Source: Minisyncoccota bacterium (GTDB lineage Bacteria; Patescibacteriota; Minisyncoccia; UBA6257; JAGOQP01). Taken from it: a stretch of 64,000 nucleotides of DNA. The DNA is taken from NCBI GenBank assembly GCA_041674185.1, contig JBAYWE010000004.1, positions 186 to 64,185 of the forward strand, read 5' to 3'. The translations under genes were made by a program, and so were the position numbers. Under the pieces are notes generated by a model that had not been told where the DNA came from, searched no databases, and saw only the letters and a list, made by a program, of their open reading frames with translations. Below, piece after piece: positions 1 through 64,000 of this stretch; position 1 is the first letter of the stretch; every line of letters begins with the position of its first letter.

Positions 1-254
1 AAGATTGCATAAGAGATAATCACACGATGAGATTAGCTATAGTATACAATATTTTCTCATAGTATGTCTGCATCAGAAACTAAAAACAGAGTATTGTGTT
101 GCTTTATAGACTTTTCCATATTTTTTCGCGATCGCGAAAAAATATGGAAGATGAGAAATAAGAAAAGAGAATTATAGTAAAAGAGAGGAATGGAAGGGAG
201 GAAAAAAAGAGATGAAGTTATATAAAAATAAACTACATGAGAGAAAACTATGTA

Positions 255-1739
255 TTATACTTTATGTTTCTTTTTCATTTCTCCCTCAATCCCCGCTTCA
301 CATTCCTGCGCTCGTTCTTTTGATTTTATATATAATTTTTTAATTTCATCTTCATTGAGAAGATTTAATTCCTTTGCTCGTGCAATAAGTAATTCTGTGA
401 CATTTTTTTGAGGATCATCTAAAATATCTTCCAATAAGATACCTAAAATCCACCCCAGTCGCGGACTTGGTTTTAAACGCAGAGCTTCCATAATTTGAGT
501 CCCATCGACCGCAAGCATTTTGGGAGAAATAGGATCGCGACGTACTTTATCAATCATAAATAAAAGATGGCGTAATTTATACGGCACTGCTTTGGGCACC
601 CCCGATCCAATTCGATCTGCTTCTCTAATTTTTATAAGATCATCTACATTTTCAATCCCCACCCGATTAATAAATCTCCGTACCCCCGCTTCGCTCACTT
701 CATCAACGTTATAATAAAATAGATGATTTTTGACTAAATGCGTTACATAAGAAACAATCTGTTTTGAAAAACGTAACCGATTTAATATCCCCCGTGTCAT
801 ATGCGCTCCCACATATTCATGTTTATAAAATGTGCTGTTCGGGCCATCTCCTCCTTTCGTGCGTGGCTTTCCCACATCATGAAGTAATGCACCCAATCTA
901 ATTTCAAGTGCATAATTTTTATCAATCGCATACGCGAGTGCGCGAAGGTTGTGTTCCCACACGGTATAAATATGATGCTTGTTTTGTCCTACACCCACAC
1001 CCTCCAATAACTCAGGAACGATATACTCTAGTAATCCATATCGATACAACAATTCTACTCCCCAGGCACCCTGAGGAGTCATGAGTATTTTTACAAATTC
1101 ATCACGAATACGTTCTTGCGATATATTTTTTAGTGAAGGAGCGAGTGTTTGTATTGCTTCTTGGGTTTCTTTTTCTATAACCCATCCCGTTCCGAGCTGA
1201 CAAGAAAACCGGATTGCACGCAACATACGGAGCGCATCTTCATGAAATCGTTCCTGTGCATCCCCCACTGCACGAACTATTTTCTTTTCTAAATCTTTTT
1301 GTCCTGCATATAAATCAATAATTTTATATTCTGGCTTTTCATCATGAGTAATAAATTCAATCGCCATTGCATTAACTGTGAAATCTCTCCGCGATAAATC
1401 TTCTCCCACGGTGGTGACAAAGGTAACAGTCTCAGGATGACGAGAATCTACGTATCCCGATTCTGTTCTAAAGGTGGTGACTTCAATTATCTTCACCTTT
1501 TCATTAGATGTTTTTATCTTCACCCCCACGGTTCCAAATTTATTTTCGTATACACTTTCAGGAAATATTTCTTGGATCTGCTCTGGAGTAGCGCTTGTGG
1601 TGATATCCCAATCTTTTGGCTCTATCCCTAAAATTATATCTCGCACACACCCCCCCACGATATATGCCAAAAAACCTCTCTCTTGGAGAGTTCGTATAAT
1701 ATCTCGCACTTCAAAAGGAACAACTATATTGATTTGCAT
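255..1739 (-). CDS. cca: CCA-adding tRNA nucleotidyltransferase / poly(A) polymerase family with C-terminal HD domain
   Basis: N-terminal GGCVRD nucleotidyltransferase motif and a downstream HD-domain region (LHDVGK). I chose the internal ATG (MQINIVVPF) as start so the CDS does not run into the adjacent tRNA. Confidence 0.8.
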   Translation of the reverse strand: MQINIVVPFEVRDIIRTLQERGFLAYIVGGCVRDIILGIEPKDWDITTSATPEQIQEIFPESVYENKFGTVGVKIKTSNEKVKIIEVTTFRTESGYVDSRHPETVTFVTTVGEDLSRRDFTVNAMAIEFITHDEKPEYKIIDLYAGQKDLEKKIVRAVGDAQERFHEDALRMLRAIRFSCQLGTGWVIEKETQEAIQTLAPSLKNISQERIRDEFVKILMTPQGAWGVELLYRYGLLEYIVPELLEGVGVGQNKHHIYTVWEHNLRALAYAIDKNYALEIRLGALLHDVGKPRTKGGDGPNSTFYKHEYVGAHMTRGILNRLRFSKQIVSYVTHLVKNHLFYYNVDEVSEAGVRRFINRVGIENVDDLIKIREADRIGSGVPKAVPYKLRHLLFMIDKVRRDPISPKMLAVDGTQIMEALRLKPSPRLGWILGILLEDILDDPQKNVTELLIARAKELNLLNEDEIKKLYIKSKERAQECEAGIEGEMKKKHKV

Positions 1740-1779
1740 ATCGTATATAGTATACACTGAATCCACATAGATTTTCCAC

Positions 1780-1852
1780 GCACCCGTAGTGAAATGGATT
1801 ATCACAACTGCCTTCGAAGCAGTTATTGGGGGTTCGAATCCCTCCGGGTGTA
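1780..1852 (+). tRNA. tRNA-Arg (anticodon TCG)
   Basis: Cloverleaf folded by hand: acceptor GCACCCG/CGGGTGT, D-stem GTGA/TCAC, anticodon stem ACTGC/GCAGT with loop CTTCGAA, T-loop TTCGAAT, discriminator A. No encoded CCA. Confidence 0.8.
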
Positions 1853-1860
1853 CAATTTAA

Positions 1861-1885
1861 AAAACCGTCTATATGGCGGTTTTTA
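1861..1885 (+). terminator. Rho-independent terminator hairpin after tRNA-Arg (AACCGTC-TATAT-GGCGGTT followed by a T run)
   Basis: Stem-loop flanked by an A run upstream and T run downstream, possibly bidirectional. Confidence 0.55.
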
Positions 1886-2023
1886 AATTAAAAACCCGAG
1901 AACGCAAACTGCTTTGCGTTCGTGAGGATTCGAACGACGGAGTGTATGCGAACAGCTGTGAGCATAACGAGTCGGTGGTCAACCCGAGTTGAGCGACGGC
2001 GAAACGAGAGGTGAGACCGAATC

Positions 2024-2043
2024 CCTGCCTACCGGCAGGCAGG
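2024..2043. repeat. 20-bp near-palindrome CCTGCCTACCGGCAGGCAGG (copy 1 of 4)
   Basis: Identical or near-identical 20-mers at 2024, 35556, 51376 and 51966. Here it interrupts the duplicated tRNA-Arg 3' end. Confidence 0.9.
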
Positions 2044-2140
2044 CCTCCGGGTGTACAACTATAAAAATACATCATTTTCTTAAATGGTGTGTTTTTATAG
2101 TTAGCATATCGTAGATTCGAAGGGTATTCGAAAAGTATCC

Positions 2141-2176
2141 AAAAGAAATAAGAAAAGAGCCGCTCGTGAGCGGCTC
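2141..2176 (-). terminator. Rho-independent terminator of the 2193..3041 gene
   Basis: Hairpin GAGCCGC-TCGTGA-GCGGCTC followed on the minus strand by TTTTCTTATTTC. Confidence 0.6.
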
Positions 2177-2192
2177 AATTTCAATGTGCAAT

Positions 2193-3041
2193 TTAGAGGA
2201 AAAAAGTAACTTTCGCAACAACCAATTTTTCAGTGAAGTTGTAGAACAACTTCAGGTGACTGTTGGTCGAATATTGATATGCCGCACCAACCATAGTGCG
2301 AACAGTATTTGTAGTACTTGAATTTGCCTCAAAATCTCCTTGTAACCATACGCTAATCTTATCAGTAAGCTTAGCCTGGTTCTGCGCGTAGAATTCCACA
2401 GGAGCGCTAGAGCTTGTTGGCCGAGAGACAATCCCTCCTTCTACATTCAATAGTGAATGAAAAGCACTTTTTGCCATCAATCCAAATCCTTTTTTGTTTC
2501 CCCGCGTCTGCAAGAAATATCCTATATGAGTGCCTTCGCTTAATGTTACATCAACCGATGCGGAAACATTTCTATTTCCATCACAGTCAAATACTGAAAT
2601 TCTCGCCGTTACTTTTTTATCATTAAATACATCGTCATACTGCATTGAGATACCATCATCCAGCACAGTAAATGAATTTACTGATGACGCATATGCAGTC
2701 TGCGACATCATATGGGGTGCTGGAAATAAATACCAGATTGGGTCTAAGAAACGACCAGCGGTAACTGTGAAATTACCGAATGTTTTTGACACATTCGCTA
2801 GTTGAATCTTACCACTTGAGAAATCGTGGCGAAATTGTACCTTAATTTGATCATTTGAAAGATCTACATGCAAACGCATATAATCAAATTTAAACTGATC
2901 CTTACTTACATCCTGTGTCGGAATATTCATTCCAGCAAAGACATGAGCTTCGGCATTTATACCATTCAGATTAAATGTTTGCGCAGAAATAAATGATGTA
3001 GATAAAATAACAAACAAAGCAACTAATACTAACTTTTTCAT
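2193..3041 (-). CDS. Secreted protein with signal peptide and C-terminal aromatic residue; possible outer-membrane beta-barrel; function unknown
   Basis: Start at MKKLVLVALF, which has an AAGAGGA Shine-Dalgarno sequence upstream. Cleavable signal peptide, alternating amphipathic pattern, C-terminal FFL. Confidence 0.5.
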   Translation of the reverse strand: MKKLVLVALFVILSTSFISAQTFNLNGINAEAHVFAGMNIPTQDVSKDQFKFDYMRLHVDLSNDQIKVQFRHDFSSGKIQLANVSKTFGNFTVTAGRFLDPIWYLFPAPHMMSQTAYASSVNSFTVLDDGISMQYDDVFNDKKVTARISVFDCDGNRNVSASVDVTLSEGTHIGYFLQTRGNKKGFGLMAKSAFHSLLNVEGGIVSRPTSSSAPVEFYAQNQAKLTDKISVWLQGDFEANSSTTNTVRTMVGAAYQYSTNSHLKLFYNFTEKLVVAKVTFFL

Positions 3042-3266
3042 TTTTTTCCTCTTATATAATGTGATAGTTGATTGAGACCACCCACACGATGAGCTCAATT
3101 AACTATCACACGCTTTTCAATGTTCTATGAGTGTATTATATCATAATAAGTCATAAAAGTCAATATATACAAAAATGAATAAAATAGCCCTAAAAACAAA
3201 CCCACCCCCATAAACTGTTGAAAAAATGAAAAGAATATGAGACAATCTTCCTTAAGATAAGAACAA

Positions 3267-3339
3267 GCGCCCATAGCTCAGCTGGTAGAGCAGCTCCCTC
3301 TTAAGGAGATGGTCCAAGGTCCGAATCCTTGTGGGCGCA
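3267..3339 (+). tRNA. tRNA-Lys (anticodon CTT)
   Basis: Acceptor GCGCCCA/TGGGCGC, D-stem GCTC/GAGC, anticodon loop CTCTTAA, T-loop TCCGAAT, discriminator A. No encoded CCA. Confidence 0.7.
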
Positions 3340-3367
3340 CAACATATATTCTAAATAGAATATATGT

Positions 3368-3439
3368 GCGGGTATCGTATAGTGGCTATTATGCGTCCTT
3401 GCCAAGGACGAGACGGCGGTCCGATTCCGCTTACCCGCT
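3368..3439 (+). tRNA. tRNA-Gly (anticodon GCC)
   Basis: Acceptor GCGGGTA/TACCCGC, anticodon stem CGTCC/GGACG with loop TTGCCAA, discriminator U73 typical of Gly. The T-loop is the unusual TCCGATT. No encoded CCA. Confidence 0.75.
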
Positions 3440-3638
3440 CAAGATGAAAAATTACCCTTCTGTTTAAAGAGGGGTGATTTTTTATTTATGTATGCGGGTA
3501 AAACAAATAAACTGCTTTATTTGTGTGCGAAATCGGACGACGGAGCATATGCGAGTAGCAACGAGCATGGTGAGTCGGTGGTTAGACAAACTTTTGCGAC
3601 GGCAAAAGTTTAGTCGAGACCGATTCCGCTTACCCGCT
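3440..3638 (+). repeat. tRNA-3'-end-linked structured element, copy B (attached to tRNA-Gly)
   Basis: A terminator-like hairpin comes first. The left arm GCGGGTAA [ACAAATAAA-CTGC-TTTATTTGT] GT GCGAAATCGGAC equals the reverse complement of the tRNA-Gly 3' end with the CTGC hairpin inserted after nt 8. The core is homologous to copy A (CGACGGAGCATATGCGA..GAGCATGGTGAGTCGGTGGT..GCGACGGCAAAAG). The right arm GACCGATTCCGCTTACCCGCT is a direct copy of the tRNA-Gly 3' end. Confidence 0.75.
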
Positions 3639-3701
3639 CAAGATATAAAAATATAAAACACCCCCAAAGGGGGTGTTTTATATTTTCCTTATTTTTTATC
3701 A

Positions 3702-4439
3702 TTACCACGAAGGAAGTGCATTTCGTATATTTCGCTCTTCTGTGTCTAGCTCAAGAACCGCATCTCCTTGTATAGAGATTTTTCTAAACGTACTGTATAA
3801 AGACGTTACCTGTTCCTGTATATCCGCAAGTCCTTTTTCTATTTTATCAAGAGATACAAAAACAACTTCTTCCCCCTCTTGGTTTTGTAACGACTCGTGC
3901 AGAGTAGTAATAATATCCTGTAATCTTTTTAAAGCGCTTGTTGCGTGTGCAAAAACTATTTCAATAGAACTCGTATCTCTCCCCTGATTCTTTGCGGATA
4001 CGATTTTATTTTGCACATTCTGATAACGAGAAATAATGAGTTGCTGAGTTGTCTTCTCAAAATACATCACGTATGCAGAAAGTATCTTGTGTCTGAGAAT
4101 AGTATCTTCAGTTGTACGATAGGTATAAATAACCCCGGCAAGTGTTCGTAGTTCATCGACTGTCTGTGCTGATTCAATATCATTTAGATATCCTGTAAAA
4201 GCAACAATACTTTCATTTGATTTATCGAGGAGTTCATCTTGAATATCTTGTGTAAATATATCGGTACGTTTCTGAATGATGCGTTGCACTGCATTCGCTC
4301 GTTGTAAAAATGTTTGTACTGCGTTTGTTAAAAATTTCTTTTGAGTAATTATTGCCGATTCTGCTTGTACCGACACGGGAACCCCCACTCCCACCATGAG
4401 CGCCATACACACGAGTACTATGTATCGTTTTATATTCAT
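3702..4439 (-). CDS. Secreted hypothetical protein (signal peptide, coiled-coil rich)
   Basis: Complete ORF with N-terminal signal peptide MNIKRYIVLVCMALMVGVGVPVSVQA. No recognisable domain. Confidence 0.5.
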   Translation of the reverse strand: MNIKRYIVLVCMALMVGVGVPVSVQAESAIITQKKFLTNAVQTFLQRANAVQRIIQKRTDIFTQDIQDELLDKSNESIVAFTGYLNDIESAQTVDELRTLAGVIYTYRTTEDTILRHKILSAYVMYFEKTTQQLIISRYQNVQNKIVSAKNQGRDTSSIEIVFAHATSALKRLQDIITTLHESLQNQEGEEVVFVSLDKIEKGLADIQEQVTSLYSTFRKISIQGDAVLELDTEERNIRNALPSW

Positions 4440-4451
4440 AAATAATAGAAA

Positions 4452-4724
4452 TTAAGGAATTGCCTGAAAATCTTTTAATGATTGATCGATATCCTTCAAC
4501 GCACGTTCATCTTGTATATATTGAGAAACATCTGAAGCGGCTTGATCTGTCTTTTGCTCATCAGCACCCATGGTTCGTAACTGTTGTACTTTATCCTGTT
4601 CACGAGAAAACGGCTTGAGCATAAGCAAGACACCTAAAATTATTACCCCTACTAATCCAAGCCATATATACAACACTCGTTTCTTATGTTTCGAAAGAGC
4701 GGGTGTTTCTATTGATTCTGTCAT
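4452..4724 (-). CDS. Small single-pass membrane protein, hypothetical
   Basis: ORF with one transmembrane helix (LYIWLGLVGVIILGVLLML), directly upstream of and co-oriented with 3702..4439. Confidence 0.4.
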   Translation of the reverse strand: MTESIETPALSKHKKRVLYIWLGLVGVIILGVLLMLKPFSREQDKVQQLRTMGADEQKTDQAASDVSQYIQDERALKDIDQSLKDFQAIP

Positions 4725-4868
4725 AATAACCTTTATTTAAGTGGTCTTTTTACTCTTCTGAGTACTTTTTTAGTATAGCATATACTAAGGTGTTTTTCAA
4801 TAAAAAAGAGGGGTCCTTACCTCTCTATACAACGACCCGTGGATTAATCAAAAAATCCCAATCACTTC

Positions 4869-5813
4869 TCATAGCGCCTGAGTTATACGAAGCAAATTTT
4901 GTTGCACAAAAACTTTATACGGCCAAATATCAGAAAAATCTCCCCAGGGATCTAGCAACACTATACGACGTCCCCCGTCTCTATATAAATTCTTTAATTC
5001 GTCAAATGGAAGAGAGGTATCCCCCACAATTATCGTTCGTGAATTATCCATGAGATCTTTTGCTATTTCTTTTATATATAGTTCTCTCTCTTGATCATCT
5101 TGTGGAGGAGGTATTGTCTTTACAATTTTTCCCTCATACTCCGCGATAATATTTTCCCATCCTTGACCCCATACAATCACAGGAGCCATTCGTAAATTAT
5201 ATATTTTATCTTTTATAGAACCATACACATCATCCAGTTGATAGGCAGTCGCATACGCTGCATCTAAATACGATACTTTGTGTACAGGATCTATCTCACT
5301 TAAGACTTTTGCAATGGCACGTACCATATCTTTTCCCCCTTGTGTGGTAAGCCAATAATATCCCCCTTTCGTCTCAGAGACATCCTCTGATTTTGTAGGG
5401 GGGAGTGTATCTGCTGTAGATTCATCGTGAACCAAGGCATCCCCATATGTATCCAAAAAAACAACTGCCGTTTTATCATTTTCCGATCCACACAGTTCTT
5501 TTACCCATCCATCAACATCAGCGCTTAAGCCAAAAAATACCACAGATTCACGACATACGTCCGCTGTGTCTTCGAGAGAACCACTTGGTTCTTTAATACG
5601 CACCACGGTCACATATCCTCCTCCAATTTCTTTTACTACATTTGCAAGAAACTGATGGGTAACACCAATGTGAATTGTAGGAGCTGCTATAAATGTAGGG
5701 TCCTCTGAAATTGGTGTTGGTATACCCATACTATGCCATACCATAAACACGGCCAAGACCGATATGAATATTATTATAAAAAGAATTCCATTTTTGATTC
5801 GCTGTGTATACAT
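4869..5813 (-). CDS. Metal ABC-transporter substrate-binding protein, ZnuA/TroA-like (cluster 9 SBP)
   Basis: N-terminal anchor. Recalled ZnuA-like features: THQFLANVVKEIGGGYVTV, a GW..L helix, YYWL, and terminal VLLDPWG resembling ZnuA VLDPLG. Confidence 0.5.
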   Translation of the reverse strand: MYTQRIKNGILFIIIFISVLAVFMVWHSMGIPTPISEDPTFIAAPTIHIGVTHQFLANVVKEIGGGYVTVVRIKEPSGSLEDTADVCRESVVFFGLSADVDGWVKELCGSENDKTAVVFLDTYGDALVHDESTADTLPPTKSEDVSETKGGYYWLTTQGGKDMVRAIAKVLSEIDPVHKVSYLDAAYATAYQLDDVYGSIKDKIYNLRMAPVIVWGQGWENIIAEYEGKIVKTIPPPQDDQERELYIKEIAKDLMDNSRTIIVGDTSLPFDELKNLYRDGGRRIVLLDPWGDFSDIWPYKVFVQQNLLRITQAL

Positions 5814-5816
5814 ATA

Positions 5817-7160
5817 CTATGGTGTAGAACTACCCGTCACAGAAGAATGAGGGAGCACCCCTGATGAAAATATAATCGGCAGAGGATCACTGTACCCGAA
5901 GCTCGTTGGATTAGTACTCGTGTATCCAATGCACTGTGTCTTCTTTCCGGAAGGAAGAACACAGGTATCTGATAGAGGAGAAGCAAGAATAGGTTTGTCT
6001 TTTATCTCAAGGTGTAAGTGCACATCTGCATCCCCCGTCTTATCACATCCATCTTCTCCTACGCGCCAATAGGCACATCCATACCCGGTATTTCCCGCAA
6101 CTCCTAACACATCCCCACCCTTTATAGGAGCCCCTATCTGAGTAGATACTATAGATGCAAGATGCCCATATAAGACATACTTCTTTTTACCCTCGATGAG
6201 GTGAGACATAATAATGGTATTTCCTAATCCTCCATCGTCCACACCATTAGAGATTATAGCCTCAACTGTTCCCGATGCGATTGCATGAACAGAAAGATCT
6301 TGAGCAGTCTCACGGGAAGCAAAATCAACGCCCGCATGCTGTATGTAGTTATATTGTTTATCTTCATACCAAGACCAGTCAGTTTTGAGAGGAGAATTGA
6401 ATCGTTGTCGTATCCAAAAAGAGCTCGTATCTACGGGAGAGAAAAATCCTTCCTGCACTTGTGCATCTGAAAGAGACAGATAAGAAACAATAACATCTCC
6501 CTTTTGAGTAGTCGTAAAAAAATCTGCTGCAACCGTATCTTCTAAACGAATACACCCTCCCGAAAATTGACTCGTAACTTTTGTTCCATCAGAATGATAT
6601 GGAATACCATGAATAAAGAAATCTTCATATACCTGAACCGCGTGCTCCATCCACACGGGAAAAATAGATGACATAAATTTCTCACGTTTCACTCCTATCT
6701 CAAAAAATCCCGTAGGAGTTTGAAACCATTTTCCATACGGAGCTTGATAGGCAATGGGGAATACTTTTTGTAGTATTCCATATTGAAAAAATAGAATTTT
6801 TTCATGTGTTAAGTCTATCTGAAACAATCGCATACGACTTATAAGAGGAAGTTCATCACACCATCGTTCATCACCTGCTTCTGAAAAAATTGTTTCTGAG
6901 GTACATACAGAAAGTTGCGTTGGTGTGGATGAAGTATATGGTGCATCACTGACAGAGGGTAGAGATACTACATCAAGGGGAGTAACTATGGTTGAGCGAC
7001 TCCCCTGTGCATACGTGTATACCGCAAGTATGGCAATCAGTACTACAAGAACTATGATAAAAATCTGTATGGAATGTTTTCGGTGATGCTTCATTCTCAC
7101 CATGATAGCAAAAGAATTTTGAAATTTAAAATTATATTGTACACGATAGGATGCGTTCAT
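5817..7160 (-). CDS. Bifunctional cell-wall enzyme: L,D-transpeptidase (YkuD) domain fused to M23/LytM peptidase domain
   Basis: The L,D-transpeptidase catalytic motif HGIPYHSDGTKVTSQFSGGCIRL sits mid-protein. The C-terminal part is M23-like (HAGVDF..., GYGCAY..., HLHLEIKD). N-terminal TM anchor; exact start uncertain. Confidence 0.65.
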   Translation of the reverse strand: MNASYRVQYNFKFQNSFAIMVRMKHHRKHSIQIFIIVLVVLIAILAVYTYAQGSRSTIVTPLDVVSLPSVSDAPYTSSTPTQLSVCTSETIFSEAGDERWCDELPLISRMRLFQIDLTHEKILFFQYGILQKVFPIAYQAPYGKWFQTPTGFFEIGVKREKFMSSIFPVWMEHAVQVYEDFFIHGIPYHSDGTKVTSQFSGGCIRLEDTVAADFFTTTQKGDVIVSYLSLSDAQVQEGFFSPVDTSSFWIRQRFNSPLKTDWSWYEDKQYNYIQHAGVDFASRETAQDLSVHAIASGTVEAIISNGVDDGGLGNTIIMSHLIEGKKKYVLYGHLASIVSTQIGAPIKGGDVLGVAGNTGYGCAYWRVGEDGCDKTGDADVHLHLEIKDKPILASPLSDTCVLPSGKKTQCIGYTSTNPTSFGYSDPLPIIFSSGVLPHSSVTGSSTP

Positions 7161-7266
7161 TTACTTTTACCTTTTTATATTCTATGTCATACTTATACTG
7201 TAAGCCCCTCGTGGGGTTTTGTGGACTATAAATAGTCGTAACATTTCACTAACTTATTCGTTATCT

Positions 7267-7830
7267 ATGGTAGATGCTCGTTTGACAGATGAACACGAAA
7301 TTCTGAAAAAAGCCATTGCGGGAGAATCCTCAGCTTTCGGCTCACTATATGATACGTATCAACCCCTTATTTATCGGTTTGTGTATCTACGAGTAAGCCA
7401 TCGTGAGGAGGCTGAGGATCTCACGCATCAGGTATTTCTCAGTGCGTGGCAAAATATTGGATCATTTCAGGAGCACGGACTCCCTATTTCAAGTTGGTTA
7501 TACCAAATCGCTCGAAATCGTGTTATTGACCATTATCGAACAAAACATGTTTCTCTTTCCTTAAATGAAGAGAACGAGGATCTTCACCCCTCTCTCGATG
7601 ATGTTGCTGACTCCCTTGAAACAAAACTCCAACTAGAGCAGATTCAAGTTGCATTGCGAACTCTTCATCCAGATCAACAAGATATACTTATCATGCGGTT
7701 TGTCGAAGGGCTCTCAAATGCAGAAATTGCCTCTGCCCTAAAAAAACATGAGGGAACGATTCGTGTCTTACAACATCGAGCGCTCCGTAATTTGAAGAAA
7801 CAATTAGAAAAAAGTCATGAAATTCAATAA
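7267..7830 (+). CDS. ECF-type RNA polymerase sigma factor (sigma-70 family regions 2 and 4)
   Basis: Region 2 (YQPLIYRFVYLRV...DLTHQVFLSAWQ) and region 4 HTH (MRFVEGLSNAEIASALKKHEGTIRVLQHRALRNL). The ORF-track start is a TTG; I used the first ATG (MVDARL). Confidence 0.75.
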   Translation: MVDARLTDEHEILKKAIAGESSAFGSLYDTYQPLIYRFVYLRVSHREEAEDLTHQVFLSAWQNIGSFQEHGLPISSWLYQIARNRVIDHYRTKHVSLSLNEENEDLHPSLDDVADSLETKLQLEQIQVALRTLHPDQQDILIMRFVEGLSNAEIASALKKHEGTIRVLQHRALRNLKKQLEKSHEIQ

Positions 7831-8350
7831 TACAAAAGAATTAATAACACAATTAGAACAATTCCGACGCATTCATCCGCGCGCGGAGTTTTCTCAAGAT
7901 TCAAAACGAATTATTCTTTCTACTCCATATAAATCATTTTCACAAAAAACGACAATCACTCCTTCATGGGACGTACAATTACAATATGGATTCTCATCAA
8001 TTGTGCGTATTGGGTCATTTATAGGTATTGGATTATCTATCCTTATCATCTCTTTGTACGCGACTCATGAATTATCTCCTGTGTTATTCCCTGGATTAAG
8101 TCCTCAAAGCATTACCGCTGAAGCAGAAATGTTGAATTCAAACATGAATATTGAACTCTCTCGCTTGGGATATTTTGACACCACAGCACAAGAAAGTAGT
8201 GCTGCGTTGAAACAATTGTCTCAAAAACAGTTTAATCATCTCAATGATACCATTATTACCTCAGAAGCCACGGCACTCCAGGAAACAATTTCGACTCCCT
8301 CTGACGATACCACTCAAATAAATGCACTTATTAATCAATTAAGTAACTAA
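7817..8350 (+). CDS. Putative anti-sigma factor (single-pass membrane protein)
   Basis: Overlaps the sigma factor stop by 14 nt. One central TM helix. Classic ECF sigma / anti-sigma arrangement (inference). Confidence 0.45.
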   Translation: MKFNNTKELITQLEQFRRIHPRAEFSQDSKRIILSTPYKSFSQKTTITPSWDVQLQYGFSSIVRIGSFIGIGLSILIISLYATHELSPVLFPGLSPQSITAEAEMLNSNMNIELSRLGYFDTTAQESSAALKQLSQKQFNHLNDTIITSEATALQETISTPSDDTTQINALINQLSN

Positions 8351-8364
8351 AGAAATATATTCCT

Positions 8365-9303
8365 ATGCGCCACATCCATCGTATACTTCATACTTCTCTC
8401 ACCGCTCTTATTGTTATATGCGGTATAGTGGGATCATATGGCTTACAAACACCCACAGTATATGCAGAAACAAAAGACACAACCTCTTCTCAACTCACTG
8501 AAATAAAAGATCAGATACGTCAGTTATTTGAGTTACAAGATAGTATCACCATTCCTCAGCAAGACAAGGATCTCCAAGAGTTACAGTTACGTCGTAAAAT
8601 ACTCACCGCTATAGTCACCGCAACCCAAAAGCAAACAGCGACGGCACGAGATGAATTTGAAAAAATACAACTTCCCAACTCAGATGATTGGAAACAAATT
8701 CATGATTCAATTCTTTCCTCTTTTGACGCAACACAAGAGTATTATACTGAGGTGTACAATCGCATTACCAACGATCCCAATCTTACCTCCTCATTACTTA
8801 AAAATATAGCACGCGATATAGAACAGAAAAAAACACAAGAAATTGATCCTCTTATCAAAAAAGCTCATGTAATTGTGGCAACATTTAATATTACCGACAT
8901 GCTTAAGGTGGGCGATGATCGTCTTGCAAAGATTAAACTTGATGTAGATAAAATATACACACAAAAACTAACTCGTTCACAAACTCTGAAACAGTTATTT
9001 GAAAAAGCTTCACTTGAGCTTTCTCAAGCACGTGAGTTTAACGACCTATCAAAAGAGACTATCTTATATGCATACACGACACCTGAAACAGGGAGCTCAA
9101 CTGAATATCTAGACGCACTCTATAAGAAACTAGAAAAAGAAAAAGGAGATTCTCTCCGCACTACTCATAGTTCAACGGACTCCTCTTCTGAAGTTATACA
9201 AGACTATATACAAAAAACCGTTACCGAATCGATCACTTCTATTAAATCAGTATACGATATATTTATGAAAATGAGTTCAAACGTAAAAAGTTATCTCAAA
9301 TAG
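8365..9303 (+). CDS. Secreted hypothetical protein, third gene of the ECF sigma operon
   Basis: Signal-peptide-like N-terminus, coiled-coil rich, co-oriented with tight spacing. Confidence 0.45.
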   Translation: MRHIHRILHTSLTALIVICGIVGSYGLQTPTVYAETKDTTSSQLTEIKDQIRQLFELQDSITIPQQDKDLQELQLRRKILTAIVTATQKQTATARDEFEKIQLPNSDDWKQIHDSILSSFDATQEYYTEVYNRITNDPNLTSSLLKNIARDIEQKKTQEIDPLIKKAHVIVATFNITDMLKVGDDRLAKIKLDVDKIYTQKLTRSQTLKQLFEKASLELSQAREFNDLSKETILYAYTTPETGSSTEYLDALYKKLEKEKGDSLRTTHSSTDSSSEVIQDYIQKTVTESITSIKSVYDIFMKMSSNVKSYLK

Positions 9304-9335
9304 AAATTCCTCATATATAGAATGACACCTATAAT

Positions 9336-9364
9336 AAAAATCCCATCAAAAAGATGGGATTTTT
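9336..9364. terminator. Bidirectional rho-independent terminator (AAAAATCCCATC-AAAAA-GATGGGATTTTT)
   Basis: Perfect 12-bp stem flanked by A and T runs, between convergent genes 8365..9303 (+) and hup (-). Confidence 0.7.
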
Positions 9365-9395
9365 ATTATATCTCTCGAGAGATATCAATCGTAAT

Positions 9396-9671
9396 TTATT
9401 GTACTGCTTCCTTTAAGGCCTTTGCAGCGCGGAATTTTGGCTTGATTGAAGCCGCAATATGAATCTTTTCTCCTGTGCGAGGATTTACCCCTTCACGTGC
9501 TGCACGTTTTGAAACCTTAAATGTACCAAAACCAGCAATGGCAACTTCTTCACCCTTGCTCATAGTTTTGATAATGGTTTCAAAAATAGCATCAATGACA
9601 GCGGCTGCGGTTTTCTTAACCTCAATGCCACCCGCGTTCATTACTACTTCAACAAAATCTTGTTTTTTCAT
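9396..9671 (-). CDS. hup: Nucleoid-associated DNA-binding protein HU
   Basis: 91 aa. HU signature (GFGTF...RAAREGVNPRTGEKIHI...KPKF). Confidence 0.85.
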   Translation of the reverse strand: MKKQDFVEVVMNAGGIEVKKTAAAVIDAIFETIIKTMSKGEEVAIAGFGTFKVSKRAAREGVNPRTGEKIHIAASIKPKFRAAKALKEAVQ

Positions 9672-9746
9672 ATATCTTGCGATTGATTAACGACCTTTCT
9701 TATGTGCATAGTATACCATACCACCCCTAAAAAGCAAAGCAAAAGC

Positions 9747-11624
9747 CTATTGTTTTGTAGATGTCGCAACTCTATTTTGATAATACCACTCTAACACATC
9801 TCGAGCTACGGGAACCGCATTTAAACTTCCCTGTTGCGCATCTTCTATAAGCACCAATAAAGCAATAGATGGATTTGGTACAGGGGCATACGCAACAACG
9901 AATGCATTTTCTTTTGTATTATTTTGAATCTGAGCGCTCCCTGTTTTTCCGGCAATATTCATAGGAATAGTATTGAGTATGTGCGCTGTTCCATATTCTT
10001 GTTTTACTGTAGCCAACATTCCTAACTCGATTTCATTAAAATTATTCTGATCTTTTGCCACAATTTCATCAAATGAAGGGGTTGCTTGATATATAATATT
10101 ACCCCCACTTGTTTTTGAGGTTTGCACAATAAAGGGACGCGGTAATTTTCCCTTATTCGCAATTCCACAAATATATCGAATGAGCTCTAGGGGGGTAATA
10201 CGAAGATCCCCCTGCCCAATAGATACGTTATAGGTATCTCCTATGCGCCATATTTGACCTGTACGAGCTTCTTTCTCTTCTGCGTTCGGTAATACTCCCG
10301 CAACTTCACCAGGCAAGTCAATCCCTGTTTTTTTATCCAATTGAAAGGCTTTCCAGTACTTGTTTAATAATTCTATACCTAACCCTCTTTGTTCCTGAAA
10401 CCCGCCCCCTACTTCATAAAAATATACATTACTTGATCGCGCTAATGCTGAATATAGATTTACCCACCCCTGAGGTTTCCAATCTAAAAATCGTGATGGT
10501 TTTGATGGTGTATATGGATTGGGAAGCTCGATATATCCCGGTGAATAAATTGATTTCAATGGATCAATAACTCCCTCTTCTAAAGCACCAAACCCCACCA
10601 GCGGCTTTATAGTTGACCCAGGACTATACACCCCCGCAACAGCTCTATTGAATGTTGGGTTTGTGGGATCAGAAAATAATTTCGCCGATAACGCATTATT
10701 ATCAAAATCAGGAAAATTAATAAGAGACAATATCTCTCCTGTTTGTGGATTTATAGCAATACCCACTCCCGATGTTCTATTTAAATCCACCAGTCTCTTC
10801 TTCATGACTGTATAGAATTCCTTCTGTAATCCTGCGTCAATCGTGGTATACATATGAGCTCCCCCTATAGGCGCAGTGGTACTCTCGGGACCAATAGCAT
10901 TTCCTCGTGCATCACGAAATTGTATGCGGGCCCCATTTATTCCTCGCAATAATTCGTCGTATTGAATTTCTAATCCCATCTTTCCAATCTCATCATTCAA
11001 ACGAAGATTACTATCACGAGCAAGATCCCCCTCACTTACTAAACCAGTAAAACCGATAAGATGAGCGAAGGCTGGTGCGTCTATATATTCTCGCGAGAAT
11101 CCATCTTCTATGGCAAGTGCTTTGTTTTGTAATTTTTTAAGATCAATAACTGACTCCAATGATACGTTTCTAAATAAAGGGTAGTAAGCCTGACGTTCTA
11201 GATCGGCCTTAATAATTTTTTCTTTTATCTGGGTAATATCAAGAGGGAGAATACTATTAATTTGTTCGAGTGTGTTCTGAATTGCCTCGGGCGTCTTTAA
11301 TATTTCTGATAAATTAATAGATACTGAAAAACTTGGTTTATTTGTTACCAGGGGAACTCCATATCTATCGTAAATAATTCCTCGAGGAGCATTCAGGATG
11401 GTTCCCTGCCCCGCATTCGCCAGAGACCTACTCTGATATTCCGCACCATGAATTCCCCCAAAGAAAATGATCCGTACTCCTACACCACATACTATAATTC
11501 CTACCACAATAATAAATACACGAAATAATTTTTCAGAAAGAGGGCGCTCAACAACACCCAATTCATCGGAAAAATCATCAAGAGCTATATCTTCTAAGAA
11601 AAAATCTTTTTTACCCATACCCAC
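9747..11624 (-). CDS. mrdA: Penicillin-binding protein 2 (class B transpeptidase, elongasome)
   Basis: N-terminal TM. Motifs STIK (SxxK), SSN (SxN) and KTGSA (KTG). Located immediately downstream of mreBCD. Confidence 0.8.
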   Translation of the reverse strand: MGMGKKDFFLEDIALDDFSDELGVVERPLSEKLFRVFIIVVGIIVCGVGVRIIFFGGIHGAEYQSRSLANAGQGTILNAPRGIIYDRYGVPLVTNKPSFSVSINLSEILKTPEAIQNTLEQINSILPLDITQIKEKIIKADLERQAYYPLFRNVSLESVIDLKKLQNKALAIEDGFSREYIDAPAFAHLIGFTGLVSEGDLARDSNLRLNDEIGKMGLEIQYDELLRGINGARIQFRDARGNAIGPESTTAPIGGAHMYTTIDAGLQKEFYTVMKKRLVDLNRTSGVGIAINPQTGEILSLINFPDFDNNALSAKLFSDPTNPTFNRAVAGVYSPGSTIKPLVGFGALEEGVIDPLKSIYSPGYIELPNPYTPSKPSRFLDWKPQGWVNLYSALARSSNVYFYEVGGGFQEQRGLGIELLNKYWKAFQLDKKTGIDLPGEVAGVLPNAEEKEARTGQIWRIGDTYNVSIGQGDLRITPLELIRYICGIANKGKLPRPFIVQTSKTSGGNIIYQATPSFDEIVAKDQNNFNEIELGMLATVKQEYGTAHILNTIPMNIAGKTGSAQIQNNTKENAFVVAYAPVPNPSIALLVLIEDAQQGSLNAVPVARDVLEWYYQNRVATSTKQ

Positions 11625-12052
11625 ACACTATACATTACAAATAAAATAAGTACATTATATAAGAATTCCATAAAAAGAGGGACTCCAAAAACCTGTTTTC
11701 CGAAGAAAATAACCCAAAATAGAACTTGAAATACAAAAAGCGTACCCACTATGAGCGCTATATGTGGATCACGAATAAACATTTTTCGCATACCGTAAAC
11801 CCCCATACCCATAATACCCAATGTTACTAATTCAGCTGTTACAAACGGAGTATATTTCAACCAGAGAAGTACTCCCAACAAAAAGAGTGCGAACACCAAG
11901 ATGTCGTCAATAACAAACGCAAGTAATATAATAGTAACGAGATATATATTTGGTTTTATAGGAAACGGCACAATACTCACCAAAGAAAGCAGCATCATAG
12001 TGCATAAAATAACACATCCCCGTAAAATTTCATTCCGTAAAGCAGGAGTCAT
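11594..12052 (-). CDS. mreD: Rod shape-determining protein MreD (polytopic membrane protein)
   Basis: 152-aa multi-TM ORF between mreC and PBP2. Assigned by gene order and hydrophobicity only. Confidence 0.5.
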   Translation of the reverse strand: MTPALRNEILRGCVILCTMMLLSLVSIVPFPIKPNIYLVTIILLAFVIDDILVFALFLLGVLLWLKYTPFVTAELVTLGIMGMGVYGMRKMFIRDPHIALIVGTLFVFQVLFWVIFFGKQVFGVPLFMEFLYNVLILFVMYSVWVWVKKIFS

Positions 12053-12070
12053 ATATTGTATAATAAGAAA

Positions 12071-12745
12071 CTATCGTACCACCAATACGGTACGTAAATC
12101 ATTTATTGTGTACGGGAGTTCAATGGTTGCTTCTAAGAAAGCACCTAACGCATCCTCATGTACCTCACGTATTGTCCCTACCGTAAGGCCATATGGCATG
12201 TCTTTTGTTGCGGTGATAATAAGATCCCCTCCATGAACTTTTTTTGCTTTATCTATCAAGGTTATACGAGGAGTGACACCACCCTGTAATAACCCATTTA
12301 CCTCTTCACTTCCTATACGAACTGGTATACGTAAGGCGCTATCAAAAACAGTTATCACTTCACCCGAAGTCTTTTCTATCTCTTGTATTTGTCCCACAAA
12401 CACCCGCAATGAAAACAGAACAGCGCTTCCTATATGAATACTGTCATGCTCTCCCTTATCTATAAATAAACGGTTTTTTGTATTAAATGGATATAATGAA
12501 AAGACTTTTGCCTGAAGCGTTTCTTGAGGTGTTATAACAATAGTATGTTGACCCGCATAAAGCTGATTCTTTAAATCCTCATTTTCTTGTATTAACTTTC
12601 TTTGATCATCTAATGAAACAGAAGAAAATATTCCTTGAATAGATCCCAATAAAAAACTTGGTTTTTTAACAAAAACTGAAGTAGCGAATACACTCGTACC
12701 CACCAGTAAACAAATGAGAATGAGAATAAATTGAATATGTTTCAT
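12071..12745 (-). CDS. mreC: Rod shape-determining protein MreC
   Basis: N-terminal TM, coiled-coil segment, then a beta-rich domain. Positioned after mreB. Confidence 0.6.
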   Translation of the reverse strand: MKHIQFILILICLLVGTSVFATSVFVKKPSFLLGSIQGIFSSVSLDDQRKLIQENEDLKNQLYAGQHTIVITPQETLQAKVFSLYPFNTKNRLFIDKGEHDSIHIGSAVLFSLRVFVGQIQEIEKTSGEVITVFDSALRIPVRIGSEEVNGLLQGGVTPRITLIDKAKKVHGGDLIITATKDMPYGLTVGTIREVHEDALGAFLEATIELPYTINDLRTVLVVR

Positions 12746-12812
12746 GAAAGACTTTTGAGTTATCTATATAAAATTTTGATTGACGATATTATTCAATACC
12801 CTTGCTCATGAT

Positions 12813-13853
12813 TTAATCCAATACAATTGGTTTTATTAAAAGAGAAAATACATTTTTATGAGCATCTATATTCTCCGCGGCAATTCCAGCTCCCCGCACC
12901 ACACAGGTAAGCGGATCATCTACTAAAATAGTTTTGACAGCGAGCTCTTTTTCTACTAATTCAATAAGACCCCGTAATAAACTCCCCCCTCCTGAAAAAT
13001 AAATCCCATGACGTAAAATATCTCCTGAGAGTTCCGGAGGTGTTTTTTCAATAATATCGCGGATAGATTCTATCATCTGCTTTAACAGAGGTAACAACAC
13101 CGCGCGTACTTGTATATCACGAATAAGTACCTCCCGAGGAAGTCCTGAAGATAAATCACGTCCTGAAATAGATGTTTCTAATTTTTCGGAACTCGGAAGG
13201 GCTGATCCTATTTCAATTTTAATTCGCTCTGCGGTTGGTTCTCCAATTAACATTTTAAATTCATCTCGCACAAATCGAATAATTTCATCGTTAAATCTAT
13301 CTCCTGCTATTTTTAGACTCTTGGAAACAACTACACCCCCCATAGAAATAATAGCTATCTCCGTTGTTCCTCCCCCAATATCCACAATCATACTCGCGGT
13401 GGGCTCATCAATAGGAAGTCGAGCTCCCAGTACTGCCGCAATTGGTTCTTCTAATAAATATACACTTGAAACTCCTGCTGAAATAACCGCATCTTCAACT
13501 GACTTGCGTTCTACTTCAGTTAAATTAGTCGGTATAGCAACTACAGCACGAATATATTTGAATAATGAATCGTTTTTCACTCGCTTCATATACTGCTTGA
13601 GGACTTCTTGTGTTATCACAAAATCAGAAATAACCCCATTTATAAGTGGACGAATTACATTAATATGAGTAGGAGTGCGACCCATCATACGCTTTGCCTC
13701 TTCTCCCACAGCAAGTGTCTGACCCGTTTTCTCATTTATTGACGCTATAGTAGGTTCATTAATAACAATACCCTCGCCCTTAATATACACAAGAGTATTC
13801 GCGGTTCCTAGATCAATTCCAATATCTGTTTTGAATTTATCAAATAGTTTCAT
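12813..13853 (-). CDS. mreB: Rod shape-determining actin homologue MreB
   Basis: N-terminus IGIDLGTANTLVY and MreB-like phosphate-binding motifs throughout. 346 aa. Confidence 0.9.
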   Translation of the reverse strand: MKLFDKFKTDIGIDLGTANTLVYIKGEGIVINEPTIASINEKTGQTLAVGEEAKRMMGRTPTHINVIRPLINGVISDFVITQEVLKQYMKRVKNDSLFKYIRAVVAIPTNLTEVERKSVEDAVISAGVSSVYLLEEPIAAVLGARLPIDEPTASMIVDIGGGTTEIAIISMGGVVVSKSLKIAGDRFNDEIIRFVRDEFKMLIGEPTAERIKIEIGSALPSSEKLETSISGRDLSSGLPREVLIRDIQVRAVLLPLLKQMIESIRDIIEKTPPELSGDILRHGIYFSGGGSLLRGLIELVEKELAVKTILVDDPLTCVVRGAGIAAENIDAHKNVFSLLIKPIVLD

Positions 13854-13855
13854 AC

Positions 13856-15106
13856 TTAAGAAACATACTGAATTATCTCAGAAAAATCAACCATGTTTAT
13901 TTCTTGTTCATTTCTCTTTTTCACCTCAATTTTATCTCCTGTTTTCTGACTGATCACCAATCTATAAGGAATTCCCATAAGATCACTCTCCGCAAATTTT
14001 TGCCCAGGAGAAACGTGCATACGATCATCACATAATACCTCTATCCCCTCAGCCTGTAAGTTATCGTGGAGGCGTATTGTCTGTTCCATAATTATTTTAT
14101 TTTGTGCGTCATCCTGTCCCACAAGAGCAATGATATGTACGCGGAACGGAGCAATGTTTTTAGGCCAAATGAGCCCTTTTTCATCATGACGTGTTTCTGC
14201 AATAACACCCATTAAGCGAGATATCCCGATACCATAACATCCCATAATGGGATATTGTTTTTTATTTTCATGATCAATAAATCCTAGATTAAAATCTTTT
14301 CCATACTTCTGACCTAAATCAAATACATTTCCCACCTCTGAGGCTCGCGCCTGCTGTAATACCTCCGAACATTTTGGACATAATTCTCCTTCTTTTTGTT
14401 TTGTAATTTCAACATTCACACAAAAATCACATGAGGGACAATATAAAATATCATCCTCTCCCGCATCGGTAAGAACCATAAACTCATATGAAATCTTTTG
14501 GCTAAACGATCCCCCAGAAGCCTCAGTCACCTTTGCGACTAATCCGAGACGATTAAAAATTTTTAGATATGATTCTTTTGCTCTCATATAAAATTTTTCA
14601 AAATCATCTTGATTCTCATGAAAACTATACATATCTTTCATGAGAAATTCTCTCCCGCGAAGCAATCCTGACTTAGCTCGTAACTCATCACGAAATTTCC
14701 AATGAATCTGATATACCGCAACAGGAAGATCTTTATAGGTATTTACTCTGCTCATTAAAAGTGGAGTGACTACTTCTTCTTCGCTTTGTCCAAGCGCATA
14801 TTCTTTTTCTGTTCTGCTTTGTATTTTAAAAAGAACATCAATTGAACTCCACCCTCCGGTTGTTTCCCAAATACTTTTTGGATGCAACATAGGCATCAGA
14901 ATTTCATGAGCCCCCAATTCATTCATTTCTTCACGCACCACCGTTTCTATGTTCCGTAAGACTCGTAGGCCTAATGGCAGATACGAATACACCCCCGCCA
15001 TAAGTTTATCTACAAACCCAGCACGCACTAATAATTGTGCATTTTTTGTTTCTTCATCTTTTGGAGCTTCTTTGCGAGCAAAGGAGAGATAACGAGATTG
15101 GAACAT
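13856..15106 (-). CDS. proS: Proline--tRNA ligase (short form)
   Basis: Class II ProRS motifs (LLVRAGF..., YQIHWKFRDELRAKSGLLRGREFLMKDMYSFH). 416 aa, with no editing insertion. Confidence 0.75.
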   Translation of the reverse strand: MFQSRYLSFARKEAPKDEETKNAQLLVRAGFVDKLMAGVYSYLPLGLRVLRNIETVVREEMNELGAHEILMPMLHPKSIWETTGGWSSIDVLFKIQSRTEKEYALGQSEEEVVTPLLMSRVNTYKDLPVAVYQIHWKFRDELRAKSGLLRGREFLMKDMYSFHENQDDFEKFYMRAKESYLKIFNRLGLVAKVTEASGGSFSQKISYEFMVLTDAGEDDILYCPSCDFCVNVEITKQKEGELCPKCSEVLQQARASEVGNVFDLGQKYGKDFNLGFIDHENKKQYPIMGCYGIGISRLMGVIAETRHDEKGLIWPKNIAPFRVHIIALVGQDDAQNKIIMEQTIRLHDNLQAEGIEVLCDDRMHVSPGQKFAESDLMGIPYRLVISQKTGDKIEVKKRNEQEINMVDFSEIIQYVS

Positions 15107-15152
15107 AAATTTAAATAGTATCTATTTTTTTAATTACTCATAGAAAATTCTT

Positions 15153-16217
15153 CTACCAGATACGCACGACATCGCGCACACTGATAAACAACAATAAACA
15201 GATAAGCAGTAAGAAACCGACTCCATTTGTAATGGCTTGTGTTTTTGCAGAAACGGGTGATTTTTTTATTTTTTCAATAATAACCAGGAGCACTCGTCCT
15301 CCATCCAACGCAGGGAACGGAAATATATTTACTGCCGCTAAGTTAAGAGAAATCATTGCTGCTAAATACAATACATGTGCCCACCCCATAGCCGACGCTT
15401 GTGCGGTTGCCTGAAATACACCCACTGGACCGGTTAATGCATGGAAGAGGTCCCCTGAAGTAATCCCGATCAAAGCCCCTACAAGCTTAAATAATAAAAT
15501 GAATATAGCGCTAAACACCTGAAGAGCAAATGTTGCAGAAGCGATAGCCGCATCTCCAAATGACATTGCGGAAATTCCCGACTCAGAAAGAGCTACCCCT
15601 AATGCCCCCTCTCCTAAAGGAGGATCCACACGCGGTACTGTAACAATAGTTTTTTCAGATCCATTACGCTGCACTAGAAATTTCATCTCCTTTCCAGAGT
15701 TTTCTTGTGTTGCTCGTATAAATGCCTCTACGGTAGAAAACTCTTTCAGCACATCTCCTTCTTGTATTCCCGCATGTTCTGCGGGAGAATTTTTAGAAAC
15801 AGAAATAATAACCACCTCTGGATTAATACCGTGCATAAATACAGGAATAAATAATAACCATCCCACTACTATATTCATAGCCACACCCGCACACAGAACC
15901 ACAATTCGTTGCCACGGTTTTTTACGAGAAAATAATCGTTCTGGTTGGATCTTTTTCTTTTCTTCTTCTGTTAATTCTTCTTCTCCATTCTCTCCAGGAA
16001 TTTTTACATATCCCCCGAGAGGGATCGCATTTATACTGATACGCGTCTCCCCCTTTATCCACGAAAAAATACGGGGAGGAAAACCAATCGCAAATTCTTC
16101 CACATACATACCAAACTTTTTGGCAGTAAAAAAATGTCCAAACTCATGAGCGACCACCAAAACCGCAAGTATCACAATAAATATTAGTATAGTAAGAATC
16201 ATAGTAATAAGCATCAA
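15153..16217 (-). CDS. rseP: Site-2 protease / RIP zinc metalloprotease RseP family
   Basis: HEFGHFF HExxH motif in TM1, central PDZ-like segment, C-terminal LDGG motif. Confidence 0.8.
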   Translation of the reverse strand: MMLITMILTILIFIVILAVLVVAHEFGHFFTAKKFGMYVEEFAIGFPPRIFSWIKGETRISINAIPLGGYVKIPGENGEEELTEEEKKKIQPERLFSRKKPWQRIVVLCAGVAMNIVVGWLLFIPVFMHGINPEVVIISVSKNSPAEHAGIQEGDVLKEFSTVEAFIRATQENSGKEMKFLVQRNGSEKTIVTVPRVDPPLGEGALGVALSESGISAMSFGDAAIASATFALQVFSAIFILLFKLVGALIGITSGDLFHALTGPVGVFQATAQASAMGWAHVLYLAAMISLNLAAVNIFPFPALDGGRVLLVIIEKIKKSPVSAKTQAITNGVGFLLLICLLLFISVRDVVRIW

Positions 16218-16280
16218 ACCTTAAACATTACTGAACCATTCATTTCAGAAAATTAAGATTTATTTGAAATTTGTTATGTA

Positions 16281-16826
16281 TTATTCATTAATTTCACCCA
16301 TCTTTTTCTCAACTAATGCATCCACTTCTTTATTAAATGCATCAAGTTCTTTTTGAATAGATTCTTGTATAACAAACCGATCATCTTCGGTGATTGTTCC
16401 CGCTTTCTCTTGAGCGATACTATCCTTTTTTACATCGTCACGAGCCGCACGAGATTTGATACGAGCCTCTTCTGCTTTTGTCTTAATAATCTTGATTAAA
16501 TCGGTTCTTCGTTCATCAGTCAGAGAAGGAAGGTTAATATGTATGGTCGTACCATCATTTGCTGGATTTACATTTAGTTTATCTGCCACCGTCTTCATAA
16601 GAGCGGGTACTACGGCTATATCCCAAACCATAACCTGAATTTCCCGAGGGGGTACAATAGAAATAGATCCCACTTGTTTAATAGGAACGTGTTGTCCATA
16701 ATATTCTACCTGTATATCTTCCACTAATGCGGGTGTGGGTCGTGAACCACGAATCGCCGACGCTTCATCCTTAAAAAATTTGAGTATATCAGCCAATTTT
16801 TGATTAAATTCTTTTTGTGTATCCAT
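16281..16826 (-). CDS. frr: Ribosome recycling factor
   Basis: RRF-like throughout. Start at MDTQKEF. Confidence 0.8.
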   Translation of the reverse strand: MDTQKEFNQKLADILKFFKDEASAIRGSRPTPALVEDIQVEYYGQHVPIKQVGSISIVPPREIQVMVWDIAVVPALMKTVADKLNVNPANDGTTIHINLPSLTDERRTDLIKIIKTKAEEARIKSRAARDDVKKDSIAQEKAGTITEDDRFVIQESIQKELDAFNKEVDALVEKKMGEINE

Positions 16827-16886
16827 GTGTATAGTGTAACAAAAATACACCTCTTTTTCAATTTTCATTTTCTTTATACGCTTTTA

Positions 16887-16917
16887 CTAAAAATCCGCTC
16901 TGAAAGCGGATTTTTAG
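16887..16917. terminator. Terminator hairpin (CTAAAAATCCGC-TCTGAAA-GCGGATTTTTAG)
   Basis: Perfect 12-bp stem with flanking A/T runs, downstream of the 16982..18097 gene. Confidence 0.65.
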
Positions 16918-16981
16918 TAAACAAAAACATTTTATATTCAACTTTCTATCCCTTACCCTCATTGGAAATTCCTAGTGAATT

Positions 16982-18097
16982 TTATTCGCTTAAAATTACT
17001 CGTCCTCCACCCAAGAAGTAGAATTGATGTACTCCAAAATCGGATGGAATATTGTCTTGTAACTTCCAACTTCCTCCTGCATTTGTGCTTATATACATGC
17101 GTCCATTAGAGATAATATATACAACATTTCCTGAAACCGCGAGCGCATCAATTTGTTTTTTAAGTAATGGAATATTATCTATTAAATCAAAGGTAACTCC
17201 ATAATTTTCACTCCTATACAATCCTTCTTTTCCAAGCGCATATATGTCTCCCGAAGACGCAAATCCAACACTCTTCATAGATCCTGAAGAAAACCATCCT
17301 TTCTGGACACTTATTTTTGTGTATTCTCCCAAGGGACCCGCTGCTTGCATAAGAACCCCCGATTTTAAGAGTGCATAGAAAAACCCATCTTTATTATCAT
17401 ATAATCGCACAATAGGAGAAGGAAACGTGTGCGTAACTCGAAACGTTTCTTTTACTCTATCATATTGAATAAGTTGTCCGTTAGACATAGCTAAGTAAAG
17501 AGTATTTCCATAGGCTACCATGTCGTACACTCCCTCATCAGCAAAATAAACAAGACGCTGTAATGTCGCAAACATATCTGAAGTATAATACACAAAACCT
17601 ACTCCATTTTGAAAAACTGAAACAAGATATGAGTTCGTATCAACAGGAACCACCCGTAACACAACACTTTCTGTAGTAATTTCTCCTTGGGGGGTTTTAA
17701 CCGCACGCCAGGTGAGACCGGTATTATCACTATAGTACAATCCTCTATTAGTAGATACCATAAGTATTTCAGGAGAGGTGTGTGTATAGACATCAACATC
17801 ATAGATGCGAATATCTCCTTGCAAGTTTAATTTTGCGGGATAAATATTTTTTAAATTATCAAAAGAAATCATGAAGCGACTCGCTTCATGAGAAGAGGCT
17901 CCTCCTATAACCGAGGCCGCAGAAGCAAGAAATCCACTCGCTCCTCCTGTTGCACCTGTGGCATTCATAGACAAAGACGGAGCAAGGTCGCCAAGATCAA
18001 AAGAAGCCCCGAGTACATTTGAGACACCCACAATACCGAGGTATGCACCCACCACGGCAATAGCTAACATACCAGTAAAAATTAATTTATCAGACAT
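16982..18097 (-). CDS. Membrane-anchored or secreted hypothetical protein; repetitive beta-rich (propeller-like)
   Basis: N-terminal TM/signal, then recurring aromatic and Gly-rich blades. No confident family. Confidence 0.45.
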   Translation of the reverse strand: MSDKLIFTGMLAIAVVGAYLGIVGVSNVLGASFDLGDLAPSLSMNATGATGGASGFLASAASVIGGASSHEASRFMISFDNLKNIYPAKLNLQGDIRIYDVDVYTHTSPEILMVSTNRGLYYSDNTGLTWRAVKTPQGEITTESVVLRVVPVDTNSYLVSVFQNGVGFVYYTSDMFATLQRLVYFADEGVYDMVAYGNTLYLAMSNGQLIQYDRVKETFRVTHTFPSPIVRLYDNKDGFFYALLKSGVLMQAAGPLGEYTKISVQKGWFSSGSMKSVGFASSGDIYALGKEGLYRSENYGVTFDLIDNIPLLKKQIDALAVSGNVVYIISNGRMYISTNAGGSWKLQDNIPSDFGVHQFYFLGGGRVILSE

Positions 18098-18939
18098 AAT
18101 AGTTTTTTTAGATGAATTCTTTTACTTAGTGTGATGGTCTGTATATGAGTGATAAGTCGTATAGTCTCTATAAGCGCTTCCTGTTGTCCCTGTGAACGAA
18201 ATTGAATCATAAGCGCTTCACATAACGCTAATAAATGAGTGGGATTCTTCTGATCAAATGCGATAATTGCATCCACTAATTTTTCACGAACTATGTCAGA
18301 TTTTTTAGGGGCACAAATATCCTGTACGAAACGATCAATAATCTGATCACGCTTGGTTGGCTCTATAAATGACTTTAAACGACCTATTCTTCCAAAAGAC
18401 TTTCCTACTAAGCTTGTGTCTTTTATTATACCACTACTATTGTAAAAGTCAAGTACCTCTTGATTGGAAAGGGTTTTAAAGTATATTTTCTGCGCTCGAG
18501 ACGAAACAGCGGGTAAGAATACGTTTGTATCAGTCGCAATAAGAATAATGAGACTTTGCTGGGGGGGTTCCTCAAGTGTTTTTAATAGGGCATTCTGTGC
18601 TTGATCAGTAAGCCATTCCCCATCACGAATAATAACTGTTCTATATTGAGAAAGAACTGGTTTTTGATGGAGAAAATACGTCACGCGACGTACCACCTCA
18701 ATACCAATGCTTTCAGAATCCCCCTCGGTATCTTGTTGCGCTATATCAATAATAAGCGTCTCTTGCAGCATACGACTCGGCTCACATAACTCCTTATTTT
18801 CAAGATAGTTCGCGAGTATCTTTGCGCAGAGAAATTTACCAACTTGTGGTTCTCCAAAAAATATATACGCATGCGACAAATCTCCCTGATCAGCAAGTTT
18901 TTTGAGCGAAGCTATTGTATTATCGTAACCGTATAACAT
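18082..18939 (-). CDS. holB: DNA polymerase III delta-prime subunit
   Basis: AAA+ clamp-loader fold with degenerate Walker A (FFGEPQVGKF), a Walker B-like segment (RTVIIRDGEWL) and a sensor-like segment (ATD). Confidence 0.65.
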   Translation of the reverse strand: MLYGYDNTIASLKKLADQGDLSHAYIFFGEPQVGKFLCAKILANYLENKELCEPSRMLQETLIIDIAQQDTEGDSESIGIEVVRRVTYFLHQKPVLSQYRTVIIRDGEWLTDQAQNALLKTLEEPPQQSLIILIATDTNVFLPAVSSRAQKIYFKTLSNQEVLDFYNSSGIIKDTSLVGKSFGRIGRLKSFIEPTKRDQIIDRFVQDICAPKKSDIVREKLVDAIIAFDQKNPTHLLALCEALMIQFRSQGQQEALIETIRLITHIQTITLSKRIHLKKLLCLIN

Positions 18940-19377
18940 ACTAGGTCAGTAGAACTGCGCGTTTTGTTTCTGAAAGAAACAATTCACATTTCTCTTTGTT
19001 AGATTTATATTCTTTGTATATGTATGAGTATAAATCTCAAATTGTAAATAGCAACCCATGTATACTATGTATAAAAAATCCACGCTTTCAACGCAGAGAG
19101 GGTGTATACCCCTGCATAGAAAAGCGTGGAATTTATAAGGAGTTATGGAGATGATTCATTATGAATTACCTAGAAATCCAATAATTATATAGGTTATGGT
19201 TGGTACTATCGTTACCAGCGAGAGCAACGATGCTAGGGGGTGATTTTTTAATAAGAGAATCATCCTTGATTCCTTTTGCTGTTTCATAACAACTCCATAT
19301 TTATTACGTAAATGTGTTCTATTTTATTTATAACACAAATATATTATTTACACAATACATCCTCTGTGTATAAAAAA

Positions 19378-19405
19378 CTCCACCACCCATTGCTGGGTGG
19401 TGGAG
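19378..19405 (-). terminator. Rho-independent terminator for the 19518..19769 gene (CTCCACCACCC-ATTGC-TGGGTGGTGGAG)
   Basis: 11-bp GC-rich stem followed on the minus strand by a T run. Confidence 0.65.
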
Positions 19406-19517
19406 AAAAAGAGGTAATTTTGTCCCCTATAATAATATGGGCAAAAATCATCTCACTCAATATAGGCATTATACTCTTCTTTTTTGAAAAGTCAAGTGCC
19501 TATATTTTTAACATATA

Positions 19518-19769
19518 CTACAACTGAAACTCGTTTGGATTTTCTGGAGTTGTTGTTGGGGTGCTTGTGGGAATAGTCACTGGAATCGTTATTTCCCCTG
19601 AGGTCGTTGTAGGATTTATAGACAACCCATTATCTCCAACTTCCTGCAGAGGAGATACTTGATCTTGAGGAATAAGAAATAGTAAATCAGATAATCCAAT
19701 AATAGTGACCAAGCCAACAATTCCAACACCTAATGAAACCCATCTTCGTTTTTTCCTTGATAAATTCAT
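19518..19769 (-). CDS. Small membrane-anchored protein, hypothetical
   Basis: 83 aa, one TM helix, Thr/Pro-rich tail. Confidence 0.4.
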   Translation of the reverse strand: MNLSRKKRRWVSLGVGIVGLVTIIGLSDLLFLIPQDQVSPLQEVGDNGLSINPTTTSGEITIPVTIPTSTPTTTPENPNEFQL

Positions 19770-19803
19770 CCCTGTTTTTTTGTTTAATGGTATATACTAT
19801 ACG

Positions 19804-20577
19804 TTATTTAATTTCGTAGGTAATATTTGCATTTACGACAACCTCTTGACTTCCCGCTTCAATAGCAGGAGCAGGAGCCATTGACTCAGCAAATCCTCCC
19901 ATACCCTTTACCGAAGACATCATGGGTTGATAGGCAGTATCTTGTGCATATTCAGAAATACTAACTACCCCACCAAGAGAGATACCTAACTGATCCGCCA
20001 TAACTTGTGCTTTTGCCTTTGCTTTTTCTATTGCTTCGGCGCGAGCCTGTGCACGATACACCTCTGGGTCATCAACACCAAATGAAATTTGCCCTACCCT
20101 GTTAATTCCCATAGGAACTAAAGATCCTAATATTTCTGAAGTCTTGGTAAAATCACGAATCTTTACTCGCACGGTTTGTGTGAGAGAATATTTTACAATA
20201 GAAGGAGTAAAGCTCACAGAAGAATATGCTGGTTGCTGTGAGTAGACAGGAGATAGATTATATTCAGTTGTTTGTATATCTTTTTCCTCAATTCCTTTCT
20301 CTTTTAAAAATGCGATGGCTTTACCGGTTACTTCATTATTTTGATCCGAGATGGTTTTTACATCCTTTCCCTCAGAGATCACAGAAAATGAAAGCAGCGC
20401 AACATCTGGTTTTGCAACAGCTTTTCCTGTGGCAGAAACTGATATATTTCTTGCGGGATATTGTTCTTGTGGCTCTAATACGCCCCAAAACATTACATAT
20501 AACACTGCAATAATCGCTACTCCCACAAAACCAGTCAGTACTGAGATGAGAGATTTTTTCTCTTTAATAAGATCCAT
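19804..20577 (-). CDS. SIMPL-domain (DUF541) protein
   Basis: N-terminal TM plus characteristic SIMPL repeats (segments resembling ...VSATG...PDVA..SF.V... and ...YRAQARAEAIEKAKAKAQVMADQLGISLG). Confidence 0.6.
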   Translation of the reverse strand: MDLIKEKKSLISVLTGFVGVAIIAVLYVMFWGVLEPQEQYPARNISVSATGKAVAKPDVALLSFSVISEGKDVKTISDQNNEVTGKAIAFLKEKGIEEKDIQTTEYNLSPVYSQQPAYSSVSFTPSIVKYSLTQTVRVKIRDFTKTSEILGSLVPMGINRVGQISFGVDDPEVYRAQARAEAIEKAKAKAQVMADQLGISLGGVVSISEYAQDTAYQPMMSSVKGMGGFAESMAPAPAIEAGSQEVVVNANITYEIK

Positions 20578-21298
20578 ATATTTTTTTGATTATATTTTTT
20601 ATTTCTTTTATTTTGACACTGACGGATCCGACAATAAATCCGTCTATGGTGTCTTTATAGTATAGAAGAGAATCAATGTTTTCACAATTGACACTCCCTC
20701 CATATATCACGGTAGGAATTTCTTGTTTTTGGGCACGAATATATAACTTCATACGATATATAACATCAGCTACATATTGAGGATCTACTGTTTGTGTACC
20801 CCCAATAGCCCAGAGAGGCTCATATGCATATATATAAAAACTTCCTTTTTTAATTGACGGTAAAAAGACATCTAATTGTTTCTTTATACTATGCCATGCA
20901 TGAGAAACTGTCGTTTTCTTAATCTCCCCGACACATATAATAGGCACGATATGTTCTTCTTGTGCCCGTTGTATTTTTTCTGCACTTTGTACATCTGTTT
21001 CCTTTTGATATATTTTCCTCTCTGCGTGTCCTATGATCGCATATGAGACTCCCGCCTTTTTCATCATCTGGGCTGAAAGTTGCCCCGTATATGATCCCTG
21101 TTTAAATTCTGAGATGTCTTGAGATCCAACCACTGGATAAACATTCCGCACTCGTTCTATAAAGAGCGCAGGGGGAACAATAATAAGCTCTCCTCGTTTT
21201 TTATCTACACAAGATACCATCTCACGAGCTAAGGCATCCGCTTCTTTTCCCGTACTGGGATTCATTTTCCAATTACATACAATGTATGGTTTTTTCAT
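20564..21298 (-). CDS. tpiA: Triosephosphate isomerase
   Basis: CNWKMN at the N-terminus and AYEPLWAIGTG-like signature (YEPLWAIGGTQ). Confidence 0.85.
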   Translation of the reverse strand: MKKPYIVCNWKMNPSTGKEADALAREMVSCVDKKRGELIIVPPALFIERVRNVYPVVGSQDISEFKQGSYTGQLSAQMMKKAGVSYAIIGHAERKIYQKETDVQSAEKIQRAQEEHIVPIICVGEIKKTTVSHAWHSIKKQLDVFLPSIKKGSFYIYAYEPLWAIGGTQTVDPQYVADVIYRMKLYIRAQKQEIPTVIYGGSVNCENIDSLLYYKDTIDGFIVGSVSVKIKEIKNIIKKIYGSY

Positions 21299-21309
21299 AT
21301 TTATATTTA

Positions 21310-21954
21310 TTATACCGATACTTCTCCAGAAGGAGAAGTTTTATTTTTTCTCTTCTTTCTCTGGATTAAAACCAGCACCCCTGCGCACACCATAAGGACC
21401 AATACTACATACTGCGCTTCTCTAAAATATATTTCAATACGGTGCCAATTTTCTCCCAAGATATATCCTGCATAGGTAAGCAGTATAGACCATACCAGAG
21501 AACCCGCGGTAGTAAACCATAAAAACGAAGACATTTTCATACGCGCCACCCCCGCAGGGAGAGATATGAAGGTACGCACTACAGGAACCATGCGCCCAAA
21601 AAATACTGAGGCATTCCCATACTTTTGAAACCATCGTTCTGCGGTATGAACAGAATGATCAGAAAACAATCTATACAAAAACTTATTTTGTTTTCTAGAC
21701 AAGATGATCCAACTTGCAAGATAGTATGAGATAATAGATCCTATAATACTCCCTATCGTTCCTGCGATAATAACACCCCATAAAGAAAGTACCTGTGTTT
21801 GTGCCAAGAAACCCGCGAATGGCATTGTAACTTCCGAAGGAATAGGAATATTACAACTATCAATAGCCATTAATAATCCAATGCCCATATACCCCGTTTT
21901 TGTAATTATGAAAATAATGACACCCGCGATGTATGCAAGAATTGAGTGAATCAT
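21310..21954 (-). CDS. DedA/SNARE-associated family membrane protein
   Basis: Polytopic membrane protein with DedA-like motifs (F.G.MVPVVRTFISLPAGVARM). Confidence 0.65.
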   Translation of the reverse strand: MIHSILAYIAGVIIFIITKTGYMGIGLLMAIDSCNIPIPSEVTMPFAGFLAQTQVLSLWGVIIAGTIGSIIGSIISYYLASWIILSRKQNKFLYRLFSDHSVHTAERWFQKYGNASVFFGRMVPVVRTFISLPAGVARMKMSSFLWFTTAGSLVWSILLTYAGYILGENWHRIEIYFREAQYVVLVLMVCAGVLVLIQRKKRKNKTSPSGEVSV

Positions 21955-22048
21955 GAGAATAGTATAAATGATAATGGAGAAAGGATAAAGGACAGAGAAA
22001 ATAAAAAGAAGGCGACAGCGCGCCTTCCTTTCTTCTCATCTAATGAAC

Positions 22049-22582
22049 TTAAGAAAAAGAAAAACAACTTATTACCCGGCTTTGGTTACCTTTAACTTTT
22101 GCCATCTTAGTAATTATGAATTCATCTGTAGCAGCTTCTGTTCCAACAATGTTTTTGCTTGTAGAAGTTAATAAATTTACTGAACCAACGTCTGCATTAA
22201 TTGCGCCGTTATTCTTTTGCACTATGGTATTGCCTTCAACTTTTTCAATAGTAGTTACCTGAGTTACCAATGTACCTTGTGTTATCATACCAGCTAGATT
22301 TTCTTGGTTGATAATTTCTTCAGCGATTGCTTCTACTTTTTCTACCTGTGTTGAGCTAGTTTTCTGTGTGATTAAACTAGTCATTTCACCAACTGCAGCT
22401 GTAAGATTTAAAGAAGACTGTTTTAACCCAACGTCGATATTAGCAGGGTCGAGAGTGGGAGTAATAACGATGTTAACAGTAACAGCAACTTTTTGTTGCG
22501 AAGCTTGTACTACCGGAGGCGTCAGAGCAAGACACACAACTAATAGAACAGGCAGAGCGAGACTACAAAGGGCTTTCTTCAT
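22049..22582 (-). CDS. Secreted hypothetical protein
   Basis: Signal peptide MKKALCSLALPVLLVVCLALTPPVVQA. Low-complexity Thr/Val-rich. Confidence 0.4.
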   Translation of the reverse strand: MKKALCSLALPVLLVVCLALTPPVVQASQQKVAVTVNIVITPTLDPANIDVGLKQSSLNLTAAVGEMTSLITQKTSSTQVEKVEAIAEEIINQENLAGMITQGTLVTQVTTIEKVEGNTIVQKNNGAINADVGSVNLLTSTSKNIVGTEAATDEFIITKMAKVKGNQSRVISCFSFS

Positions 22583-22706
22583 TTGTTTCTCCTTTCATTT
22601 ATTTTGATAATCCTCTCTCTTGAGAGCGATTTATCTATCAAATATCTAGTTTCAGTATATCGCATCTCTCATTTGAAAAAAATATCAAATCTGTGGAAAA
22701 CTCATC

Positions 22707-22742
22707 GAATCCAAAACCCGCCATACGGCGGGTTTTGGATTC
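22707..22742. terminator. Terminator hairpin downstream of rny (GAATCCAAAACCCGCC-ATAC-GGCGGGTTTTGGATTC)
   Basis: Perfect 16-bp stem. Confidence 0.65.
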
Positions 22743-22780
22743 TCATAACTCATGACTATCCCCTAGTCTCTAACAACTAA

Positions 22781-24310
22781 TTACTTGGCATACTCAACCG
22801 CTCGTGTTTCTCTTACTACAATAACTTTAATCTCCCCTGGATATTTCAATTCAGATTCAATACGATTTGCTACTTCTCGCGCTAATTCTAAAGCCCCAAA
22901 ATCATCAATTTTTTCTGGTGTAACAAATATGCGTAATTCCCGCCCCGCAGAAATTGCATATGCTTGTTTTACCCCATTAAATTGTCCTGCAATATTTTCT
23001 AATTCTTGCAATCGTTTCAGATAATTTTCCAATGTATCGCGTCGTGCTCCTGGACGAGCCGCGGAAAGTGCGTCAGCAGAAGCAACCACATACGCTTCAG
23101 GAGTTGCATAGGGAAACTCATCATGATGCGCTTCCATAGCTTGAATAACTCGCTCATCAATATTGTACTTTTTCAAAATTTTTCTTCCAATATCAACATG
23201 GCTTCCGGTTACCTCGTGATCAATAGCTTTTCCAATATCATGAAGGAGAGCTCCTCGTTTTGCGACGTCCACATTTAATCCTAATTCCTCCGCAATCATC
23301 CCCGCAAACAATGCAACCTCTACCGAGTGACGCAATACATTTTGTCCATAACTGGTACGAAAATGTAATCGTCCTAGAATTTGAATAATTTCTTTTGGTA
23401 AATCAAAAATACCAATTTCATATGCCGCTGCCTCAGCCGCTTCCTGCATCTTTTTTGTTACTTCCTGTTTCGCTTCTTCTACTTTCTCCTCAATTTTTGC
23501 AGGTTGAATACGACCATCCTTTATTAACTTTTCCAAAGATGTCTTAGCAACTTCACGACGGACTGGATCAAATGAAGAAATGACAATACTATCAGGAGTC
23601 TCATCAACAATAAGCTCCACTCCCGTTAATCGCTCCAGAGCCCGAATATTTCTTCCCTCTTTTCCAATAATTTTCCCTTTAAAGTCTTCATCGGGCAAGC
23701 TTACACTCGTGGTCGTAAATTCAGCTGCAGAAGAACGGCTATATCGTTGCATAACGGTAGTAAGAATCCCAATCATTTTTTTCTCTACTTCTTCACGACG
23801 TTGTTGCATTAATTTGGCAACATATTCAACAAGGTCTTGTTGGTACTTTTGTTCCACGTCTTTCAAGAGAGCCGCCTTTGCATCCTCTACCGATAAATTC
23901 GCCACACGTTGCAATTCTTGCCCAATACGCTCTTTTGCTTGCGTGACAAATTCTTTTGCTTCAGTTAATTTTTGTAAATCTGTTTGAATTTGTTTTTCTT
24001 TATCACGCAAATCAACCGCGTGCTGTTCAATGGATTCTTCGCGTTTTAACAAACGTTCCTCAATTTTATCTGCCTGAACTTTACGTTCACGCTCTTCTTT
24101 TTTTATTTCCTCCAAAATATGTGCGGCTTTCTGTTGTGCCTCAAGCACCACTTGGTTCGCGTTTATTCTACTTTCCTCTAACTGTTTCTTTATTTTTTCT
24201 TCAACCGACTGTGCTTGTTTAGAAACGACAAGGTGCCGCACTAAATACCCAAATATTGCACCCACCACTAAAGCAATGAGCGCGCTGATAATAATAGTCA
24301 TCATATCCAA
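22781..24310 (-). CDS. rny: Ribonuclease Y
   Basis: N-terminal TM, long coiled coil, KH domain (KGKIIGKEGRNIRALERLTGVELIV), HD domain (LRHSVEVALFAGMIAEELGLN...LLHDIGK). Confidence 0.9.
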   Translation of the reverse strand: MDMMTIIISALIALVVGAIFGYLVRHLVVSKQAQSVEEKIKKQLEESRINANQVVLEAQQKAAHILEEIKKEERERKVQADKIEERLLKREESIEQHAVDLRDKEKQIQTDLQKLTEAKEFVTQAKERIGQELQRVANLSVEDAKAALLKDVEQKYQQDLVEYVAKLMQQRREEVEKKMIGILTTVMQRYSRSSAAEFTTTSVSLPDEDFKGKIIGKEGRNIRALERLTGVELIVDETPDSIVISSFDPVRREVAKTSLEKLIKDGRIQPAKIEEKVEEAKQEVTKKMQEAAEAAAYEIGIFDLPKEIIQILGRLHFRTSYGQNVLRHSVEVALFAGMIAEELGLNVDVAKRGALLHDIGKAIDHEVTGSHVDIGRKILKKYNIDERVIQAMEAHHDEFPYATPEAYVVASADALSAARPGARRDTLENYLKRLQELENIAGQFNGVKQAYAISAGRELRIFVTPEKIDDFGALELAREVANRIESELKYPGEIKVIVVRETRAVEYAK

Positions 24311-24540
24311 AAACTCCCAGATTCTTCCTCTGTTGTATCATATCACCTATGCGATATATATATTCAAAAATTTGGTTCCACGTAACACAAGAATTCATCT
24401 GGAAATGTGTTAGTTTTTAATAGCAATCGTATCTATATACTACTCCCTCCCCCTGTGTGAGTCAATCTATAATCATACTCCCTCCTTATGAGGATATATT
24501 CTCTTTGTAAAAAGAGCTCTGGGGCTCTATACTATGCTAT

Positions 24541-26088
24541 ATGAAACACACCGTCGTTCTCGTGGTTTTAGATGGATGGGGAATTGGGCAAGAGGATCAA
24601 TCAAATCCTATTCATAAGGTGAAACCAAAAACAATTGAATATATAAAACATAACTTTCCTTCTGGATCATTACAATCAGCAGGTATGTCAGTAGGACTTC
24701 CCTGGAAAGAAGAGGGAAATAGTGAGGTCGGACACCTCACATTAGGAATCGGTGGTATTATGTATCAACATTACCCTCGTATCAGCTTAGCTATTCAGGA
24801 CGGAACCTTCCAAAAAAATGAATCCATCTGCAATGCATTCAATCACGCACTCCAAAATAAATCACGTATACATTTTGTAGGACTGGTGGGACAAGCAAAT
24901 ATTCATGCTTCATTAGAACATCTCAAAGAACTCGTCGCTCTGGCGCAACAAAAACAAGTTCCCTACATACTTCATTTATTTACCGATGGACGAGACAGCG
25001 ATCCCCACGCTTCATTACAAACACTCTCACAATTCCCGCTTGATCATCTCGGAAGTATCGCGGGACGATATTATGCCATGGATCGTGATAAACATTGGGA
25101 TCTCACGCAACGCGCCTATCAAGCCATTACTGGGACAGGATCGTATATTCCCAGCACTGATATTCAAAAACATATTGAACAAGCATATGCAAAAAAATTG
25201 AATGATGAATTTGTATTACCGGTAGGTATTGGCTCTGCGGAAAACGCCGTACACGACAATGACGCTGTATTTTTCTTCAATTTCCGCGAAGATCGTATGC
25301 GACAACTCGGAGAAAGTTTTGTAAATCCATACTTTACTCAGTTTCCTACACAGAAGTTTACCAATGTGTATATGGCATCTATGACCCTTCTCCGTGAAGA
25401 CTTTACCATTCCTATCGCATTTCCTCCTGAAAAAATTCAAGGATGTTTGGGAAAAGTACTTGCTGAACAAAATAAAATACAGCTTCGCATTGCAGAAACT
25501 CAGAAATATGCCCATGTTACATTTTTCTTTAATGGATTAAATGACAAACCATTTCCGAATGAATATAGAGTTCTTATTCCTTCTCGTATGCTTCCTCGTC
25601 AGGATGATGATCCAGAAATGCAGGCACCCGCGATTACTACTCGCCTCTTACAAGCGGTTGAAGAAGAAACATTTGATTTTATTTTGGTAAATTATGCAAA
25701 CCCCGACATGATTGCACACACGGGAAACTACGATGCAACCGAAAAAGCAATTCGTGTGATTGATGAACAATTAGCAAAAGTAGTTACCGCGGTACTGAAA
25801 AAAGATAACACCACTCTCATTATTACCTCAGATCATGGAAATGCTGAACGTCTTTTTAACCCCAACACGGGAGAACCAGAAACAAAACATGACGCAAACC
25901 CCGTACCTGTTTATCTTATAGGGAAGAAATTCTACCGCCCCGTTGATGCATTACTCGTAAAGCAACGAGAACATATGACTATTGGGCTTCTGACTGATAT
26001 CGCCCCCACCGTATTAGAGCTTTTAGGAATCCAAAAACCTCCCTATATGAGTGGAGAAAGCTTACTAAAACAACTCTTGTATGGATAA
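24541..26088 (+). CDS. gpmI: 2,3-bisphosphoglycerate-independent phosphoglycerate mutase
   Basis: iPGM-like throughout, starting VVLDGWGIG. 515 aa. Confidence 0.85.
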   Translation: MKHTVVLVVLDGWGIGQEDQSNPIHKVKPKTIEYIKHNFPSGSLQSAGMSVGLPWKEEGNSEVGHLTLGIGGIMYQHYPRISLAIQDGTFQKNESICNAFNHALQNKSRIHFVGLVGQANIHASLEHLKELVALAQQKQVPYILHLFTDGRDSDPHASLQTLSQFPLDHLGSIAGRYYAMDRDKHWDLTQRAYQAITGTGSYIPSTDIQKHIEQAYAKKLNDEFVLPVGIGSAENAVHDNDAVFFFNFREDRMRQLGESFVNPYFTQFPTQKFTNVYMASMTLLREDFTIPIAFPPEKIQGCLGKVLAEQNKIQLRIAETQKYAHVTFFFNGLNDKPFPNEYRVLIPSRMLPRQDDDPEMQAPAITTRLLQAVEEETFDFILVNYANPDMIAHTGNYDATEKAIRVIDEQLAKVVTAVLKKDNTTLIITSDHGNAERLFNPNTGEPETKHDANPVPVYLIGKKFYRPVDALLVKQREHMTIGLLTDIAPTVLELLGIQKPPYMSGESLLKQLLYG

Positions 26089-26121
26089 GTTTTTCTAGTA
26101 AAAATTATACTATACACCAAA

Positions 26122-26148
26122 AATAACCGCACATTATGCGGTTATTTT
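26122..26148 (+). terminator. Rho-independent terminator after gpmI (AAATAACCGCA-CATTA-TGCGGTTATTTT)
   Basis: Stem-loop followed by a T run. Confidence 0.7.
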
Positions 26149-26549
26149 ATATGTTTGACATTTCCGTATTTTAGTGATATAATTATACCAGAACATCACT
26201 TAAAAGGGAGAACAAAAATGAGAAGTAGAAAACTTACATCTTTAGACTTATACGATATTAAAAACATAATCCTATTATCATTACTGGGAACAATCCTAGT
26301 AACTGTTGTGGGATCTATATTTGGGGATTGCATAAGATATATGCTTTCTCTTCCTCACTACTTTTGATTACTCCTCGCTGTTGCAGATATATATTATCGC
26401 AACAGCACTTCTTTTGAGCTCATAATAGATTGTGATCTCAAATTAGGTAGCACATTATAATATATAAAAACAAAACTAAATTGTGAGGGAGAATAAGCGG
26501 GAGTCGAGTGATTTCTACTATATCTTCTTTACACAAAAAAGGAGTAGTT

Positions 26550-27011
26550 ATGTTAGATTACATTCATTTATCCATTTCCATACTAATCATTTTAGCAATT
26601 GGATTTATGTTTTGGATTTTCATTTTTGTCTGTAGAAAAGTAGCTGAGAGATTCAACCGAATGGAAGAATCCCTGAAACAGATAGCTGATTCAAAACGAC
26701 TATCAACCCTTCTTACTATTGAAGGAAAAACGAACCTTGAGATTTCCGAACAGGATTTTGCACCAAAAAAAGAGGTCGTAAAAAATACCATGATTCGTAT
26801 ACTAACAGAAAAAGAAAATGTCTACGGACCAAGTGGCTCAAACACGAATCCAGACACATGGGCGTTTTGTATCATATATAACTCTGGTTATGCAGCATTT
26901 ATTAGCTCAGATACCGCGAATAAAGCAAAACTTGCATTGACTCGTCCTCTTACAAACAACGATATTCCAGCTGCAAAACGATTTATCTCAACCTTAGTAA
27001 GAAATTTATAG
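26550..27011 (+). CDS. Membrane-anchored hypothetical protein
   Basis: Start placed at the ATG preceded by AAAAAAGGAG. One TM helix. Confidence 0.45.
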   Translation: MLDYIHLSISILIILAIGFMFWIFIFVCRKVAERFNRMEESLKQIADSKRLSTLLTIEGKTNLEISEQDFAPKKEVVKNTMIRILTEKENVYGPSGSNTNPDTWAFCIIYNSGYAAFISSDTANKAKLALTRPLTNNDIPAAKRFISTLVRNL

Positions 27012-27034
27012 TTTTGTTTTACCCGCACTTTTGC

Positions 27035-27068
27035 AAAATCCCGCCACCAAGCGGGATTTTTTTATTTT
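27035..27068. terminator. Bidirectional terminator (AAAATCCCGC-CACCAA-GCGGGATTTTTTTATTTT)
   Basis: Between convergent 26550..27011 (+) and ppsA (-). Confidence 0.7.
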
Positions 27069-27101
27069 CTAATCACTATCCACTAAATCCTATTCTCTCA
27101 T

Positions 27102-29519
27102 TTAGAGCCCCCTTCTCCCAAAATCAATTAATGTCTTAATAACTGAATCAGGGCTCAGAGAAATACTTTCGATTCCTGCTTCGGCAATAAATTCCGCGAA
27201 TTGAGGGATGTCTGAGGGGGCTTGTCCGCAAATACCAATATATTTACCCTCTTTACGACATAACTTAATGATATCAGAAATCATACTCGTTACTGCAGTA
27301 TCGGTTTCGTTGCTAATGCTACGAATACGTTCATTTCCATCCCGATCAATTCCTAATAACAACTGCGTCAAATCATTTGACCCAATACTCATACCATCAA
27401 ATATTTCCAAAAATTCTTTGGCGCGAATAATATTTGCGGGAATTTCACACATCACGTACACTTTCAAATCGTCTTTTAATAATCCCGCTTTTTTGATAAG
27501 TGCCTTTACTTTCATTCCTTCTTGCGGTGTTCTACAAAATGGCACCATCACCTGCACATTCGTCAGTCCCATTTCCTGACGCACCTTTTTTATAGCCATG
27601 AGCTCAAGTGCAAATGCATCAGCAAAAAGTGGATGATAGTATCGAGAGGCCCCTCGCCATCCTAACATAGGATTTTCTTCGTGAGGTTCATACAGATCTC
27701 CTCCGAGTAATTCTCTATATTCATTTGTTTTAAAATCAGAAAATCTCACAATGACTGGCTTCGGATAAAAAGCGGCTCCAATTTTTGCAATACCATAGGC
27801 AAGTGTATCAACGTAATATTGTGTCTTATCAACATACCCCACCGTACGCGCTTCAATCTCTTTTACTAATTTTGCAGATGTACTATCATGCGTTTGCTTT
27901 TTAAATTTTTCGAAATTAATAAGAAGGTTTGGGTGTATGCCAATTTCTGACGCAATAATAAATTCTTCACGCGCAAGTCCGACTCCGCTATTAGGAATGA
28001 ATGATTTTTCGAATGCCGTATCGGGAGTTGCAATATTCATCATAATCTTCACCTTCGGTTTCTTCAGTTTCCCAAGGTTGTGTTCTTTCTTGATAAATTT
28101 TAAATCTCCGGCAAAAATGACCCCTTCACTTGCGGTGGTGTCAATTGTAACTATATCTCCCGTTTTTATCTTCTGAGTTGCATTAATACATCCAACGACA
28201 CAGGCAATTCCTAATTCCCGAGAGATAATAGCCGCATGTGAGGTACGCCCTCCTTTGTCAGTTATAATCCCTGAGGCAATTTTCATAATTGGTTCCCAAT
28301 CAGGATCCGTCATGTCGGTTACTAATATCTCCCCTTTCTTAAACTGATGGATATCTTTGGTATCTAAAATAACCCGAGCCTTACCAGAGACAATAGCACT
28401 CCCTACTGAGGCTCCTTTCGTAAGGACGACACCATCTTGCGTACGTTTATATTCAGTGAAATAACTAAAATCTTTTTCTGCCTGAACGGTCTCGGGGCGC
28501 GCTTGTACAATATATAGTTTCCCCGTTTCACCATCTTTTGCCCACTCCGTATCCATAGGGGTCCATTTTTTATGGACGGCAGAATAATGCTCTTCAATGA
28601 GCACTCCCCATTTTGCAAGCGTTATAATTTCCTTATCATTTAAAACAAAAGCATTTCGATCTTTTTCATCAACAGGAACAATCTTTGTTGGCACTGATCC
28701 CGTCGCATAAATCATTTTTTGTTCTTTCTTCCCTAATTTTTTACTGATAATGGGTACTAATTTTTTATCAGCGAGAAGTGGTTTGTAAACAATATATTCA
28801 TCAGGGATAACTTCCCCTTGCACAATCATTTCTCCTAATCCCCACGTCGCATTAATATTTACGACATCTTTGAATCCTGACTCTGTATCTACCGTAAACA
28901 TAATTCCTGACACTCCCAAATCTGAACGTACCATTTTTTGAACCCCCACTGAAAGTGCTATTTCCGTATGAGCAAATCCCTTGTCGTGTCGATACGATAT
29001 AGCCCGATCAGTAAACAAAGAGGCAATACATTTTTCCACTGCAATAATTAAATCATCTCCCCCTCGAATATTGAGAAATGTTTCTTGTTGTCCTGCAAAA
29101 GAGGCTCCGGGTAAATCCTCTGCCGTCGCTGAAGAACGTACTGCCACATCCACATTGCGTTTATATTGTTTTTCCATACGCCTATATGCCATACGAATCT
29201 CTGCTTCTAAATCTTCGGGCATATGTGCAGATATAACAGCTTCACGAATAAGTTTTCCTACATGTTGTAATTGCTTGAGATCTTTGGTGTCTAATCCTTT
29301 GAGCGTCTGCTCTATAAAATCTTTTAAAACAACATCCTTCACTCTCCCTTCAGTAATGAAATGTCTATAGGCACTTGCGGTTACCACAAATCCATCAGGA
29401 ATACGAACTCCTTTTGGCTCTAAGTGTTGAAACATTTCTCCAAGTGATGCGTTTTTTCCTCCGACTTCTGGAATATCGTTGATCGTGATATCACGAATCA
29501 ATTTAATAAATGGTTTCAT
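27102..29519 (-). CDS. ppsA: Phosphoenolpyruvate synthase (pyruvate, water dikinase)
   Basis: N-terminal ATP-grasp-like PEP-utilising domain (VGGKNASLGEM), phospho-His domain (GGRTSHAAIISRELGIACVVGC), C-terminal TIM-barrel. 805 aa. Confidence 0.85.
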   Translation of the reverse strand: MKPFIKLIRDITINDIPEVGGKNASLGEMFQHLEPKGVRIPDGFVVTASAYRHFITEGRVKDVVLKDFIEQTLKGLDTKDLKQLQHVGKLIREAVISAHMPEDLEAEIRMAYRRMEKQYKRNVDVAVRSSATAEDLPGASFAGQQETFLNIRGGDDLIIAVEKCIASLFTDRAISYRHDKGFAHTEIALSVGVQKMVRSDLGVSGIMFTVDTESGFKDVVNINATWGLGEMIVQGEVIPDEYIVYKPLLADKKLVPIISKKLGKKEQKMIYATGSVPTKIVPVDEKDRNAFVLNDKEIITLAKWGVLIEEHYSAVHKKWTPMDTEWAKDGETGKLYIVQARPETVQAEKDFSYFTEYKRTQDGVVLTKGASVGSAIVSGKARVILDTKDIHQFKKGEILVTDMTDPDWEPIMKIASGIITDKGGRTSHAAIISRELGIACVVGCINATQKIKTGDIVTIDTTASEGVIFAGDLKFIKKEHNLGKLKKPKVKIMMNIATPDTAFEKSFIPNSGVGLAREEFIIASEIGIHPNLLINFEKFKKQTHDSTSAKLVKEIEARTVGYVDKTQYYVDTLAYGIAKIGAAFYPKPVIVRFSDFKTNEYRELLGGDLYEPHEENPMLGWRGASRYYHPLFADAFALELMAIKKVRQEMGLTNVQVMVPFCRTPQEGMKVKALIKKAGLLKDDLKVYVMCEIPANIIRAKEFLEIFDGMSIGSNDLTQLLLGIDRDGNERIRSISNETDTAVTSMISDIIKLCRKEGKYIGICGQAPSDIPQFAEFIAEAGIESISLSPDSVIKTLIDFGRRGL

Positions 29520-29564
29520 AAAAAAGTTTTTTTCATTCTACCATATTTTTTCTCATAAGCATAT

Positions 29565-29591
29565 AAAAACTGCGGCTCGTCACCGCAGTTT
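29565..29591 (-). terminator. Terminator of the 29601..30452 gene (CTGCGG-TGACGAG-CCGCAG + T run on the minus strand)
   Basis: Hairpin with T run. Confidence 0.5.
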
Positions 29592-29600
29592 AGTAAAAAA

Positions 29601-30452
29601 TTAATATACATCACGTTTAATGAGATACATTTTGTCTTGATCACATTTTTTTAAGAAAGATGCATCATAAACAACGTCTTCTAAAATTTTTACAGACAAT
29701 CTACCCCTAACAAAGGAAATATCAATTGCTGTAGATTTTCCTGATGGATATTGAATACTATGGTAAAACCAGTTCCTTTCCTCTAGGCTAAAATACTTTC
29801 CCAAGAAATAGAGCATAAGACATGACGCAGGAATTGATAATCTTTCTATTTCTCCATCTTGCTTTTCAACAAGATCAACACCCCGCTTACTAAAATCAAT
29901 AAGATAATACCCCTTCCATTTTCTATAGAAGTCTTTGAGATCAAATACTCGCCGCAAACCTTCCGCTTCAGATTTATCTCTTTTATAAAGAGAGGAAAGA
30001 ATGGTGTCATCCTGACTGATAATATCTTCTTGAATCTGAGGAAACGTATATTCCTCACCCGAATCATTCTCAGGGATTTCAATCAAGCGGATGTCCCTCC
30101 CTTCTTTCTCATTCTGATCTTTTGCCCATAAGAGTGTCTCCTTAAAATATGGAATAAGATCGTAATTTAGACTTCTTATATTCTCCGAAGAAAGAGGTTT
30201 TTTGTAAAGAACGTGATTTTCTCCTAAAATTTTCTTCGCCATTTCAACGTTCTGATAAAACGGCAAATTAACAACTTTTCTCAACTCGTTTCGTGAGATT
30301 TCATCCCCATTTCCTATTACAAAACTCTTTACGAGATCCGAGATAAATCCGGACCCGAACAGCTTCTGTAATTTTTCCCTTTCATTAGACAAGGGGTTGA
30401 ATAGCTCGAGTAACTTTTGAGCTTGATTAAAGGTTCCCGGGTTGCTATCCAT
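29601..30452 (-). CDS. Hypothetical cytoplasmic protein (283 aa), no recognisable domain
   Basis: Complete ORF bracketed by its own terminator and the ppsA start. Confidence 0.45.
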   Translation of the reverse strand: MDSNPGTFNQAQKLLELFNPLSNEREKLQKLFGSGFISDLVKSFVIGNGDEISRNELRKVVNLPFYQNVEMAKKILGENHVLYKKPLSSENIRSLNYDLIPYFKETLLWAKDQNEKEGRDIRLIEIPENDSGEEYTFPQIQEDIISQDDTILSSLYKRDKSEAEGLRRVFDLKDFYRKWKGYYLIDFSKRGVDLVEKQDGEIERLSIPASCLMLYFLGKYFSLEERNWFYHSIQYPSGKSTAIDISFVRGRLSVKILEDVVYDASFLKKCDQDKMYLIKRDVY

Positions 30453-30566
30453 AGCAAGTCCTCCTTAATTAATTTATAAATGTTCGTTGGTGCGGGGGTT
30501 TTGTATATTTTTATATACCGTCCGCGTGTTTATACGCTACCACGTTTCTATAAAAAAACAATATAA

Positions 30567-30605
30567 TAAAACATTCTCACATTCTTGAGAATGTGAGAAT
30601 GTTTT
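30567..30605. terminator. Perfect 15-bp palindromic hairpin terminator (AACATTCTCACATTC-TTGA-GAATGTGAGAATGTT)
   Basis: Downstream of the glycosyltransferase gene, flanked by A/T runs. Confidence 0.65.
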
Positions 30606-30659
30606 GTGATGAATTATTATCAAAACTCTAGTTTCTGATCCCTATCCCCTAATTCCTCC

Positions 30660-32186
30660 TTACTTCCCCCTGTGTTTTGGCGTCACCCAAAAATCCAATC
30701 GCCATCTTCCTGAAATTGCGAGGCGTGTTTGCGCATCAATTGCGGGAAGTGCACCAAACACCGTCAGCGTAATCGGCATAAGCAACCATGAGATGAAATA
30801 ATAAAAATAGTGATACCATCGAAACCCTTGTGGTTTCGGAGGAAGTAAAAACAAACTCAATGCCGCGGTAGTCACAATACCAAATGATGCACCGGTAAGA
30901 ATCCACTGCGTTATGTTGGGTAAATTATATGCAAGTAAGGTAATGCGAAACCCTTGCCCCCCCATAAGGATTGGAAGCCACCCCAATGCAAAAATCATAA
31001 TGGAATTTGTCGCCCATGAATGAAATCCCTCTAAAATATTAAATTTCCAAAATAATTTTTGAAAAAAGGAAATCTTTTTATTTTCTTTAAAAGCAGAAAA
31101 AAGATACGCAATATTTTCTGATCCCCATGCCCAGCGACGTTGTTGTTTATATAAATTAAGCATAGTTCCCCAGAATGACTTTGCTAGATTTGCATCCATA
31201 GACACTGGATAGAATAAGGGAACGGTACGCCAATCACCATCATACCGCACCAAACATTGAAAAAAGACTCGAGAATCTTCAGATACAATATCTTTATGCC
31301 AGAATCCAATATCAATCAGTGCTTGATAGGGCATTGAGTGAGAAGAGAATGTGACGAGTTTTTCTGGCGTTGATTGCTGCATCAGATGCCAAAATGTTCC
31401 GGAGAATCCAATAATACGAGAGAGAGCGGGAACCTCAAATACATTGTTCAAGAAGAACGGTACGGGCTGATAACTTGAACGGAGCGGTTTTTCTGTGGTT
31501 AAAAATGTATAGGTGAGCACTCCGAAGTAATCGGGATAAATCTGAGTATCCACGTCAAATACCGAAGCGATAATATCAGTATAGGCGAGGGCACGAGGAT
31601 CTATAACTTGTTTTCTCATCTCTTCTGCCATCCATGACTCGTTTGAACTTTTCCCTGGTTTTTCTCCCGGAAGATTTGCGGGATGAGTAGTGATAATAAG
31701 CGCTCCAAATGAATCTTTGAACTCTTTATATATTTTCTCCCCCGTCTCTTGTGCCGATACCCCTGCTTTTTCTTCCAATCCAAGCGCTACTAAAAATTTA
31801 TCGTGGGAATAGTTTGATTGAGATAATCTATGAAATGTTTCCCGTACCACTTCGTATTCTTCGCTATACATAGGCAAAAGAATAACGTGATATATACCTT
31901 CCCATTTTTGCCGCGTTCTTTCTTCGAACTTTAGCTTTTCTAACCAATTTATAGCAAGATTTTTCTTTAGCTTCTTATAACTACTTTGTAGATATACCGC
32001 AAAATATACTGTCTTCAAAAACCAATACACGTCAAATAAAATGATAAAAATAGCAACCACTGCGGGAACAAGAAATGAAAGTCCCACCATTAAAACAAAT
32101 GTACCCCACACAAGAAGTGCGGGGACAATTTCCATCCATCGGTAATATCCAGATTCTTTATGTATCATATCAATAGTATGTACCAT
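30660..32186 (-). CDS. Membrane glycosyltransferase family 2 (processive beta-glycan synthase-like, QxxRW motif)
   Basis: N-terminal TMs, GT-A catalytic region, QQRRWAWG motif, C-terminal TM bundle. Confidence 0.65.
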   Translation of the reverse strand: MVHTIDMIHKESGYYRWMEIVPALLVWGTFVLMVGLSFLVPAVVAIFIILFDVYWFLKTVYFAVYLQSSYKKLKKNLAINWLEKLKFEERTRQKWEGIYHVILLPMYSEEYEVVRETFHRLSQSNYSHDKFLVALGLEEKAGVSAQETGEKIYKEFKDSFGALIITTHPANLPGEKPGKSSNESWMAEEMRKQVIDPRALAYTDIIASVFDVDTQIYPDYFGVLTYTFLTTEKPLRSSYQPVPFFLNNVFEVPALSRIIGFSGTFWHLMQQSTPEKLVTFSSHSMPYQALIDIGFWHKDIVSEDSRVFFQCLVRYDGDWRTVPLFYPVSMDANLAKSFWGTMLNLYKQQRRWAWGSENIAYLFSAFKENKKISFFQKLFWKFNILEGFHSWATNSIMIFALGWLPILMGGQGFRITLLAYNLPNITQWILTGASFGIVTTAALSLFLLPPKPQGFRWYHYFYYFISWLLMPITLTVFGALPAIDAQTRLAISGRWRLDFWVTPKHRGK

Positions 32187-32276
32187 CGTATGGCAGAACC
32201 ACCGTAAAAGTCAACTCAACAACCCATACTCACCCAATATAAAAATATGAAATTACGTATCCTTGTAATTCTTACG

Positions 32277-32311
32277 AAAAACACAGAGAATACCCATTCT
32301 CTGTGTTTTTT
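32277..32311. terminator. Terminator hairpin (AAAAACACAGAGAA-TACCC-ATTCTCTGTGTTTTTT)
   Basis: Downstream of 32339..32875. Confidence 0.65.
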
Positions 32312-32338
32312 ATACACCAGCCACCAATTCAAAGAAAA

Positions 32339-32875
32339 TTATATATGCTGTGTAGGAAGTGTTTGAATAGCGCGTGTTAATCTATACAACGAATATATCA
32401 GAAGACCGAAACTAACAAGACTTATAATAGTCCCCCCAATATATAGAAGCGTCATAGAGACCCCTCCTGCGATAATACCAAGAAGTGGAGCTATAAAAAT
32501 TCCTCCACACGCCCAACACCCCGCTCCTAATGCGCCCCCCACTAATGCAAGAACTCCCCGAATTCCAGATGTGGCGATAACTCGTATTGTTTTTGCATGA
32601 CGAAGATAATATATACTCAGAGAAACCATCACTCCCCATAGAAGAGATATTCCTATACTGGTTATACTCGCAACCCATCCTCCCACTGTGTACGTTCCCT
32701 GTAACAAGATATGAAGTACAGCAGGAATTGTTTGCACAACGTGAGAAGAAGTAAGAAGAGCTATAATTAAAGACGAATGGATAGAGAAAGAAATAATTCC
32801 ATATCCCACCAGAGCACCTCCTATGGTACAACCTATGTATAGTGGTCTTCGTAAGATCCTTATAACGCTCTTCAT
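32339..32875 (-). CDS. Polytopic membrane protein, hypothetical
   Basis: Gly/Ala-rich TM helices. The alternative overlapping frame 32412..32894 was rejected. Confidence 0.45.
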   Translation of the reverse strand: MKSVIRILRRPLYIGCTIGGALVGYGIISFSIHSSLIIALLTSSHVVQTIPAVLHILLQGTYTVGGWVASITSIGISLLWGVMVSLSIYYLRHAKTIRVIATSGIRGVLALVGGALGAGCWACGGIFIAPLLGIIAGGVSMTLLYIGGTIISLVSFGLLIYSLYRLTRAIQTLPTQHI

Positions 32876-32896
32876 ACAACAAATACTCTAACAAAA

Positions 32897-33691
32897 TTAA
32901 TTCTCTAGCAATGCACTATCAATAACAGAGCTTACTCCAGTTGCGTCCTGTGCTCCATTGATAACAAATGTTTTTCCATTTTGTGCAACAACGACGCTAT
33001 GAGGTGTTCCTTGTACACCAATTTTAACAGCATCTTGTTGTTGTTTTTGAATTTTCTGTGCAAAATCATTCTTTGCCACACAAGCAGAAAAATCTTTTAC
33101 ATTTAATCCAACAAATGATGCAATATTTGGTAATTCTTTTGCATCAAGTCCGTCGTTAGAAGTCGTTATGGTATATACTCGATTTACAAATTTCCAAAAT
33201 GCTTCATTCCCTCCCAATTTTCCTGCACACTCTAAAGCTTGTGCTTCAGGAAGAGCTTTTTTGTGAATATTGGTAAGGGGAAAATGTCTAAAGACAACGG
33301 CAAGTTTCTTATCTTTTCCATAGGTACTCATAACCGTGTTCAGTGTTTCATCAAATTTCTTACAAAAAGGACATTCTAAATCTGTAAACAAAACCAATTT
33401 TACAGGAGCCTGAGGATCTCCCCATACATAATCGTCTGATTGTATAGAAAGAATCTCTTGTGTTTCTGCCTCACTTGCTGTTCCTCCAGTTGGTGCGGGC
33501 GCAACAGCTCCATTCGCATCTCCTCCTGTATTTACAATGGGTTGAATAATACTTCCTGCATACAAAACACAAACCCCCACGATAATTGCTCCCAAAATAA
33601 TAGAAGCACTTACCATAAGTGTATTTTTGTTCTGTACCTTTTCAAATGAGCGTTCTGCTCTCATTACATCGTGTTGTGTGTGTTGATCCAT
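32897..33691 (-). CDS. Thiol:disulfide oxidoreductase, DsbA/thioredoxin-like (CPFC active site)
   Basis: N-terminal TM anchor. FTDLECPFCKKF CxxC motif. Confidence 0.7.
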   Translation of the reverse strand: MDQHTQHDVMRAERSFEKVQNKNTLMVSASIILGAIIVGVCVLYAGSIIQPIVNTGGDANGAVAPAPTGGTASEAETQEILSIQSDDYVWGDPQAPVKLVLFTDLECPFCKKFDETLNTVMSTYGKDKKLAVVFRHFPLTNIHKKALPEAQALECAGKLGGNEAFWKFVNRVYTITTSNDGLDAKELPNIASFVGLNVKDFSACVAKNDFAQKIQKQQQDAVKIGVQGTPHSVVVAQNGKTFVINGAQDATGVSSVIDSALLEN

Positions 33692-33789
33692 AAATTAAAT
33701 GATTACTTATGAGTGTTTATAATAGCACACCTAATTTTTTTTTGATACGCAAACACTCTTGTGCGAAGAGTGTTTGTTTTAGTGATGTA

Positions 33790-34449
33790 TTAATTTTGGG
33801 AAACCTGAATTGTTTCTCTGGGACTAGAATCAAGTTTTTTTAATAATTGTTTATATATAAACAGGGTGGCCATAAATACGACAGCCCCCGCAGGAATAGA
33901 ACCAACACCAAATATAATAAAACCAATCATGTATACCACCATACTAACAATCCAAAATGAAAACAGTTTCCATTTATTTCCATCGGTAAGACGAGCACTT
34001 GTCTGTAAAGCTTCTTTTGCATTCATCTGTTTATCAATAACCAACCACGAACAAAACTGATATTTAATCGTCCACACAAATCCAGGAATAATCAGAAGAA
34101 TAAATCCCCCCATCATAATGAGTATGTATACTATCATCGTCCATAGATAGGACCCCATTCTATTTCCTTTTAATACAAATAATTCTTTCAATGAAGTTGG
34201 TTCTTCACGATGTAGTTTGAGTGCGATACGCATTGCACCCATAATAAGAAAGATTTGTATTATAATTGTTCCTCCGTCCACAAGAGTAGCAATCCACGAA
34301 AGATCTTGATTAGTAAGATGTTGAGAAAGCAGGGAAAGCACAAAACCTAAACCAAATATTAATGCAAAAACTTCCAACAACAACCATGTATTTTTTTTAA
34401 GCATATCCCATCCGTATGAAAATGCCTCTCGTATAGAAAATGTAATCAT
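33790..34449 (-). CDS. Polytopic membrane protein, hypothetical
   Basis: Six predicted TM segments. Confidence 0.4.
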   Translation of the reverse strand: MITFSIREAFSYGWDMLKKNTWLLLEVFALIFGLGFVLSLLSQHLTNQDLSWIATLVDGGTIIIQIFLIMGAMRIALKLHREEPTSLKELFVLKGNRMGSYLWTMIVYILIMMGGFILLIIPGFVWTIKYQFCSWLVIDKQMNAKEALQTSARLTDGNKWKLFSFWIVSMVVYMIGFIIFGVGSIPAGAVVFMATLFIYKQLLKKLDSSPRETIQVSQN

Positions 34450-34556
34450 ATCTTATAGTATATAAGAAAACACACCACAGTAAAAGTATTCCCAGAGAAT
34501 AACTATCCCCACCCGAGCACTTCCCATATCATATTTAAAATTCTATTATAAGTACC

Positions 34557-35486
34557 ATGATTAATAATATTTTTATTTTTGTCGTCGCTTTGTTCTTTGT
34601 ATTGCGAGGAGCAACACTCGCTACAAAATATGCCGCAAAACTTGCAGAAAGCTATCACTTATCAAAATATACCGTTGGTTTTATTATTATAGCTATTATA
34701 TCAATTCTTCCTGAAACTCTTATCTCACTTAACTCAGCTCTCGAAGGAATGCCCTCTTTTGGACTCGGTATGCTTTTTGGTTCAAATATCGCTGATCTCA
34801 CCCTTATTTTTGCCATCATTACATTTTTTGCGGGAAGAGATTTAAAAATTGAAAGTAAAATTTTAAAAAATCAAACCATATACCCTTTTCTTCTTATCAT
34901 ACCCCTTATTCTTGGTCTCGATGGAAAGTTTTCTCGCATCGAAGGAATTGCACTTATTATCGCGGGAGGAGTCTTTTATTATATGGCTCTCAAAAGAGAT
35001 CACAGTGACGTCGTTGCAGAACATACACATAATGGAAGGTTTAAAAATTTCTCTATGCTTATTTTGAGTATGGTACTTATGCTTATTGGATCACATTTTA
35101 CCGTTACATCCGCAACAGACCTTGCTCATACATTAGGAATAAATCCCATACTCATTGGTATGCTTGTGGTGGGATTAGGAACAACAATACCAGAATTATT
35201 TTTCTCAATGAAATCAGTCAAAGCAAAAGATGACTCTCTGGCTATTGGAGATGTACTGGGGACGGTACTTGCAGATGCAACCATTGTGGTAGGACTTCTT
35301 GCGTTAGTGAACCCATTTTCATTTCCACAAAAAATTATTTACATCACGGGTATTTTCATGGTTGCGGCATCGTTGATACTATTTCATTTTATGCGCTCAG
35401 GAAAAAATATCTCCAAACGAGAGGCGTATATACTTCTTATGTTCTGGGTTGTTTTTGTATTAGTAGAGTTTATTGCAAATAGTTAG
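34557..35486 (+). CDS. Sodium/calcium exchanger (CaCA / YrbG-like) membrane protein
   Basis: Two alpha-repeats (GSNIADLTLIFAI and GDVLGTVLADATIVVGLLAL). Confidence 0.7.
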   Translation: MINNIFIFVVALFFVLRGATLATKYAAKLAESYHLSKYTVGFIIIAIISILPETLISLNSALEGMPSFGLGMLFGSNIADLTLIFAIITFFAGRDLKIESKILKNQTIYPFLLIIPLILGLDGKFSRIEGIALIIAGGVFYYMALKRDHSDVVAEHTHNGRFKNFSMLILSMVLMLIGSHFTVTSATDLAHTLGINPILIGMLVVGLGTTIPELFFSMKSVKAKDDSLAIGDVLGTVLADATIVVGLLALVNPFSFPQKIIYITGIFMVAASLILFHFMRSGKNISKREAYILLMFWVVFVLVEFIANS

Positions 35487-35494
35487 ACTCTAAA

Positions 35495-35719
35495 CGCAAA
35501 CATTAAATCCTAATCCACCGGGAATTTCACATCGCACTTCGTGCTCTTTAGAAACCCTGCCTACCGGTAGGCAGGCCTCGGTTTCTAACATCCTTCGAAT
35601 TGTTTTCCTACACGGGGAACTACAAGTTCCCCGACCCCCTCCGATTCAAATCCCGCGCGAGATCTTTCATCATATAAAATAAAAATATCCCTACTAGCGT
35701 AAGGATATTTTTATTTGTG
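35495..35719 (-). repeat. tRNA-3'-end-linked element, divergent copy E (attached to tRNA-Glu)
   Basis: Read on the minus strand after tRNA-Glu. A terminator hairpin (AAAATATCC...GGATATTTT) comes first. CGGGATTTGAA follows, which is the reverse complement of the tRNA-Glu T-arm. The 20-bp palindrome sits inside the inverted repeats TTAGAAACC/GGTTTCTAA. The degenerate duplicate of the tRNA-Glu 3' end (AAATTCCCGGTGG) closes the copy. Confidence 0.5.
35556..35575. repeat. 20-bp perfect palindrome CCTGCCTACCGGTAGGCAGG (copy 2 of 4)
   Basis: Exact palindrome flanked by the extra inverted repeats TTAGAAACC/GGTTTCTAA. Confidence 0.9.
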
Positions 35720-35793
35720 TGACCCCACCGGGATTTGAACCCGGGTTACAGGAATGAAAATCCTGTGTCCTGACCAGGCTAGACGATAGGGCC
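35720..35793 (-). tRNA. tRNA-Glu (anticodon TTC)
   Basis: Acceptor GGCCCTA/TGGGGTC, D-stem GTCT/GGAC, anticodon stem CAGGA/TCCTG with loop TTTTCAT, T-arm CCGGG-TTCAAAT-CCCGG, discriminator A. No encoded CCA. Confidence 0.75.
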
Positions 35794-36080
35794 ATCAAAA
35801 TTTTCTTTCGAAAATTTAATTTCAAATAACTCATTTCCAATTTCTCATGCAAAATTCTTTAGAGGCGCTAAAAAGATCATTGCTGATCTGAGTGAGCAAC
35901 TAAATAATAACAGTAAGGTTGTAACTTCTATCTCCATCCACACAATTGAATGGCGTGGATTACTCCACGCCATTATTTAAGCAAAAAAAGTTGTAACAAT
36001 CAAGCACGAAAGAGAGATGGGGAGTAAATAGTTATTGTTTACGAGTTAGTAATTCACAACGCACACTTCAGTACCCACCG

Positions 36081-36302
36081 TTATTTTTCAACATGCACCT
36101 GCGAAGGTTTCGGCACAATAAATAATGCAACAATATAAGCAACAACGAATGGTAAAACACCAGTCGCAAATGCAACAAATACAAATAAGACACGAATCAC
36201 CACAGGATCAATATCAAAATATTCTCCAATTCCCCCGAGTATCCCTGCAATTACTTTATTTTCTTTTGAACGATATAATTTTTTCATAGTAGTATATTCC
36301 AT
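36081..36302 (-). CDS. PspC-domain membrane protein
   Basis: 73 aa. VIAGILGGIGEYFDIDPVVIRVLFV matches the PspC domain consensus. Confidence 0.7.
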   Translation of the reverse strand: MEYTTMKKLYRSKENKVIAGILGGIGEYFDIDPVVIRVLFVFVAFATGVLPFVVAYIVALFIVPKPSQVHVEK

Positions 36303-36365
36303 AAAATATACCCCCTATTATATAAAAAATAAAGGGTTGCGTGTATACATCGCAACCCCCCACCC

Positions 36366-36926
36366 CTATTTTTCTCGAATTCTAAATTCAAAATCAATCC
36401 AAGAAATAAGGGATTCTGAAAATTTTTGACGAAGAATAAACATCCTCTTATCCCCCTGTCGAATTTCAACATCCCATATAATGTCGTTCAATCTATATGA
36501 TGTCTTAAATTTTTTAAAGGGTATCTTAAATTCCGGAGACATAAGAGCCGCATTCACAGTCGACAAAGCAAAATCTCCTGTCATAATTTCAGTTTTGTTA
36601 TTTTGAGGATAACAAAACCGATTAATCTTTGAAAAGTTAATGACTTTCTTCTCTCTTTGCTCATAGAGAAATTGAGCACAATATCCAGAGACGGTACACT
36701 GTTCCAATATATGTAATTGAGAAAGCATCTCAGGATTAATTCTTTGACTTTCTGTTTGAGGACCATATTCTAAACGATCCCGTTCATTTCTCTTTTCTAT
36801 GAACTCATGAAACTTTTCTTGGACGGTTTTTTCAGGGACCGGACCTTTTTTGATATCTGCAACCATTTCTTTCCTCGTCTTGTGTATAAATAATATATTA
36901 ATTTTCTGGACATACAATACAAACAA
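36366..36926 (-). CDS. Hypothetical protein (186 aa)
   Basis: Complete ORF. No recognisable motif. Confidence 0.4.
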   Translation of the reverse strand: MFVLYVQKINILFIHKTRKEMVADIKKGPVPEKTVQEKFHEFIEKRNERDRLEYGPQTESQRINPEMLSQLHILEQCTVSGYCAQFLYEQREKKVINFSKINRFCYPQNNKTEIMTGDFALSTVNAALMSPEFKIPFKKFKTSYRLNDIIWDVEIRQGDKRMFILRQKFSESLISWIDFEFRIREK

Positions 36927-36966
36927 AAAATGCTTTGGTCAAGCATTTTTTGTTTGTATGATTATG

Positions 36967-37049
36967 TGCTCGGAGTGGGACTCGAACCCACATGACCTTG
37001 CGATCACAACATTTTAAGTGTTGCGCGTATACCATTCCGCCATCCGAGC
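36967..37049 (-). tRNA. tRNA-Leu (anticodon TAA)
   Basis: Acceptor GCTCGGA/TCCGAGC, anticodon stem CAACA/TGTTG with loop CTTAAAA, long variable arm (TGATCGCAAGGTCA), T-loop TTCGAGT, discriminator A. Confidence 0.8.
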
Positions 37050-37148
37050 TACGTTTTGTATTCAAGCATTATTTAATTATATTTTCAACTCCCGCGCTAC
37101 ACATTCTCACATTCTCAAGAGTGCGAAAATGTTCTTTTGTTATTTTTG

Positions 37149-37220
37149 AGGCCACGGGCGGAGTTGAACCGCCGCATAGAGATTTTGCAGATCTCTGCCT
37201 TACCGCTTGGCTACGTGGCC
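37149..37220 (-). tRNA. tRNA-Cys (anticodon GCA)
   Basis: Acceptor GGCCACG/CGTGGCC, anticodon stem GAGAT/ATCTC with loop CTGCAAA, T-arm GGCGG-TTCAACT-CCGCC, discriminator U. Confidence 0.8.
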
Positions 37221-37269
37221 ACATATTTCTTTCTTAAAATTTCTTTTTGTTACCCTGTCAGAAATAATA

Positions 37270-37545
37270 CTACACAAAAACCAAAAACGGAATCTTTTTC
37301 ACCTTCATTTTCTTGAGTAACATAAACGCAAGGCCTCCTGCTCGTCTATTCAATCCCCCTAAAACCGCTTCTCGTTTCTCATCGGGAAATACCGCAACAG
37401 AAACAAGCGCTTGATCGTTTTCTAAATCAATATGTATATTGGTAATGGTAATCAAGGTATCGGCGTCTTCGATGGTCCGCACAATTTCTTCCGAAAGAAC
37501 CTGCTCCATAACACTTTCCATGCGTCTTGTTCTATAGAGTGTCAT
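37270..37545 (-). CDS. rbfA: Ribosome-binding factor A
   Basis: 91 aa, KH-like RbfA pattern, immediately downstream of infB as in the conserved infB-rbfA arrangement. Confidence 0.65.
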   Translation of the reverse strand: MTLYRTRRMESVMEQVLSEEIVRTIEDADTLITITNIHIDLENDQALVSVAVFPDEKREAVLGGLNRRAGGLAFMLLKKMKVKKIPFLVFV

Positions 37546-37547
37546 AC

Positions 37548-39014
37548 TTATTCTTCAAATTCTACAATGAGATGATCTCCCACCTCTAATGCAACAGGTG
37601 TTTCTACCATTAACCCACACTCTCCTTCTTCTACCCGTTTTGCATCCATTTTATTACGTTGCAAATTAGTAATACGTCCTCGTCCTAATGGCACATCGGC
37701 ACGAGATACTATAAATTTATCTTGTAATAAGAGTCGTCCTTCAGTTACTTTTCCTCCAATAACCCACTTTTTATTTTTATTACTAAACACCGCAAGAATT
37801 TCTAAAATACCCGCAACCGGTTTTTCATTTGCATGTTCATCCATCTCTTCTAACTTCTCAATAAGTCGGTAAATAATATCTGATGATACAATTTTGACGT
37901 GCTGCCCGATAGCAAGGTTTTCAGCGGGTTTCGCCACCCTTACATTAAAAGCGATAATAGTTGCATGAGTGGTACTCGCTAATTTTACATCTCCATCGGT
38001 TACATCTCCAACCGCTTGCGATACAATATGAATTTTAAAATTCTTGAGTGGCAACGCACTCAATACCTGAGCTAATGCCTCAAGAGATCCACAGACATCT
38101 GCTTTCAAAATAATTTTCACTGAACCTTCTTCTGGAGGAAGTACCTGTGTCTCTTCCTTTTCTGGAACGAGGACATCATTGTTATCTGTGGTTTTTAATG
38201 GTGAACCAATAATAAATTCCTCTCCTGTTTCAGGAAGTGTTTCAAATCCAATAATACGCGCGGGACTTGAGGGTTGTAACATCTGCGCACGCGTTCCTAG
38301 AAATGTTTCGAGTGTACGCACTTTTCCACACGCTGTTTTGGTACAAATATTTTCTCCCACCCGGACGGTTCCATCTTTAATAATAACCGACACTACAATT
38401 CCCTGTTGACCACTTCTATGTGCTTCTAATATATATCCTCGTCCTGCAGATGCGAGATCACAGGTAACCGATTCCATTTCCCACATGAGTAAGAGGTGGT
38501 CAAGTAATTCATCAATACCCGTTCCTTGTTTTGCAGAAATCTCAACCCACGCAATATCTCCTCCGTATTTTTCAAGGAGAACACTATTTCCCATTAACGA
38601 TTGCCGCGTTCGTTCTGGATCAGCGTTATTTTTATCAATTTTATTGATAGCCACCACAAACGGTGTACCACACTTTTTAAGAATATCAATTGCTTCTTTT
38701 GTTTGTGGTTTTACCCCATCATCAGCGGCAACAACGAGCACAGCCAAGTCAGCAATATCGGCACCACGCTGACGCATACACGTAAATGCTTGGTGTCCTG
38801 GTGTATCGATAAAAGTCATTTTTTGCTCTTTCCATACAATCTCATATGCTCCTGTTGCTTGAGTAATACCCCCCGCTTCACGCTCTGCAACGCGAGTCTT
38901 GCGTATATAGTCTAAAAGTGTTGTTTTACCATGATCAACATGACCCATAATGACCACCACGGGAGGACGGGTTACCTGTTCAGAAGCCTGATTTTGTGCG
39001 GTCGTTTTTGACAT
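37548..39014 (-). CDS. infB: Translation initiation factor IF-2 (short form, G domain to C2 only)
   Basis: G1 GHVDHGKTT, G3 DTPGH, G4 NKID, and the C-terminal beta-barrel domains. 488 aa. Confidence 0.85.
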   Translation of the reverse strand: MSKTTAQNQASEQVTRPPVVVIMGHVDHGKTTLLDYIRKTRVAEREAGGITQATGAYEIVWKEQKMTFIDTPGHQAFTCMRQRGADIADLAVLVVAADDGVKPQTKEAIDILKKCGTPFVVAINKIDKNNADPERTRQSLMGNSVLLEKYGGDIAWVEISAKQGTGIDELLDHLLLMWEMESVTCDLASAGRGYILEAHRSGQQGIVVSVIIKDGTVRVGENICTKTACGKVRTLETFLGTRAQMLQPSSPARIIGFETLPETGEEFIIGSPLKTTDNNDVLVPEKEETQVLPPEEGSVKIILKADVCGSLEALAQVLSALPLKNFKIHIVSQAVGDVTDGDVKLASTTHATIIAFNVRVAKPAENLAIGQHVKIVSSDIIYRLIEKLEEMDEHANEKPVAGILEILAVFSNKNKKWVIGGKVTEGRLLLQDKFIVSRADVPLGRGRITNLQRNKMDAKRVEEGECGLMVETPVALEVGDHLIVEFEE

Positions 39015-39114
39015 GGATTATATAATATCAGAAAATACAAAAAGAGCAAGTTTTATCAAGCTCAATCGCACAATGTTCATGCATGTACATATACCTCAAA
39101 CAGAGCATTCTCTG

Positions 39115-40191
39115 TTACATGTATTTATCCAATTCTTTTTTTGCCTTCTTAATAAATTTTCCAAATTGTTTGTCTTTTCCTCTTTTTTCAAGTTCGGTCA
39201 TCTCATAATAATCCGCCTCTTTTTTCAGGTTTACATAATTTTTATATCTATCTTCATCGAGATCACCAGACTTCACCGCAGAGAGAACCGCACACCCCGG
39301 TTCATGAATGTGTTCACAATCTACATATTTACACGCTCGAGATATATTCGTTATCTCCTCAAACAAATCAGCAACCCCCGCCTGACTATCAGCCATACCC
39401 ACTTCTCGCATTCCGGGATTATCTATTACAATACCGCCACTTTCTAAAAAATACATTTCTCTATGGGTGGTCGCGTGTTTCCCTCTCCCTGTACCCAATC
39501 CGATATCTTCAGTTTTTATAATACGCGCTCCGAGTAAGGCGTTAATAAGAGAAGACTTTCCCACTCCTGATGAACCGAGGAAGCAATATGTCTTTCCCTT
39601 GGTTATATATTTTTTTAATTCATTTAATCCCACCCCTGTGGCAGTACTCGTGACAACAACTCCAATATCAACAAATCTTTTTTTCAATTCATTTACCTTC
39701 GCCGCTAATTCTTCTGATGAAATGGTATCGATTTTATTTAATATCACCACCGGTTGTATGCCTCCCTCATGAGCTATAGCAAAATATCTTTCAAAACGAT
39801 TGAGATTATAATCTCTCCCCACCGATTCAACAATAAACGCTACATCAACATTCGTGGCGATAATTTGTATCTCATTTTTATTATTATATTTTCTTTTTAC
39901 AACGGTTCTTCTGGGTAAAATAGCGTGAATAACTCCCTGTTCTGTATTTAATTCGGTAATAGCAACCCAGTCCCCCACTGCAGGATAATCTTCCCGCGCA
40001 GTAGCCTCAAACATTTGTTTTCCCGTTACTTTTCCAAGGTACTCTCCATTCGTGTTTTTAACTTTGTACACTCCTTTATATTCAACAATAACACGCGCAA
40101 CGGAAAATGCGTCTAATTTTAATTTCTTGCGATGAGATTCGAAAAATGAATCGTAGCCTAAGTCTTCAATTTTTTTGAATGTGGGGGTCAT
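39115..40191 (-). CDS. rsgA: Ribosome small-subunit biogenesis GTPase RsgA (YjeQ)
   Basis: Circularly permuted GTPase: NKID precedes GSSGVGKSSLIN. C-terminal zinc finger CKYVDCEHIHEPGCAV. Confidence 0.85.
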   Translation of the reverse strand: MTPTFKKIEDLGYDSFFESHRKKLKLDAFSVARVIVEYKGVYKVKNTNGEYLGKVTGKQMFEATAREDYPAVGDWVAITELNTEQGVIHAILPRRTVVKRKYNNKNEIQIIATNVDVAFIVESVGRDYNLNRFERYFAIAHEGGIQPVVILNKIDTISSEELAAKVNELKKRFVDIGVVVTSTATGVGLNELKKYITKGKTYCFLGSSGVGKSSLINALLGARIIKTEDIGLGTGRGKHATTHREMYFLESGGIVIDNPGMREVGMADSQAGVADLFEEITNISRACKYVDCEHIHEPGCAVLSAVKSGDLDEDRYKNYVNLKKEADYYEMTELEKRGKDKQFGKFIKKAKKELDKYM

Positions 40192-40272
40192 GATAGCTCG
40201 GATTTATGAGGATATTTTAGCACTGTCGTGAGGTGGTTGGGAATGAACTCAGAATGCTGATGGGTTTTATTA

Positions 40273-41094
40273 TCAGTTAATAAAACATGGCGTAGCGGAA
40301 TATGTTGTTTTTTTACTCACCAGAAATAGGCTCCCATTATAACATTTATTTTGGGCTGAATTGATTTCACCGGACACTACAATATATGCCTTCCCACCAT
40401 CTCCGGATTCTGCACTTCTTAAACTTCCATCTGGGGTTTTAGTATATTTACCATCCCAAAAATAGAAGAAATCTTTGCTGGTAACTGCTGCTTTCGTACC
40501 ATTCAGGTTATATTCATCTATAAAAAAATTTAAAGCATCCTTTTCACTCTTGAAAGAAAAAGAATCATGAAGATTAATCGTTGATATTCCCATGCGTCCA
40601 ATTGTTTCGAGGCTATTTTCAAGAGGAATATTATTTGGTGAAATGGTAGGTGGAACACCAAGGGTCACGGCGTCTATCCTTTGTACCGACAACCAATCTT
40701 TTTTAATTATATATTTTACCGACAACTCACAGGTATTACCCACCGGCTCTAGGGATAAGGAACTTATTGTAATGTAAAGGTTAAATTGCGAATCCGAAAG
40801 TTTGTTCTCTGCTTGGAATGTTTTTTTCCAACCGCTGAGGTATGCCTCCGCGCTGTAGCTGATCAGATTGCTACAATTGTTGCGTAATGAAGGGTTTTGG
40901 GTTGTAGGCTCATTAGGAACGGGTGACGGATTTTTCACCGGAGGTGTTGATGATGAAGACGCGGGCGGTGTTGGTGTGGGAGTCGGTATCAACGGCGAAG
41001 CACTGCGCTGGATTATAGTAAAATATCCCACTATCCCAAGAACAATAACCACTCCGACCATAAGCACAATATTAAGAGATCCCTTTTTATTCAT
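40273..41094 (-). CDS. Secreted hypothetical protein with Pro/Thr-rich linker
   Basis: N-terminal TM/signal, PTPTPTPP linker, then a globular domain. Confidence 0.45.
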   Translation of the reverse strand: MNKKGSLNIVLMVGVVIVLGIVGYFTIIQRSASPLIPTPTPTPPASSSSTPPVKNPSPVPNEPTTQNPSLRNNCSNLISYSAEAYLSGWKKTFQAENKLSDSQFNLYITISSLSLEPVGNTCELSVKYIIKKDWLSVQRIDAVTLGVPPTISPNNIPLENSLETIGRMGISTINLHDSFSFKSEKDALNFFIDEYNLNGTKAAVTSKDFFYFWDGKYTKTPDGSLRSAESGDGGKAYIVVSGEINSAQNKCYNGSLFLVSKKTTYSATPCFIN

Positions 41095-41264
41095 AGTAAT
41101 GTTTTAATATATGTATTTTAGCACCGATTGATATAACTCACCAACACACACATCACTGAAAAAATACTTACATATGAAAAATAGAAACATTGACCTAAAA
41201 CACATTTTATGCTAACGTATAATCAGTGCTTTTAATTTTCTAACTAAATCTGTAGGAGGTTCCA

Positions 41265-41615
41265 GTGCCTATAATTAAAGTTTGGTGTCTTCCGGCCAGT
41301 CAATCTGAAGATGGTTTACGAATACTTCATAAGACTATCGTTCATGCGGTGGTTAGCGTATCAAAACTTGGTTTAAAAGACCAAAATGATATGACCTGCC
41401 TCTTTCCTCCCGATCTCATGAAATATGGGCTTGGAGAAGAAATTATTATTGAAGTGAGTGGATTATTCGAAAAACCAGAACGTACCGGCGAAGTTTTTCA
41501 GGAACTTGCAAAAAATCTCGGAGAAAGTGTACACGCACTATACCCCGATGCGAAAGTTGAATGTTTTATTCAGTCATTTAATCCGACGCAAGGATTTTGG
41601 ACTTCTGCGGGATAA
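41265..41615 (+). CDS. Small hypothetical protein (GTG start)
   Basis: TAGGAGGT Shine-Dalgarno sequence 6 nt upstream of the GTG. 116 aa. Confidence 0.4.
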   Translation: MPIIKVWCLPASQSEDGLRILHKTIVHAVVSVSKLGLKDQNDMTCLFPPDLMKYGLGEEIIIEVSGLFEKPERTGEVFQELAKNLGESVHALYPDAKVECFIQSFNPTQGFWTSAG

Positions 41616-41636
41616 TATATTCCAGTTGTTCTTTTT

Positions 41637-41667
41637 TAAAATCACCCGATTACGTTGGGTGATTTTT
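41637..41667. terminator. Bidirectional terminator (AAAATCACCCGA-TTACG-TTGGGTGATTTTT)
   Basis: Between convergent 41265..41615 (+) and 41695..42621 (-). Confidence 0.65.
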
Positions 41668-41694
41668 TTGAGTGAGAAAAAATAAAAAAGACCT

Positions 41695-42621
41695 TTATTT
41701 TTCTAATTCATCTTTAAGGAGAGGGACAATTTGCTTTCTCATAATTAAACTCGATCGTTCTGCAACTACTCCAATAAAATGTATATCTAAAATCTTTTCT
41801 AACAATTTTTGTGTTTCTGAGTCTTGAGTAACAAAAAAGTTTTTAGCACCCTCGAGTTCAATGGTATTTTGGAAGATATAATCTAACTTCATTTCTGTTT
41901 TGGTCTTTTCTAAAATCTGCACAATTTCATCACTTCTCTCATGTATAAGTTCTTCTGCTCCGATCATTTCAATTTGAGCAATACCAACATTCTTACCACC
42001 CATCACAAACCATGCAAAATTGTCCTCTATTTTTTCTGTAAGCTTATCACCTGATACGTCAGATTTTGCTATAAATAAATCTCTCCAAAAATCTTCAGGT
42101 AACTTCGCAATTTTATTGAGTTCCTCCACTACCGCTTTATCGCGATCAGTAGTTACTCCTCCTTTAAAATTAAGGGTGTTAGAAATTATTGCCCCACATA
42201 TAAGGGTGACTGATTCTTGAGAGATTTCAATCTTGTTTTGTATAAATTTTTCGGCAACTAAGGTAGCCGCCGCCCCAACAAGTTCAATATGTACCTTCGC
42301 GTGGGGAAACTTTTCTGCTTCATGAATTTTTCGATGATCTATAATTTCAATAACCTTCTCTGGTGCAATGTTACCCTCGAGACCATTGAGATCACTTGCG
42401 TCTACCAGAATTACTTTTTCATAGTTATCAGCATTCAAAATTAATTTTGGATATGAAAAACCAAAACGATTAAGAATGTATCTTGCCTCATCTTGCGGTT
42501 CACCCATAATCCCTACTTCACACTCGGTACCCATCTTCTTTAAAAATTCTGCATACCCAATCGCCCCCGCTACACCGTCGAGGTCTGGATTTACATAACA
42601 AGTTATAAGTATTGGCTTCAT
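41695..42621 (-). CDS. DHH-family phosphoesterase, family II inorganic pyrophosphatase-like
   Basis: N-terminus ILITCYVNPDLDGVAGAIGYAEF resembles the family II PPase start. Contains LVDASD...IIDHRK in place of the canonical DHH triad. 308 aa with a DHHA2-like C-terminus. Confidence 0.5.
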   Translation of the reverse strand: MKPILITCYVNPDLDGVAGAIGYAEFLKKMGTECEVGIMGEPQDEARYILNRFGFSYPKLILNADNYEKVILVDASDLNGLEGNIAPEKVIEIIDHRKIHEAEKFPHAKVHIELVGAAATLVAEKFIQNKIEISQESVTLICGAIISNTLNFKGGVTTDRDKAVVEELNKIAKLPEDFWRDLFIAKSDVSGDKLTEKIEDNFAWFVMGGKNVGIAQIEMIGAEELIHERSDEIVQILEKTKTEMKLDYIFQNTIELEGAKNFFVTQDSETQKLLEKILDIHFIGVVAERSSLIMRKQIVPLLKDELEK

Positions 42622-42708
42622 GAGTTAATTATAGCCGAGATTCAAGGGTTTTGGTAAGGGTATTTTAGCACTATTGTGAGGTGGTTGGGAATGGTATAAT
42701 CCGCTTAT

Positions 42709-43116
42709 ATGCGTATCGTTGGAATTATACAAATAACAGAAGATAAATTTTTACTTCTACACCGCGTGAAACCACATGAGGATTATTTTACATTTCCCGG
42801 AGGAGCGATAGAAAAAGGAGAGGATGGGGTAGACGCCCTCAGACGTGAAATGCAAGAAGAATTAAGCATTAGTGATATACAAGTTAGAAAAGCATTTGAA
42901 TTAACAAATAGAGGGAACCAAGAACATTGGTATTATGTAGACGGATACAGAGGAGTGCCAATAATTAGTGGACCCGAAAAAGAACGCATGAGCGAACAGA
43001 ATCAATATCTTATAGAATACAAATCTCTTGAAGAAATGAAGGCTCTGGATAATTTCTTCCCTAAAGAAGCGATAGAGATGATAGAGAAAAGTCTTGAGAC
43101 AGAATCAAATCCATAG
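42709..43116 (+). CDS. NUDIX hydrolase
   Basis: Nudix box GGAIEKGEDGVDALRREMQEELSI. Confidence 0.75.
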   Translation: MRIVGIIQITEDKFLLLHRVKPHEDYFTFPGGAIEKGEDGVDALRREMQEELSISDIQVRKAFELTNRGNQEHWYYVDGYRGVPIISGPEKERMSEQNQYLIEYKSLEEMKALDNFFPKEAIEMIEKSLETESNP

Positions 43117-43117
43117 T

Positions 43118-43450
43118 CTATATACGTTTCACTCGTATCCCAACAACGCCATGTTGTTTCTCTTCTTCTGGAGAATAATATTTATATATCTGCATTAATT
43201 CTTCTTCATCTTTGCCACCAAAAACTTCTGGGGTGTCCGTATCGTATAACTCTGAGAATGTCGGCTTGATAATAAGATCAATAATTTTTACTCTTAGTTT
43301 TTCTTCTGGGTTTTCTCGGTTTTCAAATTCAATCTCGTCTCCAATAGAAAGAAGGCGCCTCTTTTCATCGTTTATTCTTGTCTCTATTATTTGCTTCCCG
43401 CTCTTTATGAGATTAAACGGGTGAGAATGTAGATGCATGTGGTGGGGCAT
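43118..43450 (-). CDS. ASCH-domain protein
   Basis: 110 aa. N-terminal pattern (FNLIKSGKQIIETRINDEKRR...GDEIEF) typical of ASCH/PUA-like domains. Confidence 0.55.
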   Translation of the reverse strand: MPHHMHLHSHPFNLIKSGKQIIETRINDEKRRLLSIGDEIEFENRENPEEKLRVKIIDLIIKPTFSELYDTDTPEVFGGKDEEELMQIYKYYSPEEEKQHGVVGIRVKRI

Positions 43451-43499
43451 AGTGGGGGGGTGATAGGTCTATGTTTTCACAAAATTATTTTACGCAACT

Positions 43500-46400
43500 C
43501 TATACAGGTAAATATTCACGATAAACTCGTACCGTTTCTTGATAAATTGATTCTATTAAACGTTCTGCCTGTATCTGTTCCACAAAACCTTTTTGGATTA
43601 AAAGTAATCTTACATTCTGACGAATACGTGCTTTTATAGTCTCATTATTTGTCCAATCAATTGCAAGATCGCGGCGTATTCGCTTTGTGAGATCTTTTAC
43701 AAATTCTTTTATATCAATCCCTGCATTTTTAAGATCTGGATCTGCAATAAGAGTATCATAAAAAACAATCTCTTCAGAAGACAAGCCAAGATTTACACTT
43801 TCTTGATCTAACTTTTTTATTTCATCCGCTATCTCAAGGAGGCGTTTTATAATCTCTGCCGAGCTAATAACATTGTTCTCATATTTTTCTATAAGATCAG
43901 TAAGAAGAGTGATCATTGTTTCATATCTTGCTTTATTTTTTCTCATTCGTGCAACAATCTCTTTATTAAGTAATTTACGAATCACGTCGACTGCAAAGTT
44001 CTTAAACTTCACCTTCTTTATTTCTTCGCTAAATCGCGGATCAAAAATAGAAATGGTTTCTTTTTCTCCATCTTCATTTGCAAATAAATCTATAACTCCT
44101 TCTGCCTGTATTGTGTCCTGAATTAAATTGCGAATAGCACTTTCGGTCTCTTCAGGAAATATAGCATGAGGCACAACTGTTTGTTTATTAATTGCACCAC
44201 GAATTGCTTGAAAAAACTGTATATCAGTAGCGATGTTCATTGCTTCTTCTCCGGGCATAACTAGCGCGTGTAATTTTGAGAGTTTTGAAACTGCACCTAT
44301 ATATTTCATCTTTCTATCATCCGAGAGAATCCCATGATCTGAGATTACTTCGTTGATACTAGCTTGAAATAATTCCACCAGTTCAATGCCTTTCTTCTTT
44401 TTCCATTCTGAAAAAGAAACATTTCCAAAGAAATCACTTGTTGTCTGATAAAGTTTTTTCATCTCTAAAATAACCTCATCAAGAGGGATGAGTGCGTTCC
44501 GCTGAACATCCGAATCATAAATGGCAAGCGCCTTTTTTAGGTTATCTGCGACACCGATATAATCAACAATAAGTCCACCTGGTTTGTCTTTATAAACACG
44601 ATTTACACGGGCAATTGCCTGCATAAGCCCATGATTCTTGAGTGGTTTATCAAGATACATGGTATGTAGGTTTGGGACATCAAATCCAGTAAGCCACATA
44701 TCACATACGATAGCGATTTTTAGTGGATCATTTGTTTTCCTAAAATGTTTTTCTAACTTCTTTACGTCTCGTTCAGTTTGAATGTCTGATGCAAAATCTT
44801 CACTTTTTGAAATAACTACTGCACACTCTGGAGCCCCTGGTATTTTTTTAATTGCATTATACATTTGAACCGCAATAGAACGGCTCATGGTAACCACCAT
44901 CGCTTTACCTTCAATAGGACGAATAGTGTAGTGAGCAACTATATCTTTTGCAATTTGTTCAATACGGCTTGGTGCACCAACTACTTTTTCTAATACTGCC
45001 CATTCTTTTTGAGCTCGCATTCTTTCGTCAATCACAATCTCACCCAAAAGATCATCGAGTTTACTATCAATAAATCTATCCGCTAAATGAAGTGGAATAA
45101 GACGTCCTTCATAGAAAATTGGAACCGTCGCACCATCTTTTACTGCCTGTCCGATTTTATATGAACTCACAATATCTCCAAATACACGAACTGTATCGTG
45201 ATCATTATGAGAAATGGGGGTTCCTGTTACACCCAAAAAGCTCACGTGAGGAAGTGCGCGACGGACGTTTCCTGCAAGCATACTATATTGAGTGCGATGT
45301 GCCTCATCAGTAAGTACAATAATATTTTCTCTCTCAGTAAGAACATTGTGTGCATCTGGATCTTCTTGAAATTTTTGGATTGTAGTAAAAATAAGCTCAC
45401 TTCCCAGATGAGAGAGTTTATCTTTTAGATCTTTTATTGTCGTGGCTCGTTTTGCGAGAGTACCATATCCTGTACGACTAAATGTTTTAAATAACTGATC
45501 ATCAAGATCTTCGCGATCAGTAAGAAACACATATGCAGGACTTTTTAGTTCCGGAATACTTTTTGTCTTATTTACATAAAAAACCATAGAGAGTGACTTA
45601 CCAGATCCTTGCGTGTGCCAAAAAACACCGATCTTTCGATCTTGATTACCAAGCACTGAATGAATTGTGCTTTCAATAGTTTTGTTTACTCCATAATATT
45701 GGTGATAAAGTGCCATCTTCTTTGTATAAGTCACCGCATCTCCATCACTATCCGCCTCAAAGATGGTAAAGTTTTGAATAACATCAAGTAAGCGGACTTT
45801 ATCAAAAAGACCTTTTGTTAATACCTCAAGTTGAGTGGTGTCTCTTGGTGAATCATTTTCTAATTCAATTCCCTTCCATGTTCCGTATCTTTCCCACGAT
45901 GAAGATATTGTTCCGTGTCGAGCGTCAGTTAAATCACTTAGACAAATAATTTGGTTATATAAAAATAGTTTTGGAATTTCTTTTTTGTAATATTCAATAT
46001 CTCGATATGCTTGTCCAATTGATGCTTGTTCACGAGTGGGGCTTTTAAGTTCAAACACTCCAAGGGGGATACCATTTACAAATAAAACAGCATCTAGGCG
46101 ACATATATTATCAATCCCCTGAACAGTGAATTGATTCACTATAAGAAACTCATTTGCCTCTGGGTTTGAGAAATTAATAAGCTTTACCAATTCCGTTTTT
46201 TCTTCTCCGTCTTCTTTCCATGTTTTTTTCACTCCTTCGGTAATATTAAAATATATCTCTCTATTGCCCAGCATAAGATCGGGGTTGTGGAAACTAGAAA
46301 TATCATTCACTACCTGTTCTGCCTGCATTTGGGGAAGTTGTGGATTTAAACGACGAACAGCACCAAGGAGATGATTTTTTAGCACAACCTCACGGAAGTT

Positions 46401-46523
46401 TTCACGTTCCGCATTGGGTTGTCCTGGATTTATCTCTGGACCATATAAGTACTCATAACCCTGGCTTTGTAGCCATTGGATAAGAGATTGTTCTGTTAAG
46501 TTATTTTCGTTAAGGGGGTTCAT
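43500..46523 (-). CDS. hsdR: Type I restriction enzyme R subunit (HsdR)
   Basis: 1007 aa. N-terminal nuclease region, SF2 helicase motifs including DEAH (VLTDEAHRTQ). Last gene of the operon. Confidence 0.85.
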   Translation of the reverse strand: MNPLNENNLTEQSLIQWLQSQGYEYLYGPEINPGQPNAERENFREVVLKNHLLGAVRRLNPQLPQMQAEQVVNDISSFHNPDLMLGNREIYFNITEGVKKTWKEDGEEKTELVKLINFSNPEANEFLIVNQFTVQGIDNICRLDAVLFVNGIPLGVFELKSPTREQASIGQAYRDIEYYKKEIPKLFLYNQIICLSDLTDARHGTISSSWERYGTWKGIELENDSPRDTTQLEVLTKGLFDKVRLLDVIQNFTIFEADSDGDAVTYTKKMALYHQYYGVNKTIESTIHSVLGNQDRKIGVFWHTQGSGKSLSMVFYVNKTKSIPELKSPAYVFLTDREDLDDQLFKTFSRTGYGTLAKRATTIKDLKDKLSHLGSELIFTTIQKFQEDPDAHNVLTERENIIVLTDEAHRTQYSMLAGNVRRALPHVSFLGVTGTPISHNDHDTVRVFGDIVSSYKIGQAVKDGATVPIFYEGRLIPLHLADRFIDSKLDDLLGEIVIDERMRAQKEWAVLEKVVGAPSRIEQIAKDIVAHYTIRPIEGKAMVVTMSRSIAVQMYNAIKKIPGAPECAVVISKSEDFASDIQTERDVKKLEKHFRKTNDPLKIAIVCDMWLTGFDVPNLHTMYLDKPLKNHGLMQAIARVNRVYKDKPGGLIVDYIGVADNLKKALAIYDSDVQRNALIPLDEVILEMKKLYQTTSDFFGNVSFSEWKKKKGIELVELFQASINEVISDHGILSDDRKMKYIGAVSKLSKLHALVMPGEEAMNIATDIQFFQAIRGAINKQTVVPHAIFPEETESAIRNLIQDTIQAEGVIDLFANEDGEKETISIFDPRFSEEIKKVKFKNFAVDVIRKLLNKEIVARMRKNKARYETMITLLTDLIEKYENNVISSAEIIKRLLEIADEIKKLDQESVNLGLSSEEIVFYDTLIADPDLKNAGIDIKEFVKDLTKRIRRDLAIDWTNNETIKARIRQNVRLLLIQKGFVEQIQAERLIESIYQETVRVYREYLPV

Positions 46524-47383
46524 GATGTGTGTATTCTTGAAACCATATCTTTTACATCAGACATCATTTCTTTTATATCTGATAAAACAGGAATTGTCGA
46601 TTTATTCCCCACAATTTCTTTTGTCTCATTTTGTCTTATATTTGTCATCGGCGATGAATAAAGTTTACCAATCGCATCTAGTATAAAATCAAGCTTTTTC
46701 TTATATTCATCATCGTCTTTATCAGAGAATAGATTCTCAACTATCTCCTTGTAAGCTTCTAGGGAACGGGCGATAGAGGCCTTAAACTCATATTCTTCAA
46801 TTAATTTTTCTCCTCGTGAATATTGTCCGCTGATAAAGATTTCAAAAAATATAATTGGAGACGTAGCTGCTAGTTTAACTAAAAAATTTATCTCAAATAT
46901 ATTTCCGCCATTAGATGTCTGCCAGATAACTATTCCAGCAACCGATAAAAGAAGAGCCATACTAGTACCGAATAACCACCAAAACCAACTCTTATTACTT
47001 AATTTTAATCCGTCTCTAACCTTATCGAATGAATTGGAAAGTTTTTCATTAGAAATAGTTCCCAATTGTTGTAGTGAAAGACTTTGGATTTCGTCACTTT
47101 TTGTTTTAAGTTCATCTACTACTTTCTTGGTTTCTTCGGTTAAGGTTTGCTGTTCCTTGGTGGTCTCTTTTAAAGTAGCAATTTCCCCAATCAAGTTTTC
47201 TAGCTCTTCCTTCTTTTTAGGAATCGCATCTATATTTTCTTTTTGTGCTTGTACTTCAGCAATTAATGTATCTATTACTTGTTTTTGGGTGATAAAATTT
47301 TGTACTAAAGCGTTAAGATCTCCTAGCGCCCTTAGGTTTTGATCTATATCTGCTAACTTTTGTTGTACTTCTTTTGTTTTCAT
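46520..47383 (-). CDS. Coiled-coil / two-TM protein embedded between hsdS and hsdR; function unknown
   Basis: About 130 aa of N-terminal coiled coil, two TM helices (WFWWLFGTSMALLLSVAGIVIW and SPIIFFEIFISG), then a C-terminal soluble domain. Overlaps the hsdR start by 4 nt. Confidence 0.5.
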   Translation of the reverse strand: MKTKEVQQKLADIDQNLRALGDLNALVQNFITQKQVIDTLIAEVQAQKENIDAIPKKKEELENLIGEIATLKETTKEQQTLTEETKKVVDELKTKSDEIQSLSLQQLGTISNEKLSNSFDKVRDGLKLSNKSWFWWLFGTSMALLLSVAGIVIWQTSNGGNIFEINFLVKLAATSPIIFFEIFISGQYSRGEKLIEEYEFKASIARSLEAYKEIVENLFSDKDDDEYKKKLDFILDAIGKLYSSPMTNIRQNETKEIVGNKSTIPVLSDIKEMMSDVKDMVSRIHTS

Positions 47384-47387
47384 AAAT

Positions 47388-48701
47388 TTAAATTAATTTT
47401 GCTAATAATTGATCTCTGGATTGTTTTAATTTTTGATTTTCGAGGAGAGATTCTTTTATAAAATTAAACATCGGTTTTATAGTTCCATTAAAACTATAAG
47501 TAATGTTTTCTAGAGGTATTAACATTTTATAATTTTCTATTAATTGCTTATTAATATGTTGCTGGGCACCACCAGATGCTCCTGAAATTATATCTAAAAT
47601 ATTATTTTTGATACATAAATATATATATTCATTTAAAATATTATTTTCGTCATATATACCAACAACTGATTGATTAGCTGTTGATTCAATCTCAAGACGA
47701 CTGACTTGCCCAAGTGTGGCTCCAGTTATAGCAAGGAGGGTTGTCCCTGAATTCATTATGCTTGCATTAGATTTTTTAAGACCTGCTTCTGATATATACT
47801 CGGTTGCTTTAATAATTCTGAGGTTATTTATTTCGCCAGAATTGATCCATGGAATGCTCCCTCCCCAGAATTCTTTTTTATCTCTCGATGGGGTTCCTCC
47901 TAGTGTAACGGTTGCTAATCGTGATATTTTTTTCATTTCCCACCCTTCAGGAATTTTTCCCATTTCGCTATCAATCATTTTTACTTTTTCATAACCTGGA
48001 AAATGAAAGTTTACAAACCATTCATTAAAAATAGTTTGTGCTGTGGTTTCAAGATTTTTAATTATCTTATTGTTGTTTTCAATTTTCTCATCATATGCAC
48101 TTAAAATTTCTGAAATCTTTTTTTGGATTGAGAGGTTTGGAATATTTATCTCGTAATCACGCAACTGTTCTAAAGATACATTTTTTATAGTACTACCAGA
48201 AGCATTATTTGTTATATGTTTTTTAAACCTATTATCTAATAGTACATAATAAAAATAATTTAAATCAAAACCATCACTAATATTGATATAGGAAACACTT
48301 TTACCTAGTATACATTTCTCGTTCTTGTATTTTGCTAAATTACCGATTGTTCCATTAATAGAAAGCAAAAGGGTTCTTTCAGTTAAATCTTTTTTGTGTT
48401 TAATGTATTCTGACTCATTTACTTTTTTTGTATCTTTTTTTATTGAAACATAACCATTATCTAAATTATTTCCATTAATAAAATAATATTCCCCATTGTC
48501 GTCATATACTGGAGTCCCATGTAAACCATCACCAATTCTACTGGTAACATCTATTAGTTTATAAGTGGCCCTCGGTATCTTTTCTATTTGTTTCAGTAAA
48601 TTGCTCATATTTTTGATCTGTGGATAACTCTTGATTTTGGTGGTGGTGAATGTTATACTCCTTTCATACCTGCCCGAGGTCAATTCGGGATAACTTTCCA
48701 C
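47388..48701 (-). CDS. hsdS: Type I restriction-modification specificity subunit (HsdS)
   Basis: Two target-recognition domains separated by a conserved central repeat, ending with the conserved C-terminal coiled region. 437 aa. Confidence 0.75.
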   Translation of the reverse strand: MESYPELTSGRYERSITFTTTKIKSYPQIKNMSNLLKQIEKIPRATYKLIDVTSRIGDGLHGTPVYDDNGEYYFINGNNLDNGYVSIKKDTKKVNESEYIKHKKDLTERTLLLSINGTIGNLAKYKNEKCILGKSVSYINISDGFDLNYFYYVLLDNRFKKHITNNASGSTIKNVSLEQLRDYEINIPNLSIQKKISEILSAYDEKIENNNKIIKNLETTAQTIFNEWFVNFHFPGYEKVKMIDSEMGKIPEGWEMKKISRLATVTLGGTPSRDKKEFWGGSIPWINSGEINNLRIIKATEYISEAGLKKSNASIMNSGTTLLAITGATLGQVSRLEIESTANQSVVGIYDENNILNEYIYLCIKNNILDIISGASGGAQQHINKQLIENYKMLIPLENITYSFNGTIKPMFNFIKESLLENQKLKQSRDQLLAKLI

Positions 48702-48712
48702 AAAAACCTGAC

Positions 48713-49378
48713 CTAGTCAGGTTTTTGTTTTTCTACCTTGGCAATATGCTTTTTAATATTCTGTGCATTTATGACTAAATCAGCCGACTCTCTGAATTTT
48801 GTCAAAATATATCCACCCTTCACTATAATCACTTTTTTACCTTTTCGTTTTAAGTAATTATTTAAATACACAAAATCAGCATCTCCAGAGAAAATACAGA
48901 AAGTATTATAGTGTTCAAGCATCTTTAGCGCATCTACAGAAATCTCTACATCAAAATTTGATTTTCTGATTTCTATAAATTTTTTGCCATCTATATCTGT
49001 TTTAACATATTTATCAGGAATATATTCGCCCGTCTCAAAATAATGCCTAATTTTTTGAATGTCTTTAGTCATTACATCTCTTTTGCCAAAAACTTTTCGC
49101 ATAACATAGGTAAAACTGAGAGACTTTTGATTTTTAGGATTTTCTCCATAGTAAATTCTCGCCCTCTCACTAAAAATATCCAAAAATGATTTAAGTTTTT
49201 CTAAGTCTATTGATAACTTCTCATCGGGAGCGAGGAGTTTATTCTCCCAGTCTTGATTGTCATTTTGAAACCACTTATTTACGTTTGAGAAATCGACAAA
49301 AGTGAAAATCTTCCCGTAATCTTCGGTGATCTGTAGCTCATCTTTGATAAACTTCTTTTTTAGGTCTTGCAAATCCAT
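48713..49378 (-). CDS. NYN-domain (LabA/PIN-like) predicted ribonuclease embedded between hsdM and hsdS
   Basis: NYN signature segments (IFTFVDFSNV..., FDVEISVDA..., CIFSGDADFVYL..., KKVIIV). Confidence 0.55.
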   Translation of the reverse strand: MDLQDLKKKFIKDELQITEDYGKIFTFVDFSNVNKWFQNDNQDWENKLLAPDEKLSIDLEKLKSFLDIFSERARIYYGENPKNQKSLSFTYVMRKVFGKRDVMTKDIQKIRHYFETGEYIPDKYVKTDIDGKKFIEIRKSNFDVEISVDALKMLEHYNTFCIFSGDADFVYLNNYLKRKGKKVIIVKGGYILTKFRESADLVINAQNIKKHIAKVEKQKPD

Positions 49379-49382
49379 ATAT

Positions 49383-51182
49383 TTAAAATCCTAACTCTTT
49401 TAGATTTTTCTCAATATCTTTTTCTAATTCGCGGCCTTTTGTGAATGCTCCCCGCAATTCTTCTGAAAATTTTATCATCTTTTCTTCAAATGTAACTCCA
49501 TCATCCTCAACGTCTGCAAGTCCAACATAGCGTCCAGGAGTTAATGTATATCCATTTTTCTGTATTTCTTTTAAAGTTGCTGATTTACAAAAACCTGAAA
49601 TATTTTTATATTCCCCAACCTCTTGTTCACCCCGCCACGCACGAACGGTGTCCGCAATTTTTTGAATTTGTTCTTTATTGAAAATCACTTGTTTACGAGA
49701 AATTTGTTCAAAAGTATCTCGTGCATCAATGAATAATGTTTCTCCAGTGCGTTTACGAAAACGATCACCATTTTTGTTTCTAGCCAAAAACCAAAGGGAT
49801 ACAGGAAGCGAAACATTATAGAAAAGTTTTGATGGACATGAAATAATAACGTCAACCATATCTGCTTCAATAAGTTTTTGTCTTAGTTCACCCTCTTTAC
49901 CGGATACAGCAAGGGCACCATTTGGCATAACGAATCCAGCATTACCATTTGGTGCTAAATGGTGAGCAAAATGTTGTACCCACATGAAATTCGCATTGCC
50001 ACTCGGTGGAGTGCCCAATGTTATGCGCGGATCATTATCGGCAAGTTTGGATGGTTCCCAATCTGCATTAAATGGAGGATTAGCAATAACAAAATCTGCC
50101 TGCAAATGAGGGAATTTGTCTTGATAATAAGTATTTCCTAATTCAATTTTTCCAGATAGACCACGAATTGCAAGGTTCATTTTACAAAGTCGCAAGGTTG
50201 TTGGATTGCTTTCTTGTCCGTTAATTGCAAGTCGTGACGAATCCTGATGATGATCTCGCAAGAACTCACCCATGGATACAAACATTCCTCCACTTCCACA
50301 TGCGGGATCAAGTACTCGAGCATTTTCATATGGTTCAAGAATCTCTACTAAAAGTTTAACAATAGATCGTGGGGTAAAAAATTCTCCTCCACGCTTACCT
50401 TCGGATGAAGCAAATTGACCAAGAAAATATTCATAGATACGTCCGAGGATATCCTTCTCTCTATCAAAGTTGTGATCAAACGAAATACGAGAAAAGATAT
50501 TTATAAGTTCACCAATTACTGCATGATCAAGAGTTGTTCTTGTATAAATTTTAGGAAGCACTCCTTCAAGTTCTGTTAAGTTATCACTCTCAATATAATC
50601 CATTGCCTTATCAAGAATCTGTCCAATATCTGATTGCATTGTTTTTGTCTGCAAATATTCCCAACGAGATTTTTCGGGGACATAAAATACTCCAGCGCTT
50701 TTATAAAAATCTTTTGTCTCAAGAATTTGAGCTCGAGCTTTTTCATCTGCAACATAAAATTCTTCATTTTTAGGATCATGAGTGAGCTCATCAAGTTTCT
50801 CGCGTCTTTTATAGAATGCATCTGAAATATATTTTAAGAAGAGAAGACCAAGTACAATATTTTTATACTCGGAAACATCAATGTTACCACGAAGCTTATC
50901 TGCTGCGGCCCAAAGTTCTTTTTCAAAATCAAGATCTTTATGATGATTTTTTTCCAAAACCTTCTTTGTTGTCTTCTTTTGTTCGCCTCTAATGCGTTCT
51001 TGGAGTTCGGGGGGGAGAGTTGACCTAGGAATGAGGTAGTTGCGACCCATTTTCTGAGCCGGTATCTTTCCTTCGGAAATCTGTTTATGCACCGCAATAC
51101 GGCTTATCCCGAGCATTTTTGCCATCTCTGCAGAGGTTATGAACTGTGATTTGTGTGTTTCCATGATCTTATAATAGCACAA
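49383..51182 (-). CDS. hsdM: Type I restriction-modification methyltransferase subunit (HsdM) with N-terminal helix-turn-helix extension
   Basis: N-terminal excisionase/MerR-like HTH (SAEMAKMLGISRIAVHKQISEGKIPAQKMGRNYLIP), HsdM N-domain, SAM-binding motif I (LDPACGSGGM), motif IV NPPF. Confidence 0.85.
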   Translation of the reverse strand: MCYYKIMETHKSQFITSAEMAKMLGISRIAVHKQISEGKIPAQKMGRNYLIPRSTLPPELQERIRGEQKKTTKKVLEKNHHKDLDFEKELWAAADKLRGNIDVSEYKNIVLGLLFLKYISDAFYKRREKLDELTHDPKNEEFYVADEKARAQILETKDFYKSAGVFYVPEKSRWEYLQTKTMQSDIGQILDKAMDYIESDNLTELEGVLPKIYTRTTLDHAVIGELINIFSRISFDHNFDREKDILGRIYEYFLGQFASSEGKRGGEFFTPRSIVKLLVEILEPYENARVLDPACGSGGMFVSMGEFLRDHHQDSSRLAINGQESNPTTLRLCKMNLAIRGLSGKIELGNTYYQDKFPHLQADFVIANPPFNADWEPSKLADNDPRITLGTPPSGNANFMWVQHFAHHLAPNGNAGFVMPNGALAVSGKEGELRQKLIEADMVDVIISCPSKLFYNVSLPVSLWFLARNKNGDRFRKRTGETLFIDARDTFEQISRKQVIFNKEQIQKIADTVRAWRGEQEVGEYKNISGFCKSATLKEIQKNGYTLTPGRYVGLADVEDDGVTFEEKMIKFSEELRGAFTKGRELEKDIEKNLKELGF

Positions 51183-51375
51183 ATTAATTTGGAATGCAAG
51201 TTAACATAGGTTAACCACACTATGGTAAAAGATCACTGTTATATGTGTATATTATTCAATACTCAATAATGATTGTTCTATAAACATAGGAGGAGAGTTC
51301 GCCCGCGAGTCTTTTTGTTGCAACAAAAAGCTCTGGGCACCAACTCGCTGTACTCACAGCTGTTCGCACATGCTC

Positions 51376-51395
51376 CCTGCCTACCGGCAGGCAGG
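51376..51395. repeat. 20-bp near-palindrome CCTGCCTACCGGCAGGCAGG (copy 3 of 4)
   Basis: Lies between copy C of the tRNA-linked element and an extra partial core copy (51318..51370). Confidence 0.9.
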
Positions 51396-51421
51396 CGTCA
51401 TTCGAATCATCTAAATAGAAA

Positions 51422-51599
51422 GGAGATTCGGCTACAAGTCGTTTTATCTTCCGCTAAAACGCTCGCAGCCCGCCCCTCGTGGCACTCCTTACCACCTCGT
51501 TCGTCGCGCAACACTACGGTCTTCGAATCCCCCACGTGGATGAAGCAGTTCATTCACTCTCTCCGCAAACAAAATACCCCCTTACGGGGTACTTGTTTG
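51422..51599 (-). repeat. tRNA-3'-end-linked structured element, copy C (attached to tRNA-Ser)
   Basis: Read on the minus strand after tRNA-Ser. A long hairpin comes first. The left arm CGGAGAGAG [GAATGAA-CTGC-TTCATCC] ACGTGGGGGATTCGAAGACC is the reverse complement of the tRNA-Ser 3' end with the CTGC hairpin inserted. The core is homologous to A and B (GACCGTAGTGTTGCG...GAGGTGGT...GCGAGCG...). The right arm is GTAGCCGAATCTCC. A second partial core copy (GAGCATGTGCGAACAGCTGTGAGTACAGCGAGTTGGTG) lies beyond the palindrome. Confidence 0.65.
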
Positions 51600-51686
51600 C
51601 GGAGAGGGGGAGATTCGAACTCCCGGGGGCGGTTAAGCCCCACAGCTTTAGCAAAGCTGCACAATAGACCACTCTGACACCTCTCC
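51600..51686 (-). tRNA. tRNA-Ser (anticodon GCT)
   Basis: Acceptor GGAGAGG/CCTCTCC, anticodon stem CAGCT/AGCTG with loop TTGCTAA, long variable arm GGGGCTTAACCGCCCCC, T-arm GGGAG-TTCGAAT-CTCCC, discriminator G. Confidence 0.8.
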
Positions 51687-51691
51687 ATATT

Positions 51692-51937
51692 TTATTGTAA
51701 ATTATACTTTCTCTTTATCTCTTCACGTTTATATCCTTTTTTGTATTCTTTTTCAAGGCAACGAGCATCTTCTTCTGTTTTACATTCTATATATTCTAAA
51801 AGTGTTAATGGTATTCTATTTTTTAATGACTGAGTGTGTCCAGCGTTATGCTCTAAAATTCTTCGCGAGACATTATTTGTCTTACCAATGTATATCCCGC
51901 AATCTTTCTCACTTTTTAAAATATATACAAAGTACAT
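51692..51937 (-). CDS. Standalone GIY-YIG nuclease-domain protein (YhbQ/UPF0213-like, 81 aa)
   Basis: YFVYILKSEKDCGIYIGKTNNVSRRILEHN matches the GIY-YIG catalytic motif (GIY ... YIG ... R ... E ... N). There is no DNA-binding extension. Confidence 0.65.
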   Translation of the reverse strand: MYFVYILKSEKDCGIYIGKTNNVSRRILEHNAGHTQSLKNRIPLTLLEYIECKTEEDARCLEKEYKKGYKREEIKRKYNLQ

Positions 51938-51951
51938 AGTTATATGTAATT

Positions 51952-52006
51952 CTGCACAATAGACCCCTGCCTACCGGCAGGCAGGACTCTGACACCTCTC
52001 CATATT
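51952..52006 (-). pseudogene. Duplicated 5' fragment of tRNA-Ser (nt -5 to +30) interrupted by the 20-bp palindrome
   Basis: AATATGGAGAGGTGTCAGAGT [CCTGCCTGCCGGTAGGCAGG] GGTCTATTGTGCAG. It matches 51657..51691 exactly outside the insertion, then diverges into the GIY-YIG gene. Confidence 0.8.
51966..51985. repeat. 20-bp near-palindrome CCTGCCTACCGGCAGGCAGG (copy 4 of 4)
   Basis: Inserted between positions 16 and 17 (D-loop) of the duplicated tRNA-Ser 5' fragment. Confidence 0.9.
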
Positions 52007-52023
52007 AACTTGCTCACATAATA

Positions 52024-53232
52024 TTGATAAATAGAAGAAAAATCAACTGGGTGATTTTAATTACTCTTATTTTGATATATGATATTTATATTATGAGTTT
52101 ATCTAAAAAACAGATACCCCTTGCGGTTTTTATTATCATATTTGTCGTTATTATCGGTATCGCTATTATTATTGCTACCGGTGGAGTTCAAACCTCATCT
52201 CCCTCTGATCCCTTAACCGCAACGACAACTATTTTCGGTATACCGGTACCCAATCAAATCAGTGTTCCGACTCCACAGAAAGCAAATCAATATATTACCT
52301 CTGATTCTCAACCCCCCGCCACTGGATATACTCCTCCACAAAACATACCCATAGAAACTCAAATCGTAAAAGCACAAGCTGCTTTTACCGTTCTCTACCC
52401 CACAAACAATCAAACACTTATTAATGATCCTACCTATAATACACCCCTCGCCATCATACGATGGTCCTCAAAATTTGCGAGTATTAAAAACGTAAATCTT
52501 GATTTACAAGATCAGAACGGAACTTTTATAAAAACCATCGCTACCCATACTGCAAATTCCGGCACCTATGTTTGGTTCTCTGGTGCCGAAATTCCAAATG
52601 GAACCTATCGCATACGCATACACGCACCTATTATCGGTACCACCATAGATGAAGGAATAAGCGATCTATTTTCCATTACCTCTCCCGCATCTTTGCAACA
52701 TCCTGATACCTCATGGCACACCTATATTAACCCTCAATATAAATTCTCATTTATCTATCCCGGAGATTTCTTGTTCTCAACTTTCAATACGCAATATCCA
52801 GGAACAACTATTGTAAAAATATCTCCTAAATTAAATTATTATATTCATGCAAATGATATCGAAACGGTAGATGCATCAGACATACTTATTTCAGCACGAC
52901 CCGCTGGTTCAAGTGCCTGTCCGAGTGTTGCAGAAACAACCGGTGCTCAAGGATACGTCTATGGCAACATGGACACCATACAAGGAAAATATGTTCAGTT
53001 TACCAAAGTGAAAAGAAATGATTTTGGTATTAATAATCAACATGCTCGCTATGTAGATTATTTTACCCTGCATAATGGCGTCTGTTATTCATTCCGATTC
53101 ACCGCTCACGTCGTTCGTCTCCCCTTCAGCACGAATGCGCTCTATCAAGCTCCTGATAAACTCGAAAACGATATATCACGCATGACCGCAAACGTTGAAC
53201 AAATGGTACTTTCTCTTGAATTTCTGCAATAA
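52024..53232 (+). CDS. Membrane-anchored / secreted hypothetical protein (402 aa)
   Basis: N-terminal TM, Thr/Pro-rich linker, beta-rich C-terminal domains. Confidence 0.45.
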   Translation: MINRRKINWVILITLILIYDIYIMSLSKKQIPLAVFIIIFVVIIGIAIIIATGGVQTSSPSDPLTATTTIFGIPVPNQISVPTPQKANQYITSDSQPPATGYTPPQNIPIETQIVKAQAAFTVLYPTNNQTLINDPTYNTPLAIIRWSSKFASIKNVNLDLQDQNGTFIKTIATHTANSGTYVWFSGAEIPNGTYRIRIHAPIIGTTIDEGISDLFSITSPASLQHPDTSWHTYINPQYKFSFIYPGDFLFSTFNTQYPGTTIVKISPKLNYYIHANDIETVDASDILISARPAGSSACPSVAETTGAQGYVYGNMDTIQGKYVQFTKVKRNDFGINNQHARYVDYFTLHNGVCYSFRFTAHVVRLPFSTNALYQAPDKLENDISRMTANVEQMVLSLEFLQ

Positions 53233-53337
53233 GAACTACATTCATGCGACGTTTATACAAACTTGCACAAACATCAAAAATGACACATTATAAAAATACG
53301 CAAAAGCCGTCCTTTTATAATTAGAAATGGAGTATAT

Positions 53338-53805
53338 ATGAGTAATCTATCATTTGAGCACCTTCGCCGCATACTCGTGAATCATACCATCTCTTTTACG
53401 ACCATAGATCATGTGCCAGTTTTTACCATGCACGATGTTGCACGAGAACTCGGTATTCCCCCAGAGACTATGGCAAAGACAATTCTCTTAACCATTTCCT
53501 CTCAAGGATTATATAGAGTAGTGATTCCCGGCATGGCACGTCTGAGTATGAAAAAGTTAGCAGTAGTTCTTGCCCTTACGCGGAAAGATCTCCAATTTGC
53601 CTCACCAGAGCTTATTGAAAAAGCTGGATTTATGGTGGGAGCAATCCCCCCTTTTGGAGGAGATATACCGACCTGCATTGACGCCTCATTCTTGAAGCAG
53701 GATGTTTTATATTGTGGTGCAGGTGATCATGATAAAACGTTCTCCCTCAAACCAGAAGATGTAATAAAACTCTCACAAGCGCTCGTCGCTGATATAACAG
53801 AATAA
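53338..53805 (+). CDS. YbaK/ProX-family aminoacyl-tRNA deacylase domain protein
   Basis: 155 aa. Conserved motifs (TILLT...., GAIPPFG...., CGAG) of the YbaK/ProX editing domain. Confidence 0.6.
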   Translation: MSNLSFEHLRRILVNHTISFTTIDHVPVFTMHDVARELGIPPETMAKTILLTISSQGLYRVVIPGMARLSMKKLAVVLALTRKDLQFASPELIEKAGFMVGAIPPFGGDIPTCIDASFLKQDVLYCGAGDHDKTFSLKPEDVIKLSQALVADITE

Positions 53806-53831
53806 TTTAACAACTCAATCCGGAGGATTGT

Positions 53832-54785
53832 ATGGAAAATTCTTGGCGTAAGCCAAAGCTGGATATTCAAGGACAAAAAATTTTTTGGGATCAACAAGCT
53901 CCTCATTATGAAAAAGCAGATATGACCGTTGATAACCAAGGAGAACTCATCTGTGTTCTTGAAAAATACAAAGAGGTTCCTTGTAAAGAACTCATCACCC
54001 TCGGTGGAGCTATTGGATGCAGAGATCCAAAAGTTATTCTGGATGATATTATATCCAGAAACGAAAGACCATTCCCAAAAGTATTTATGAATGATCTTTC
54101 AAAGAAACAACTTCAATGGGCTCAAGAAAAGATCCTAAAAGATTACACGCGTAGTGGTTTTCATATTACCTACCTACCGGGAGAAATCAGATCGGTATGT
54201 ACAAAAATAAAAAATCATATGCCGCGACGCTTATTGATTGGTATCTACGAATCTCGCAGTTTTTTTGAGGCACAACCTTCATCTCAATACCCCCTTTGTG
54301 GATTTGATGAATATCTCAGAAATCATAACATTCTCGGACAGGAATTATTACTGAACTGGATGCGTTATGAGACGGGAGGAATATTTACCTCGTGTGGAAT
54401 TCGAACGCTCGTTACCTCACTAGATCACCCCAAAGATAAACTGGGTATAAAAAAATCCCTAGAGACATTTTACCGTTCGGTTACCGATGCGGGCACAGAA
54501 AATATTTCCTGTTTACAAATTATTGGAAGATCTCACAATCATCGCGGTTTTTTTCTTTCGCACTGGTATACTCAAACTGGTTTTATACCTATGCTCAAAG
54601 AAGCTTTTCCTGCTACATTATTTTCGATAACAAAATATCAATTTCCAAAAGGAGCACTCTTTGTGATAGATCCCCTGAGACACCAGCCCACTGGAATCAT
54701 TACTGTTCTCAATAATGTAATGGGAAACATACTCCCCCAAAATCAACTTAAAACATTACACGCTATACGGAGACTTATTCTCTAA
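53832..54785 (+). CDS. Hypothetical protein (317 aa)
   Basis: Complete ORF, several Cys residues, no recognisable family. Confidence 0.4.
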   Translation: MENSWRKPKLDIQGQKIFWDQQAPHYEKADMTVDNQGELICVLEKYKEVPCKELITLGGAIGCRDPKVILDDIISRNERPFPKVFMNDLSKKQLQWAQEKILKDYTRSGFHITYLPGEIRSVCTKIKNHMPRRLLIGIYESRSFFEAQPSSQYPLCGFDEYLRNHNILGQELLLNWMRYETGGIFTSCGIRTLVTSLDHPKDKLGIKKSLETFYRSVTDAGTENISCLQIIGRSHNHRGFFLSHWYTQTGFIPMLKEAFPATLFSITKYQFPKGALFVIDPLRHQPTGIITVLNNVMGNILPQNQLKTLHAIRRLIL

Positions 54786-54843
54786 ATAACCCCTGTTACA
54801 TACATTTCGTAACAGGGGCATTTTAATAGGATTCAGATAAGAT

Positions 54844-55644
54844 TTATAAACCTTTCACCCGCTTTGCTTTAAAACCCATACTGTCTTTATACGCTCGCGC
54901 ACCAAAAAGAATTGGATAAAATGCTTCTTGTGAAAGGACCTTTCTACCATTTAGAATCCCCAATACTTCTCCCTTTTTAATAGCATGGAAATTCATGATA
55001 GATCGTTTCATTTGAAATCCCCTTGGTTTTGGCTCTGTCCCATATACCGCATAGTACTGCGTCGTTCGTTTTGATGGTTCTACTTTAGAATCTATCATAC
55101 CCAACTTTTTCAGAATTATAGAGGCGTCTCTCAGCGATTCCTTATAAGTCTCACGACTCTTGTGTGTCCCATATTCTAAACTTATTCCCGCTTTACAAAA
55201 ATTAATAAGAGATCCATCTCCAATTCCTTTGGGCATAATCACCACATGCTCGGGTTTAAATAGAAAGAGTAATTTTTTAATTTCTTTTGTCTTCTTTTTT
55301 ATAATTACGGCACGACGGGTATTGGTAGTTGTCGAGTGTATATCAATACAATAGTCAGCATGACGAATGAGGGGTGCTATCTGATGCGCCAATCTTTGTT
55401 CATGAGTACCATGTTTATTCCCTGGGAAACACCTATTTAAATCTTCTTCAAGAAATCTCTTTTTCTCGCGAATTGCATCAGGATTTCCAATAATAGTAAT
55501 AAGCGTTCCTTTCTGAAGAGGATATTTTTCTATAGCCTGAATAACGCGACTCCCCACAAGTTCATCGCCATGAAGAGAACCCACGATAACTACCTCGGGT
55601 TTTCCTGTGCCATATTTTTTAATAATGGGTTTTGAAACTGTCAT
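54844..55644 (-). CDS. Succinylglutamate desuccinylase / aspartoacylase (AstE/AspA) family zinc hydrolase
   Basis: N-terminal VVIVGSLHGDELVGSRV (the HGxE zinc-binding motif) and a later His/Glu. Confidence 0.55.
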   Translation of the reverse strand: MTVSKPIIKKYGTGKPEVVIVGSLHGDELVGSRVIQAIEKYPLQKGTLITIIGNPDAIREKKRFLEEDLNRCFPGNKHGTHEQRLAHQIAPLIRHADYCIDIHSTTTNTRRAVIIKKKTKEIKKLLFLFKPEHVVIMPKGIGDGSLINFCKAGISLEYGTHKSRETYKESLRDASIILKKLGMIDSKVEPSKRTTQYYAVYGTEPKPRGFQMKRSIMNFHAIKKGEVLGILNGRKVLSQEAFYPILFGARAYKDSMGFKAKRVKGL

Positions 55645-55689
55645 AAGAAAAGTATAAAGTACTTATAAAAAAATGAAAGGCTTACACAG

Positions 55690-56436
55690 TTACGTGCAAG
55701 CCCTTTTTAAAATCCGTCTACATGCGTTGATAAATCTAATTATATGTACATCATTATCAATAGCACCGAACATTCTAAATTCAATCGTTCCGGTTGATGG
55801 TTTGTATCGTACCAGATCCCATACATTTTTTTCTCCCCCTTTACTCTCTATATAGGAGAGAAGACGGTCTGTGTTTTCAAAGAGAGGGGGATCTCCATAT
55901 ACCTTTGCCATAGTTCTATATGATTGCATGCGCATTCCGAGAGAAAAATCTCCCAGCTCACACAAATCATCTATTACGGATCTACGACAAAAGTTTAGAA
56001 CAGATACCGCCTCTTCTAAAGAGACCCCTAAATGTATGTGTACCGCGGCCACCTGAGAAGCAGCAATTTTTTCTGCAGTTTCTAATTTCTCCCATATCTC
56101 CTTATGTCTTGGATTAAAGGGGTTTACCACTAATTCCCCCAAGTCCTCTGCTGATACATATTCGGTACAGAGAAACTTCATATTTAAAGTTTTTCCAACA
56201 CACAATAATAATTCTTTATTATAGAAAAGTGAGTTGATTGTTTGGACAACGTTTGAAGTCACGAGGGTCCTATCTTCAACTTGTCCCGCAAAAAGTTCAA
56301 AAGAAAATAATTCCTTAGGAATATTTCTCCTTTCACATTCTGCCTCTAATTCAGGAAGAAGTTCCCCTATAAGAGGGGCTATTTTATCCTCTCTTAAAAT
56401 GAACCACTCCCGCTCAATTCCTATTGTTCGTTCCAC
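55690..56436 (-). CDS. Short carboxylate-amine ligase, glutamate-cysteine ligase family 2 (GCS2)-like
   Basis: N-terminal IGIEREWFIL, which resembles the GCS2 start motif, and C-terminal TIEFRMFGA. Only 248 aa, shorter than typical YbdK. Confidence 0.4.
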   Translation of the reverse strand: MERTIGIEREWFILREDKIAPLIGELLPELEAECERRNIPKELFSFELFAGQVEDRTLVTSNVVQTINSLFYNKELLLCVGKTLNMKFLCTEYVSAEDLGELVVNPFNPRHKEIWEKLETAEKIAASQVAAVHIHLGVSLEEAVSVLNFCRRSVIDDLCELGDFSLGMRMQSYRTMAKVYGDPPLFENTDRLLSYIESKGGEKNVWDLVRYKPSTGTIEFRMFGAIDNDVHIIRFINACRRILKRACT

Positions 56437-56828
56437 GGCGTTTCTCCTTTTTTATGTAAAATAATTAGTAAATTCTCAAAGTACAATTCAGACACGGTAT
56501 TGTGTACTGACGATTTCGTATCTCAATACCTAATCGTCAAAACATAATAAATAATAGGCCCCTCATAGGCCCATATCACTCACTATTACAGAAATGAAAA
56601 AAGCCTATGCAAAGAAAGGATAGAAACCCCACCACAACCAATTGATTCTTTTTTCTGTATATGCAGTTTCCATGTGTTATATGGTACATAATTTTATAGC
56701 TTTTTGTCAAATATCGTATGGAATCATAAGATTGACTTAATGCACATAATGTTTTATTATAAGAATAGAAAATTGATAATAAAATTATTCAAAAACTAAA
56801 TTTGGCACACGCCAAAAGGAGAAGTTGT

Positions 56829-57851
56829 ATGCAAAAGAAGGTTGTTTTATCAGGTATTCGAGCAACAGGATTGTTACACCTTGGAAATTATTTGGGTGTA
56901 CTCACTCGTTTTGCCGAAATGTCCAAAAATAACAGCTACAAAAGTTTATTCTTTGTGGCAGATTTACACACACTTACTACGCTGAAAGAGGCACGAATGA
57001 TTCAACGGCATATGCCTAATATCGTTATCGATTACCTTGCAGCTGGAATCAGTTTGGAAAATTCTTTCATTTACCTTCAATCGGATATACCGCAGGTTAC
57101 CGAGTTGGCTTGGTATCTCTCCTGTATAACTCCGGCAAAAGATCTCGAAAGTCTTCCCACCTATAAAGACAAGGTCGCGAAACATCCCGAAGATGTAAAT
57201 GCAGGATTATTTAATTATCCGGTGCTTATGGCAGCAGATATTATTGGTCCTCAGGCGGATCTCGTTCCTGTGGGGAAAGATCAACAGGCCCACCTCGAAT
57301 TAACCGTCTCTTTGGTGAAAAGACTGAATCATCTTTACAAAACACATTTTCCTATTCCTGACGCGCTTATTAATGAAATGATAACCGTACCGGGATTATC
57401 TGCTATGGGCGAAAATGGATTCCCAAAAATGGGAAAGAGCGATGGAAACACTATTGTTCTTTCTGAAATTCCGGGAGACACGTGGCAGAAAATTAAAACC
57501 GCCCCTACGGATCCAAACAGAAGATTAAGAACAGATGTAGGAAATCCAGAACATTGTTCTATTTTTCAACTTCACAAACTTATCAGTGCTCCAGATGAAA
57601 TTAATTGGAGTAAGAATGGTTGTGAAAAAGCTGAGATCGGCTGTATTGATTGCAAAAAATTACTTTCAGTCAATGTAAATAGTCTCTTGGAAGAATTCAG
57701 AGAACGTCGTAAAGAATTGGTTGAAAAACCAAACCTTATAAGAGACGTTCTTGAAGCAGGAAAAGCTCATGTAACACCGATATTTAACGAAACTATCGCG
57801 GTAGTACGTGATAGAATAGGCATTAAAGAAATGATCTTCGGTGGAGGATAA
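56829..57851 (+). CDS. trpS: Tryptophan--tRNA ligase with a C-x25-C-x6-C-x2-C insertion
   Basis: HIGH-class motif (GLLHLGNYLG), KMGKS (the KMSKS motif), TrpRS-like throughout. AGGAG Shine-Dalgarno upstream of the chosen ATG. The Cys cluster (CSIFQLH...GCEKAEIGCIDCKK) recalls the reported Fe-S-containing Thermotoga TrpRS, cited from memory. Confidence 0.8.
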   Translation: MQKKVVLSGIRATGLLHLGNYLGVLTRFAEMSKNNSYKSLFFVADLHTLTTLKEARMIQRHMPNIVIDYLAAGISLENSFIYLQSDIPQVTELAWYLSCITPAKDLESLPTYKDKVAKHPEDVNAGLFNYPVLMAADIIGPQADLVPVGKDQQAHLELTVSLVKRLNHLYKTHFPIPDALINEMITVPGLSAMGENGFPKMGKSDGNTIVLSEIPGDTWQKIKTAPTDPNRRLRTDVGNPEHCSIFQLHKLISAPDEINWSKNGCEKAEIGCIDCKKLLSVNVNSLLEEFRERRKELVEKPNLIRDVLEAGKAHVTPIFNETIAVVRDRIGIKEMIFGGG

Positions 57852-57853
57852 AA

Positions 57854-59200
57854 ATGAAGAAGAAAACAGAAGACCCCGAATGGTTTCCCCACAAAGGAAA
57901 CAACACAAAAGAAATAAACAAAATACTCACAAACTCTCTTGCCCAATGCATTGATTATAAAAATCAACCAATACTCGGATTTCCCGGAACAACACCAAAT
58001 ACACTTGCACTGCAAGTGTATAGCAGATTCTCTCAGAGACAGCCAAATAATATTGGGTACCACACAAAATCAGCAGATGAGAAACCATCTGAAATGGGTT
58101 TTGCGGGGACCCAAAAACTTGAAAGAGAATTTATTTACGGTGTTGCGCAAATGATTGGTGTTAAGAATCCATCCAAAAAAATAGATGGGTACCTTTGCAC
58201 CGGCGGAACTGATGGAAACGACCACGGATTGTGGCTCGCTCGAAATAAGCTCTGGAAAGATATAACTGTTGCCGAAAATGAGAATCAAGGAATTGTAGTA
58301 CTCAGATCATTCTTATTTCATTACAGTATTGAAAAAGCATTCAATCGCCTTTTAGGAAAAAATCCTGATGAAAGTTATAAACACAACAACGTACTTCTGG
58401 AACTTCCTACAGATAATAACGGCGAATTAGAACCGAGTGTTATAGAAAAAGAAGTTCGCGCATACCACGAAAAAGGGTACCGGCGCTTTGCTGTTTTTCT
58501 CACCGCCGGAACAACTAACATGGGAAGTATTGATCCCGTATATAAGATCTGTAAGACCCTTAAAGGTCTGAAAGATAAATTACACATGGCAGTATATGTT
58601 CACGTTGATGCGGCTTTTGGAGGATTTGTAATTCCTTTCTTAGAACCTCAGTGTAAATTTGCATTTCAACATCCCCTGGTAGGATCAGTATCTATTGATG
58701 CCCACAAAACAGGATGGGTTCCTTACTCCGCTGGTATATTTTTATGCCGAAAAGGATATCTTGCATTCACTAAAACAGATGCGCGATATATATATGGACA
58801 CACTGATTTCACCATTCCTGGATCCCGATCAGGAGCAATTGCTGCAGCCTGTTGGGCAACGCTACAACAGTATGGATTCCACACCTTTAATAAAATTATT
58901 CAAGGTTCTATGAAAAATCGCAGCTATTTGGAAAAAGAACTGCGAAAAATACCGGGTATACATATATACCGAGGGAGAATGAATATCCTTACTATAAAAA
59001 CGCCTCGCTATCTCAAAAAACGGTTCACTGAGATACGAGAACGATTTTGTATTGTACAAGACCATTTTCCCAAGGACTTGACAAAGTGTGACGAAAAGAC
59101 TATGATGATGAAACGTACTATTTTAGTGTATCGGTTTACTGTTATGCCGCATGTCACTAAAAAAGATATCGATGTATTCATCAGCTCTTTGAATAATTAA
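57854..59200 (+). CDS. PLP-dependent group II amino-acid decarboxylase (tyrosine/aromatic/glutamate decarboxylase family)
   Basis: SIDAHKTG PLP-lysine motif, Gly-rich region TGGTDGND. 448 aa. Translationally coupled (3-nt gap) to trpS. Confidence 0.65.
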   Translation: MKKKTEDPEWFPHKGNNTKEINKILTNSLAQCIDYKNQPILGFPGTTPNTLALQVYSRFSQRQPNNIGYHTKSADEKPSEMGFAGTQKLEREFIYGVAQMIGVKNPSKKIDGYLCTGGTDGNDHGLWLARNKLWKDITVAENENQGIVVLRSFLFHYSIEKAFNRLLGKNPDESYKHNNVLLELPTDNNGELEPSVIEKEVRAYHEKGYRRFAVFLTAGTTNMGSIDPVYKICKTLKGLKDKLHMAVYVHVDAAFGGFVIPFLEPQCKFAFQHPLVGSVSIDAHKTGWVPYSAGIFLCRKGYLAFTKTDARYIYGHTDFTIPGSRSGAIAAACWATLQQYGFHTFNKIIQGSMKNRSYLEKELRKIPGIHIYRGRMNILTIKTPRYLKKRFTEIRERFCIVQDHFPKDLTKCDEKTMMMKRTILVYRFTVMPHVTKKDIDVFISSLNN

Positions 59201-59218
59201 TTTATAAATAAGGTTTAT

Positions 59219-59292
59219 GCCGGCGTAGCTCAATTGGCTAGAGTAGCGGTCTCCAAAACCGACGGTTGGGGGTTCGATTCCCTCCGCCGGCG
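59219..59292 (+). tRNA. tRNA-Trp (anticodon CCA)
   Basis: Acceptor GCCGGCG/CGCCGGC, D-stem GCTC/GAGT, anticodon loop CTCCAAA, T-arm GGGGG-TTCGATT-CCCTC, discriminator G. Lies 18 nt after the decarboxylase stop. Confidence 0.8.
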
Positions 59293-59437
59293 CAAACCTT
59301 CTTGACTCCCATACTTTCTTTTATTTTTTAAAAGATGTATGAGGAGTCTTTTTTATAAAAATTTTGATTCCAAAAAATATGATATACTCTTTATGAAATA
59401 CCACCTCATTAATTTAATATTGAAGGAATACTAAAAA

Positions 59438-60700
59438 ATGAAAACCACAGAAACAACCCACTACGATCTCATCGTAATTGGCGGAGGAGCTTCTGGACTC
59501 ATCGCGGCTGGACGCGCGGGCGAACGGGGACTCCGTGTTCTTTTGCTTGAAAAAAATAACCGGCTTGGTGAAAAACTCCGTATATCGGGAGGGGGGCGAT
59601 GTAATATTACCAACGCACAAGAAAATGAACGTGAGCTTCTCAAACACTATGGAGAGGCAGAACAATCCCTTTATTCTCTCTTTGCGCAATTTGGTGTAAA
59701 AGACACATTCTCTTTTTTTGAATCACAGGGGCTTCCTCTCGTTATAGAAGCACATCATCGCGCGTTCCCTCAATCACAAAGCGCAGAAGATGTTGTAAAA
59801 ACACTTGAAATATATATGCGTATGGGAAACGTAACCATAAAAACCAACTCACCCGTTACCCACATACTCACCCAAGATAATCTCATTATTGCAGTTCACT
59901 GTGGTGATAAAAAATATACTGCAACCGATTTTCTCCTTGCAACAGGCGGAGTGTCACATCCAAAGACGGGATCAACGGGAGATGGATTCGCGTGGTTACA
60001 ATCGTTGGGGCACACGATACAAAAACCAACGCCAACAGTAGTACCCCTTGCCGTAAAAGAACAGTGGGTGAAAGAGCTTGCGGGAGTATCTCTTTCTTCG
60101 GTGAAAATTACATTTTATGTAGATGAGAAGAAACAATTTCATCTTACGGGAAACATACTCTGTACTCACTTTGGGCTCTCGGGTCCACTCATTCTGAATC
60201 ATGCATATAAAGTGGCAAATATATTCCCCACCGGAACTGTTACGGCAACTATTGATCTCTACCCGCAAAACGATTTAGGGTCGTTAGAACGAACCATTAT
60301 CAGTGTTTTTGATGCGCATAAAAATAAGGTTCTTAAAAATATTATTAAAGAATTTGTTCCCGAAGGAACTTACAAAGGTATTGCGCTATTACTTGCACAA
60401 CATGTAGATATAGAAACAAAAGTACATTCCGTTTCTAAAGAAGACAGAAAAAAAATAGTACAATTACTCAAAGCGCTCCCTGTGACGATTACAAAACTCA
60501 TGGGATTTGATAAAGCTGTTGTTGCAGATGGAGGTGTGCCTCTTACAGAAATAGATATGAGAACCATGCGATCAAAGAAAATCCCCAACCTATTCATTAC
60601 CGGAGATCTGCTCCATATCAATCGGCCTTCAGGAGGATATTCCCTCCAACTTTGTTGGACGACGGGATATGTAGCCGCAAATCATGCTGGTAAAAAATAA
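59438..60700 (+). CDS. NAD(P)/FAD-dependent oxidoreductase, HI0933/BaiN-like flavoprotein
   Basis: N-terminal Rossmann YDLIVIGGGASGLIAA...LLLEK, then GGGRCNITN, which is characteristic of the HI0933 family. Confidence 0.7.
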   Translation: MKTTETTHYDLIVIGGGASGLIAAGRAGERGLRVLLLEKNNRLGEKLRISGGGRCNITNAQENERELLKHYGEAEQSLYSLFAQFGVKDTFSFFESQGLPLVIEAHHRAFPQSQSAEDVVKTLEIYMRMGNVTIKTNSPVTHILTQDNLIIAVHCGDKKYTATDFLLATGGVSHPKTGSTGDGFAWLQSLGHTIQKPTPTVVPLAVKEQWVKELAGVSLSSVKITFYVDEKKQFHLTGNILCTHFGLSGPLILNHAYKVANIFPTGTVTATIDLYPQNDLGSLERTIISVFDAHKNKVLKNIIKEFVPEGTYKGIALLLAQHVDIETKVHSVSKEDRKKIVQLLKALPVTITKLMGFDKAVVADGGVPLTEIDMRTMRSKKIPNLFITGDLLHINRPSGGYSLQLCWTTGYVAANHAGKK

Positions 60701-60771
60701 ACGCATATCAATGAACGAGTGGGTTTATTTTATTATTTTCAAATATTTGTAACATGCTATGATATACACAT

Positions 60772-61776
60772 ATGATTATTCACTCTAAAAAATATACAGT
60801 ACTACTCATAAGTATGAGTGTGCTGACCTATTGGTTCATACAAACCACACCACCCACTCATGCCGCGACGATCCCGTGCACCGTTCTTTCTATAAATCTT
60901 TACCAAGGAGCAACGGATGTTACCATGGAAGGACAAATACGTTTATTACAAAATTTTCTTGTTTCTGCCGGATATTTAACCGCAAAACCAAATGGAGTTT
61001 TTGGCCCCGCAACCTACACCGCAGTAAAACAATACCAATCGACACATACTATTCAAACCACAGGGGTTACAGGACCTCTCACCAGATCAGCTATACAGAA
61101 AGAGAGTTGTTCTATTACCACCACCCCACCAGCAACAACAGCCTCTGTTCCTCCAACCGTCCCCGCCACAACAACCGTACCACACATTATAGTTACCAAT
61201 CCTCAAAGAGGAGTTGATTTTACTCTAGGAGAATCATATCTGATTAGCTGGACAGGTCCTTCAGATGCCATGGGATATTCTATACTTCTTGAGGATCAAA
61301 ACGGAGCAGGAAAAGGATATATAGCTCTTGGGGCTTTTCCCGAAAAACAATACATATGGAAAGCTGGAGAAACTTTATCTTCACATAACCAAACTATTAT
61401 TCCGGGAACCTATCGTATACGCGTTCAACACCAAGTCAAAGGACCTATGCCCTACGACGAAACGAGCGCTGTATTTCATATCGTATATCCCCCGCTTACT
61501 GTCACACAAATTTTTCCCAAAACACCTCTAAACGCTGATGCAAAAACGAGTGTTGTGTTGTATGGATCTGGATTCACCTCTTCTTCGTTCGTATATTTTG
61601 ATCAATCCTTTGCCGTTAGCACGCGACCCCTGTACACCTCTCCTGATGGAACTGTTATGGTTATAACCATTCCTGAAAGGCTGCCTTCTGGTTATCATAC
61701 GGTGCGCGTATCAAACACCTATGATCTCTCAGCAACAACCACACAGAGCGACCCCTTAGAAATCACTGTGCGGTAA
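60772..61776 (+). CDS. Secreted protein with peptidoglycan-binding (PG_binding_1) domain, Thr/Pro linker and Ig-like domains
   Basis: Signal peptide. LLQNFL...GYL...NGVFGPATYTAVKQYQ matches the PG-binding repeat. Confidence 0.6.
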   Translation: MIIHSKKYTVLLISMSVLTYWFIQTTPPTHAATIPCTVLSINLYQGATDVTMEGQIRLLQNFLVSAGYLTAKPNGVFGPATYTAVKQYQSTHTIQTTGVTGPLTRSAIQKESCSITTTPPATTASVPPTVPATTTVPHIIVTNPQRGVDFTLGESYLISWTGPSDAMGYSILLEDQNGAGKGYIALGAFPEKQYIWKAGETLSSHNQTIIPGTYRIRVQHQVKGPMPYDETSAVFHIVYPPLTVTQIFPKTPLNADAKTSVVLYGSGFTSSSFVYFDQSFAVSTRPLYTSPDGTVMVITIPERLPSGYHTVRVSNTYDLSATTTQSDPLEITVR

Positions 61777-61833
61777 CATATCTATTATATATTTAAAAAA
61801 TACCTCTTTATAGAGGTATTTTTTAAAGGAACT

Positions 61834-62256
61834 TTATAAGAGGATACCGAGCGCGTATGAAATAACATAAACAAACGCCGCAATAATACAAATAATAGGC
61901 ATATACTTAGGAGATTCACCCTGCTTCTCAATAAATTTATGTAAATATCCCCACGTCTCTAAAATCAAAAAGATAGTAATAACCACTAAGAGAAGAAACG
62001 GCGTCTGTATAAAATAAAAAATAAAGAATCCTATACTTGCCATGAGTATATCTGACATTTGATTTATCTGAGATTCTCCAACTTTTGTGTAATATTCAAT
62101 AAATTCCCATATAACAAACGCTAGTACAGAAAGAAATACCGCGAAGATAAAATTAATCTTACTATACCATGCAAGACCTGCGAGACTTGCTCCAAATAGA
62201 AAATGATTAAGTGACCAAAGATCAATATATTTACTTTCTTGCCAAAGATTTTTCAT
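61834..62256 (-). CDS. Polytopic membrane protein, hypothetical (140 aa)
   Basis: Four predicted TM helices. Confidence 0.4.
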   Translation of the reverse strand: MKNLWQESKYIDLWSLNHFLFGASLAGLAWYSKINFIFAVFLSVLAFVIWEFIEYYTKVGESQINQMSDILMASIGFFIFYFIQTPFLLLVVITIFLILETWGYLHKFIEKQGESPKYMPIICIIAAFVYVISYALGILL

Positions 62257-62342
62257 AGTATATAAATATTTATTAGTGTATCATACTATTCCGTCATAGA
62301 AAATTTATTGAATTCCCCTCGTAAAACGCGCATACTATTTTT

Positions 62343-63419
62343 ATGTCTCGTACAACCTATATATCTATAGTTATTGTGGTCGTTTTTATTATACTGGGAA
62401 TTTTTTTGTATTCTCTTGTTTTTTCCACACCTCCACTTCCTGAGATATCAAAAGAAAAGACGGTTACTTTTTCGGTATTTTTTTCACACAAAAATATATC
62501 TGCACATGACTGTTCACAAGTACTTCCCATAAAACGAACAATCCCTTATACGACTGGCGTTGCAACAGAAGCGTTGCAACAACTCTTTCAGGGACCAACT
62601 CCACAAGAATTACAACAGGGATACACGAGTGCACTTGTTGCATCTTCTTCCCCTCTTATCCGTATTTCTATATATGAGGGAACTGCGTATGTAGACTTAC
62701 ACGATATTCGAAAAACTCAAACGCATATATCATCGTCCTGTGGTATGGGAGCTTTCATCTCTCAAGTAACAAACACTCTTACTCAATTCTCTACCATACA
62801 AAAAGTTATATTCGCCATCAATGGTAACCCACAAATATTTTATGATTGGATCCAAATGGGATGCTCTCTTGAAAACGAATACTGTAATCCCACTCAATTC
62901 TTAATCGCGGGTATACGAGGCTCTTTATGGACACCTTATACCGACACCCAAAAATTATTTACCCTCTCATACCCTTCTCTATTTACCAAAGCAAAAAGTA
63001 ATACCTCGGTACTTTCCCTTACTCCTATTTCAAGCATTCTACTCACCCATCGTATTCCTACACCACATTGTGTACTCTCAGAAAAATGCACCCCCTTCAC
63101 TACAAATATACAGGTTCAACTCAGCGTCCTAAATGCCCCCCTTTCTCAGGTTGCACAAGCCATTGCTTCAAGTACCGCCCAAGAACCTCAACCATTCCAT
63201 GTGGCAGAAAAAACAGGTGTATTTTCATACATGGGAGCAGAAGGTGAAGGATTATATGAATACGCTATTCCCCTCAATACAACACACACATTATTTATAA
63301 CTCGTATCTATATAGACGAGGCAAGTATCATTACTTATAAAAGCGCCCCTCTCTTTATTCCCTTTGAAGACCAGAAGAAGTTGTTTAGTGAGATATTAAA
63401 TACCCTCAAAATTTTTTAA
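62343..63419 (+). CDS. Secreted protein with GerMN (sporulation/germination-like) domain
   Basis: N-terminal TM. VATEALQQLFQGPTPQELQQGYTSAL...IYEGTAYVDL matches the GerMN consensus. Confidence 0.5.
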   Translation: MSRTTYISIVIVVVFIILGIFLYSLVFSTPPLPEISKEKTVTFSVFFSHKNISAHDCSQVLPIKRTIPYTTGVATEALQQLFQGPTPQELQQGYTSALVASSSPLIRISIYEGTAYVDLHDIRKTQTHISSSCGMGAFISQVTNTLTQFSTIQKVIFAINGNPQIFYDWIQMGCSLENEYCNPTQFLIAGIRGSLWTPYTDTQKLFTLSYPSLFTKAKSNTSVLSLTPISSILLTHRIPTPHCVLSEKCTPFTTNIQVQLSVLNAPLSQVAQAIASSTAQEPQPFHVAEKTGVFSYMGAEGEGLYEYAIPLNTTHTLFITRIYIDEASIITYKSAPLFIPFEDQKKLFSEILNTLKIF

Positions 63420-63430
63420 CACACGAGATA

Positions 63431-63913
63431 CTATTTAGTAGAATTATAGATAGATAAAATCTCTGCGGCAGAGAGAGCTCTGTTATAGATACGGACGTCG
63501 TCGACGTATCCAGCAAAAAACGGAGTTGTTGGAATAGTTGAACACTGCGCCTCTGCTCCTATAATCAACGAGTTTGAGCAAGAATATGTAATAGAATAAT
63601 TTCCTCCCGCATCATTCGTATTAGCTAATACGCCATCTATATATAATTTAGCGTATCGTCCATCAAAAACTCCAGCTACAAAAAGCCACCCACCGTGAGA
63701 AGTCGCTGATGATATTCCATACGTTCCATTTCTGAAAAGATAAAAAGCTATATCGGTATTAAAACCGTATCCTCCAGTTTCGGTCTTTGATAAAATTCTC
63801 CATTCTCCTACCCCCGATCTATTCGCCCACAACATAAATGATATTTGATTTACAGGAGCAAGTGATGCTGCATAGGGCACTCCTACATAGTTAGTAGCCC
63901 CATCAAAACTCAA
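63431..63913 (-). CDS. Concanavalin-A-like lectin/glucanase (LamG) domain protein; N-terminus may extend beyond the annotated ATG or the window
   Basis: LYIDGVL...IIGA...FFAGYVDDVRIYNRALSAAEI is the typical LamG jelly-roll signature. Confidence 0.5.
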   Translation of the reverse strand: MSFDGATNYVGVPYAASLAPVNQISFMLWANRSGVGEWRILSKTETGGYGFNTDIAFYLFRNGTYGISSATSHGGWLFVAGVFDGRYAKLYIDGVLANTNDAGGNYSITYSCSNSLIIGAEAQCSTIPTTPFFAGYVDDVRIYNRALSAAEILSIYNSTK

Positions 63914-64000
63914 ACAACTCCCTCTCTTACAGTTTGTGGATGTCTGCCAAGTAGGGCTATTGGTGAGCGTGCCATTGTTGCTATATCCCGATCGATCATA

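Follow-up and report, generated by a model that had tools for sequence, protein, structure and literature searches.

tRNA and tmRNA genes are integration sites of phages, islands and ICEs with tyrosine integrases, whose crossover lies in the T-loop or the anticodon loop. CIMEs are integrase-less, cis-mobilisable derivatives of such integrative elements, and such elements are reportedly documented in earlier literature (Williams 2002; Pavlovic 2004). Here we describe elements of 150-200 nt that lie directly behind several tRNA genes of a Paceibacterota bacterium, a member of a candidate phylum, and of its relatives. Each encodes a well-folded RNA and contains the last ~20 bases of its own tRNA twice, once in inverted and once in direct orientation. 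Like tRNA-gene integrative elements and CIMEs, they are inserted at the 3' part of a tRNA gene that is kept intact. They further share with them a direct repeat of the tRNA 3' end, which starts in the T-loop and may pass the gene end, as well as tandem arrays with older, decaying copies downstream. They differ from them in their size of 150-200 nt and in the lack of an integrase in the element or in the 64 kb analysed (64,000 nt, hereafter the window). They also differ in that one family serves at least 12 tRNAs, and in having an internal inverted copy of the target, a conserved structured RNA and a duplicated length that varies.

Pfam searches of the 64 ORFs of the window found no integrase, transposase or reverse transcriptase (no Phage_integrase, recombinase, Y1_Tnp, OrfB or RVT), and the element has no ORF of its own. 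An integrase-bearing island is rejected on this ground. In the window and 12 related loci, Rfam 15 returned only tRNA matches at the gathering threshold and no intron match even at E<=10. Introns of group I and of group II are thus rejected as well, the tRNAs being complete upstream of the element. A preliminary description of this DNA had already set aside a tRNA pseudogene, a group I intron and a classic integrase att duplication, and these exclusions hold. Its statement that no described family has these properties was likewise borne out by Rfam, phage records and the literature, where neither an RNA family nor a mobile element matched.

Elements behind tRNA genes in the window

The four tRNA genes singled out at the start, for Arg at 1780, Gly at 3368, Ser at 51686 and Glu at 35793 (the last two on the reverse strand), were confirmed at these positions. 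Copy A follows tRNA-Arg(TCG) (1780-1853, forward strand; ARAGORN; Rfam tRNA, 65.8 bits), whose segment from the T-loop to the 3' end (~1832-1853) is copied in both arms of the element. By sequence and fold, the trailer and terminator hairpin (1854-1891) form the apex of a long hairpin between this segment and the left arm, and the fold from G53 to the left arm has an energy of -47.3 kcal/mol. The left arm (1892-1935), delimited by sequence, fold and matching to the tRNA, is made of three pieces: a complement of the acceptor strand (1892-1898), the CUGC-loop hairpin H1 (1900-1921), and a complement of the T-stem 3' strand and T-loop (1922-1935). The core (1935-2017) is a three-way junction supported by covariation and by a covariance model match at 1888-2037 (146.7 bits), comprising helix P2 (CGAC/GUCG), hairpin P3 (tandem G.A and an AGC loop), helix P4 (GGU/ACC) and hairpin P5 (GACG loop). 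The right arm (2018-2058) repeats tRNA-Arg in direct orientation, starting at T-loop C56 and ending 3 nt beyond the tRNA, and is split by a separate 20-nt palindrome (2024-2043) that is absent from the preliminary description.

Copy B follows tRNA-Gly(GCC) (3368-3440, forward strand), which is co-oriented with tRNA-Lys (3267-3340); the promoter-like site of the latter is the only one upstream of tRNA-Gly(GCC). The trailer and terminator hairpin (3441-3493) again form the apex of a long hairpin. The left arm (3494-3538) reads GCGGGTAA at 3494-3501, H1 with its CUGC loop at 3503-3524, and GCGAAATCGGAC at 3527-3538. GCGAAATCGGAC is the reverse complement of an unusual, non-palindromic T-loop, TCCGATT. 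It is followed by a core with an A-U-rich P5 variant (3538-3620; covariance model match 3491-3640, 148.9 bits) and by a right arm that repeats 25 nt of tRNA-Gly exactly and in direct orientation, starting in the T-loop and ending 6 nt beyond the tRNA (3620-3645). A distal terminator (3648-3686) lies downstream of the right arm and is orthologous to the terminator of empty sites; it and the proximal terminator both resemble the single terminator of the empty site in the relative L016. The order terminator hairpin, left arm, core, right arm thus holds as first described for A (1892-2058) and B (3494-3645), as does the left arm as a reverse complement of the tRNA 3' end with an inserted hairpin.

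On the reverse strand, tRNA-Ser(GCT) (51599-51686; ARAGORN) is followed by two tandem units. C1 (51421-51598 including the terminator; covariance model 51411-51569, 46.1 bits; supported by its fold) combines a left arm that matches tRNA-Ser and contains H1 (51570-51521) with a divergent 'type 2' core and with CCGAATCTCC (51430-51421) as its short right arm. C2 (51289-51408; covariance model 51301-51379, 53.2 bits, model positions 48-131) is a truncated canonical unit with only the T-loop portion of the left arm, a core interrupted by a 20-nt palindrome (51376-51395) and a right arm that has degenerated. The Ser-matched left arm and the canonical core of the single element first proposed here both exist, but they belong to different units that had been spliced together.

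Element D (35515-35718, reverse strand), behind tRNA-Glu (35719-35793), consists of a terminator, a complement of the T-loop and T-stem (35657-35643), a structured core with a palindrome (35556-35575) and a degenerate right arm (35527-35515). It has no match to the covariance model R1, no CUGC hairpin H1 and a core that differs from those of A, B and C, and it is homologous to an element behind tRNA-Gly in genome L020. The type represented by D is a second core family with an unrelated core in the same layout. The view that all four tRNAs carry one family therefore stands for Arg and Gly and, in the form of one divergent and one truncated unit, for Ser; the tRNA-Glu element has the same layout around a different RNA core and drops out of the family.

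A 31-nt degenerate pattern of the core matched three times in the window and not once in 100 shuffles, and the core motifs quoted at the outset are confined to element sites within the window. The core also recurs in Patescibacteria genomes and metagenomes, where about 25 copies were recovered, with at least 12 different tRNAs as neighbours; those outside the window were found through a pattern made from the window's own core or through synteny, a biased sampling. Hits of the covariance model R1 follow tRNA-Arg(TCG), Arg(GCG), Gly(GCC/CCC/TCC), Ser(GCT/GGA), Lys(TTT/CTT), Tyr, Trp, Asn and Asp, all of them 3' of the tRNA and on its strand except the sole orphan, L011. Tandem arrays occur in L007, L008 and copy C of the window, and decayed copies exist as well.

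A structured RNA with arms matched to the host tRNA

In a MAFFT alignment of 13 copies, 31 of 41 pairs show compensatory changes. With 21 copies aligned to the model the figure is 35 of 41, and 95.6% of paired cells are filled by pairs, against 33-46% with slid partners; the covariation values were reached in none of 500 shuffles. G-U pairs outnumber A-C in the core, and the stems of the CUGC hairpin covary, as had been noticed from the first copies. The element is a structured non-coding RNA on the strand of the tRNA, with pairs kept by compensatory change beyond controls. Since the core fold is under selection, the RNA does something for the element or for the cell. The two core families constitute two new structured RNA families with strong covariation for Patescibacteria. 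No promoter-like site lies between the terminator and the left arm, and in L013 the element sits between two tRNAs without a terminator; the element would be read through from the tRNA promoter. When folded, the RNA has a long hairpin (tRNA end and left arm), a side hairpin and the three-way-junction core.

We compared the arms with the host tRNAs. In A and B, the left arm is the reverse complement of the T-loop, the T-stem 3' strand and the acceptor 3' strand, split by the 9-bp CUGC-loop hairpin, and the right arm is a direct copy from T-loop position ~56 to 3-6 nt beyond the tRNA end. Across all copies the right arm starts at T-loop 56/57, ends 3-18 nt beyond the gene, reaching the trailer or terminator, and is often decayed; the duplicated length ranges from ~12 to ~70 nt. 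When left arms were scored against 16 candidate tRNA 3' ends, the cognate tRNA ranked first for 10 of 11. The arms had been said always to match the local tRNA, and this match lies far beyond chance.

The earlier account of the left arm needs one correction, in that the arm is complementary to the trailer as well as to the tRNA 3' end. With the terminator included, one long hairpin results, from G53 through trailer and terminator to the left arm, and this hairpin is found in 14 of 14 loci (-29 to -73 kcal/mol). A retroelement whose left arm serves as primer-binding site for the host tRNA, or whose RNA is copied at a T-loop nick through target-primed reverse transcription, would account for an arm that complements the last ~20 nt of the tRNA up to the T-loop, the span of retroviral primer-binding sites, and its fixed left and variable right duplication junctions resemble target-primed insertion. 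However, the left arm has no complement to CCA and runs on into the unprocessed, genomic trailer, the 64 window ORFs include no reverse transcriptase, and group II introns were not found in a survey of 95 complete Patescibacteria genomes (PMC13011429). On these grounds the primer-binding-site reading of the preliminary description, in its retroelement or retron form, is not supported, and we regard a retroelement origin as highly improbable.

The rods formed by the tRNA 3' end and the left arm are near-perfect palindromes, with 605 Watson-Crick against 26 G-U pairs. The excess of G-U over the opposite strand is weak (26 versus 15), and the long hairpin could therefore matter as DNA rather than RNA. 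The position of its apex varies, from the terminator loop to a point right after the tRNA (L013) or within the acceptor strand (L003b). The near-perfect pairing and the varying apex would suit an origin as a replication or repair by-product and not as a dedicated mobile element. Fold-back priming at the hairpin, set off by a stall or break at the terminator of the tRNA, would yield an inverted trailer and tRNA end, after which the template would switch, via T-loop microhomology, into the core of another copy and then back to the local tRNA. The outcome would be a direct-inverted-direct triplication around a captured small RNA gene, with quasipalindrome correction keeping the arms matched. Each locus does read as 3' end, inverted 3' end and 3' end, with palindrome centres at terminator and core, and the varying apex and duplicated length fit this course. 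Against it, H1 lies inside the inverted copy and is not templatable from the tRNA, yet both of its flanks match the host; the same event would be needed at 12 or more tRNAs with the same junctions; and strong purifying selection on the core fold needs a function. We consider this origin quite unlikely.

The left arm has two possible partners, the tRNA 3' half and the right arm. Complementarity to the genuine tRNA end persists in 14 of 14 loci and equals or exceeds that to the right arm; of the two pairings it is the better conserved. Furthermore, both arms follow the T-loop variants CGAAT, CAAAT and CGAGT of orthologous tRNA-Arg genes; these copies are orthologous, as they share the palindrome insertion. 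Such tracking, together with the probable co-transcription of element and tRNA, is compatible with the RNA switch that the preliminary description listed among its candidates, here as a putative function that serves the host in cis. Pairing of the left arm with the tRNA 3' half would unfold the tRNA and extend the terminator hairpin, whereas pairing with the right arm would close the element RNA, and the core would recruit a factor; tRNA 3' maturation, read-through or turnover would be controlled. The distribution of the elements, described below, is at odds with such a service, and as an account of the elements we rate it as rather unlikely.

Gain, loss and exchange at orthologous sites

Elements occupy orthologous tRNA-Arg, -Gly, -Lys and -Ser sites in some relatives and are missing from them in others. 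At tRNA-Arg(TCG), the window, L009, L016 and L019 have the element, L022 has part of it, and L015/L018, L020 and L021 have an empty site; in L020 and L021 the tRNA itself is identical. At tRNA-Gly(GCC) the window has a copy and the sites of L016, L019 and L021 are empty, and tRNA-Lys(CTT) carries a decayed copy in L018 only. Model R1 has no match at tRNA-Ser(GCT) in L023-L028, where L023 shows a short possible remnant, judged by eye. The comparison with related genomes thus recovered both empty and filled sites.

The elements are also modular. One Arg left arm with its H1 carries four different cores, and copies have exchanged cores. In line with target choice by 3'-end identity, the Gly(CCC) locus has the block from the T-arm onward in common with the Gly(TCC) locus, and an H1 of the Arg lineage also occurs at a tRNA-Lys that differs at 2 of the last 20 nt, with the left arm altered at just those positions. 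In L006, the two arms are consistent with one another (CCCT/AGGG) but differ from the resident tRNA (CCCG), a poor fit to a simple history in which the right arm is the original gene end. Instead of being built from the target, arms could travel with the element, their match being maintained by selection or conversion. Of the initial proposal of a miniature mobile element that targets tRNAs and builds its arms from them, mobility gains support from filled and empty sites, tandem and decayed copies and at least 12 tRNA species; the building of arms does not.

The same observations count against a host-serving switch, since only some tRNAs carry the element, the set differs per genome, and it is missing in close relatives with an identical tRNA. 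Patchy hosts, empty relatives, tandem, truncated and decayed copies, swapped cores and a second, unrelated core with the same layout are marks of a dispensable, moving element.

We therefore lean, tentatively and with somewhat less than even confidence, towards non-autonomous cassettes that carry small RNA genes, insert at the T-loop, leave the tRNA intact and have their target set by 3'-end identity. The inserted unit would span from T-loop position ~56 of the intact tRNA gene to the displaced second copy of the 3' end, the right arm. It would contain, in order, the tRNA 3' end, trailer, terminator hairpin, the inverted trailer and tRNA end split by H1, and the ~85-nt core. Because the unit supplies or duplicates the 3' end and terminator, the tRNA would remain functional. 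Movement would occur by recombination within the 20-70 nt shared by unit and tRNA gene, so that the 3'-end sequence of the tRNA sets the target: loss by recombination between the two direct copies, gain at a tRNA gene whose last 20 nt are identical or almost so. An integrated, terminally redundant copy of a small circle would be expected to behave in this way, and both the circular intermediate and the recombining enzyme are putative parts of the proposal.

The cassette reading has its own difficulties. Ordinary site-specific or homologous integration does not need the left arm, and the model thus leaves the most striking feature unexplained, readable solely as a folded form that the intermediate or the RNA adopts. 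For a new tRNA, the left-arm halves flanking H1 would both have to be re-specified, and no simple templating step does so. For RecA-type recombination, 20-25 nt of shared sequence is a short stretch. The element holds no enzyme gene, and the 64 window ORFs include no integrase, transposase or reverse transcriptase. The weak G-U excess of the rods and the biased sampling count against this reading too. A new class of mobile element would go further: a unit of ~200 nt without a protein gene, whose long hairpin mirrors on one strand the double-stranded 3' end of the target tRNA gene, inserting at the T-loop as or via a small circular single-stranded DNA or RNA with enzymes supplied by the host or in trans, its split ~20-nt left arm acting as a programmable target selector and its structured RNAs (type 1/2, type D) as exchangeable cargo. 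We think this rather improbable.

Relation to RNA-guided elements, introns and integron cassettes

A MITE or non-autonomous IS is rejected because the arms differ per copy, following the host tRNA, and the duplication of ~12 to ~70 nt has no fixed length. The PATEs of IS200/IS605 and the omega-RNAs of TnpB and IscB resemble the elements in being gene-less units with hairpins, or a multi-helix scaffold that ends at the element boundary and is followed by ~20 nt identical to the target. IS200/IS605 elements, however, make no target duplication and their guide has no internal complement, whereas the elements described here have both. The left and right hairpins are also dissimilar (H1, P3 and P5 are unlike one another), there is no Rfam or sequence similarity, and the window has no Y1_Tnp or OrfB; an IS200/IS605 PATE with omega-RNA is rejected. 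Like the bridge (seek) RNAs of IS110/IS1111, the elements specify an RNA of ~150-180 nt that matches both target strands and is retargeted by changes in the RNA. Bridge RNAs have guides of 4-7 nt in internal loops and lie beside a DEDD recombinase gene, in contrast to the arms here, which are 8 + 12 nt long, terminal and mutually complementary. With no recombinase as neighbour, by Pfam in the window and by the gene tables of the 8-kb loci, and with terminal arms as the target-matching parts, this class is rejected too.

A further candidate reading is RNA-guided insertion, in the manner of IS110 bridge RNAs or TnpB/IscB omega-RNAs, by an enzyme encoded elsewhere. The core would be a protein-binding scaffold, the arms ~20-nt guides to both strands of the tRNA-gene 3' end, and the elements non-autonomous copies that hold only the guide. 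In its favour, the scaffold ends exactly where the target copy starts, as in an omega-RNA and its guide, the arms are complementary to opposite target strands, the target shifts only among near-identical 3' ends, and the core has conserved purine-rich internal loops. Yet the arms pair with each other, which would mask the guide, and the intact tRNA retains the target, so that a nuclease would cut its own genome. The arms also recur with a different core family, which makes them, and not the scaffold, the common part. TnpB, IscB, IS110-type and Cas genes are absent from the 64 kb and the inspected 8-kb loci, and Rfam gives no match. Such insertion seems to us unlikely.

Introns of the same phylum share the kind of host gene and recognise their site by base pairing, and group IIC introns sit just after terminator hairpins, a likeness to these elements. 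The elements nevertheless lie outside the mature tRNA, which is complete without splicing, their core is only ~85 nt, and they have no Rfam intron match at E<=10. As in tRNA-like RNAs (tmRNA, YrlA, viral tRNA-like structures), the two termini, 5' and 3', can build an acceptor-like helix that stacks on a T-stem-like one, a side arm lying between the two. Here, however, the T-loop is fully base-paired within helix H2, the helix often runs past the discriminator, and each of many copies per genome mimics a different tRNA; with no ARAGORN or Rfam call at the elements, a tmRNA or tRNA-like RNA is rejected.

On the most cautious view, the elements still account for some of the unannotated intergenic DNA beside tRNA genes, and their presence or absence provides strain-level markers. 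They also pose, in testable form, the question of how an inverted copy stays matched to a tRNA 3' end in the course of evolution. Features of the same sort as this split, target-matched arm have led to programmable tools, bridge RNAs and omega-RNAs among them.

Integron attC sites and the attP(+) site of CTX phage share with the elements a long imperfect hairpin with extrahelical branches, a stem that reproduces a double-stranded recombination site, a structure that is kept while its sequence varies, and exchangeable cassette units. The core sites differ, GTTRRRY/RYYYAAC in integrons and the T-loop-derived GTTCRAA/TTYGAAC here. An attC site is rejected because the element ends read TTCGAAC/TTTGAAC and GTTCGAA/GTTCAAA, not RYYYAAC...GTTRRRY, and an integrase is absent. 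The target here is a tRNA gene instead of attI or dif, the cargo an RNA instead of an ORF, and there is no IntI. If the elements are mobile cassettes, a gene-less element can colonise essential tRNA genes harmlessly, choosing its target by ~20 nt of identity or complementarity, and its cargo of structured RNAs would make it, in very small bacterial genomes, something like an RNA-gene counterpart of integron cassettes.

Anatomy of the elements behind window tRNA genes

The window is chromosomal DNA of a Candidatus Paceibacterota genome (Patescibacteria/CPR); a protein assigned to a MAG of this group has 100% identity to its CCA-adding enzyme. We read the window region 1600-3900 and found the order of parts that the preliminary description had given for the elements behind tRNA-Arg(TCG) (1780-1853) and tRNA-Gly(GCC) (3368-3440). 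In both copy A (1892-2058, behind tRNA-Arg) and copy B (3494-3645, behind tRNA-Gly), a terminator hairpin is followed by a left arm, a core, and a right arm. The left arm is indeed the reverse complement of the acceptor 3' strand, the T-stem 3' strand and the T-loop of the host tRNA, and it is split by H1, a 9-bp hairpin with a CUGC loop. The right arm repeats the tRNA from about T-loop position 56 to 3-6 nt past the gene. Since the T-loop of tRNA-Gly (TCCGATT) is non-palindromic and the left arm of copy B reads AATCGGA, the arm is a genuine reverse complement rather than another T-loop. With a 31-nt degenerate pattern of the core, the window gave three matches and 100 shuffles gave none. Downstream of copy A, a stretch at about 2105-2140 (+), AGATTCGAAGGGTATTCGAAAAGTATCC, resembles by eye the start of a rearranged unit at a related locus (L008a, GGAATCGAAGGGTATCCGAGAAAAGTGAAC) and may be the remnant of an older unit.

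The two remaining elements agreed with their first description in part. The one behind tRNA-Ser has the expected Ser-matched left arm and is not a single unit: it comprises two tandem units, C1, with a left arm that fits tRNA-Ser and a divergent core, and C2, with a canonical core, a truncated 5' side and an interrupting 20-nt palindrome. The one behind tRNA-Glu has the T-loop complement and a degenerate right arm, and lacks the H1 and the common core ascribed to it. The window contains eight tRNA genes according to ARAGORN, and behind tRNA-Lys, tRNA-Leu, tRNA-Cys and tRNA-Trp there are only terminators.

Predicted RNA fold and the long hairpin

RNAalifold on a MAFFT alignment predicts 41 base pairs, 31 of them with compensatory changes. 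Across 21 model-aligned copies, 95.6% of the cells are paired and 35 of the 41 pairs show double changes; 0 of 500 shuffles reach the observed values, and slid partners pair in 33-46%. In this fold, the 5' part of the left arm forms an acceptor-like helix with the 3' part of the right arm, H1 is a side hairpin, and helix H2 joins the T-part of the left arm to the copy of the T-loop and T-stem strand. The core is a three-way junction with helices P2 (CGAC/GUCG, elsewhere CAAC/GUUG or CGCC/GGCG), capped by hairpin P3 with tandem G.A and an AGC loop, and P4 (GGU/ACC or CCC/GGG), capped by hairpin P5 with a GACG loop. G-U pairs outnumber A-C, indicating that the folded strand is the tRNA strand. 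We found no promoter-like site between terminator and left arm, and at locus L013 the element lies between tRNA-Asp and tRNA-Met without any terminator, which together point to read-through from the tRNA promoter as the likely source of the RNA. Against Rfam, the window and 12 loci at the gathering threshold, and positions 1700-3700 at the looser cut-off of E<=10, matched tRNAs only.

Several other readings of these parts were set aside. The core contains a short open reading frame whose A/GTG follows GGAG by 6 nt; it was rejected as coding, since by eye the differences between copies A and B are mostly non-synonymous and the stops fall at different places, and the position of its "start codon" covaries as part of a stem. 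A kissing interaction between the loops of H1 (CUGC) and P3 (AGC) was rejected, as the loop variants covary inconsistently and the H1 loop of L009 holds a 20-nt insertion. H1 as an anticodon-like arm was also rejected, having a 4-nt loop in which no U33 register fits. The idea that RNase P or RNase Z uses the left/right helix as a handle for processing is weakened, because the helix often extends past the discriminator into the trailer.

The left arm also takes part in a feature that was absent from its earlier description. The sequence that starts at G53 of the tRNA, runs through trailer and terminator and stops where the left arm ends is one long imperfect palindrome (rod), with H1 as a side branch. 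All 14 loci tested have the rod, at -29 to -73 kcal/mol. Its apex is the terminator loop in most of them; in L013 the apex follows the tRNA directly, and in L003b it falls within the acceptor strand. In all 14 loci, the left arm pairs with the real tRNA end at least as well as with the right arm, which is often decayed (L010), truncated (L012) or diverged (L006) and is interrupted by a palindrome in copy A, L008, L009 and L016. The rods are nearly perfect (605 Watson-Crick vs 26 G-U pairs) and their strand bias is weak, so that the long hairpin may matter either as RNA or as DNA. The proposal that the left arm is a PBS of a retroelement we consider exceedingly improbable: the arm has no CCA complement and extends into the trailer, the window has no reverse transcriptase, and a search of 95 complete Patescibacteria genomes found no group II introns (PMC13011429).

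Distribution, turnover and modularity

We ran the fixed core pattern on 185,579 species-representative genomes, a metagenome collection and viral contigs. The genomes gave five true loci, every one in Patescibacteria MAGs, and two chance matches in GC-rich coding DNA; the metagenome collection gave seven loci. There were no matches in the IMG/VR viral contigs, nor any blastn match of copy A among 50,697 phage records. Model R1, a covariance model built from 13 copies, recovered additional, more divergent copies, its home-built E-values being rough. The comparison covers fragments of related genomes, and it carries an ascertainment bias because the remote copies were all recovered by the window-derived pattern or by synteny. 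Except for one, all copies follow a tRNA immediately on its 3' side and share its strand; the hosts are Arg(TCG), Arg(GCG), Gly(GCC, CCC, TCC), Ser(GCT, GGA), Lys(TTT, CTT), Tyr, Trp, Asn and Asp. When left arms were compared with 16 candidate tRNA 3' ends, the cognate end was best in 10 of 11. The exception in position is the copy at L011 (790-1060, +), the sole canonical RNA without an adjoining tRNA, on a groundwater contig of higher GC (0.64-0.67; the window has 35-39%). Its left arm still resembles a T-loop complement (GGGATTCGAAC), and no matching tRNA 3' end is present upstream.

Orthologous loci, fetched via homologs of the neighbouring CCA-adding enzyme, include both filled and empty tRNA sites. 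The tRNA-Arg(TCG) site is filled in the window, L009, L016 and L019, partial or decayed in L022, and empty in L020, L021 and the closest relatives, L015/L018 (84-89% protein identity). The tRNA-Arg sequence of L020 and L021 is exactly that of the window; the empty sites are thus not due to a differing tRNA, and a "mosaic tRNA-Arg" that had been taken as evidence of co-conversion was withdrawn for the same reason. The tRNA-Gly(GCC) site is filled in the window, empty in L016, L019 and L021, and occupied by other insertions in L018 and L020. At tRNA-Lys(CTT) no site is filled, L018 alone has a partial or decayed copy, and the others are empty or of another kind. The tRNA-Ser(GCT) site is filled in the window; L023 has a short possible remnant by eye, and the covariance model has no match at the tRNA-Ser(GCT) sites of L023-L028. 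In copy B, the terminator past the right arm and the rod terminator both resemble the sole terminator of the empty L016 site, indicating a duplicated host segment of ~70 nt that comprises tRNA end, trailer and terminator. The repeat ends 3-18 nt past the tRNA, or even within it, in other copies, while the left junction is the T-loop in every copy. A replication fold-back or template switch around a captured RNA gene would suit the direct-inverted-direct geometry of the loci, but it could not template H1, and we regard it as very unlikely.

Comparison among copies shows that the parts are modular. H1 and left arm are nearly identical throughout the Arg-locus copies, yet their cores are of four kinds: two canonical ones, whose P5 is GA-rich in one and AU-rich in the other, "type 2", and L007a-like. 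The Arg-type H1 is also present behind a tRNA-Lys(TTT) gene that departs from an Arg gene at two positions of its last 20 nt, and the left arm there is changed at exactly those two. The Gly(CCC) copy of L006 and the Gly(TCC) copy of L010 have unrelated flanks and one common block, from T-arm through terminator and left arm to core. Three genomes have tRNA-Arg T-loop variants (CGAAT, CAAAT and CGAGT) that are tracked by both arms, and the palindrome insertion common to the three right arms shows that these copies are orthologous. "Type D" elements, found behind tRNA-Glu in the window (35515-35718, -) and behind tRNA-Gly(GCC) in L020 (about 80-345, -), are homologous to each other and share the canonical layout of rod, left arm (here contiguous), core and right repeat (34 nt), without H1. 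Their core is unrelated and, from the two copies, is predicted to form three hairpins (GGGGTCGGG...CCCGTGT, GTTAGAAACC...GGTTTCTAA, and GCGATGTGA). The layout is thus the module that all have in common, and the cores look like cargo that can be exchanged. A host cis-regulatory switch is in keeping with left arms that track the host tRNA over the long term, but is unlikely given copies that are patchy, decaying, tandem and swapped.

The 20-nt perfect palindrome, CCTGCCTRCCGGYAGGCAGG, is itself inserted, in exact form and without target duplication, in loops or junctions of RNA genes or their fragments. It has four matches in the window (2024-2043, 35556-35575, 51376-51395 and 51966-51985; none in shuffles) and others in L008, L009 (three copies), L016, L023 and L025-L027. 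In three different tRNA lineages it lies at position 60/61 (T-loop/T-stem) of element right arms, and it also occurs in helix P2, in the H1 loop, in the type-D core and in a 5' fragment of tRNA-Ser. It looks like a tiny mobile hairpin common to divergent Patescibacteria. The tRNA-Ser fragment belongs to a region (51692-52008, -) directly upstream of tRNA-Ser(GCT) that encodes an 81-aa GIY-YIG nuclease (Pfam 3.6e-13); upstream of this gene lies a copy of tRNA-Ser positions 1-30 plus 4 nt of flank, with the palindrome in the D-loop. Homologs with 64-86% identity (L023-L028) are arranged likewise, down to the position of the palindrome; L023 has the tRNA-Ser fragment on both sides of the gene, and the homologs are found in three further genomic settings (next to IF-2 or to a tRNA-editing gene). 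The unit looks like a homing-endonuclease-type cassette that would be specific for the 5' half of tRNA-Ser(GCT). In L018 (about 880-1089, -), 45 nt past tRNA-Gly(GCC), there is a second copy of its 3' part with a 35-nt hairpin in the T-loop, and in L010 (330-415, +) the genuine tRNA-Ala gene is preceded, at a distance of about 55 nt, by a 24-nt copy of its 5' end. In general, T-loops and D-arm regions seem to be hot spots for insertion into the tRNA genes of this lineage. An ORF that starts directly after tRNA-Thr in L003 (about 4480-4800, +; …LFGMGIGLYWGEGTK…) looks by eye like a candidate LAGLIDADG-type homing endonuclease.

Candidate mechanism and relation to known systems

The 64 window ORFs are ordinary housekeeping genes and a type I restriction system, and neither they nor the locus flanks include an autonomous copy or a partner enzyme. 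GIY-YIG homologs are tied to tRNA-Ser(GCT) and never lie inside a cassette. An RNA-guided system with an enzyme acting in trans is, in our estimate, quite unlikely. About 100 nt separate the tRNA-Ser cassette array from the end of the restriction-modification operon (HsdR, HsdS, HsdM; 43500-51182, -), which has two additional genes inside, for a 287-aa protein without a Pfam match (46523-47383) and an NYN-domain (PIN-like RNase) protein (48716-49378).

We tentatively explain these elements as non-autonomous cassettes that use the T-loop of tRNA genes as their insertion site, pick their targets by 3'-end identity and carry small RNAs. Insertion at the T-loop would duplicate or supply the 3' end and terminator, the target would be chosen by identity to the last ~20 nt of the tRNA, and both loss and gain would proceed via recombination within the segment common to cassette and tRNA. 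The cargo would be small RNAs with a fold under selection. If the cassette took a unit-length (circular) form, the end of its core would abut the tRNA 3' segment; such a circle would fold into the covariance-model structure, which favours the integrated cassette being a terminally redundant copy of a small circle.

A direct repeat that starts in the T-loop is a hallmark of tRNA-targeting integrative elements, and integrase is their defining gene. The cassettes share the repeat with these elements, whereas integrase is absent here. Unlike MITEs, they have neither common inverted repeats nor a fixed-length duplication, and they differ from IS200/IS605, IS110, introns, retrons, attC sites and tRNA-like elements each at a tested defining feature. 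The literature searched contains no description of such an element, the nearest paper reporting group I introns at position 35/36 of Patescibacteria tRNAs (PMC13011429). On these grounds, we rate the cassettes as lying outside the known kinds, though a partner enzyme elsewhere in the genome could attach them to a known class.

Follow-up and report, generated by a model that had tools for sequence, protein, structure and literature searches.

A 20-nt palindrome shared across bacterial phyla and its association with tRNA-gene modules of a minimal GIY-YIG protein

The window, which is the whole 64-kb stretch of DNA analysed here, belongs to a Candidatus Paceibacterota (Patescibacteria) metagenome contig (ENA ERZ27247358, k141_858402) and carries the same short palindrome at four sites, among them duplicated pieces of tRNA genes. 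This raises the question of what kind of element the palindrome is and which partner it has. A pattern scan located the palindrome, CCTGCCTACCGGYAGGCAGG (hereafter PAL), at 2024-2043, 35556-35575, 51376-51395 and 51966-51985, and a fifth site was absent from the window even at up to three mismatches. The number of copies expected by chance is zero, as 100 dinucleotide-preserving shuffles of the window gave no match. The copies at 2024, 51376 and 51966 read CCTGCCTACCGGCAGGCAGG, and the copy at 35556 is a T variant, CCTGCCTACCGGTAGGCAGG, which forms a perfect palindrome. The original prediction, made from the letters of this stretch, had described exactly this set of three identical copies and one perfect palindrome. 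PAL has about 70% G+C, against 38% in the window, and is predicted to fold into a hairpin of -11 to -14 kcal/mol. Three of the copies are present, with identical flanks, in an independent Logan assembly of SRR6484325. The features of the window related to the four copies are listed below.

1780-1853, plus strand: intact tRNA-Arg(TCG), with which copy 1 is compared
1890-2023, plus strand: tRNA-linked core A, structured cargo between tRNA-Arg and its 3' duplicate
2017-2057, plus strand: PAL-interrupted duplicate of tRNA-Arg (T-loop, 3' acceptor strand and trailer), from comparison with the tRNA-Arg at 1780-1853
2024-2043, no strand assigned: PAL copy 1, a 20-nt insertion in the duplicated T-arm and 3' end of tRNA-Arg
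35490-35718, minus strand: element E, downstream of tRNA-Glu (35719-35793, minus strand)
35556-35575, no strand assigned: PAL copy 2, the perfect palindrome, at the apex of the inverted repeat TTAGAAACC/GGTTTCTAA in element E
51290-51565, minus strand: cores C and D, downstream of tRNA-Ser
51376-51395, no strand assigned: PAL copy 3, a 20-nt insertion within core C
51599-51686, minus strand: intact tRNA-Ser(GCT), which closes the GIY-YIG module on its downstream side
51692-51937, minus strand: GIY-YIG nuclease ORF of 81 aa, with its stop codon 5 nt before the 5' end of tRNA-Ser
51952-52006, minus strand: duplicate of the first 30 nt of tRNA-Ser and of 5 nt of leader, with PAL between nt 16 and 17
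51966-51985, no strand assigned: PAL copy 4, followed after 28 nt by the GIY-YIG start codon
52018-52046, minus strand: promoter-like site TTGATT-17-TATTAT upstream of the interrupted tRNA-Ser fragment, by consensus match only

Copies 1, 3 and 4 each correspond to a clean 20-nt insertion when compared with an uninterrupted counterpart in the window, and none of these three sites shows a target-site duplication; copy 2 has no uninterrupted comparator, and the comparison covers the other three. Alignment to the intact tRNA-Arg confirmed that copy 1 splits the duplicated 3' end of this tRNA. The duplicate reads ccgaatc-PAL-cctccgggtgtaca, the tRNA reads ttcgaatccctccgggtgtaca, and the junction gaatc/cctccggg of the intact gene appears in the duplicate as gaatc-PAL-cctccggg. 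In copy 4 the reference is the intact tRNA-Ser, agacc/actctgac on the plus strand, and PAL is found at that point in the duplicate, between nt 16 and 17 of the 5' fragment, as had been proposed. Copy 3 lies in the context GATTCGAATGACG-PAL-GAGCATGTGCGAAC, and both flanks are contiguous in the paralogous cores A and B, which read GACGGAG at the junction where core C reads GACG-PAL-GAGC. This copy had been placed between core C and a partial duplicate, but it is actually within core C itself. Copy 2 was found, as described before, inside element E between the inverted repeats, and this element terminates in a degenerate duplicate of the 3' end of tRNA-Glu. All four copies leave intact tRNAs and plausible CDSs uninterrupted, also in agreement with the original prediction. 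The proposal of a miniature palindromic insertion is in agreement with these comparisons, since PAL is a precise 20-nt addition relative to the adjacent intact tRNAs or to cores A and B.

The tie between PAL and the tRNA-linked repeats A-E, which was also part of that proposal, was not upheld. These repeats lack homologues elsewhere, as an nhmmer search with the alignment of the A, B and C cores returned none among about 250 other loci. Cores C and D are missing from a close relative whose tRNA-Ser is identical. The cores A-E were also considered as decayed nuclease genes, and this was ruled out, as the GIY-YIG profile matched nothing in their six-frame translations (best E = 0.34). In the search against Rfam 15 the tRNAs alone passed the gathering score, and around copies A and B matches at E up to 10 were at chance level only.

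The 81-aa protein encoded beside copy 4 possesses a GIY-YIG domain (PF01541, E = 3.6e-13 with Pfam) that spans residues 1-78, and it therefore consists of the catalytic domain only. NCBI names it "GIY-YIG nuclease family protein" of Candidatus Paceibacterota. Residues Y5, Y16, G18, R26, H30 and E62 are invariant in an alignment of seven sequences (A1), and the profile built from it matched the solved structures 1zg2 (BH0048, 3.4e-12) and 1ywl (EF2693, 1.4e-10), followed by SLX1 at 1e-5. BH0048 and EF2693 are UPF0213 proteins of unknown function. Eighty-nine homologues were found at E <= 1e-5, with 48-100% identity, and those with a named source are mostly from Patescibacteria. Stand-alone Slx1-like domains of prokaryotes are regarded as the minimal ancestral form in a 2006 phylogenomic survey (PMC1564403), whose consulted passages contain no mention of a link to tRNAs or palindromes. 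In the literature searched, no function is assigned to the UPF0213 or stand-alone Slx1-like family, and papers on GIY-YIG proteins together with tRNA, hairpin, UPF0213 or YhbQ do not describe the arrangement seen here. Nor did any relevant paper turn up in full text for the 20-mer or its variants, for 12-14-mers or for the peptide LPAGRQ.

PAL is not restricted to the Patescibacteria. An exact scan for CCTGCCTRCCGGYAGGCAGG, with one genome per species, detected at least 120 loci, and about 2 matches would be expected in 596 Gb at uniform base composition (our own arithmetic). The palindrome is unchanged in at least 10 bacterial phyla. Among the matches listed, 41 are, by record title, from Bacteroidota, 30 from Patescibacteria, 9 from Planctomycetota/PVC and 8 from Omnitrophota, with further ones from Nitrospirota, Bdellovibrionota, Ignavibacteriota, Chloroflexota and "delta" and "gamma" proteobacterial MAGs; taxon labels among MAGs are partly unreliable, as illustrated by locus L094, labelled Gammaproteobacteria and with a Daviesbacteria-like TrpRS. 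Isolate genomes of Winogradskyella, Olivibacter, Flagellimonas, Longitalea and Flavivirga also possess PAL, and it was found in 48 stretches of viral contigs. Each genome contributed 1-3 loci among the matches listed, and the flanks are unrelated between loci. The variants G/C, G/T, A/C and A/T were counted 79, 25, 23 and 2 times, respectively. When the copies were oriented by the asymmetric variants, position -1 was G in 33 of 48 and position +1 was G or T in 43 of 48.

Clustering of the ORFs within 3 kb of PAL at 168 loci identified GIY-YIG as the most recurrent family, and no transposase-like cluster was detected in the same set. In the loci obtained by searching for PAL, eight of ten GIY-YIG ORFs are located at most 150 nt from it. 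The reverse sample consisted of 80 metagenome loci picked solely by homology to the GIY-YIG protein of the window, and 33 of them contained PAL (up to three substitutions) within 400 nt. After collapsing the proteins at 90% identity, PAL was present at most 110 nt upstream in 28 of 74. A tRNA lies within 400 nt in 54 of the 80 loci, typically 0-50 nt downstream and on the same strand. The suggested link between PAL and the neighbouring GIY-YIG protein therefore holds statistically as well as across phyla.

The module in the window consists of a PAL-interrupted tRNA 5' fragment, the GIY-YIG ORF and the intact tRNA, in this order. The same layout recurs in a WWE3 genome (L052, tRNA-Lys), a Saccharibacteria MAG (L093, tRNA-Leu, with two PALs), a Bacteroidetes MAG (L025, tRNA-Arg) and a viral contig (L166). 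A 20-nt insertion relative to the adjacent intact tRNA was found also in L025, L052 and both copies of L093, and likewise a precise insertion in most of 29 further aligned modules. Across the 29 mapped modules the start codon follows PAL at a distance of 12-58 nt. The stretch ahead of the ORF aligns with the leader and 5' portion of the tRNA that lies downstream, reaching about nt 28-52. The insertion point is mostly after tRNA nt 15-27, with a mode at 20-23, which is the 3' boundary between D-loop and D-stem; examples are GGTA^GAGC, GGATA^GAGC and GTAGA^CGC. Modules that appeared to lack PAL often contain a decayed or variant form of it, such as CCTGCCTG...CAGGCAGG with a different centre, the transition-riddled TCTACCTGTCGGTAGACAGG or the 8-nt remnant CCTGCAGG.

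In general form, this 5' arrangement can be written as tRNA 5' part a, PAL, a short continuation b', GIY-YIG ORF, restored a' and b c, where the last three pieces (a', b and c) form the intact tRNA behind the ORF. A mirror 3' form was also found, with intact tRNA, cargo, T-loop copy, PAL and a copy of the 3' end. In L243, TTCGAGTC-PAL-TCTCCCTCGGCAC comes after the intact tRNA-Leu; L141 and copy 1 of the window have the same form, and copy 1 is inserted at the T-loop position seen in L243 (TTCGAGTC^). Tandem arrangements exist as well. On a 2.58-Mb contig (L238), at least three units of PAL, b' and an ORF ending in a' precede an intact tRNA-Arg, and in L215 and L252 the ORF is separated from the intact tRNA by a second PAL-interrupted fragment. 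In every case the inserted unit can be expressed as PAL, a short copy of what lies past the cut, cargo and a copy of what lies ahead of it. Such a structure would fit break repair from an existing module, or one crossover with a circular molecule that bears a tRNA fragment interrupted by PAL.

The association is specific to one group of the nucleases. The 84 GIY-YIG proteins compared fall into two main clusters, and PAL accompanies 28 of 42 in one and 0 of 36 in the other. Nearest-neighbour concordance for PAL was 0.87, against 0.53 in permuted data, and none of 2000 permutations reached 0.87. Those members of the PAL-free cluster that lie ahead of a tRNA possess GC-rich hairpins of other kinds within their duplicated fragment (L193, L200, L213). 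The clade of the window was sampled as seven genomes with differing neighbour genes, and in all seven the order is nt 1-16 of tRNA-Ser(GCT), PAL, nt 17 to about 28, the ORF and the intact tRNA-Ser; the loci with this window-like architecture are L172, L252, L254, L257, L258 and L260. Among the seven orthologous modules the DNA of the ORF is on average 67% identical (63-83%), against 97% for PAL, whose variation is confined to position 13. Because PAL is so much more conserved than the gene beside it, it must be either under sequence-specific constraint or continually renewed, and a disruptor for which any insertion will do would not be compatible with this conservation. PAL is thus a stereotyped component of the tRNA-gene modules of one minimal GIY-YIG clade.

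Copies retrieved with PAL as the query are mostly solitary, and about 90% of them have no GIY-YIG gene within the 8 kb examined. A viral contig with at least six copies likewise lacks a GIY-YIG gene in the stretches examined. The original prediction had PAL always inside or beside tRNA-derived sequence; recognisable tRNA-like sequence was found at only 9 of 183 PAL-searched sites, although at none of 915 random control positions, so the enrichment stood and the generality did not. An annotated tRNA lies within 500 nt of 16 of 127 PAL sites against 6.6 expected. This is a 2.4-fold enrichment only, and tRNA proximity was dropped as a general rule; the strong signal is the GIY-YIG gene. Inverted repeats of at least 6 nt flank 11% of PAL sites against 2.6% of controls, and examples of PAL at a hairpin apex are the terminator loop in L111 and copy 2 of the window. 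PAL is also nested within another PAL, at CCG^GC, in L020, L026, L059, L065 and L110. Perfect abutting direct repeats of 7-14 nt were found at 5 of 181 sites, against 0.12% of controls.

Solo copies also occur in frame in conserved genes, where they encode (G)LPAGRQ. The TrpRS of L094 has seven extra residues (GLPAGRQ) from 21 nt, which are PAL plus one G, and this insert is missing from PDB 6ncr and from the 11 closest homologues (77-83% identity). As the 21-nt insert keeps the reading frame, no splicing is needed. The RfbB homologue of L032 contains a nested pair of PALs. In low-GC loci the LPAGRQ frame is used in seven of eight PAL-spanning ORFs; long PAL-spanning ORFs in high-GC loci were set aside as uninformative, as every frame is open there. 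Altogether, PAL is a discrete inserted sequence that is shared across phyla, conserved far beyond its surroundings and present also alone and inside genes.

The explanation that we favour, at about even probability, is that PAL is a conserved cis element of a selfish module of a minimal, Slx1/UPF0213-type GIY-YIG nuclease residing in tRNA genes, and that it may also spread alone; this reading rests on comparison of sequences. The nuclease would open tRNA genes at loop-to-stem junctions, either at the D-loop/D-stem boundary or at the 3' side of the T-loop. A PAL-led unit would then be copied in by break repair, which is formally equivalent to integration of a circle with a PAL-interrupted tRNA fragment. 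In both the 5' and the mirror 3' architecture the inserted unit begins with PAL precisely where the tRNA gene was opened, and because it brings along a replacement for the part of the tRNA that was lost, a working tRNA is rebuilt. PAL may disrupt the leftover copy of the target and act as the recognition sequence of the nuclease, and tandem arrays could arise from repeated hits on the rebuilt tRNA. Solo PAL would be a non-autonomous element of 20-21 nt, probably mobilised in trans, with hairpin loops, PAL itself and occasionally genes, in frame, as its targets. Near-identical bacterial tRNA genes may enable homing of the module across phyla, and this conservation would permit the presence of an identical 20-mer in many of them. 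In the window, copy 4 would belong to a complete tRNA-Ser module and the other three would be harmless solo insertions in non-functional tRNA-like sequence.

Several observations count against the nuclease-module reading. Among them are the roughly 90% of PAL-searched copies with no GIY-YIG gene in the 8 kb examined, the viral contig rich in PAL that lacks the gene in its examined stretches, and the unreliable taxon labels among MAGs. GIY-YIG enzymes hydrolyse DNA and cannot rejoin it. The net insert is 20 nt in non-coding sequence and 21 nt in TrpRS, and at 5 of 181 sites it is flanked by direct repeats (7-14 nt); these cases do not fit one common geometry of cutting and joining. The rebuilt tRNA retains an intact target, and self-cutting is a difficulty.

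Other origins of the insertions were considered and rejected. A serine recombinase of the IS607-like type acting at a duplicated GG core fits copy 1 (GGA-GG-[18 nt]-GG-GATTC), but fails, by manual inspection, at 51376 (GAC-G/PAL/G-AGC) and at 51966. A MITE is not in agreement with the absence of a fixed-length target-site duplication wherever an uninterrupted copy is available. A palindrome made de novo at a break was discarded, as fold-back repair would mirror the local flanks and not yield one fixed sequence. As for an intrinsic terminator, only the copy at 51966 was flagged, weakly, and no T-run was found in the flanks of 127 copies. A tRNA intron with a bulge-helix-bulge does not apply, as the copies of the window sit in fragments or repeats beside intact tRNAs.

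The main rival of the nuclease module is that PAL is an independent, loop-seeking mobile palindrome that is moved by another enzyme and survives in dead tRNA fragments and tRNA-like repeats as safe places. The distance of most copies from any GIY-YIG gene, the copies nested in PAL or sitting in hairpin loops, those of terminators included, the PAL-dense viral contig and the three of four window copies that are not next to the nuclease gene all speak for it. However, the other nuclease clade has duplicated tRNA fragments too and yet possesses PAL in 0 of 36 cases against 28 of 42. The stereotyped position of PAL, kept at the orthologous site while the ORF drops to 67% identity, also speaks against it, and no transposase-like family recurs among the ORFs within 3 kb of PAL at the 168 loci. 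Clade specificity and orthologous conservation weaken this alternative, which we consider unlikely, roughly one chance in five. Less probable still, at somewhat above one chance in ten, is a role at the RNA level, where PAL forms a hairpin in the 5' part of the transcript, about 20-30 nt before the start codon, and the solo copies are by-products. It could act in stability or processing of a nuclease mRNA made from a tRNA promoter, in attenuation of read-through towards a nuclease gene that is toxic, or in preventing mispairing of the dead tRNA half. The roughly constant distance from PAL to the ATG, the stability of the predicted hairpin, the promoter-like site upstream of the fragment, the terminator scan that flags PAL plus GGTCTATTGT, and the different GC-rich hairpins that occupy the same place in the other clade are in agreement with such a role. 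Nonetheless, any GC-rich hairpin would suffice for it, and the 20-mer is identical across phyla and in diverged orthologues; most modules have no U-tract after PAL, and precise solo insertions, nesting, mirror 3' forms and in-frame copies are left unaccounted for. Variants compatible with wobble pairing on the sense strand (G/T) exceed the A/C variants by 8:2, which is not significant (p = 0.11) and includes several related modules, and this bias was not retained as evidence for an RNA hairpin.

Two simpler readings fare worse. The original prediction had allowed for PAL being scattered over the genome like a general REP-like element, and PAL is indeed palindromic, GC-rich within an AT-rich genome and intergenic in many of its copies. 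A generic repeat, terminator or operator with neither mobility nor a link to tRNAs and nucleases is nevertheless very improbable, considering the few copies per genome, the lack of a GTAG head and of a RAYT-like neighbour, the exact insertion, the in-frame genic copies, the identity across phyla and the strong linkage to GIY-YIG. An adaptor, a chimera or another artefact of sequencing or assembly might be suspected from the fact that matches are mostly in metagenome-assembled genomes; with PAL in the isolate genomes of five genera, in two independent assemblies of the organism of the window and at orthologous positions in genomes of different studies, and with the TrpRS reading frame intact, its probability is negligible. 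Overall, the earlier proposal is partly supported, and the partner of PAL is the module of GIY-YIG gene and tRNA fragment rather than the repeats A-E.

Some known systems resemble the nuclease module in part. Rickettsia palindromic elements, reportedly described by Ogata et al. in 2000, are said to be palindromic selfish DNA inserted in frame in protein-coding genes; they are reportedly about 100-150 bp long and found in Rickettsia only, whereas PAL has 20-21 nt and is pan-bacterial. The REP/REPIN-RAYT system (PMC3116915, PMC3337134) is similar to PAL in that a short palindromic non-autonomous element accompanies a small single-gene enzyme flanked by the palindrome, with solo copies dispersed in the genome; PAL is likewise a short imperfect palindrome, four times in 64 kb. 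However, the REP partner is a HUH/Y1 (RAYT) transposase and that of PAL a GIY-YIG nuclease. REPs have a GTAG/GTGG head, and PAL shows only R at -1 and G/T at +1 in its logo, with GTAG solely internal in the T variant. REPs reach tens to hundreds of extragenic, lineage-specific copies, in contrast to one to few PALs per genome, also in genes, and a 20-mer common to many phyla. The position of the PAL module in tRNA genes, with partial gene duplication, also sets it apart from REP/RAYT.

[quoted passage not shown] It thus offers an experimental precedent for what the nuclease would do in the PAL module. Both systems have a GIY-YIG gene beside tRNA genes and share the catalytic domain. SegB possesses DNA-binding domains beyond it, of the sort that gives Seg-type enzymes a long asymmetric target, unlike the 81-aa protein of the window; a conserved palindrome is not reported for this phage enzyme, and the PAL modules sit on the chromosomes of Patescibacteria, Bacteroidota and further phyla. 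Donor resistance of the Seg type would fit the architecture, in that PAL interrupts the leftover tRNA copy at the junction. The Slx1-like/UPF0213 proteins (BH0048, 1zg2; EF2693, 1ywl; PMC1564403) are the closest by sequence and equally minimal, without accessory domains, but a link to tRNA genes or palindromes, both present in the PAL module, is not described for them in the literature searched. The GC clusters of yeast mitochondria (PMC4478555) are, like PAL, short GC-rich palindromic insertions in an AT-rich genome with evidence of mobility and nesting. They are restricted to fungal mitochondria, longer and more varied, with no dedicated nuclease gene known and no tRNA-gene module.

We tentatively suggest, though we hold it less likely than the reading of PAL as a cis element, that PAL and the Slx1-like gene of about 250 bp represent a new class of minimal autonomous element, driven by a GIY-YIG enzyme and homing to tRNA genes across phyla. 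Its palindromic derivative of 20-21 nt would be smaller than any transposable unit known, inserting without duplication at loop-to-stem junctions of hairpins and in frame into essential genes. If the nuclease-module reading is true, the very widespread stand-alone Slx1/UPF0213-type GIY-YIG proteins, whose annotation goes no further than "GIY-YIG nuclease family protein", would gain a function and a DNA partner, and a near-universal sequence, the tRNA gene, would be the landing pad that brings the same 20-mer to Bacteroidota, Patescibacteria, Planctomycetota and phages. Annotation would benefit as well, since proteins with GLPAGRQ inserts, odd "93-nt tRNAs" and partly duplicated tRNAs would share one cause. 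In addition, a nuclease this small, aimed at a defined palindrome or structure, may serve as a tool.

Five tRNA-linked repeat elements, A to E, are present in the window, at positions downstream of tRNA-Arg, tRNA-Gly, tRNA-Ser and tRNA-Glu:

1890-2023, element A
3490-3625, element B
51290-51420, minus strand, element C
51425-51565, minus strand, element D
35490-35718, minus strand, element E

The T-arm of the local tRNA recurs in inverted orientation on the 5' side of each element (GGATTCG in A, GAAATCGG in B), and the T-loop and 3' end of that tRNA recur in direct orientation on the 3' side. The RNA folds of A and B are equivalent, with an acceptor-like closing stem and z values of -5.6 and -3.3, respectively. 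The search of these elements against Rfam gave no matches, and no homologues were detected among the approximately 250 other loci, which had been collected through the 20-nt near-palindrome (PAL) or the GIY-YIG protein. Elements C and D are missing from a close relative whose tRNA-Ser is identical.

The tRNA-Ser gene and its surroundings in the window comprise the following features:

43500-51182, minus strand, type I restriction-modification cluster
51599-51686, tRNA-Ser(GCT), identified by ARAGORN
51813-51842, minus strand, sigma-70-like match TGGACA-18-TAGAAT (10/12), a consensus match only

This tRNA-Ser(GCT) was not among the Rfam tRNA matches of the window at gathering score. The sigma-70-like match is located within the GIY-YIG ORF, approximately 125 nt upstream of tRNA-Ser, and, judged from sequence, could be a candidate promoter of its own for the rebuilt tRNA-Ser. 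The restriction-modification cluster directly adjoins the tRNA-Ser 3' repeats, and includes genes encoding HsdM with an N-terminal HTH_17 domain, an NYN-domain protein, HsdS, and HsdR (1007 aa). In the close relative L252, the genes found in the 1.3 kb beyond tRNA-Ser are unrelated to this cluster; therefore, the cluster may be an island located at the 3' end of tRNA-Ser.

The window also possesses another palindromic repeat of approximately 47 nt (ACATTCTCACATTCT...), with two copies in inverted orientation and 81% complementarity between them:

30556-30610, first copy
37101-37147, second copy, directly adjoining tRNA-Cys

Outside the window, in-frame copies of PAL were found in protein-coding genes of six loci:

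L094, 1225, TrpRS gene
L032, 2815, RfbB gene
L018, 5955, FtsK-like gene
L098, 1291, histidine kinase gene
L060, 2000, conserved gene
L105, 5886, conserved gene

The residues gained by conserved genes from in-frame PAL are (G)LPAGRQ. In the TrpRS of L094 the insert corresponds to exactly 7 residues, and the 11 closest homologues do not carry it. The RfbB of L032 gained approximately 15 residues from a nested PAL pair, and its frame is restored by two additional A's in the outer PAL copy.

The TrpRS of L094 shares 77-83% identity with Daviesbacteria proteins, whereas its record is labelled 'uncultured Gammaproteobacteria'. The gene content of L094, and of other TPA MAG records with this label, contradicts the taxon label. 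Therefore, the phylum counts for PAL loci, which were drawn from record titles, are approximate.

Many solo PAL copies are embedded in tandem arrays of short repeats, with units 6-8 nt long (for example, GGTGAGA or GAGTGAT). Loci with solo PAL inside such runs include L125, L164, L071, L080, L090, and L133, among others, and sometimes an identical repeat unit abuts both sides of the palindrome.

PAL was also found in tRNA genes and tRNA fragments of other loci:

L238, 2330-3130, contig Ga0207871_100001 (2.58 Mb), tandem modules
L242, ~2430-2500, two decayed elements in a single tRNA-Lys fragment
L155, 2239-2330, viral contig IMGVR_UViG_3300033148_008720, phage-borne tRNA-Met with PAL in the variable loop

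In L238, the intact tRNA-Arg is preceded by at least three tandem units, each with a PAL-interrupted tRNA-Arg fragment and a GIY-YIG ORF; the ATG and the final codons of the ORF are built from tRNA-derived sequence. In L242, the first decayed element is a PAL copy with five transitions (TCTACCTGTCGGTAGACAGG), and the second, CCTGCAGG (8 nt), a possible footprint of excision or decay, resembles PAL without its central 12 nt. A decayed form of the PAL-bearing tRNA-Met gene of L155 was present in L126. Since ARAGORN still identifies the L155 gene as a 92-nt tRNA, this tRNA may accommodate PAL in the manner of a long variable arm.

What the first reader, a model, noticed from the sequence alone, without database searches (positions are those of the whole stretch)
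3440..3638. Copy B is the cleanest demonstration of the arm architecture, including a predicted three-way junction
**What the sequence shows.**
- The reverse complement of the tRNA-Gly 3' end is GCGGGTAAGCGGAATCGGACC.
- The element's left arm reads GCGGGTAA [a ACAAATAAA CTGC TTTATTTGT gt] GCGAAATCGGACG.
- That is the same 21-mer with one A/G change and a 24-nt hairpin inserted after position 8.
- The right arm is GACCGATTCCGCTTACCCGCT.

**Inference.** The left arm can therefore form about 17 bp of continuous duplex with either the tRNA-Gly 3' end or the element's own right arm, with the CTGC hairpin branching out as a three-way junction. The tRNA-Gly itself has an unusual T-loop (TCCGATT instead of TTCGAAT), and the element arm follows that unusual sequence, so the element tracks its host tRNA rather than a generic consensus.
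Basis: seen in the sequence. Interest (0 to 1): 0.8.

Follow-up and report, generated by a model that had tools for sequence, protein, structure and literature searches.

The report
Mobile element that mimics tRNA ends
Copy B is an intact member of an apparently undescribed family of ~200-base insertions in Paceibacterota (CPR bacteria) that sit just behind tRNA genes, carry arms matched to whichever tRNA they sit behind, and fold into a conserved single-stranded structure; they come and go between related genomes, so they behave as small mobile elements.

Summary
At 3494-3638 a left arm antisense to the tRNA-Gly 3' end is split by a 9-bp CTGC hairpin, followed by an ~80-nt core and a right arm that repeats the tRNA 3' end.

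It is one of three close copies in the window, plus diverged relatives. A pattern scan and a covariance model found at least 14 more in other Paceibacterota assemblies. Every one lies downstream of a tRNA gene on the tRNA strand, next to ten different tRNA species.

- **Fold:** 31 of 40 consensus pairs show compensatory changes, and 95.5% of cells are paired versus 74% in shuffles.
- **Arm tracking:** the left arm follows each host tRNA across positions 53-64, including T-loop variants.
- **Main correction:** the left arm's best partner is the tRNA's own 3' half. tRNA position 53 through "terminator 1" to the left arm forms one ~120-nt palindrome (z = -10.4), with the CTGC hairpin as a side branch.
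- **Mobility:** syntenic relatives have empty sites, for example tRNA-Gly in L016.
- **Reverse influence:** host tRNAs carry element-like nucleotides, such as the tRNA-Lys T loop TTCAAGT→TCCGAAT.

Best reading: a non-autonomous, tRNA-3'-end-specific mobile element. The mobilising enzyme is unknown, and so is whether the folded strand acts as RNA or ssDNA. Nothing matched in Rfam 15, phage or plasmid records, or the papers searched.

The parts
3368..3440 (+). Host tRNA-Gly(GCC). T stem 3415-3419/3427-3431, T loop TCCGATT 3420-3426, acceptor 3' strand 3432-3438, discriminator 3439.
   Evidence: ARAGORN; Rfam tRNA model, 54 bits. Identical in L016 and L019.
3421..3445 (+). Direct repeat copy 1: tRNA position 55 to 6 nt past the discriminator (CCGATTCCGCTTACCCGCTCAAGAT).
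   Evidence: (D12)
3446..3493 (+). Trailer plus "terminator 1". This is the tip of the long palindrome: a G+C-rich stem with A and T runs. It is absent from the empty site in L016.
3419..3538 (+). ~120-nt palindrome: tRNA position 53 to the 3' end, trailer and hairpin tip, mirrored by the left arm. The CTGC hairpin forms a side branch.
   Evidence: -59.6 kcal/mol, z = -10.4
3494..3501 (+). Left arm part 1, GCGGGTAA. Antisense of tRNA positions 65-72.
3503..3524 (+). Branch hairpin: 9-bp stem, loop CTGC.
   Evidence: helix 1 (8 of 9 pairs with compensatory changes)
3527..3538 (+). Left arm part 2, GCGAAATCGGAC. Antisense of tRNA positions 53-64, 11 of 12 matching, including C55.
3538..3577 (+). 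Core helices P3 and P4.
- P3: CGAC 3538-3541 with GUCG 3574-3577.
- P4 hairpin: 3545-3571, with two tandem G-A/A-G internal loops and loop AGCA.
   Evidence: helices 3-5
3580..3621 (+). Core helices P5a and P5.
- P5a: GGU 3580-3582 with ACC 3619-3621.
- P5 hairpin: 3585-3615, loop GACG.
   Evidence: helices 6-7; GGU/ACC swaps with CCC/GGG in other copies
3618..3638 (+). Right arm. It repeats the tRNA 3' end from the T loop to the discriminator.
3620..3644 (+). Direct repeat copy 2.
3648..3686 (+). Terminator 2. It is the ancestral tRNA-Gly terminator, homologous to the one directly after the tRNA in L016.
1892..2058 (+). Sibling copy A, after tRNA-Arg (1780-1853). Its right arm is split by a 20-nt palindrome at 2024-2043.
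   Evidence: 148.7 bits
51279..51449 (-). Sibling copy Ser2, second in tandem after tRNA-Ser. Its arms are decayed and it carries a 20-nt palindrome at 51376-51395.
   Evidence: 57.4 bits
51417..51566 (-). Related "type II" element directly after tRNA-Ser. It has the same arms and CTGC hairpin but a different core.
35511..35660 (-). Diverged arm-bearing insert after tRNA-Glu. It has T-arm antisense and sense pieces and carries a 20-nt palindrome at 35556-35575.

Best explanation
Copy B is an intact member of a family of small (~200 nt), non-coding, non-autonomous mobile elements. They are specialised for the 3' end of tRNA genes in Paceibacterota.

**Shown**
- The inserted unit consists of a hairpin-tipped terminator, an antisense copy of the tRNA's 3' end (positions 73→53) interrupted by a branch hairpin, and a conserved ~80-nt core of two hairpins.
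- It lies between two direct copies of the tRNA segment that runs from the T loop to a few bases past the 3' end. The tRNA therefore stays intact and receives a new terminator.
- The family's fold is conserved by compensatory changes and is better on the tRNA-sense strand.
- Sites are filled or empty in related genomes.
- Identical interiors are joined to different tRNA-specific arms.

**Inferred**
- The element moves through a single-stranded folded form, either ssDNA or an RNA copy.
- Its arms form a duplex that mimics or pairs with the T-arm/acceptor part of the target tRNA gene. An enzyme encoded elsewhere recognises that form.
- Insertion occurs in the T loop at position 55-57 and regenerates the tRNA 3' end.
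- After a jump to a new tRNA, the arms are re-templated from the local tRNA. This would happen by gene conversion between the direct repeats and within the palindrome.
- The same process sometimes writes element nucleotides, such as C55, back into the tRNA.
For: **Family and location**
- All 17 type-I matches lie 20-70 nt downstream of a tRNA gene on the same strand, or downstream of another copy in tandem. The tRNAs are Arg(TCG), Arg(GCG), Gly (3 anticodons), Ser, Trp, Tyr, Lys, Asn and Ile.
- They come from independent MAGs and metagenomes.

**Structure**
- 31 of 40 consensus pairs have compensatory changes.
- 95.5% of cells are paired, against 73.9% in shuffles (0 of 500 reach the observed value) and 33-44% with slid partners.
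- G·U cells number 24 against 8 A·C cells, favouring the tRNA-sense strand.

**Mobility**
- tRNA-Gly: filled in the window, empty in syntenic L016 with an identical tRNA.
- tRNA-Arg: filled in the window and L016, empty in L015 and L019.
- tRNA-Ile: filled in L019, empty in L016.
- tRNA-Lys: filled in L019 only.
- Tandem arrays occur in L007, L008 and at the window's tRNA-Ser. Decayed remnants follow tRNA-Cys, lie at window 2112-2134, and occur in L014.

**Arms**
- The left arm matches each tRNA's positions 53-64.
- The direct repeat starts at position 55-57 and runs 1-15 nt past the discriminator.
- The palindromes have z = -8 to -12.
- The same hairpin module, AGTGAGCAAACTGCTTTGCTCACGT, is joined to Gly, Arg and Lys arms.

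**Effects on the host tRNA**
- The tRNA-Lys T loop is converted, and tRNA-Arg is a mosaic.

**Non-autonomy**
- No ORF fits in the element.
- No recombinase, transposase or RT domain was found in the window ORFs scanned.
Against: - No mobilising enzyme has been identified.
- No excised or circular form has been seen.
- No two copies in one genome are identical enough to show a recent jump.
- The strong conservation of unpaired junction purines and the tandem G-A motifs looks more like a functional RNA than a bare recombination site.
- The element has no recognisable promoter, so an RNA form is not shown either.
- Presence/absence comparisons are between genomes whose CCA-adding enzymes are 76-89% identical. 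Loss rather than gain cannot be excluded site by site.
- The sample of copies was seeded with one sequence pattern, so the family's true range is unknown.
Confidence: 0.62

Rival explanations
1. A host-serving structured small RNA family.
- Each copy would be a tRNA-end mimic or partner RNA: acceptor-like stem plus extended T stem, with the core in place of the T loop.
- It would be transcribed after the tRNA terminator and act on tRNA metabolism, for example as a decoy or regulator for an enzyme that reads the acceptor/T arm.
- Gene duplication next to the cognate tRNA would explain the location.
For: - Very strong covariation and conserved unpaired purines.
- The strand asymmetry of G·U favours the tRNA-sense strand.
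- G·U pairs are kept in the P1 stem of L005 and L014.
- The discriminator base is retained after the right arm.
Against: - Occupancy is patchy among close relatives, and copies occur as decayed remnants and tandem arrays.
- There is no promoter-like site.
- Neither ARAGORN nor the Rfam tRNA model recognises it as tRNA-like.
- The left arm matches the tRNA better than it matches its own right arm, and the match extends into the gene's trailer.
- Some copies lack the P1 partner altogether (L013, L011).
Confidence: 0.2
2. Leftover att-site scars of larger integrative elements (prophages or islands) that integrated into tRNA 3' ends by a tyrosine integrase and were later deleted down to ~200 nt.
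For: - The direct repeat of the tRNA 3' end starts in the T loop, and the tRNA is regenerated. This is the classic signature of tRNA-targeted integration.
- A type I restriction-modification island lies beyond the tRNA-Ser array.
Against: - Random deletion remnants would not share a constant size, a covarying fold and an antisense arm across more than 17 copies in many genomes.
- No integrase fragment is adjacent.
Confidence: 0.08
3. A by-product of break repair at tRNA genes cut by the homing endonucleases that live next to them (GIY-YIG cassettes).
- Fold-back priming at the terminator hairpin would create the inverted copy of the tRNA end.
- The core would simply be carried along by repair synthesis.
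For: - GIY-YIG genes sit inside partial 5' duplications of tRNA-Ser (window) and tRNA-Ile (L016, L017, L019).
- The palindrome is centred on the terminator loop.
- Flanking tRNA sequence is co-converted.
Against: - The branch hairpin always sits at the same point (position 64/65) and belongs to the conserved interior. Simple fold-back copying would not produce that.
- The core is under structural selection.
- No link between GIY-YIG presence and element presence was tested.
Confidence: 0.07

Closest known systems
Integrative elements that target tRNA gene 3' ends (tyrosine-integrase att sites), and their non-autonomous att-flanked derivatives such as CIMEs
   Same: - Insertion at the T loop to 3' end of a tRNA gene.
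- The insert is flanked by direct repeats of that segment.
- The tRNA is rebuilt.
   Different: - Only ~200 nt, with no integrase.
- Carries an antisense copy of the target and a conserved, covarying fold.
- One family occupies many different tRNA species, with arms changed to match each.
MITEs and REPINs (small non-autonomous repeats mobilised in trans)
   Same: - Small, non-coding and multi-copy.
- Ends can pair.
- Occur in intergenic positions with a terminator-like hairpin.
- Decay and turnover are evident.
   Different: - The "inverted repeats" are not family-constant; they copy the local tRNA.
- The repeat at the target is 13-32 nt, not 2-10 nt.
- Strict tRNA-end specificity.
- Internal structure is conserved by covariation.
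Folded single-strand recombination sites: integron attC, CTX-phage attP hairpin, parvovirus-type T-shaped terminal hairpins
   Same: - An imperfect palindrome, strand-specific, whose folded stem imitates a duplex target.
- A branched (three-way) hairpin.
- Structure is conserved more than sequence in the arms.
   Different: - No integron integrase, cassette ORF or phage genes nearby.
- The target is a tRNA gene.
- A second, sequence-conserved structured core is attached.
- None of these mechanisms has been demonstrated here.
Transposons that encode their own guide RNA (IS110 bridge RNA; IS200/IS605 TnpB/IscB omega RNA) and group II intron EBS-IBS pairing
   Same: - A structured scaffold is joined to segments complementary or identical to the insertion target.
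- Arms can be exchanged while the scaffold is kept.
   Different: - No recombinase, TnpB or RT ORF in or beside the element.
- No Rfam match.
- The arms lie at the termini and are complementary to each other, rather than sitting in internal loops.
- Whether an RNA is made is unknown.
tRNA-like domains of other RNAs (tmRNA, bacterial Y-RNA-like YrlA)
   Same: 5' and 3' ends pair into an acceptor-like stem followed by a discriminator base, with a large insert replacing part of the tRNA body.
   Different: - No T loop or D arm.
- Not detected by tRNA or tmRNA models.
- The acceptor sequence differs in each copy and equals that of the neighbouring tRNA.

Membership tests
tRNA / tmRNA | Cloverleaf or tRNA-like domain recognised by ARAGORN or Rfam RF00005/tmRNA models | tested here: not met
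   Only the true tRNAs are called; nothing is called at 3494-3638 even at E ≤ 10.
Any Rfam 15 RNA family (ribozymes, group I/II introns, HEARO/omega RNA, Y RNA and others) | Covariance-model match | tested here: not met
   No relevant hit in 1700-3800 at E ≤ 10, and none in the whole window at gathering threshold.
MITE | Small, non-coding, multi-copy | tested here: met
   About 200 nt with no ORF. There are 3 type-I copies plus relatives in 64 kb, and 14 more copies elsewhere.
MITE | Family-constant terminal inverted repeats derived from a parent IS | tested here: not met
   Arm sequences differ with each host tRNA.
MITE | Short target-site duplication (2-10 bp) | tested here: not met
   Exact direct repeats are 13-32 nt and cover the T loop to past the tRNA end.
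tRNA-targeting integrative element (tyrosine integrase) | Direct repeats of the tRNA 3' segment flank the insert, and the tRNA is regenerated | tested here: met
   3421-3445 = 3620-3644. The tRNA is identical to the one at the empty site.
tRNA-targeting integrative element (tyrosine integrase) | Integrase gene inside the element | tested here: not met
   The insert is ~200 nt. No integrase domain was found in the neighbouring or other window ORFs scanned.
Integron attC site | Imperfect palindrome folding on one strand, with structure conserved over sequence | tested here: inconclusive
   Palindrome and strand bias are present. However, a sequence-conserved core is attached, and the R''/R' boxes are matched only as ..AAC/GTT..
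Integron attC site | Follows a cassette ORF in an array, with IntI or attI nearby | tested here: not met
   The element follows tRNA genes. No integrase was found in the window.
Guide-RNA transposons (IS110 bridge RNA, IS200/605 omega RNA) | Recombinase or TnpB/IscB ORF adjacent to the RNA | tested here: not met
   No such ORF lies beside any of the copies examined.
Guide-RNA transposons (IS110 bridge RNA, IS200/605 omega RNA) | A transcribed RNA that pairs with target DNA during transposition | not testable with these tools
   Complementarity to the target is shown. Transcription and function are not.
Structured non-coding RNA (generic) | Secondary structure supported by covariation on one strand | tested here: met
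   31 of 40 pairs are compensatory, 0 of 500 shuffles reach the observed values, and G·U outnumbers A·C 24 to 8. The same result would be expected for a folded ssDNA.

The most novel reading that the evidence does not exclude
The element is a programmable, nucleic-acid-guided mobile element.
- Its folded transcript or single strand uses the left arm as a ~20-nt guide that pairs across the insertion point (tRNA positions 53-73 plus trailer).
- The conserved core acts as the scaffold for a trans-acting enzyme, possibly a host enzyme.
- Changing the arms retargets it to any tRNA gene.
- As a side effect it rewrites the T loops and acceptor stems of its host tRNAs.
Probability: 0.15. Interest if true: 0.9.

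Novelty: new variant of a known kind. Interest (0 to 1): 0.74.

Why it matters
- **A new way to occupy a safe site.** If this is a mobile element, a very small non-coding parasite colonises the safest site in a reduced genome, the end of an essential tRNA gene. It does so by carrying a sequence-matched mimic of that end, and it can be re-fitted to many tRNAs.
- **A possible source of odd CPR tRNA features.** The element appears to feed nucleotides back into tRNA genes: the C55 T loops and a mosaic tRNA-Arg. That would make it a driver of tRNA sequence evolution in CPR bacteria and could explain unusual tRNA features seen there.
- **A tractable RNA or ssDNA motif.** The conserved core with 31 covarying pairs is a well-defined motif of unknown partner. 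Identifying the protein that reads it could reveal a new site-specific, possibly guide-dependent, insertion mechanism.

Tried and rejected
**Searches that found nothing relevant**
- Rfam at gathering threshold and at E ≤ 10 returned only tRNAs.
- The viral contig scan for the core pattern returned 0 hits.
- blastn against phage and plasmid records gave no match.
- Six literature searches found no description. The nearest paper, on group I introns in Patescibacteria tRNA genes (PMC13011429), concerns anticodon-loop introns and is unrelated. One 2026 preprint on mining non-coding elements could not be opened.
- An exact look-up of the neighbouring protein 3702-4439 was not on record.
- Pfam scans of 56 ORFs, in the window and beside other copies, found no integrase, transposase, RT, HUH or TnpB domain. 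A 194-aa ORF in L003 (4507-5091) looked like a LAGLIDADG endonuclease by eye but matched only HTH models.
- Split copies, with core halves separated by an ORF, do not occur in the fetched loci.

**Readings considered and rejected**
- Primer-binding site for mature tRNA: the complementarity continues into the gene's trailer, not into CCA.
- H/ACA-type guide: no unpaired target nucleotides at the junction.
- Group II intron domain V: similarity by eye only, the AGC triad is not conserved, and Rfam gives no hit.
- Hammerhead and other small ribozymes: no core motifs and no Rfam hit.

**Chance pattern hits discarded**
- L002, L004, L009 and L012 lie in G+C-rich coding DNA.

**A comparison that was not fair**
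- The cofold energy comparison of left arm versus tRNA versus right arm is biased by the T-arm hairpin of the free tRNA fragment. It is not used as evidence.

Full report
**What is at the coordinates**

The window is a 38% G+C chromosome piece of a Candidatus Paceibacterota MAG. tRNA-Gly(GCC) lies at 3368-3440. Downstream of it, in order:
- A 6-nt trailer, CAAGAT.
- A hairpin with A and T runs, "terminator 1", ending at about 3493.
- GCGGGTAA, 3494-3501.
- A 9-bp hairpin with loop CTGC, 3503-3524.
- GCGAAATCGGAC, 3527-3538.
- An ~80-nt core.
- GACCGATTCCGCTTACCCGCT, 3618-3638.
- CAAGAT again.
- A second terminator, 3648-3686.

The right arm matches the tRNA 3' end with one mismatch; chance expectation is 0.00. 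The exact repeat is 25 nt, 3421-3445 = 3620-3644.

**Predicted fold**

The energy is -56.9 kcal/mol with z = -4.8.
- Copy A, behind tRNA-Arg, folds the same way.
- When the tRNA is included, the left arm pairs with the tRNA's own 3' half instead.
- The stretch from tRNA position 53 through the trailer and "terminator 1" to the end of the left arm is one nearly continuous ~120-nt palindrome. The CTGC hairpin is a side branch. The energy is -59.6 kcal/mol with z = -10.4.
- That pairing wins in the full-length fold, both as RNA and as DNA.
- Five other copies give the same picture, with z from -8.3 to -11.8.

"Terminator 1" is therefore the tip of a palindrome that belongs to the insert, not an independent feature.

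**It is a family**

- A scan of public genomes and metagenomes with a core pattern returned 14 loci. Ten are real and all are Paceibacterota/CPR. Four are chance hits in G+C-rich coding DNA.
- A covariance model built from 15 copies found 17 type-I matches across the window and the loci fetched by then, and more in the syntenic loci.
- Every one lies just downstream of a tRNA gene, or of another copy in tandem, on the tRNA's strand.
- The host tRNAs are Arg(TCG), Arg(GCG), Gly (three anticodons), Ser, Trp, Tyr, Lys, Asn and Ile.
- The window holds three type-I copies: A at 1892-2058, B, and Ser2 at 51279-51449 on the minus strand.
- The window also holds relatives with the same arms and hairpin but another core: one behind tRNA-Ser (51417-1566, minus strand), a diverged one behind tRNA-Glu, and a short remnant behind tRNA-Cys.

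**The fold is under selection**

- 31 of the 40 consensus pairs keep pairing through changes on both sides.
- 95.5% of cells are paired. Column shuffles give 73.9% (0 of 500 reach the observed value), and sliding the partner gives 33-44%.
- Examples: CGAC/GUCG becomes CAAC/GUUG or CGCC/GGCG; GGU/ACC becomes CCC/GGG; the 2-bp tip AC/GU becomes GU/AC.
- Several unpaired purines and two tandem G-A/A-G loops are nearly invariant.
- G·U cells outnumber A·C cells 24 to 8, so the tRNA-sense strand is the one that folds.

This fits an RNA or a folded single-stranded DNA. The data cannot tell which. No promoter-like site precedes the element.

**The arms follow the tRNA**

- Left arm part 2 is the exact or near-exact antisense of positions 53-64 of the neighbouring tRNA in all 15 aligned copies, at 9-12 of 12 positions.
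- It follows the T-loop variants CGAAT, CAAAT, CAAGT and CGATT. In B and in the L019 tRNA-Ile copy it follows C55.
- Part 1 matches the cognate acceptor 3' strand better than non-cognate ones: 0.76 paired against 0.575 ± 0.135.
- In L005, L013 and L014 the complementarity continues into the gene's trailer rather than CCA.
- The right arm equals the tRNA only from position 55-57 onward. Its first one or two bases are used by core helix P5a.
- The same branch hairpin, AGTGAGCAAACTGCTTTGCTCACGT, is joined to Gly arms (L006, L011), Arg arms (L008) and Lys arms (L014).

From that last point I infer that the arms are replaced by a templated process rather than by slow point mutation.

**It comes and goes**

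The CCA-adding enzyme next to copy A gave syntenic relatives:

| tRNA | Filled | Empty or other |
|---|---|---|
| Gly(GCC) | window | L016 empty; L019 has a different insert |
| Arg(TCG) | window, L016 | L015, L019 empty |
| Ile | L019 | L016 empty |
| Lys(CTT) | L019 | window, L016 empty |

- At L016, the identical tRNA-Gly is followed directly by the terminator that corresponds to the window's terminator 2.
- Tandem arrays and decayed copies are common.

**The tRNA is affected too**

- tRNA-Lys(CTT) is identical in the three genomes except for its T loop. The loop is TTCAAGT in L016 and the element-like TCCGAAT in L019 (element present) and in the window (no element now).
- The window's tRNA-Arg shares its D arm with its close relatives L015 and L019. 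It shares its acceptor stem and T arm with the more distant, element-bearing L016 and L010.
- I infer gene conversion between the repeats. The unusual C55 of tRNA-Gly may then be a scar rather than something the element tracks. It is also present at the empty L016 site, so the direction is open for this tRNA.

**Interpretation**

- The best-supported reading is a non-autonomous mobile element specialised for tRNA 3' ends. It rebuilds the tRNA end and supplies a terminator.
- Its single-stranded fold and target-matched arms are probably what a trans-acting enzyme recognises.
- No such enzyme was found. Pfam scans of window ORFs and of neighbours of other copies show housekeeping genes, a type I restriction system, and small GIY-YIG nucleases.
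- The GIY-YIG genes themselves sit inside 5' partial duplications of tRNA genes. tRNA genes in this clade are therefore attacked from both ends. A role for these nucleases in moving the 3' elements is speculation.

**Comparison with known systems and novelty**

- It resembles tRNA-targeted integrative elements in the repeats and the regenerated tRNA. It resembles MITEs and REPINs in size and non-autonomy. It resembles folded single-strand sites such as attC or the CTX attP hairpin in being a strand-specific branched palindrome that mimics a duplex. It resembles guide-carrying transposons in having a scaffold plus exchangeable target-matched arms.
- It fails at least one defining test of each.
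- Nothing matched in Rfam 15, phage records, plasmid records or the paper library.
- I rate it a new variant of a known kind, a small non-autonomous insertion element. There is a minority chance that it is a guide-programmed system.

Noticed in passing
window 2024-2043, 35556-35575, 51376-51395, 51966-51985; also L010 (three copies), L008, L001 (18-nt form), L016 (with nested extra DNA): - A 20-nt palindrome, CCTGCCTRCCGGYAGGCAGG, is inserted cleanly with no target duplication.
- It occurs only inside these elements or inside duplicated tRNA pieces: in the right arm after ..AATC, in the CTGC loop, after GACG of the core, and in the D loop of pseudo-5' tRNA parts.
- There are four copies in the window against 0.02 expected by chance.
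- Three of the four have the same asymmetric centre on the + strand, whatever the host element's orientation.
- It looks like a separate tiny mobile insert.
   Followed up: partly
window 51692-51937 (-), with tRNA-Ser 51599-51686 and its 5' duplicate around 51950-52005; L016 16634-16978; L019 10214-10598: - An 81-89-aa GIY-YIG nuclease gene lies between a duplicated 5' part of a tRNA gene and the intact tRNA.
- The duplicated part is interrupted by hairpin inserts in the D loop.
- This occurs at tRNA-Ser in the window and at tRNA-Ile in relatives.
- It looks like a homing-endonuclease cassette that targets the 5' half of tRNA genes.
   Followed up: partly
window 3267-3340 (tRNA-Lys CTT) versus L016 6399-6472 and L019 1335-1408: - The T loop is TCCGAAT in the window and L019 but TTCAAGT in L016. 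The other 66 nt are identical.
- L019 has an element behind this tRNA; the window has none.
- This is a probable conversion scar from an earlier element.
   Followed up: partly
window 1780-1853 (tRNA-Arg TCG) versus L015 1640-1712, L019 3021-3093, L016 7886-7960, L010 244-318: The window's tRNA-Arg is a mosaic. Its D arm resembles that of its closest relatives, which have empty sites. Its acceptor stem and T arm resemble those of more distant genomes that carry the element.
   Followed up: partly
window 2059-2134: Behind copy A lies a second long hairpin (2059-2105), followed by GTAGATTCGAAGGGTATTCGAA. This looks like the remnant of an older element's left arm, implying successive insertions at tRNA-Arg.
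   Followed up: no
L003 about 4343-4360, L007 about 2860, L016 about 7640, L019 about 10850: A shared tail motif, ACTTCG...GCTTCG.., follows the right arm at different tRNAs in different genomes. It may be the end of yet another tRNA-flank element.
   Followed up: no
L011 about 340-415, L019 about 10960-11032, L001 1025-1096: Short 5' partial duplications of tRNA-Ala, tRNA-Val and tRNA-Ser sit just upstream of the intact genes, separated by 30-60 nt hairpin-containing spacers and with no ORF.
   Followed up: no
window 43500-51182 (-): A complete type I restriction-modification system (HsdR, HsdS, HsdM), plus NYN-domain and unknown genes, lies directly beyond the tRNA-Ser element array. It is possibly an island integrated at that tRNA.
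   Followed up: no
L019 935-1088: Behind tRNA-Gly(GCC) in L019 there is a 3' partial duplicate of the tRNA, running from T-stem position 50 onward. Its T loop is split by a 35-nt hairpin insert, and it has no core. This is a different event at the same site as copy B.
   Followed up: no
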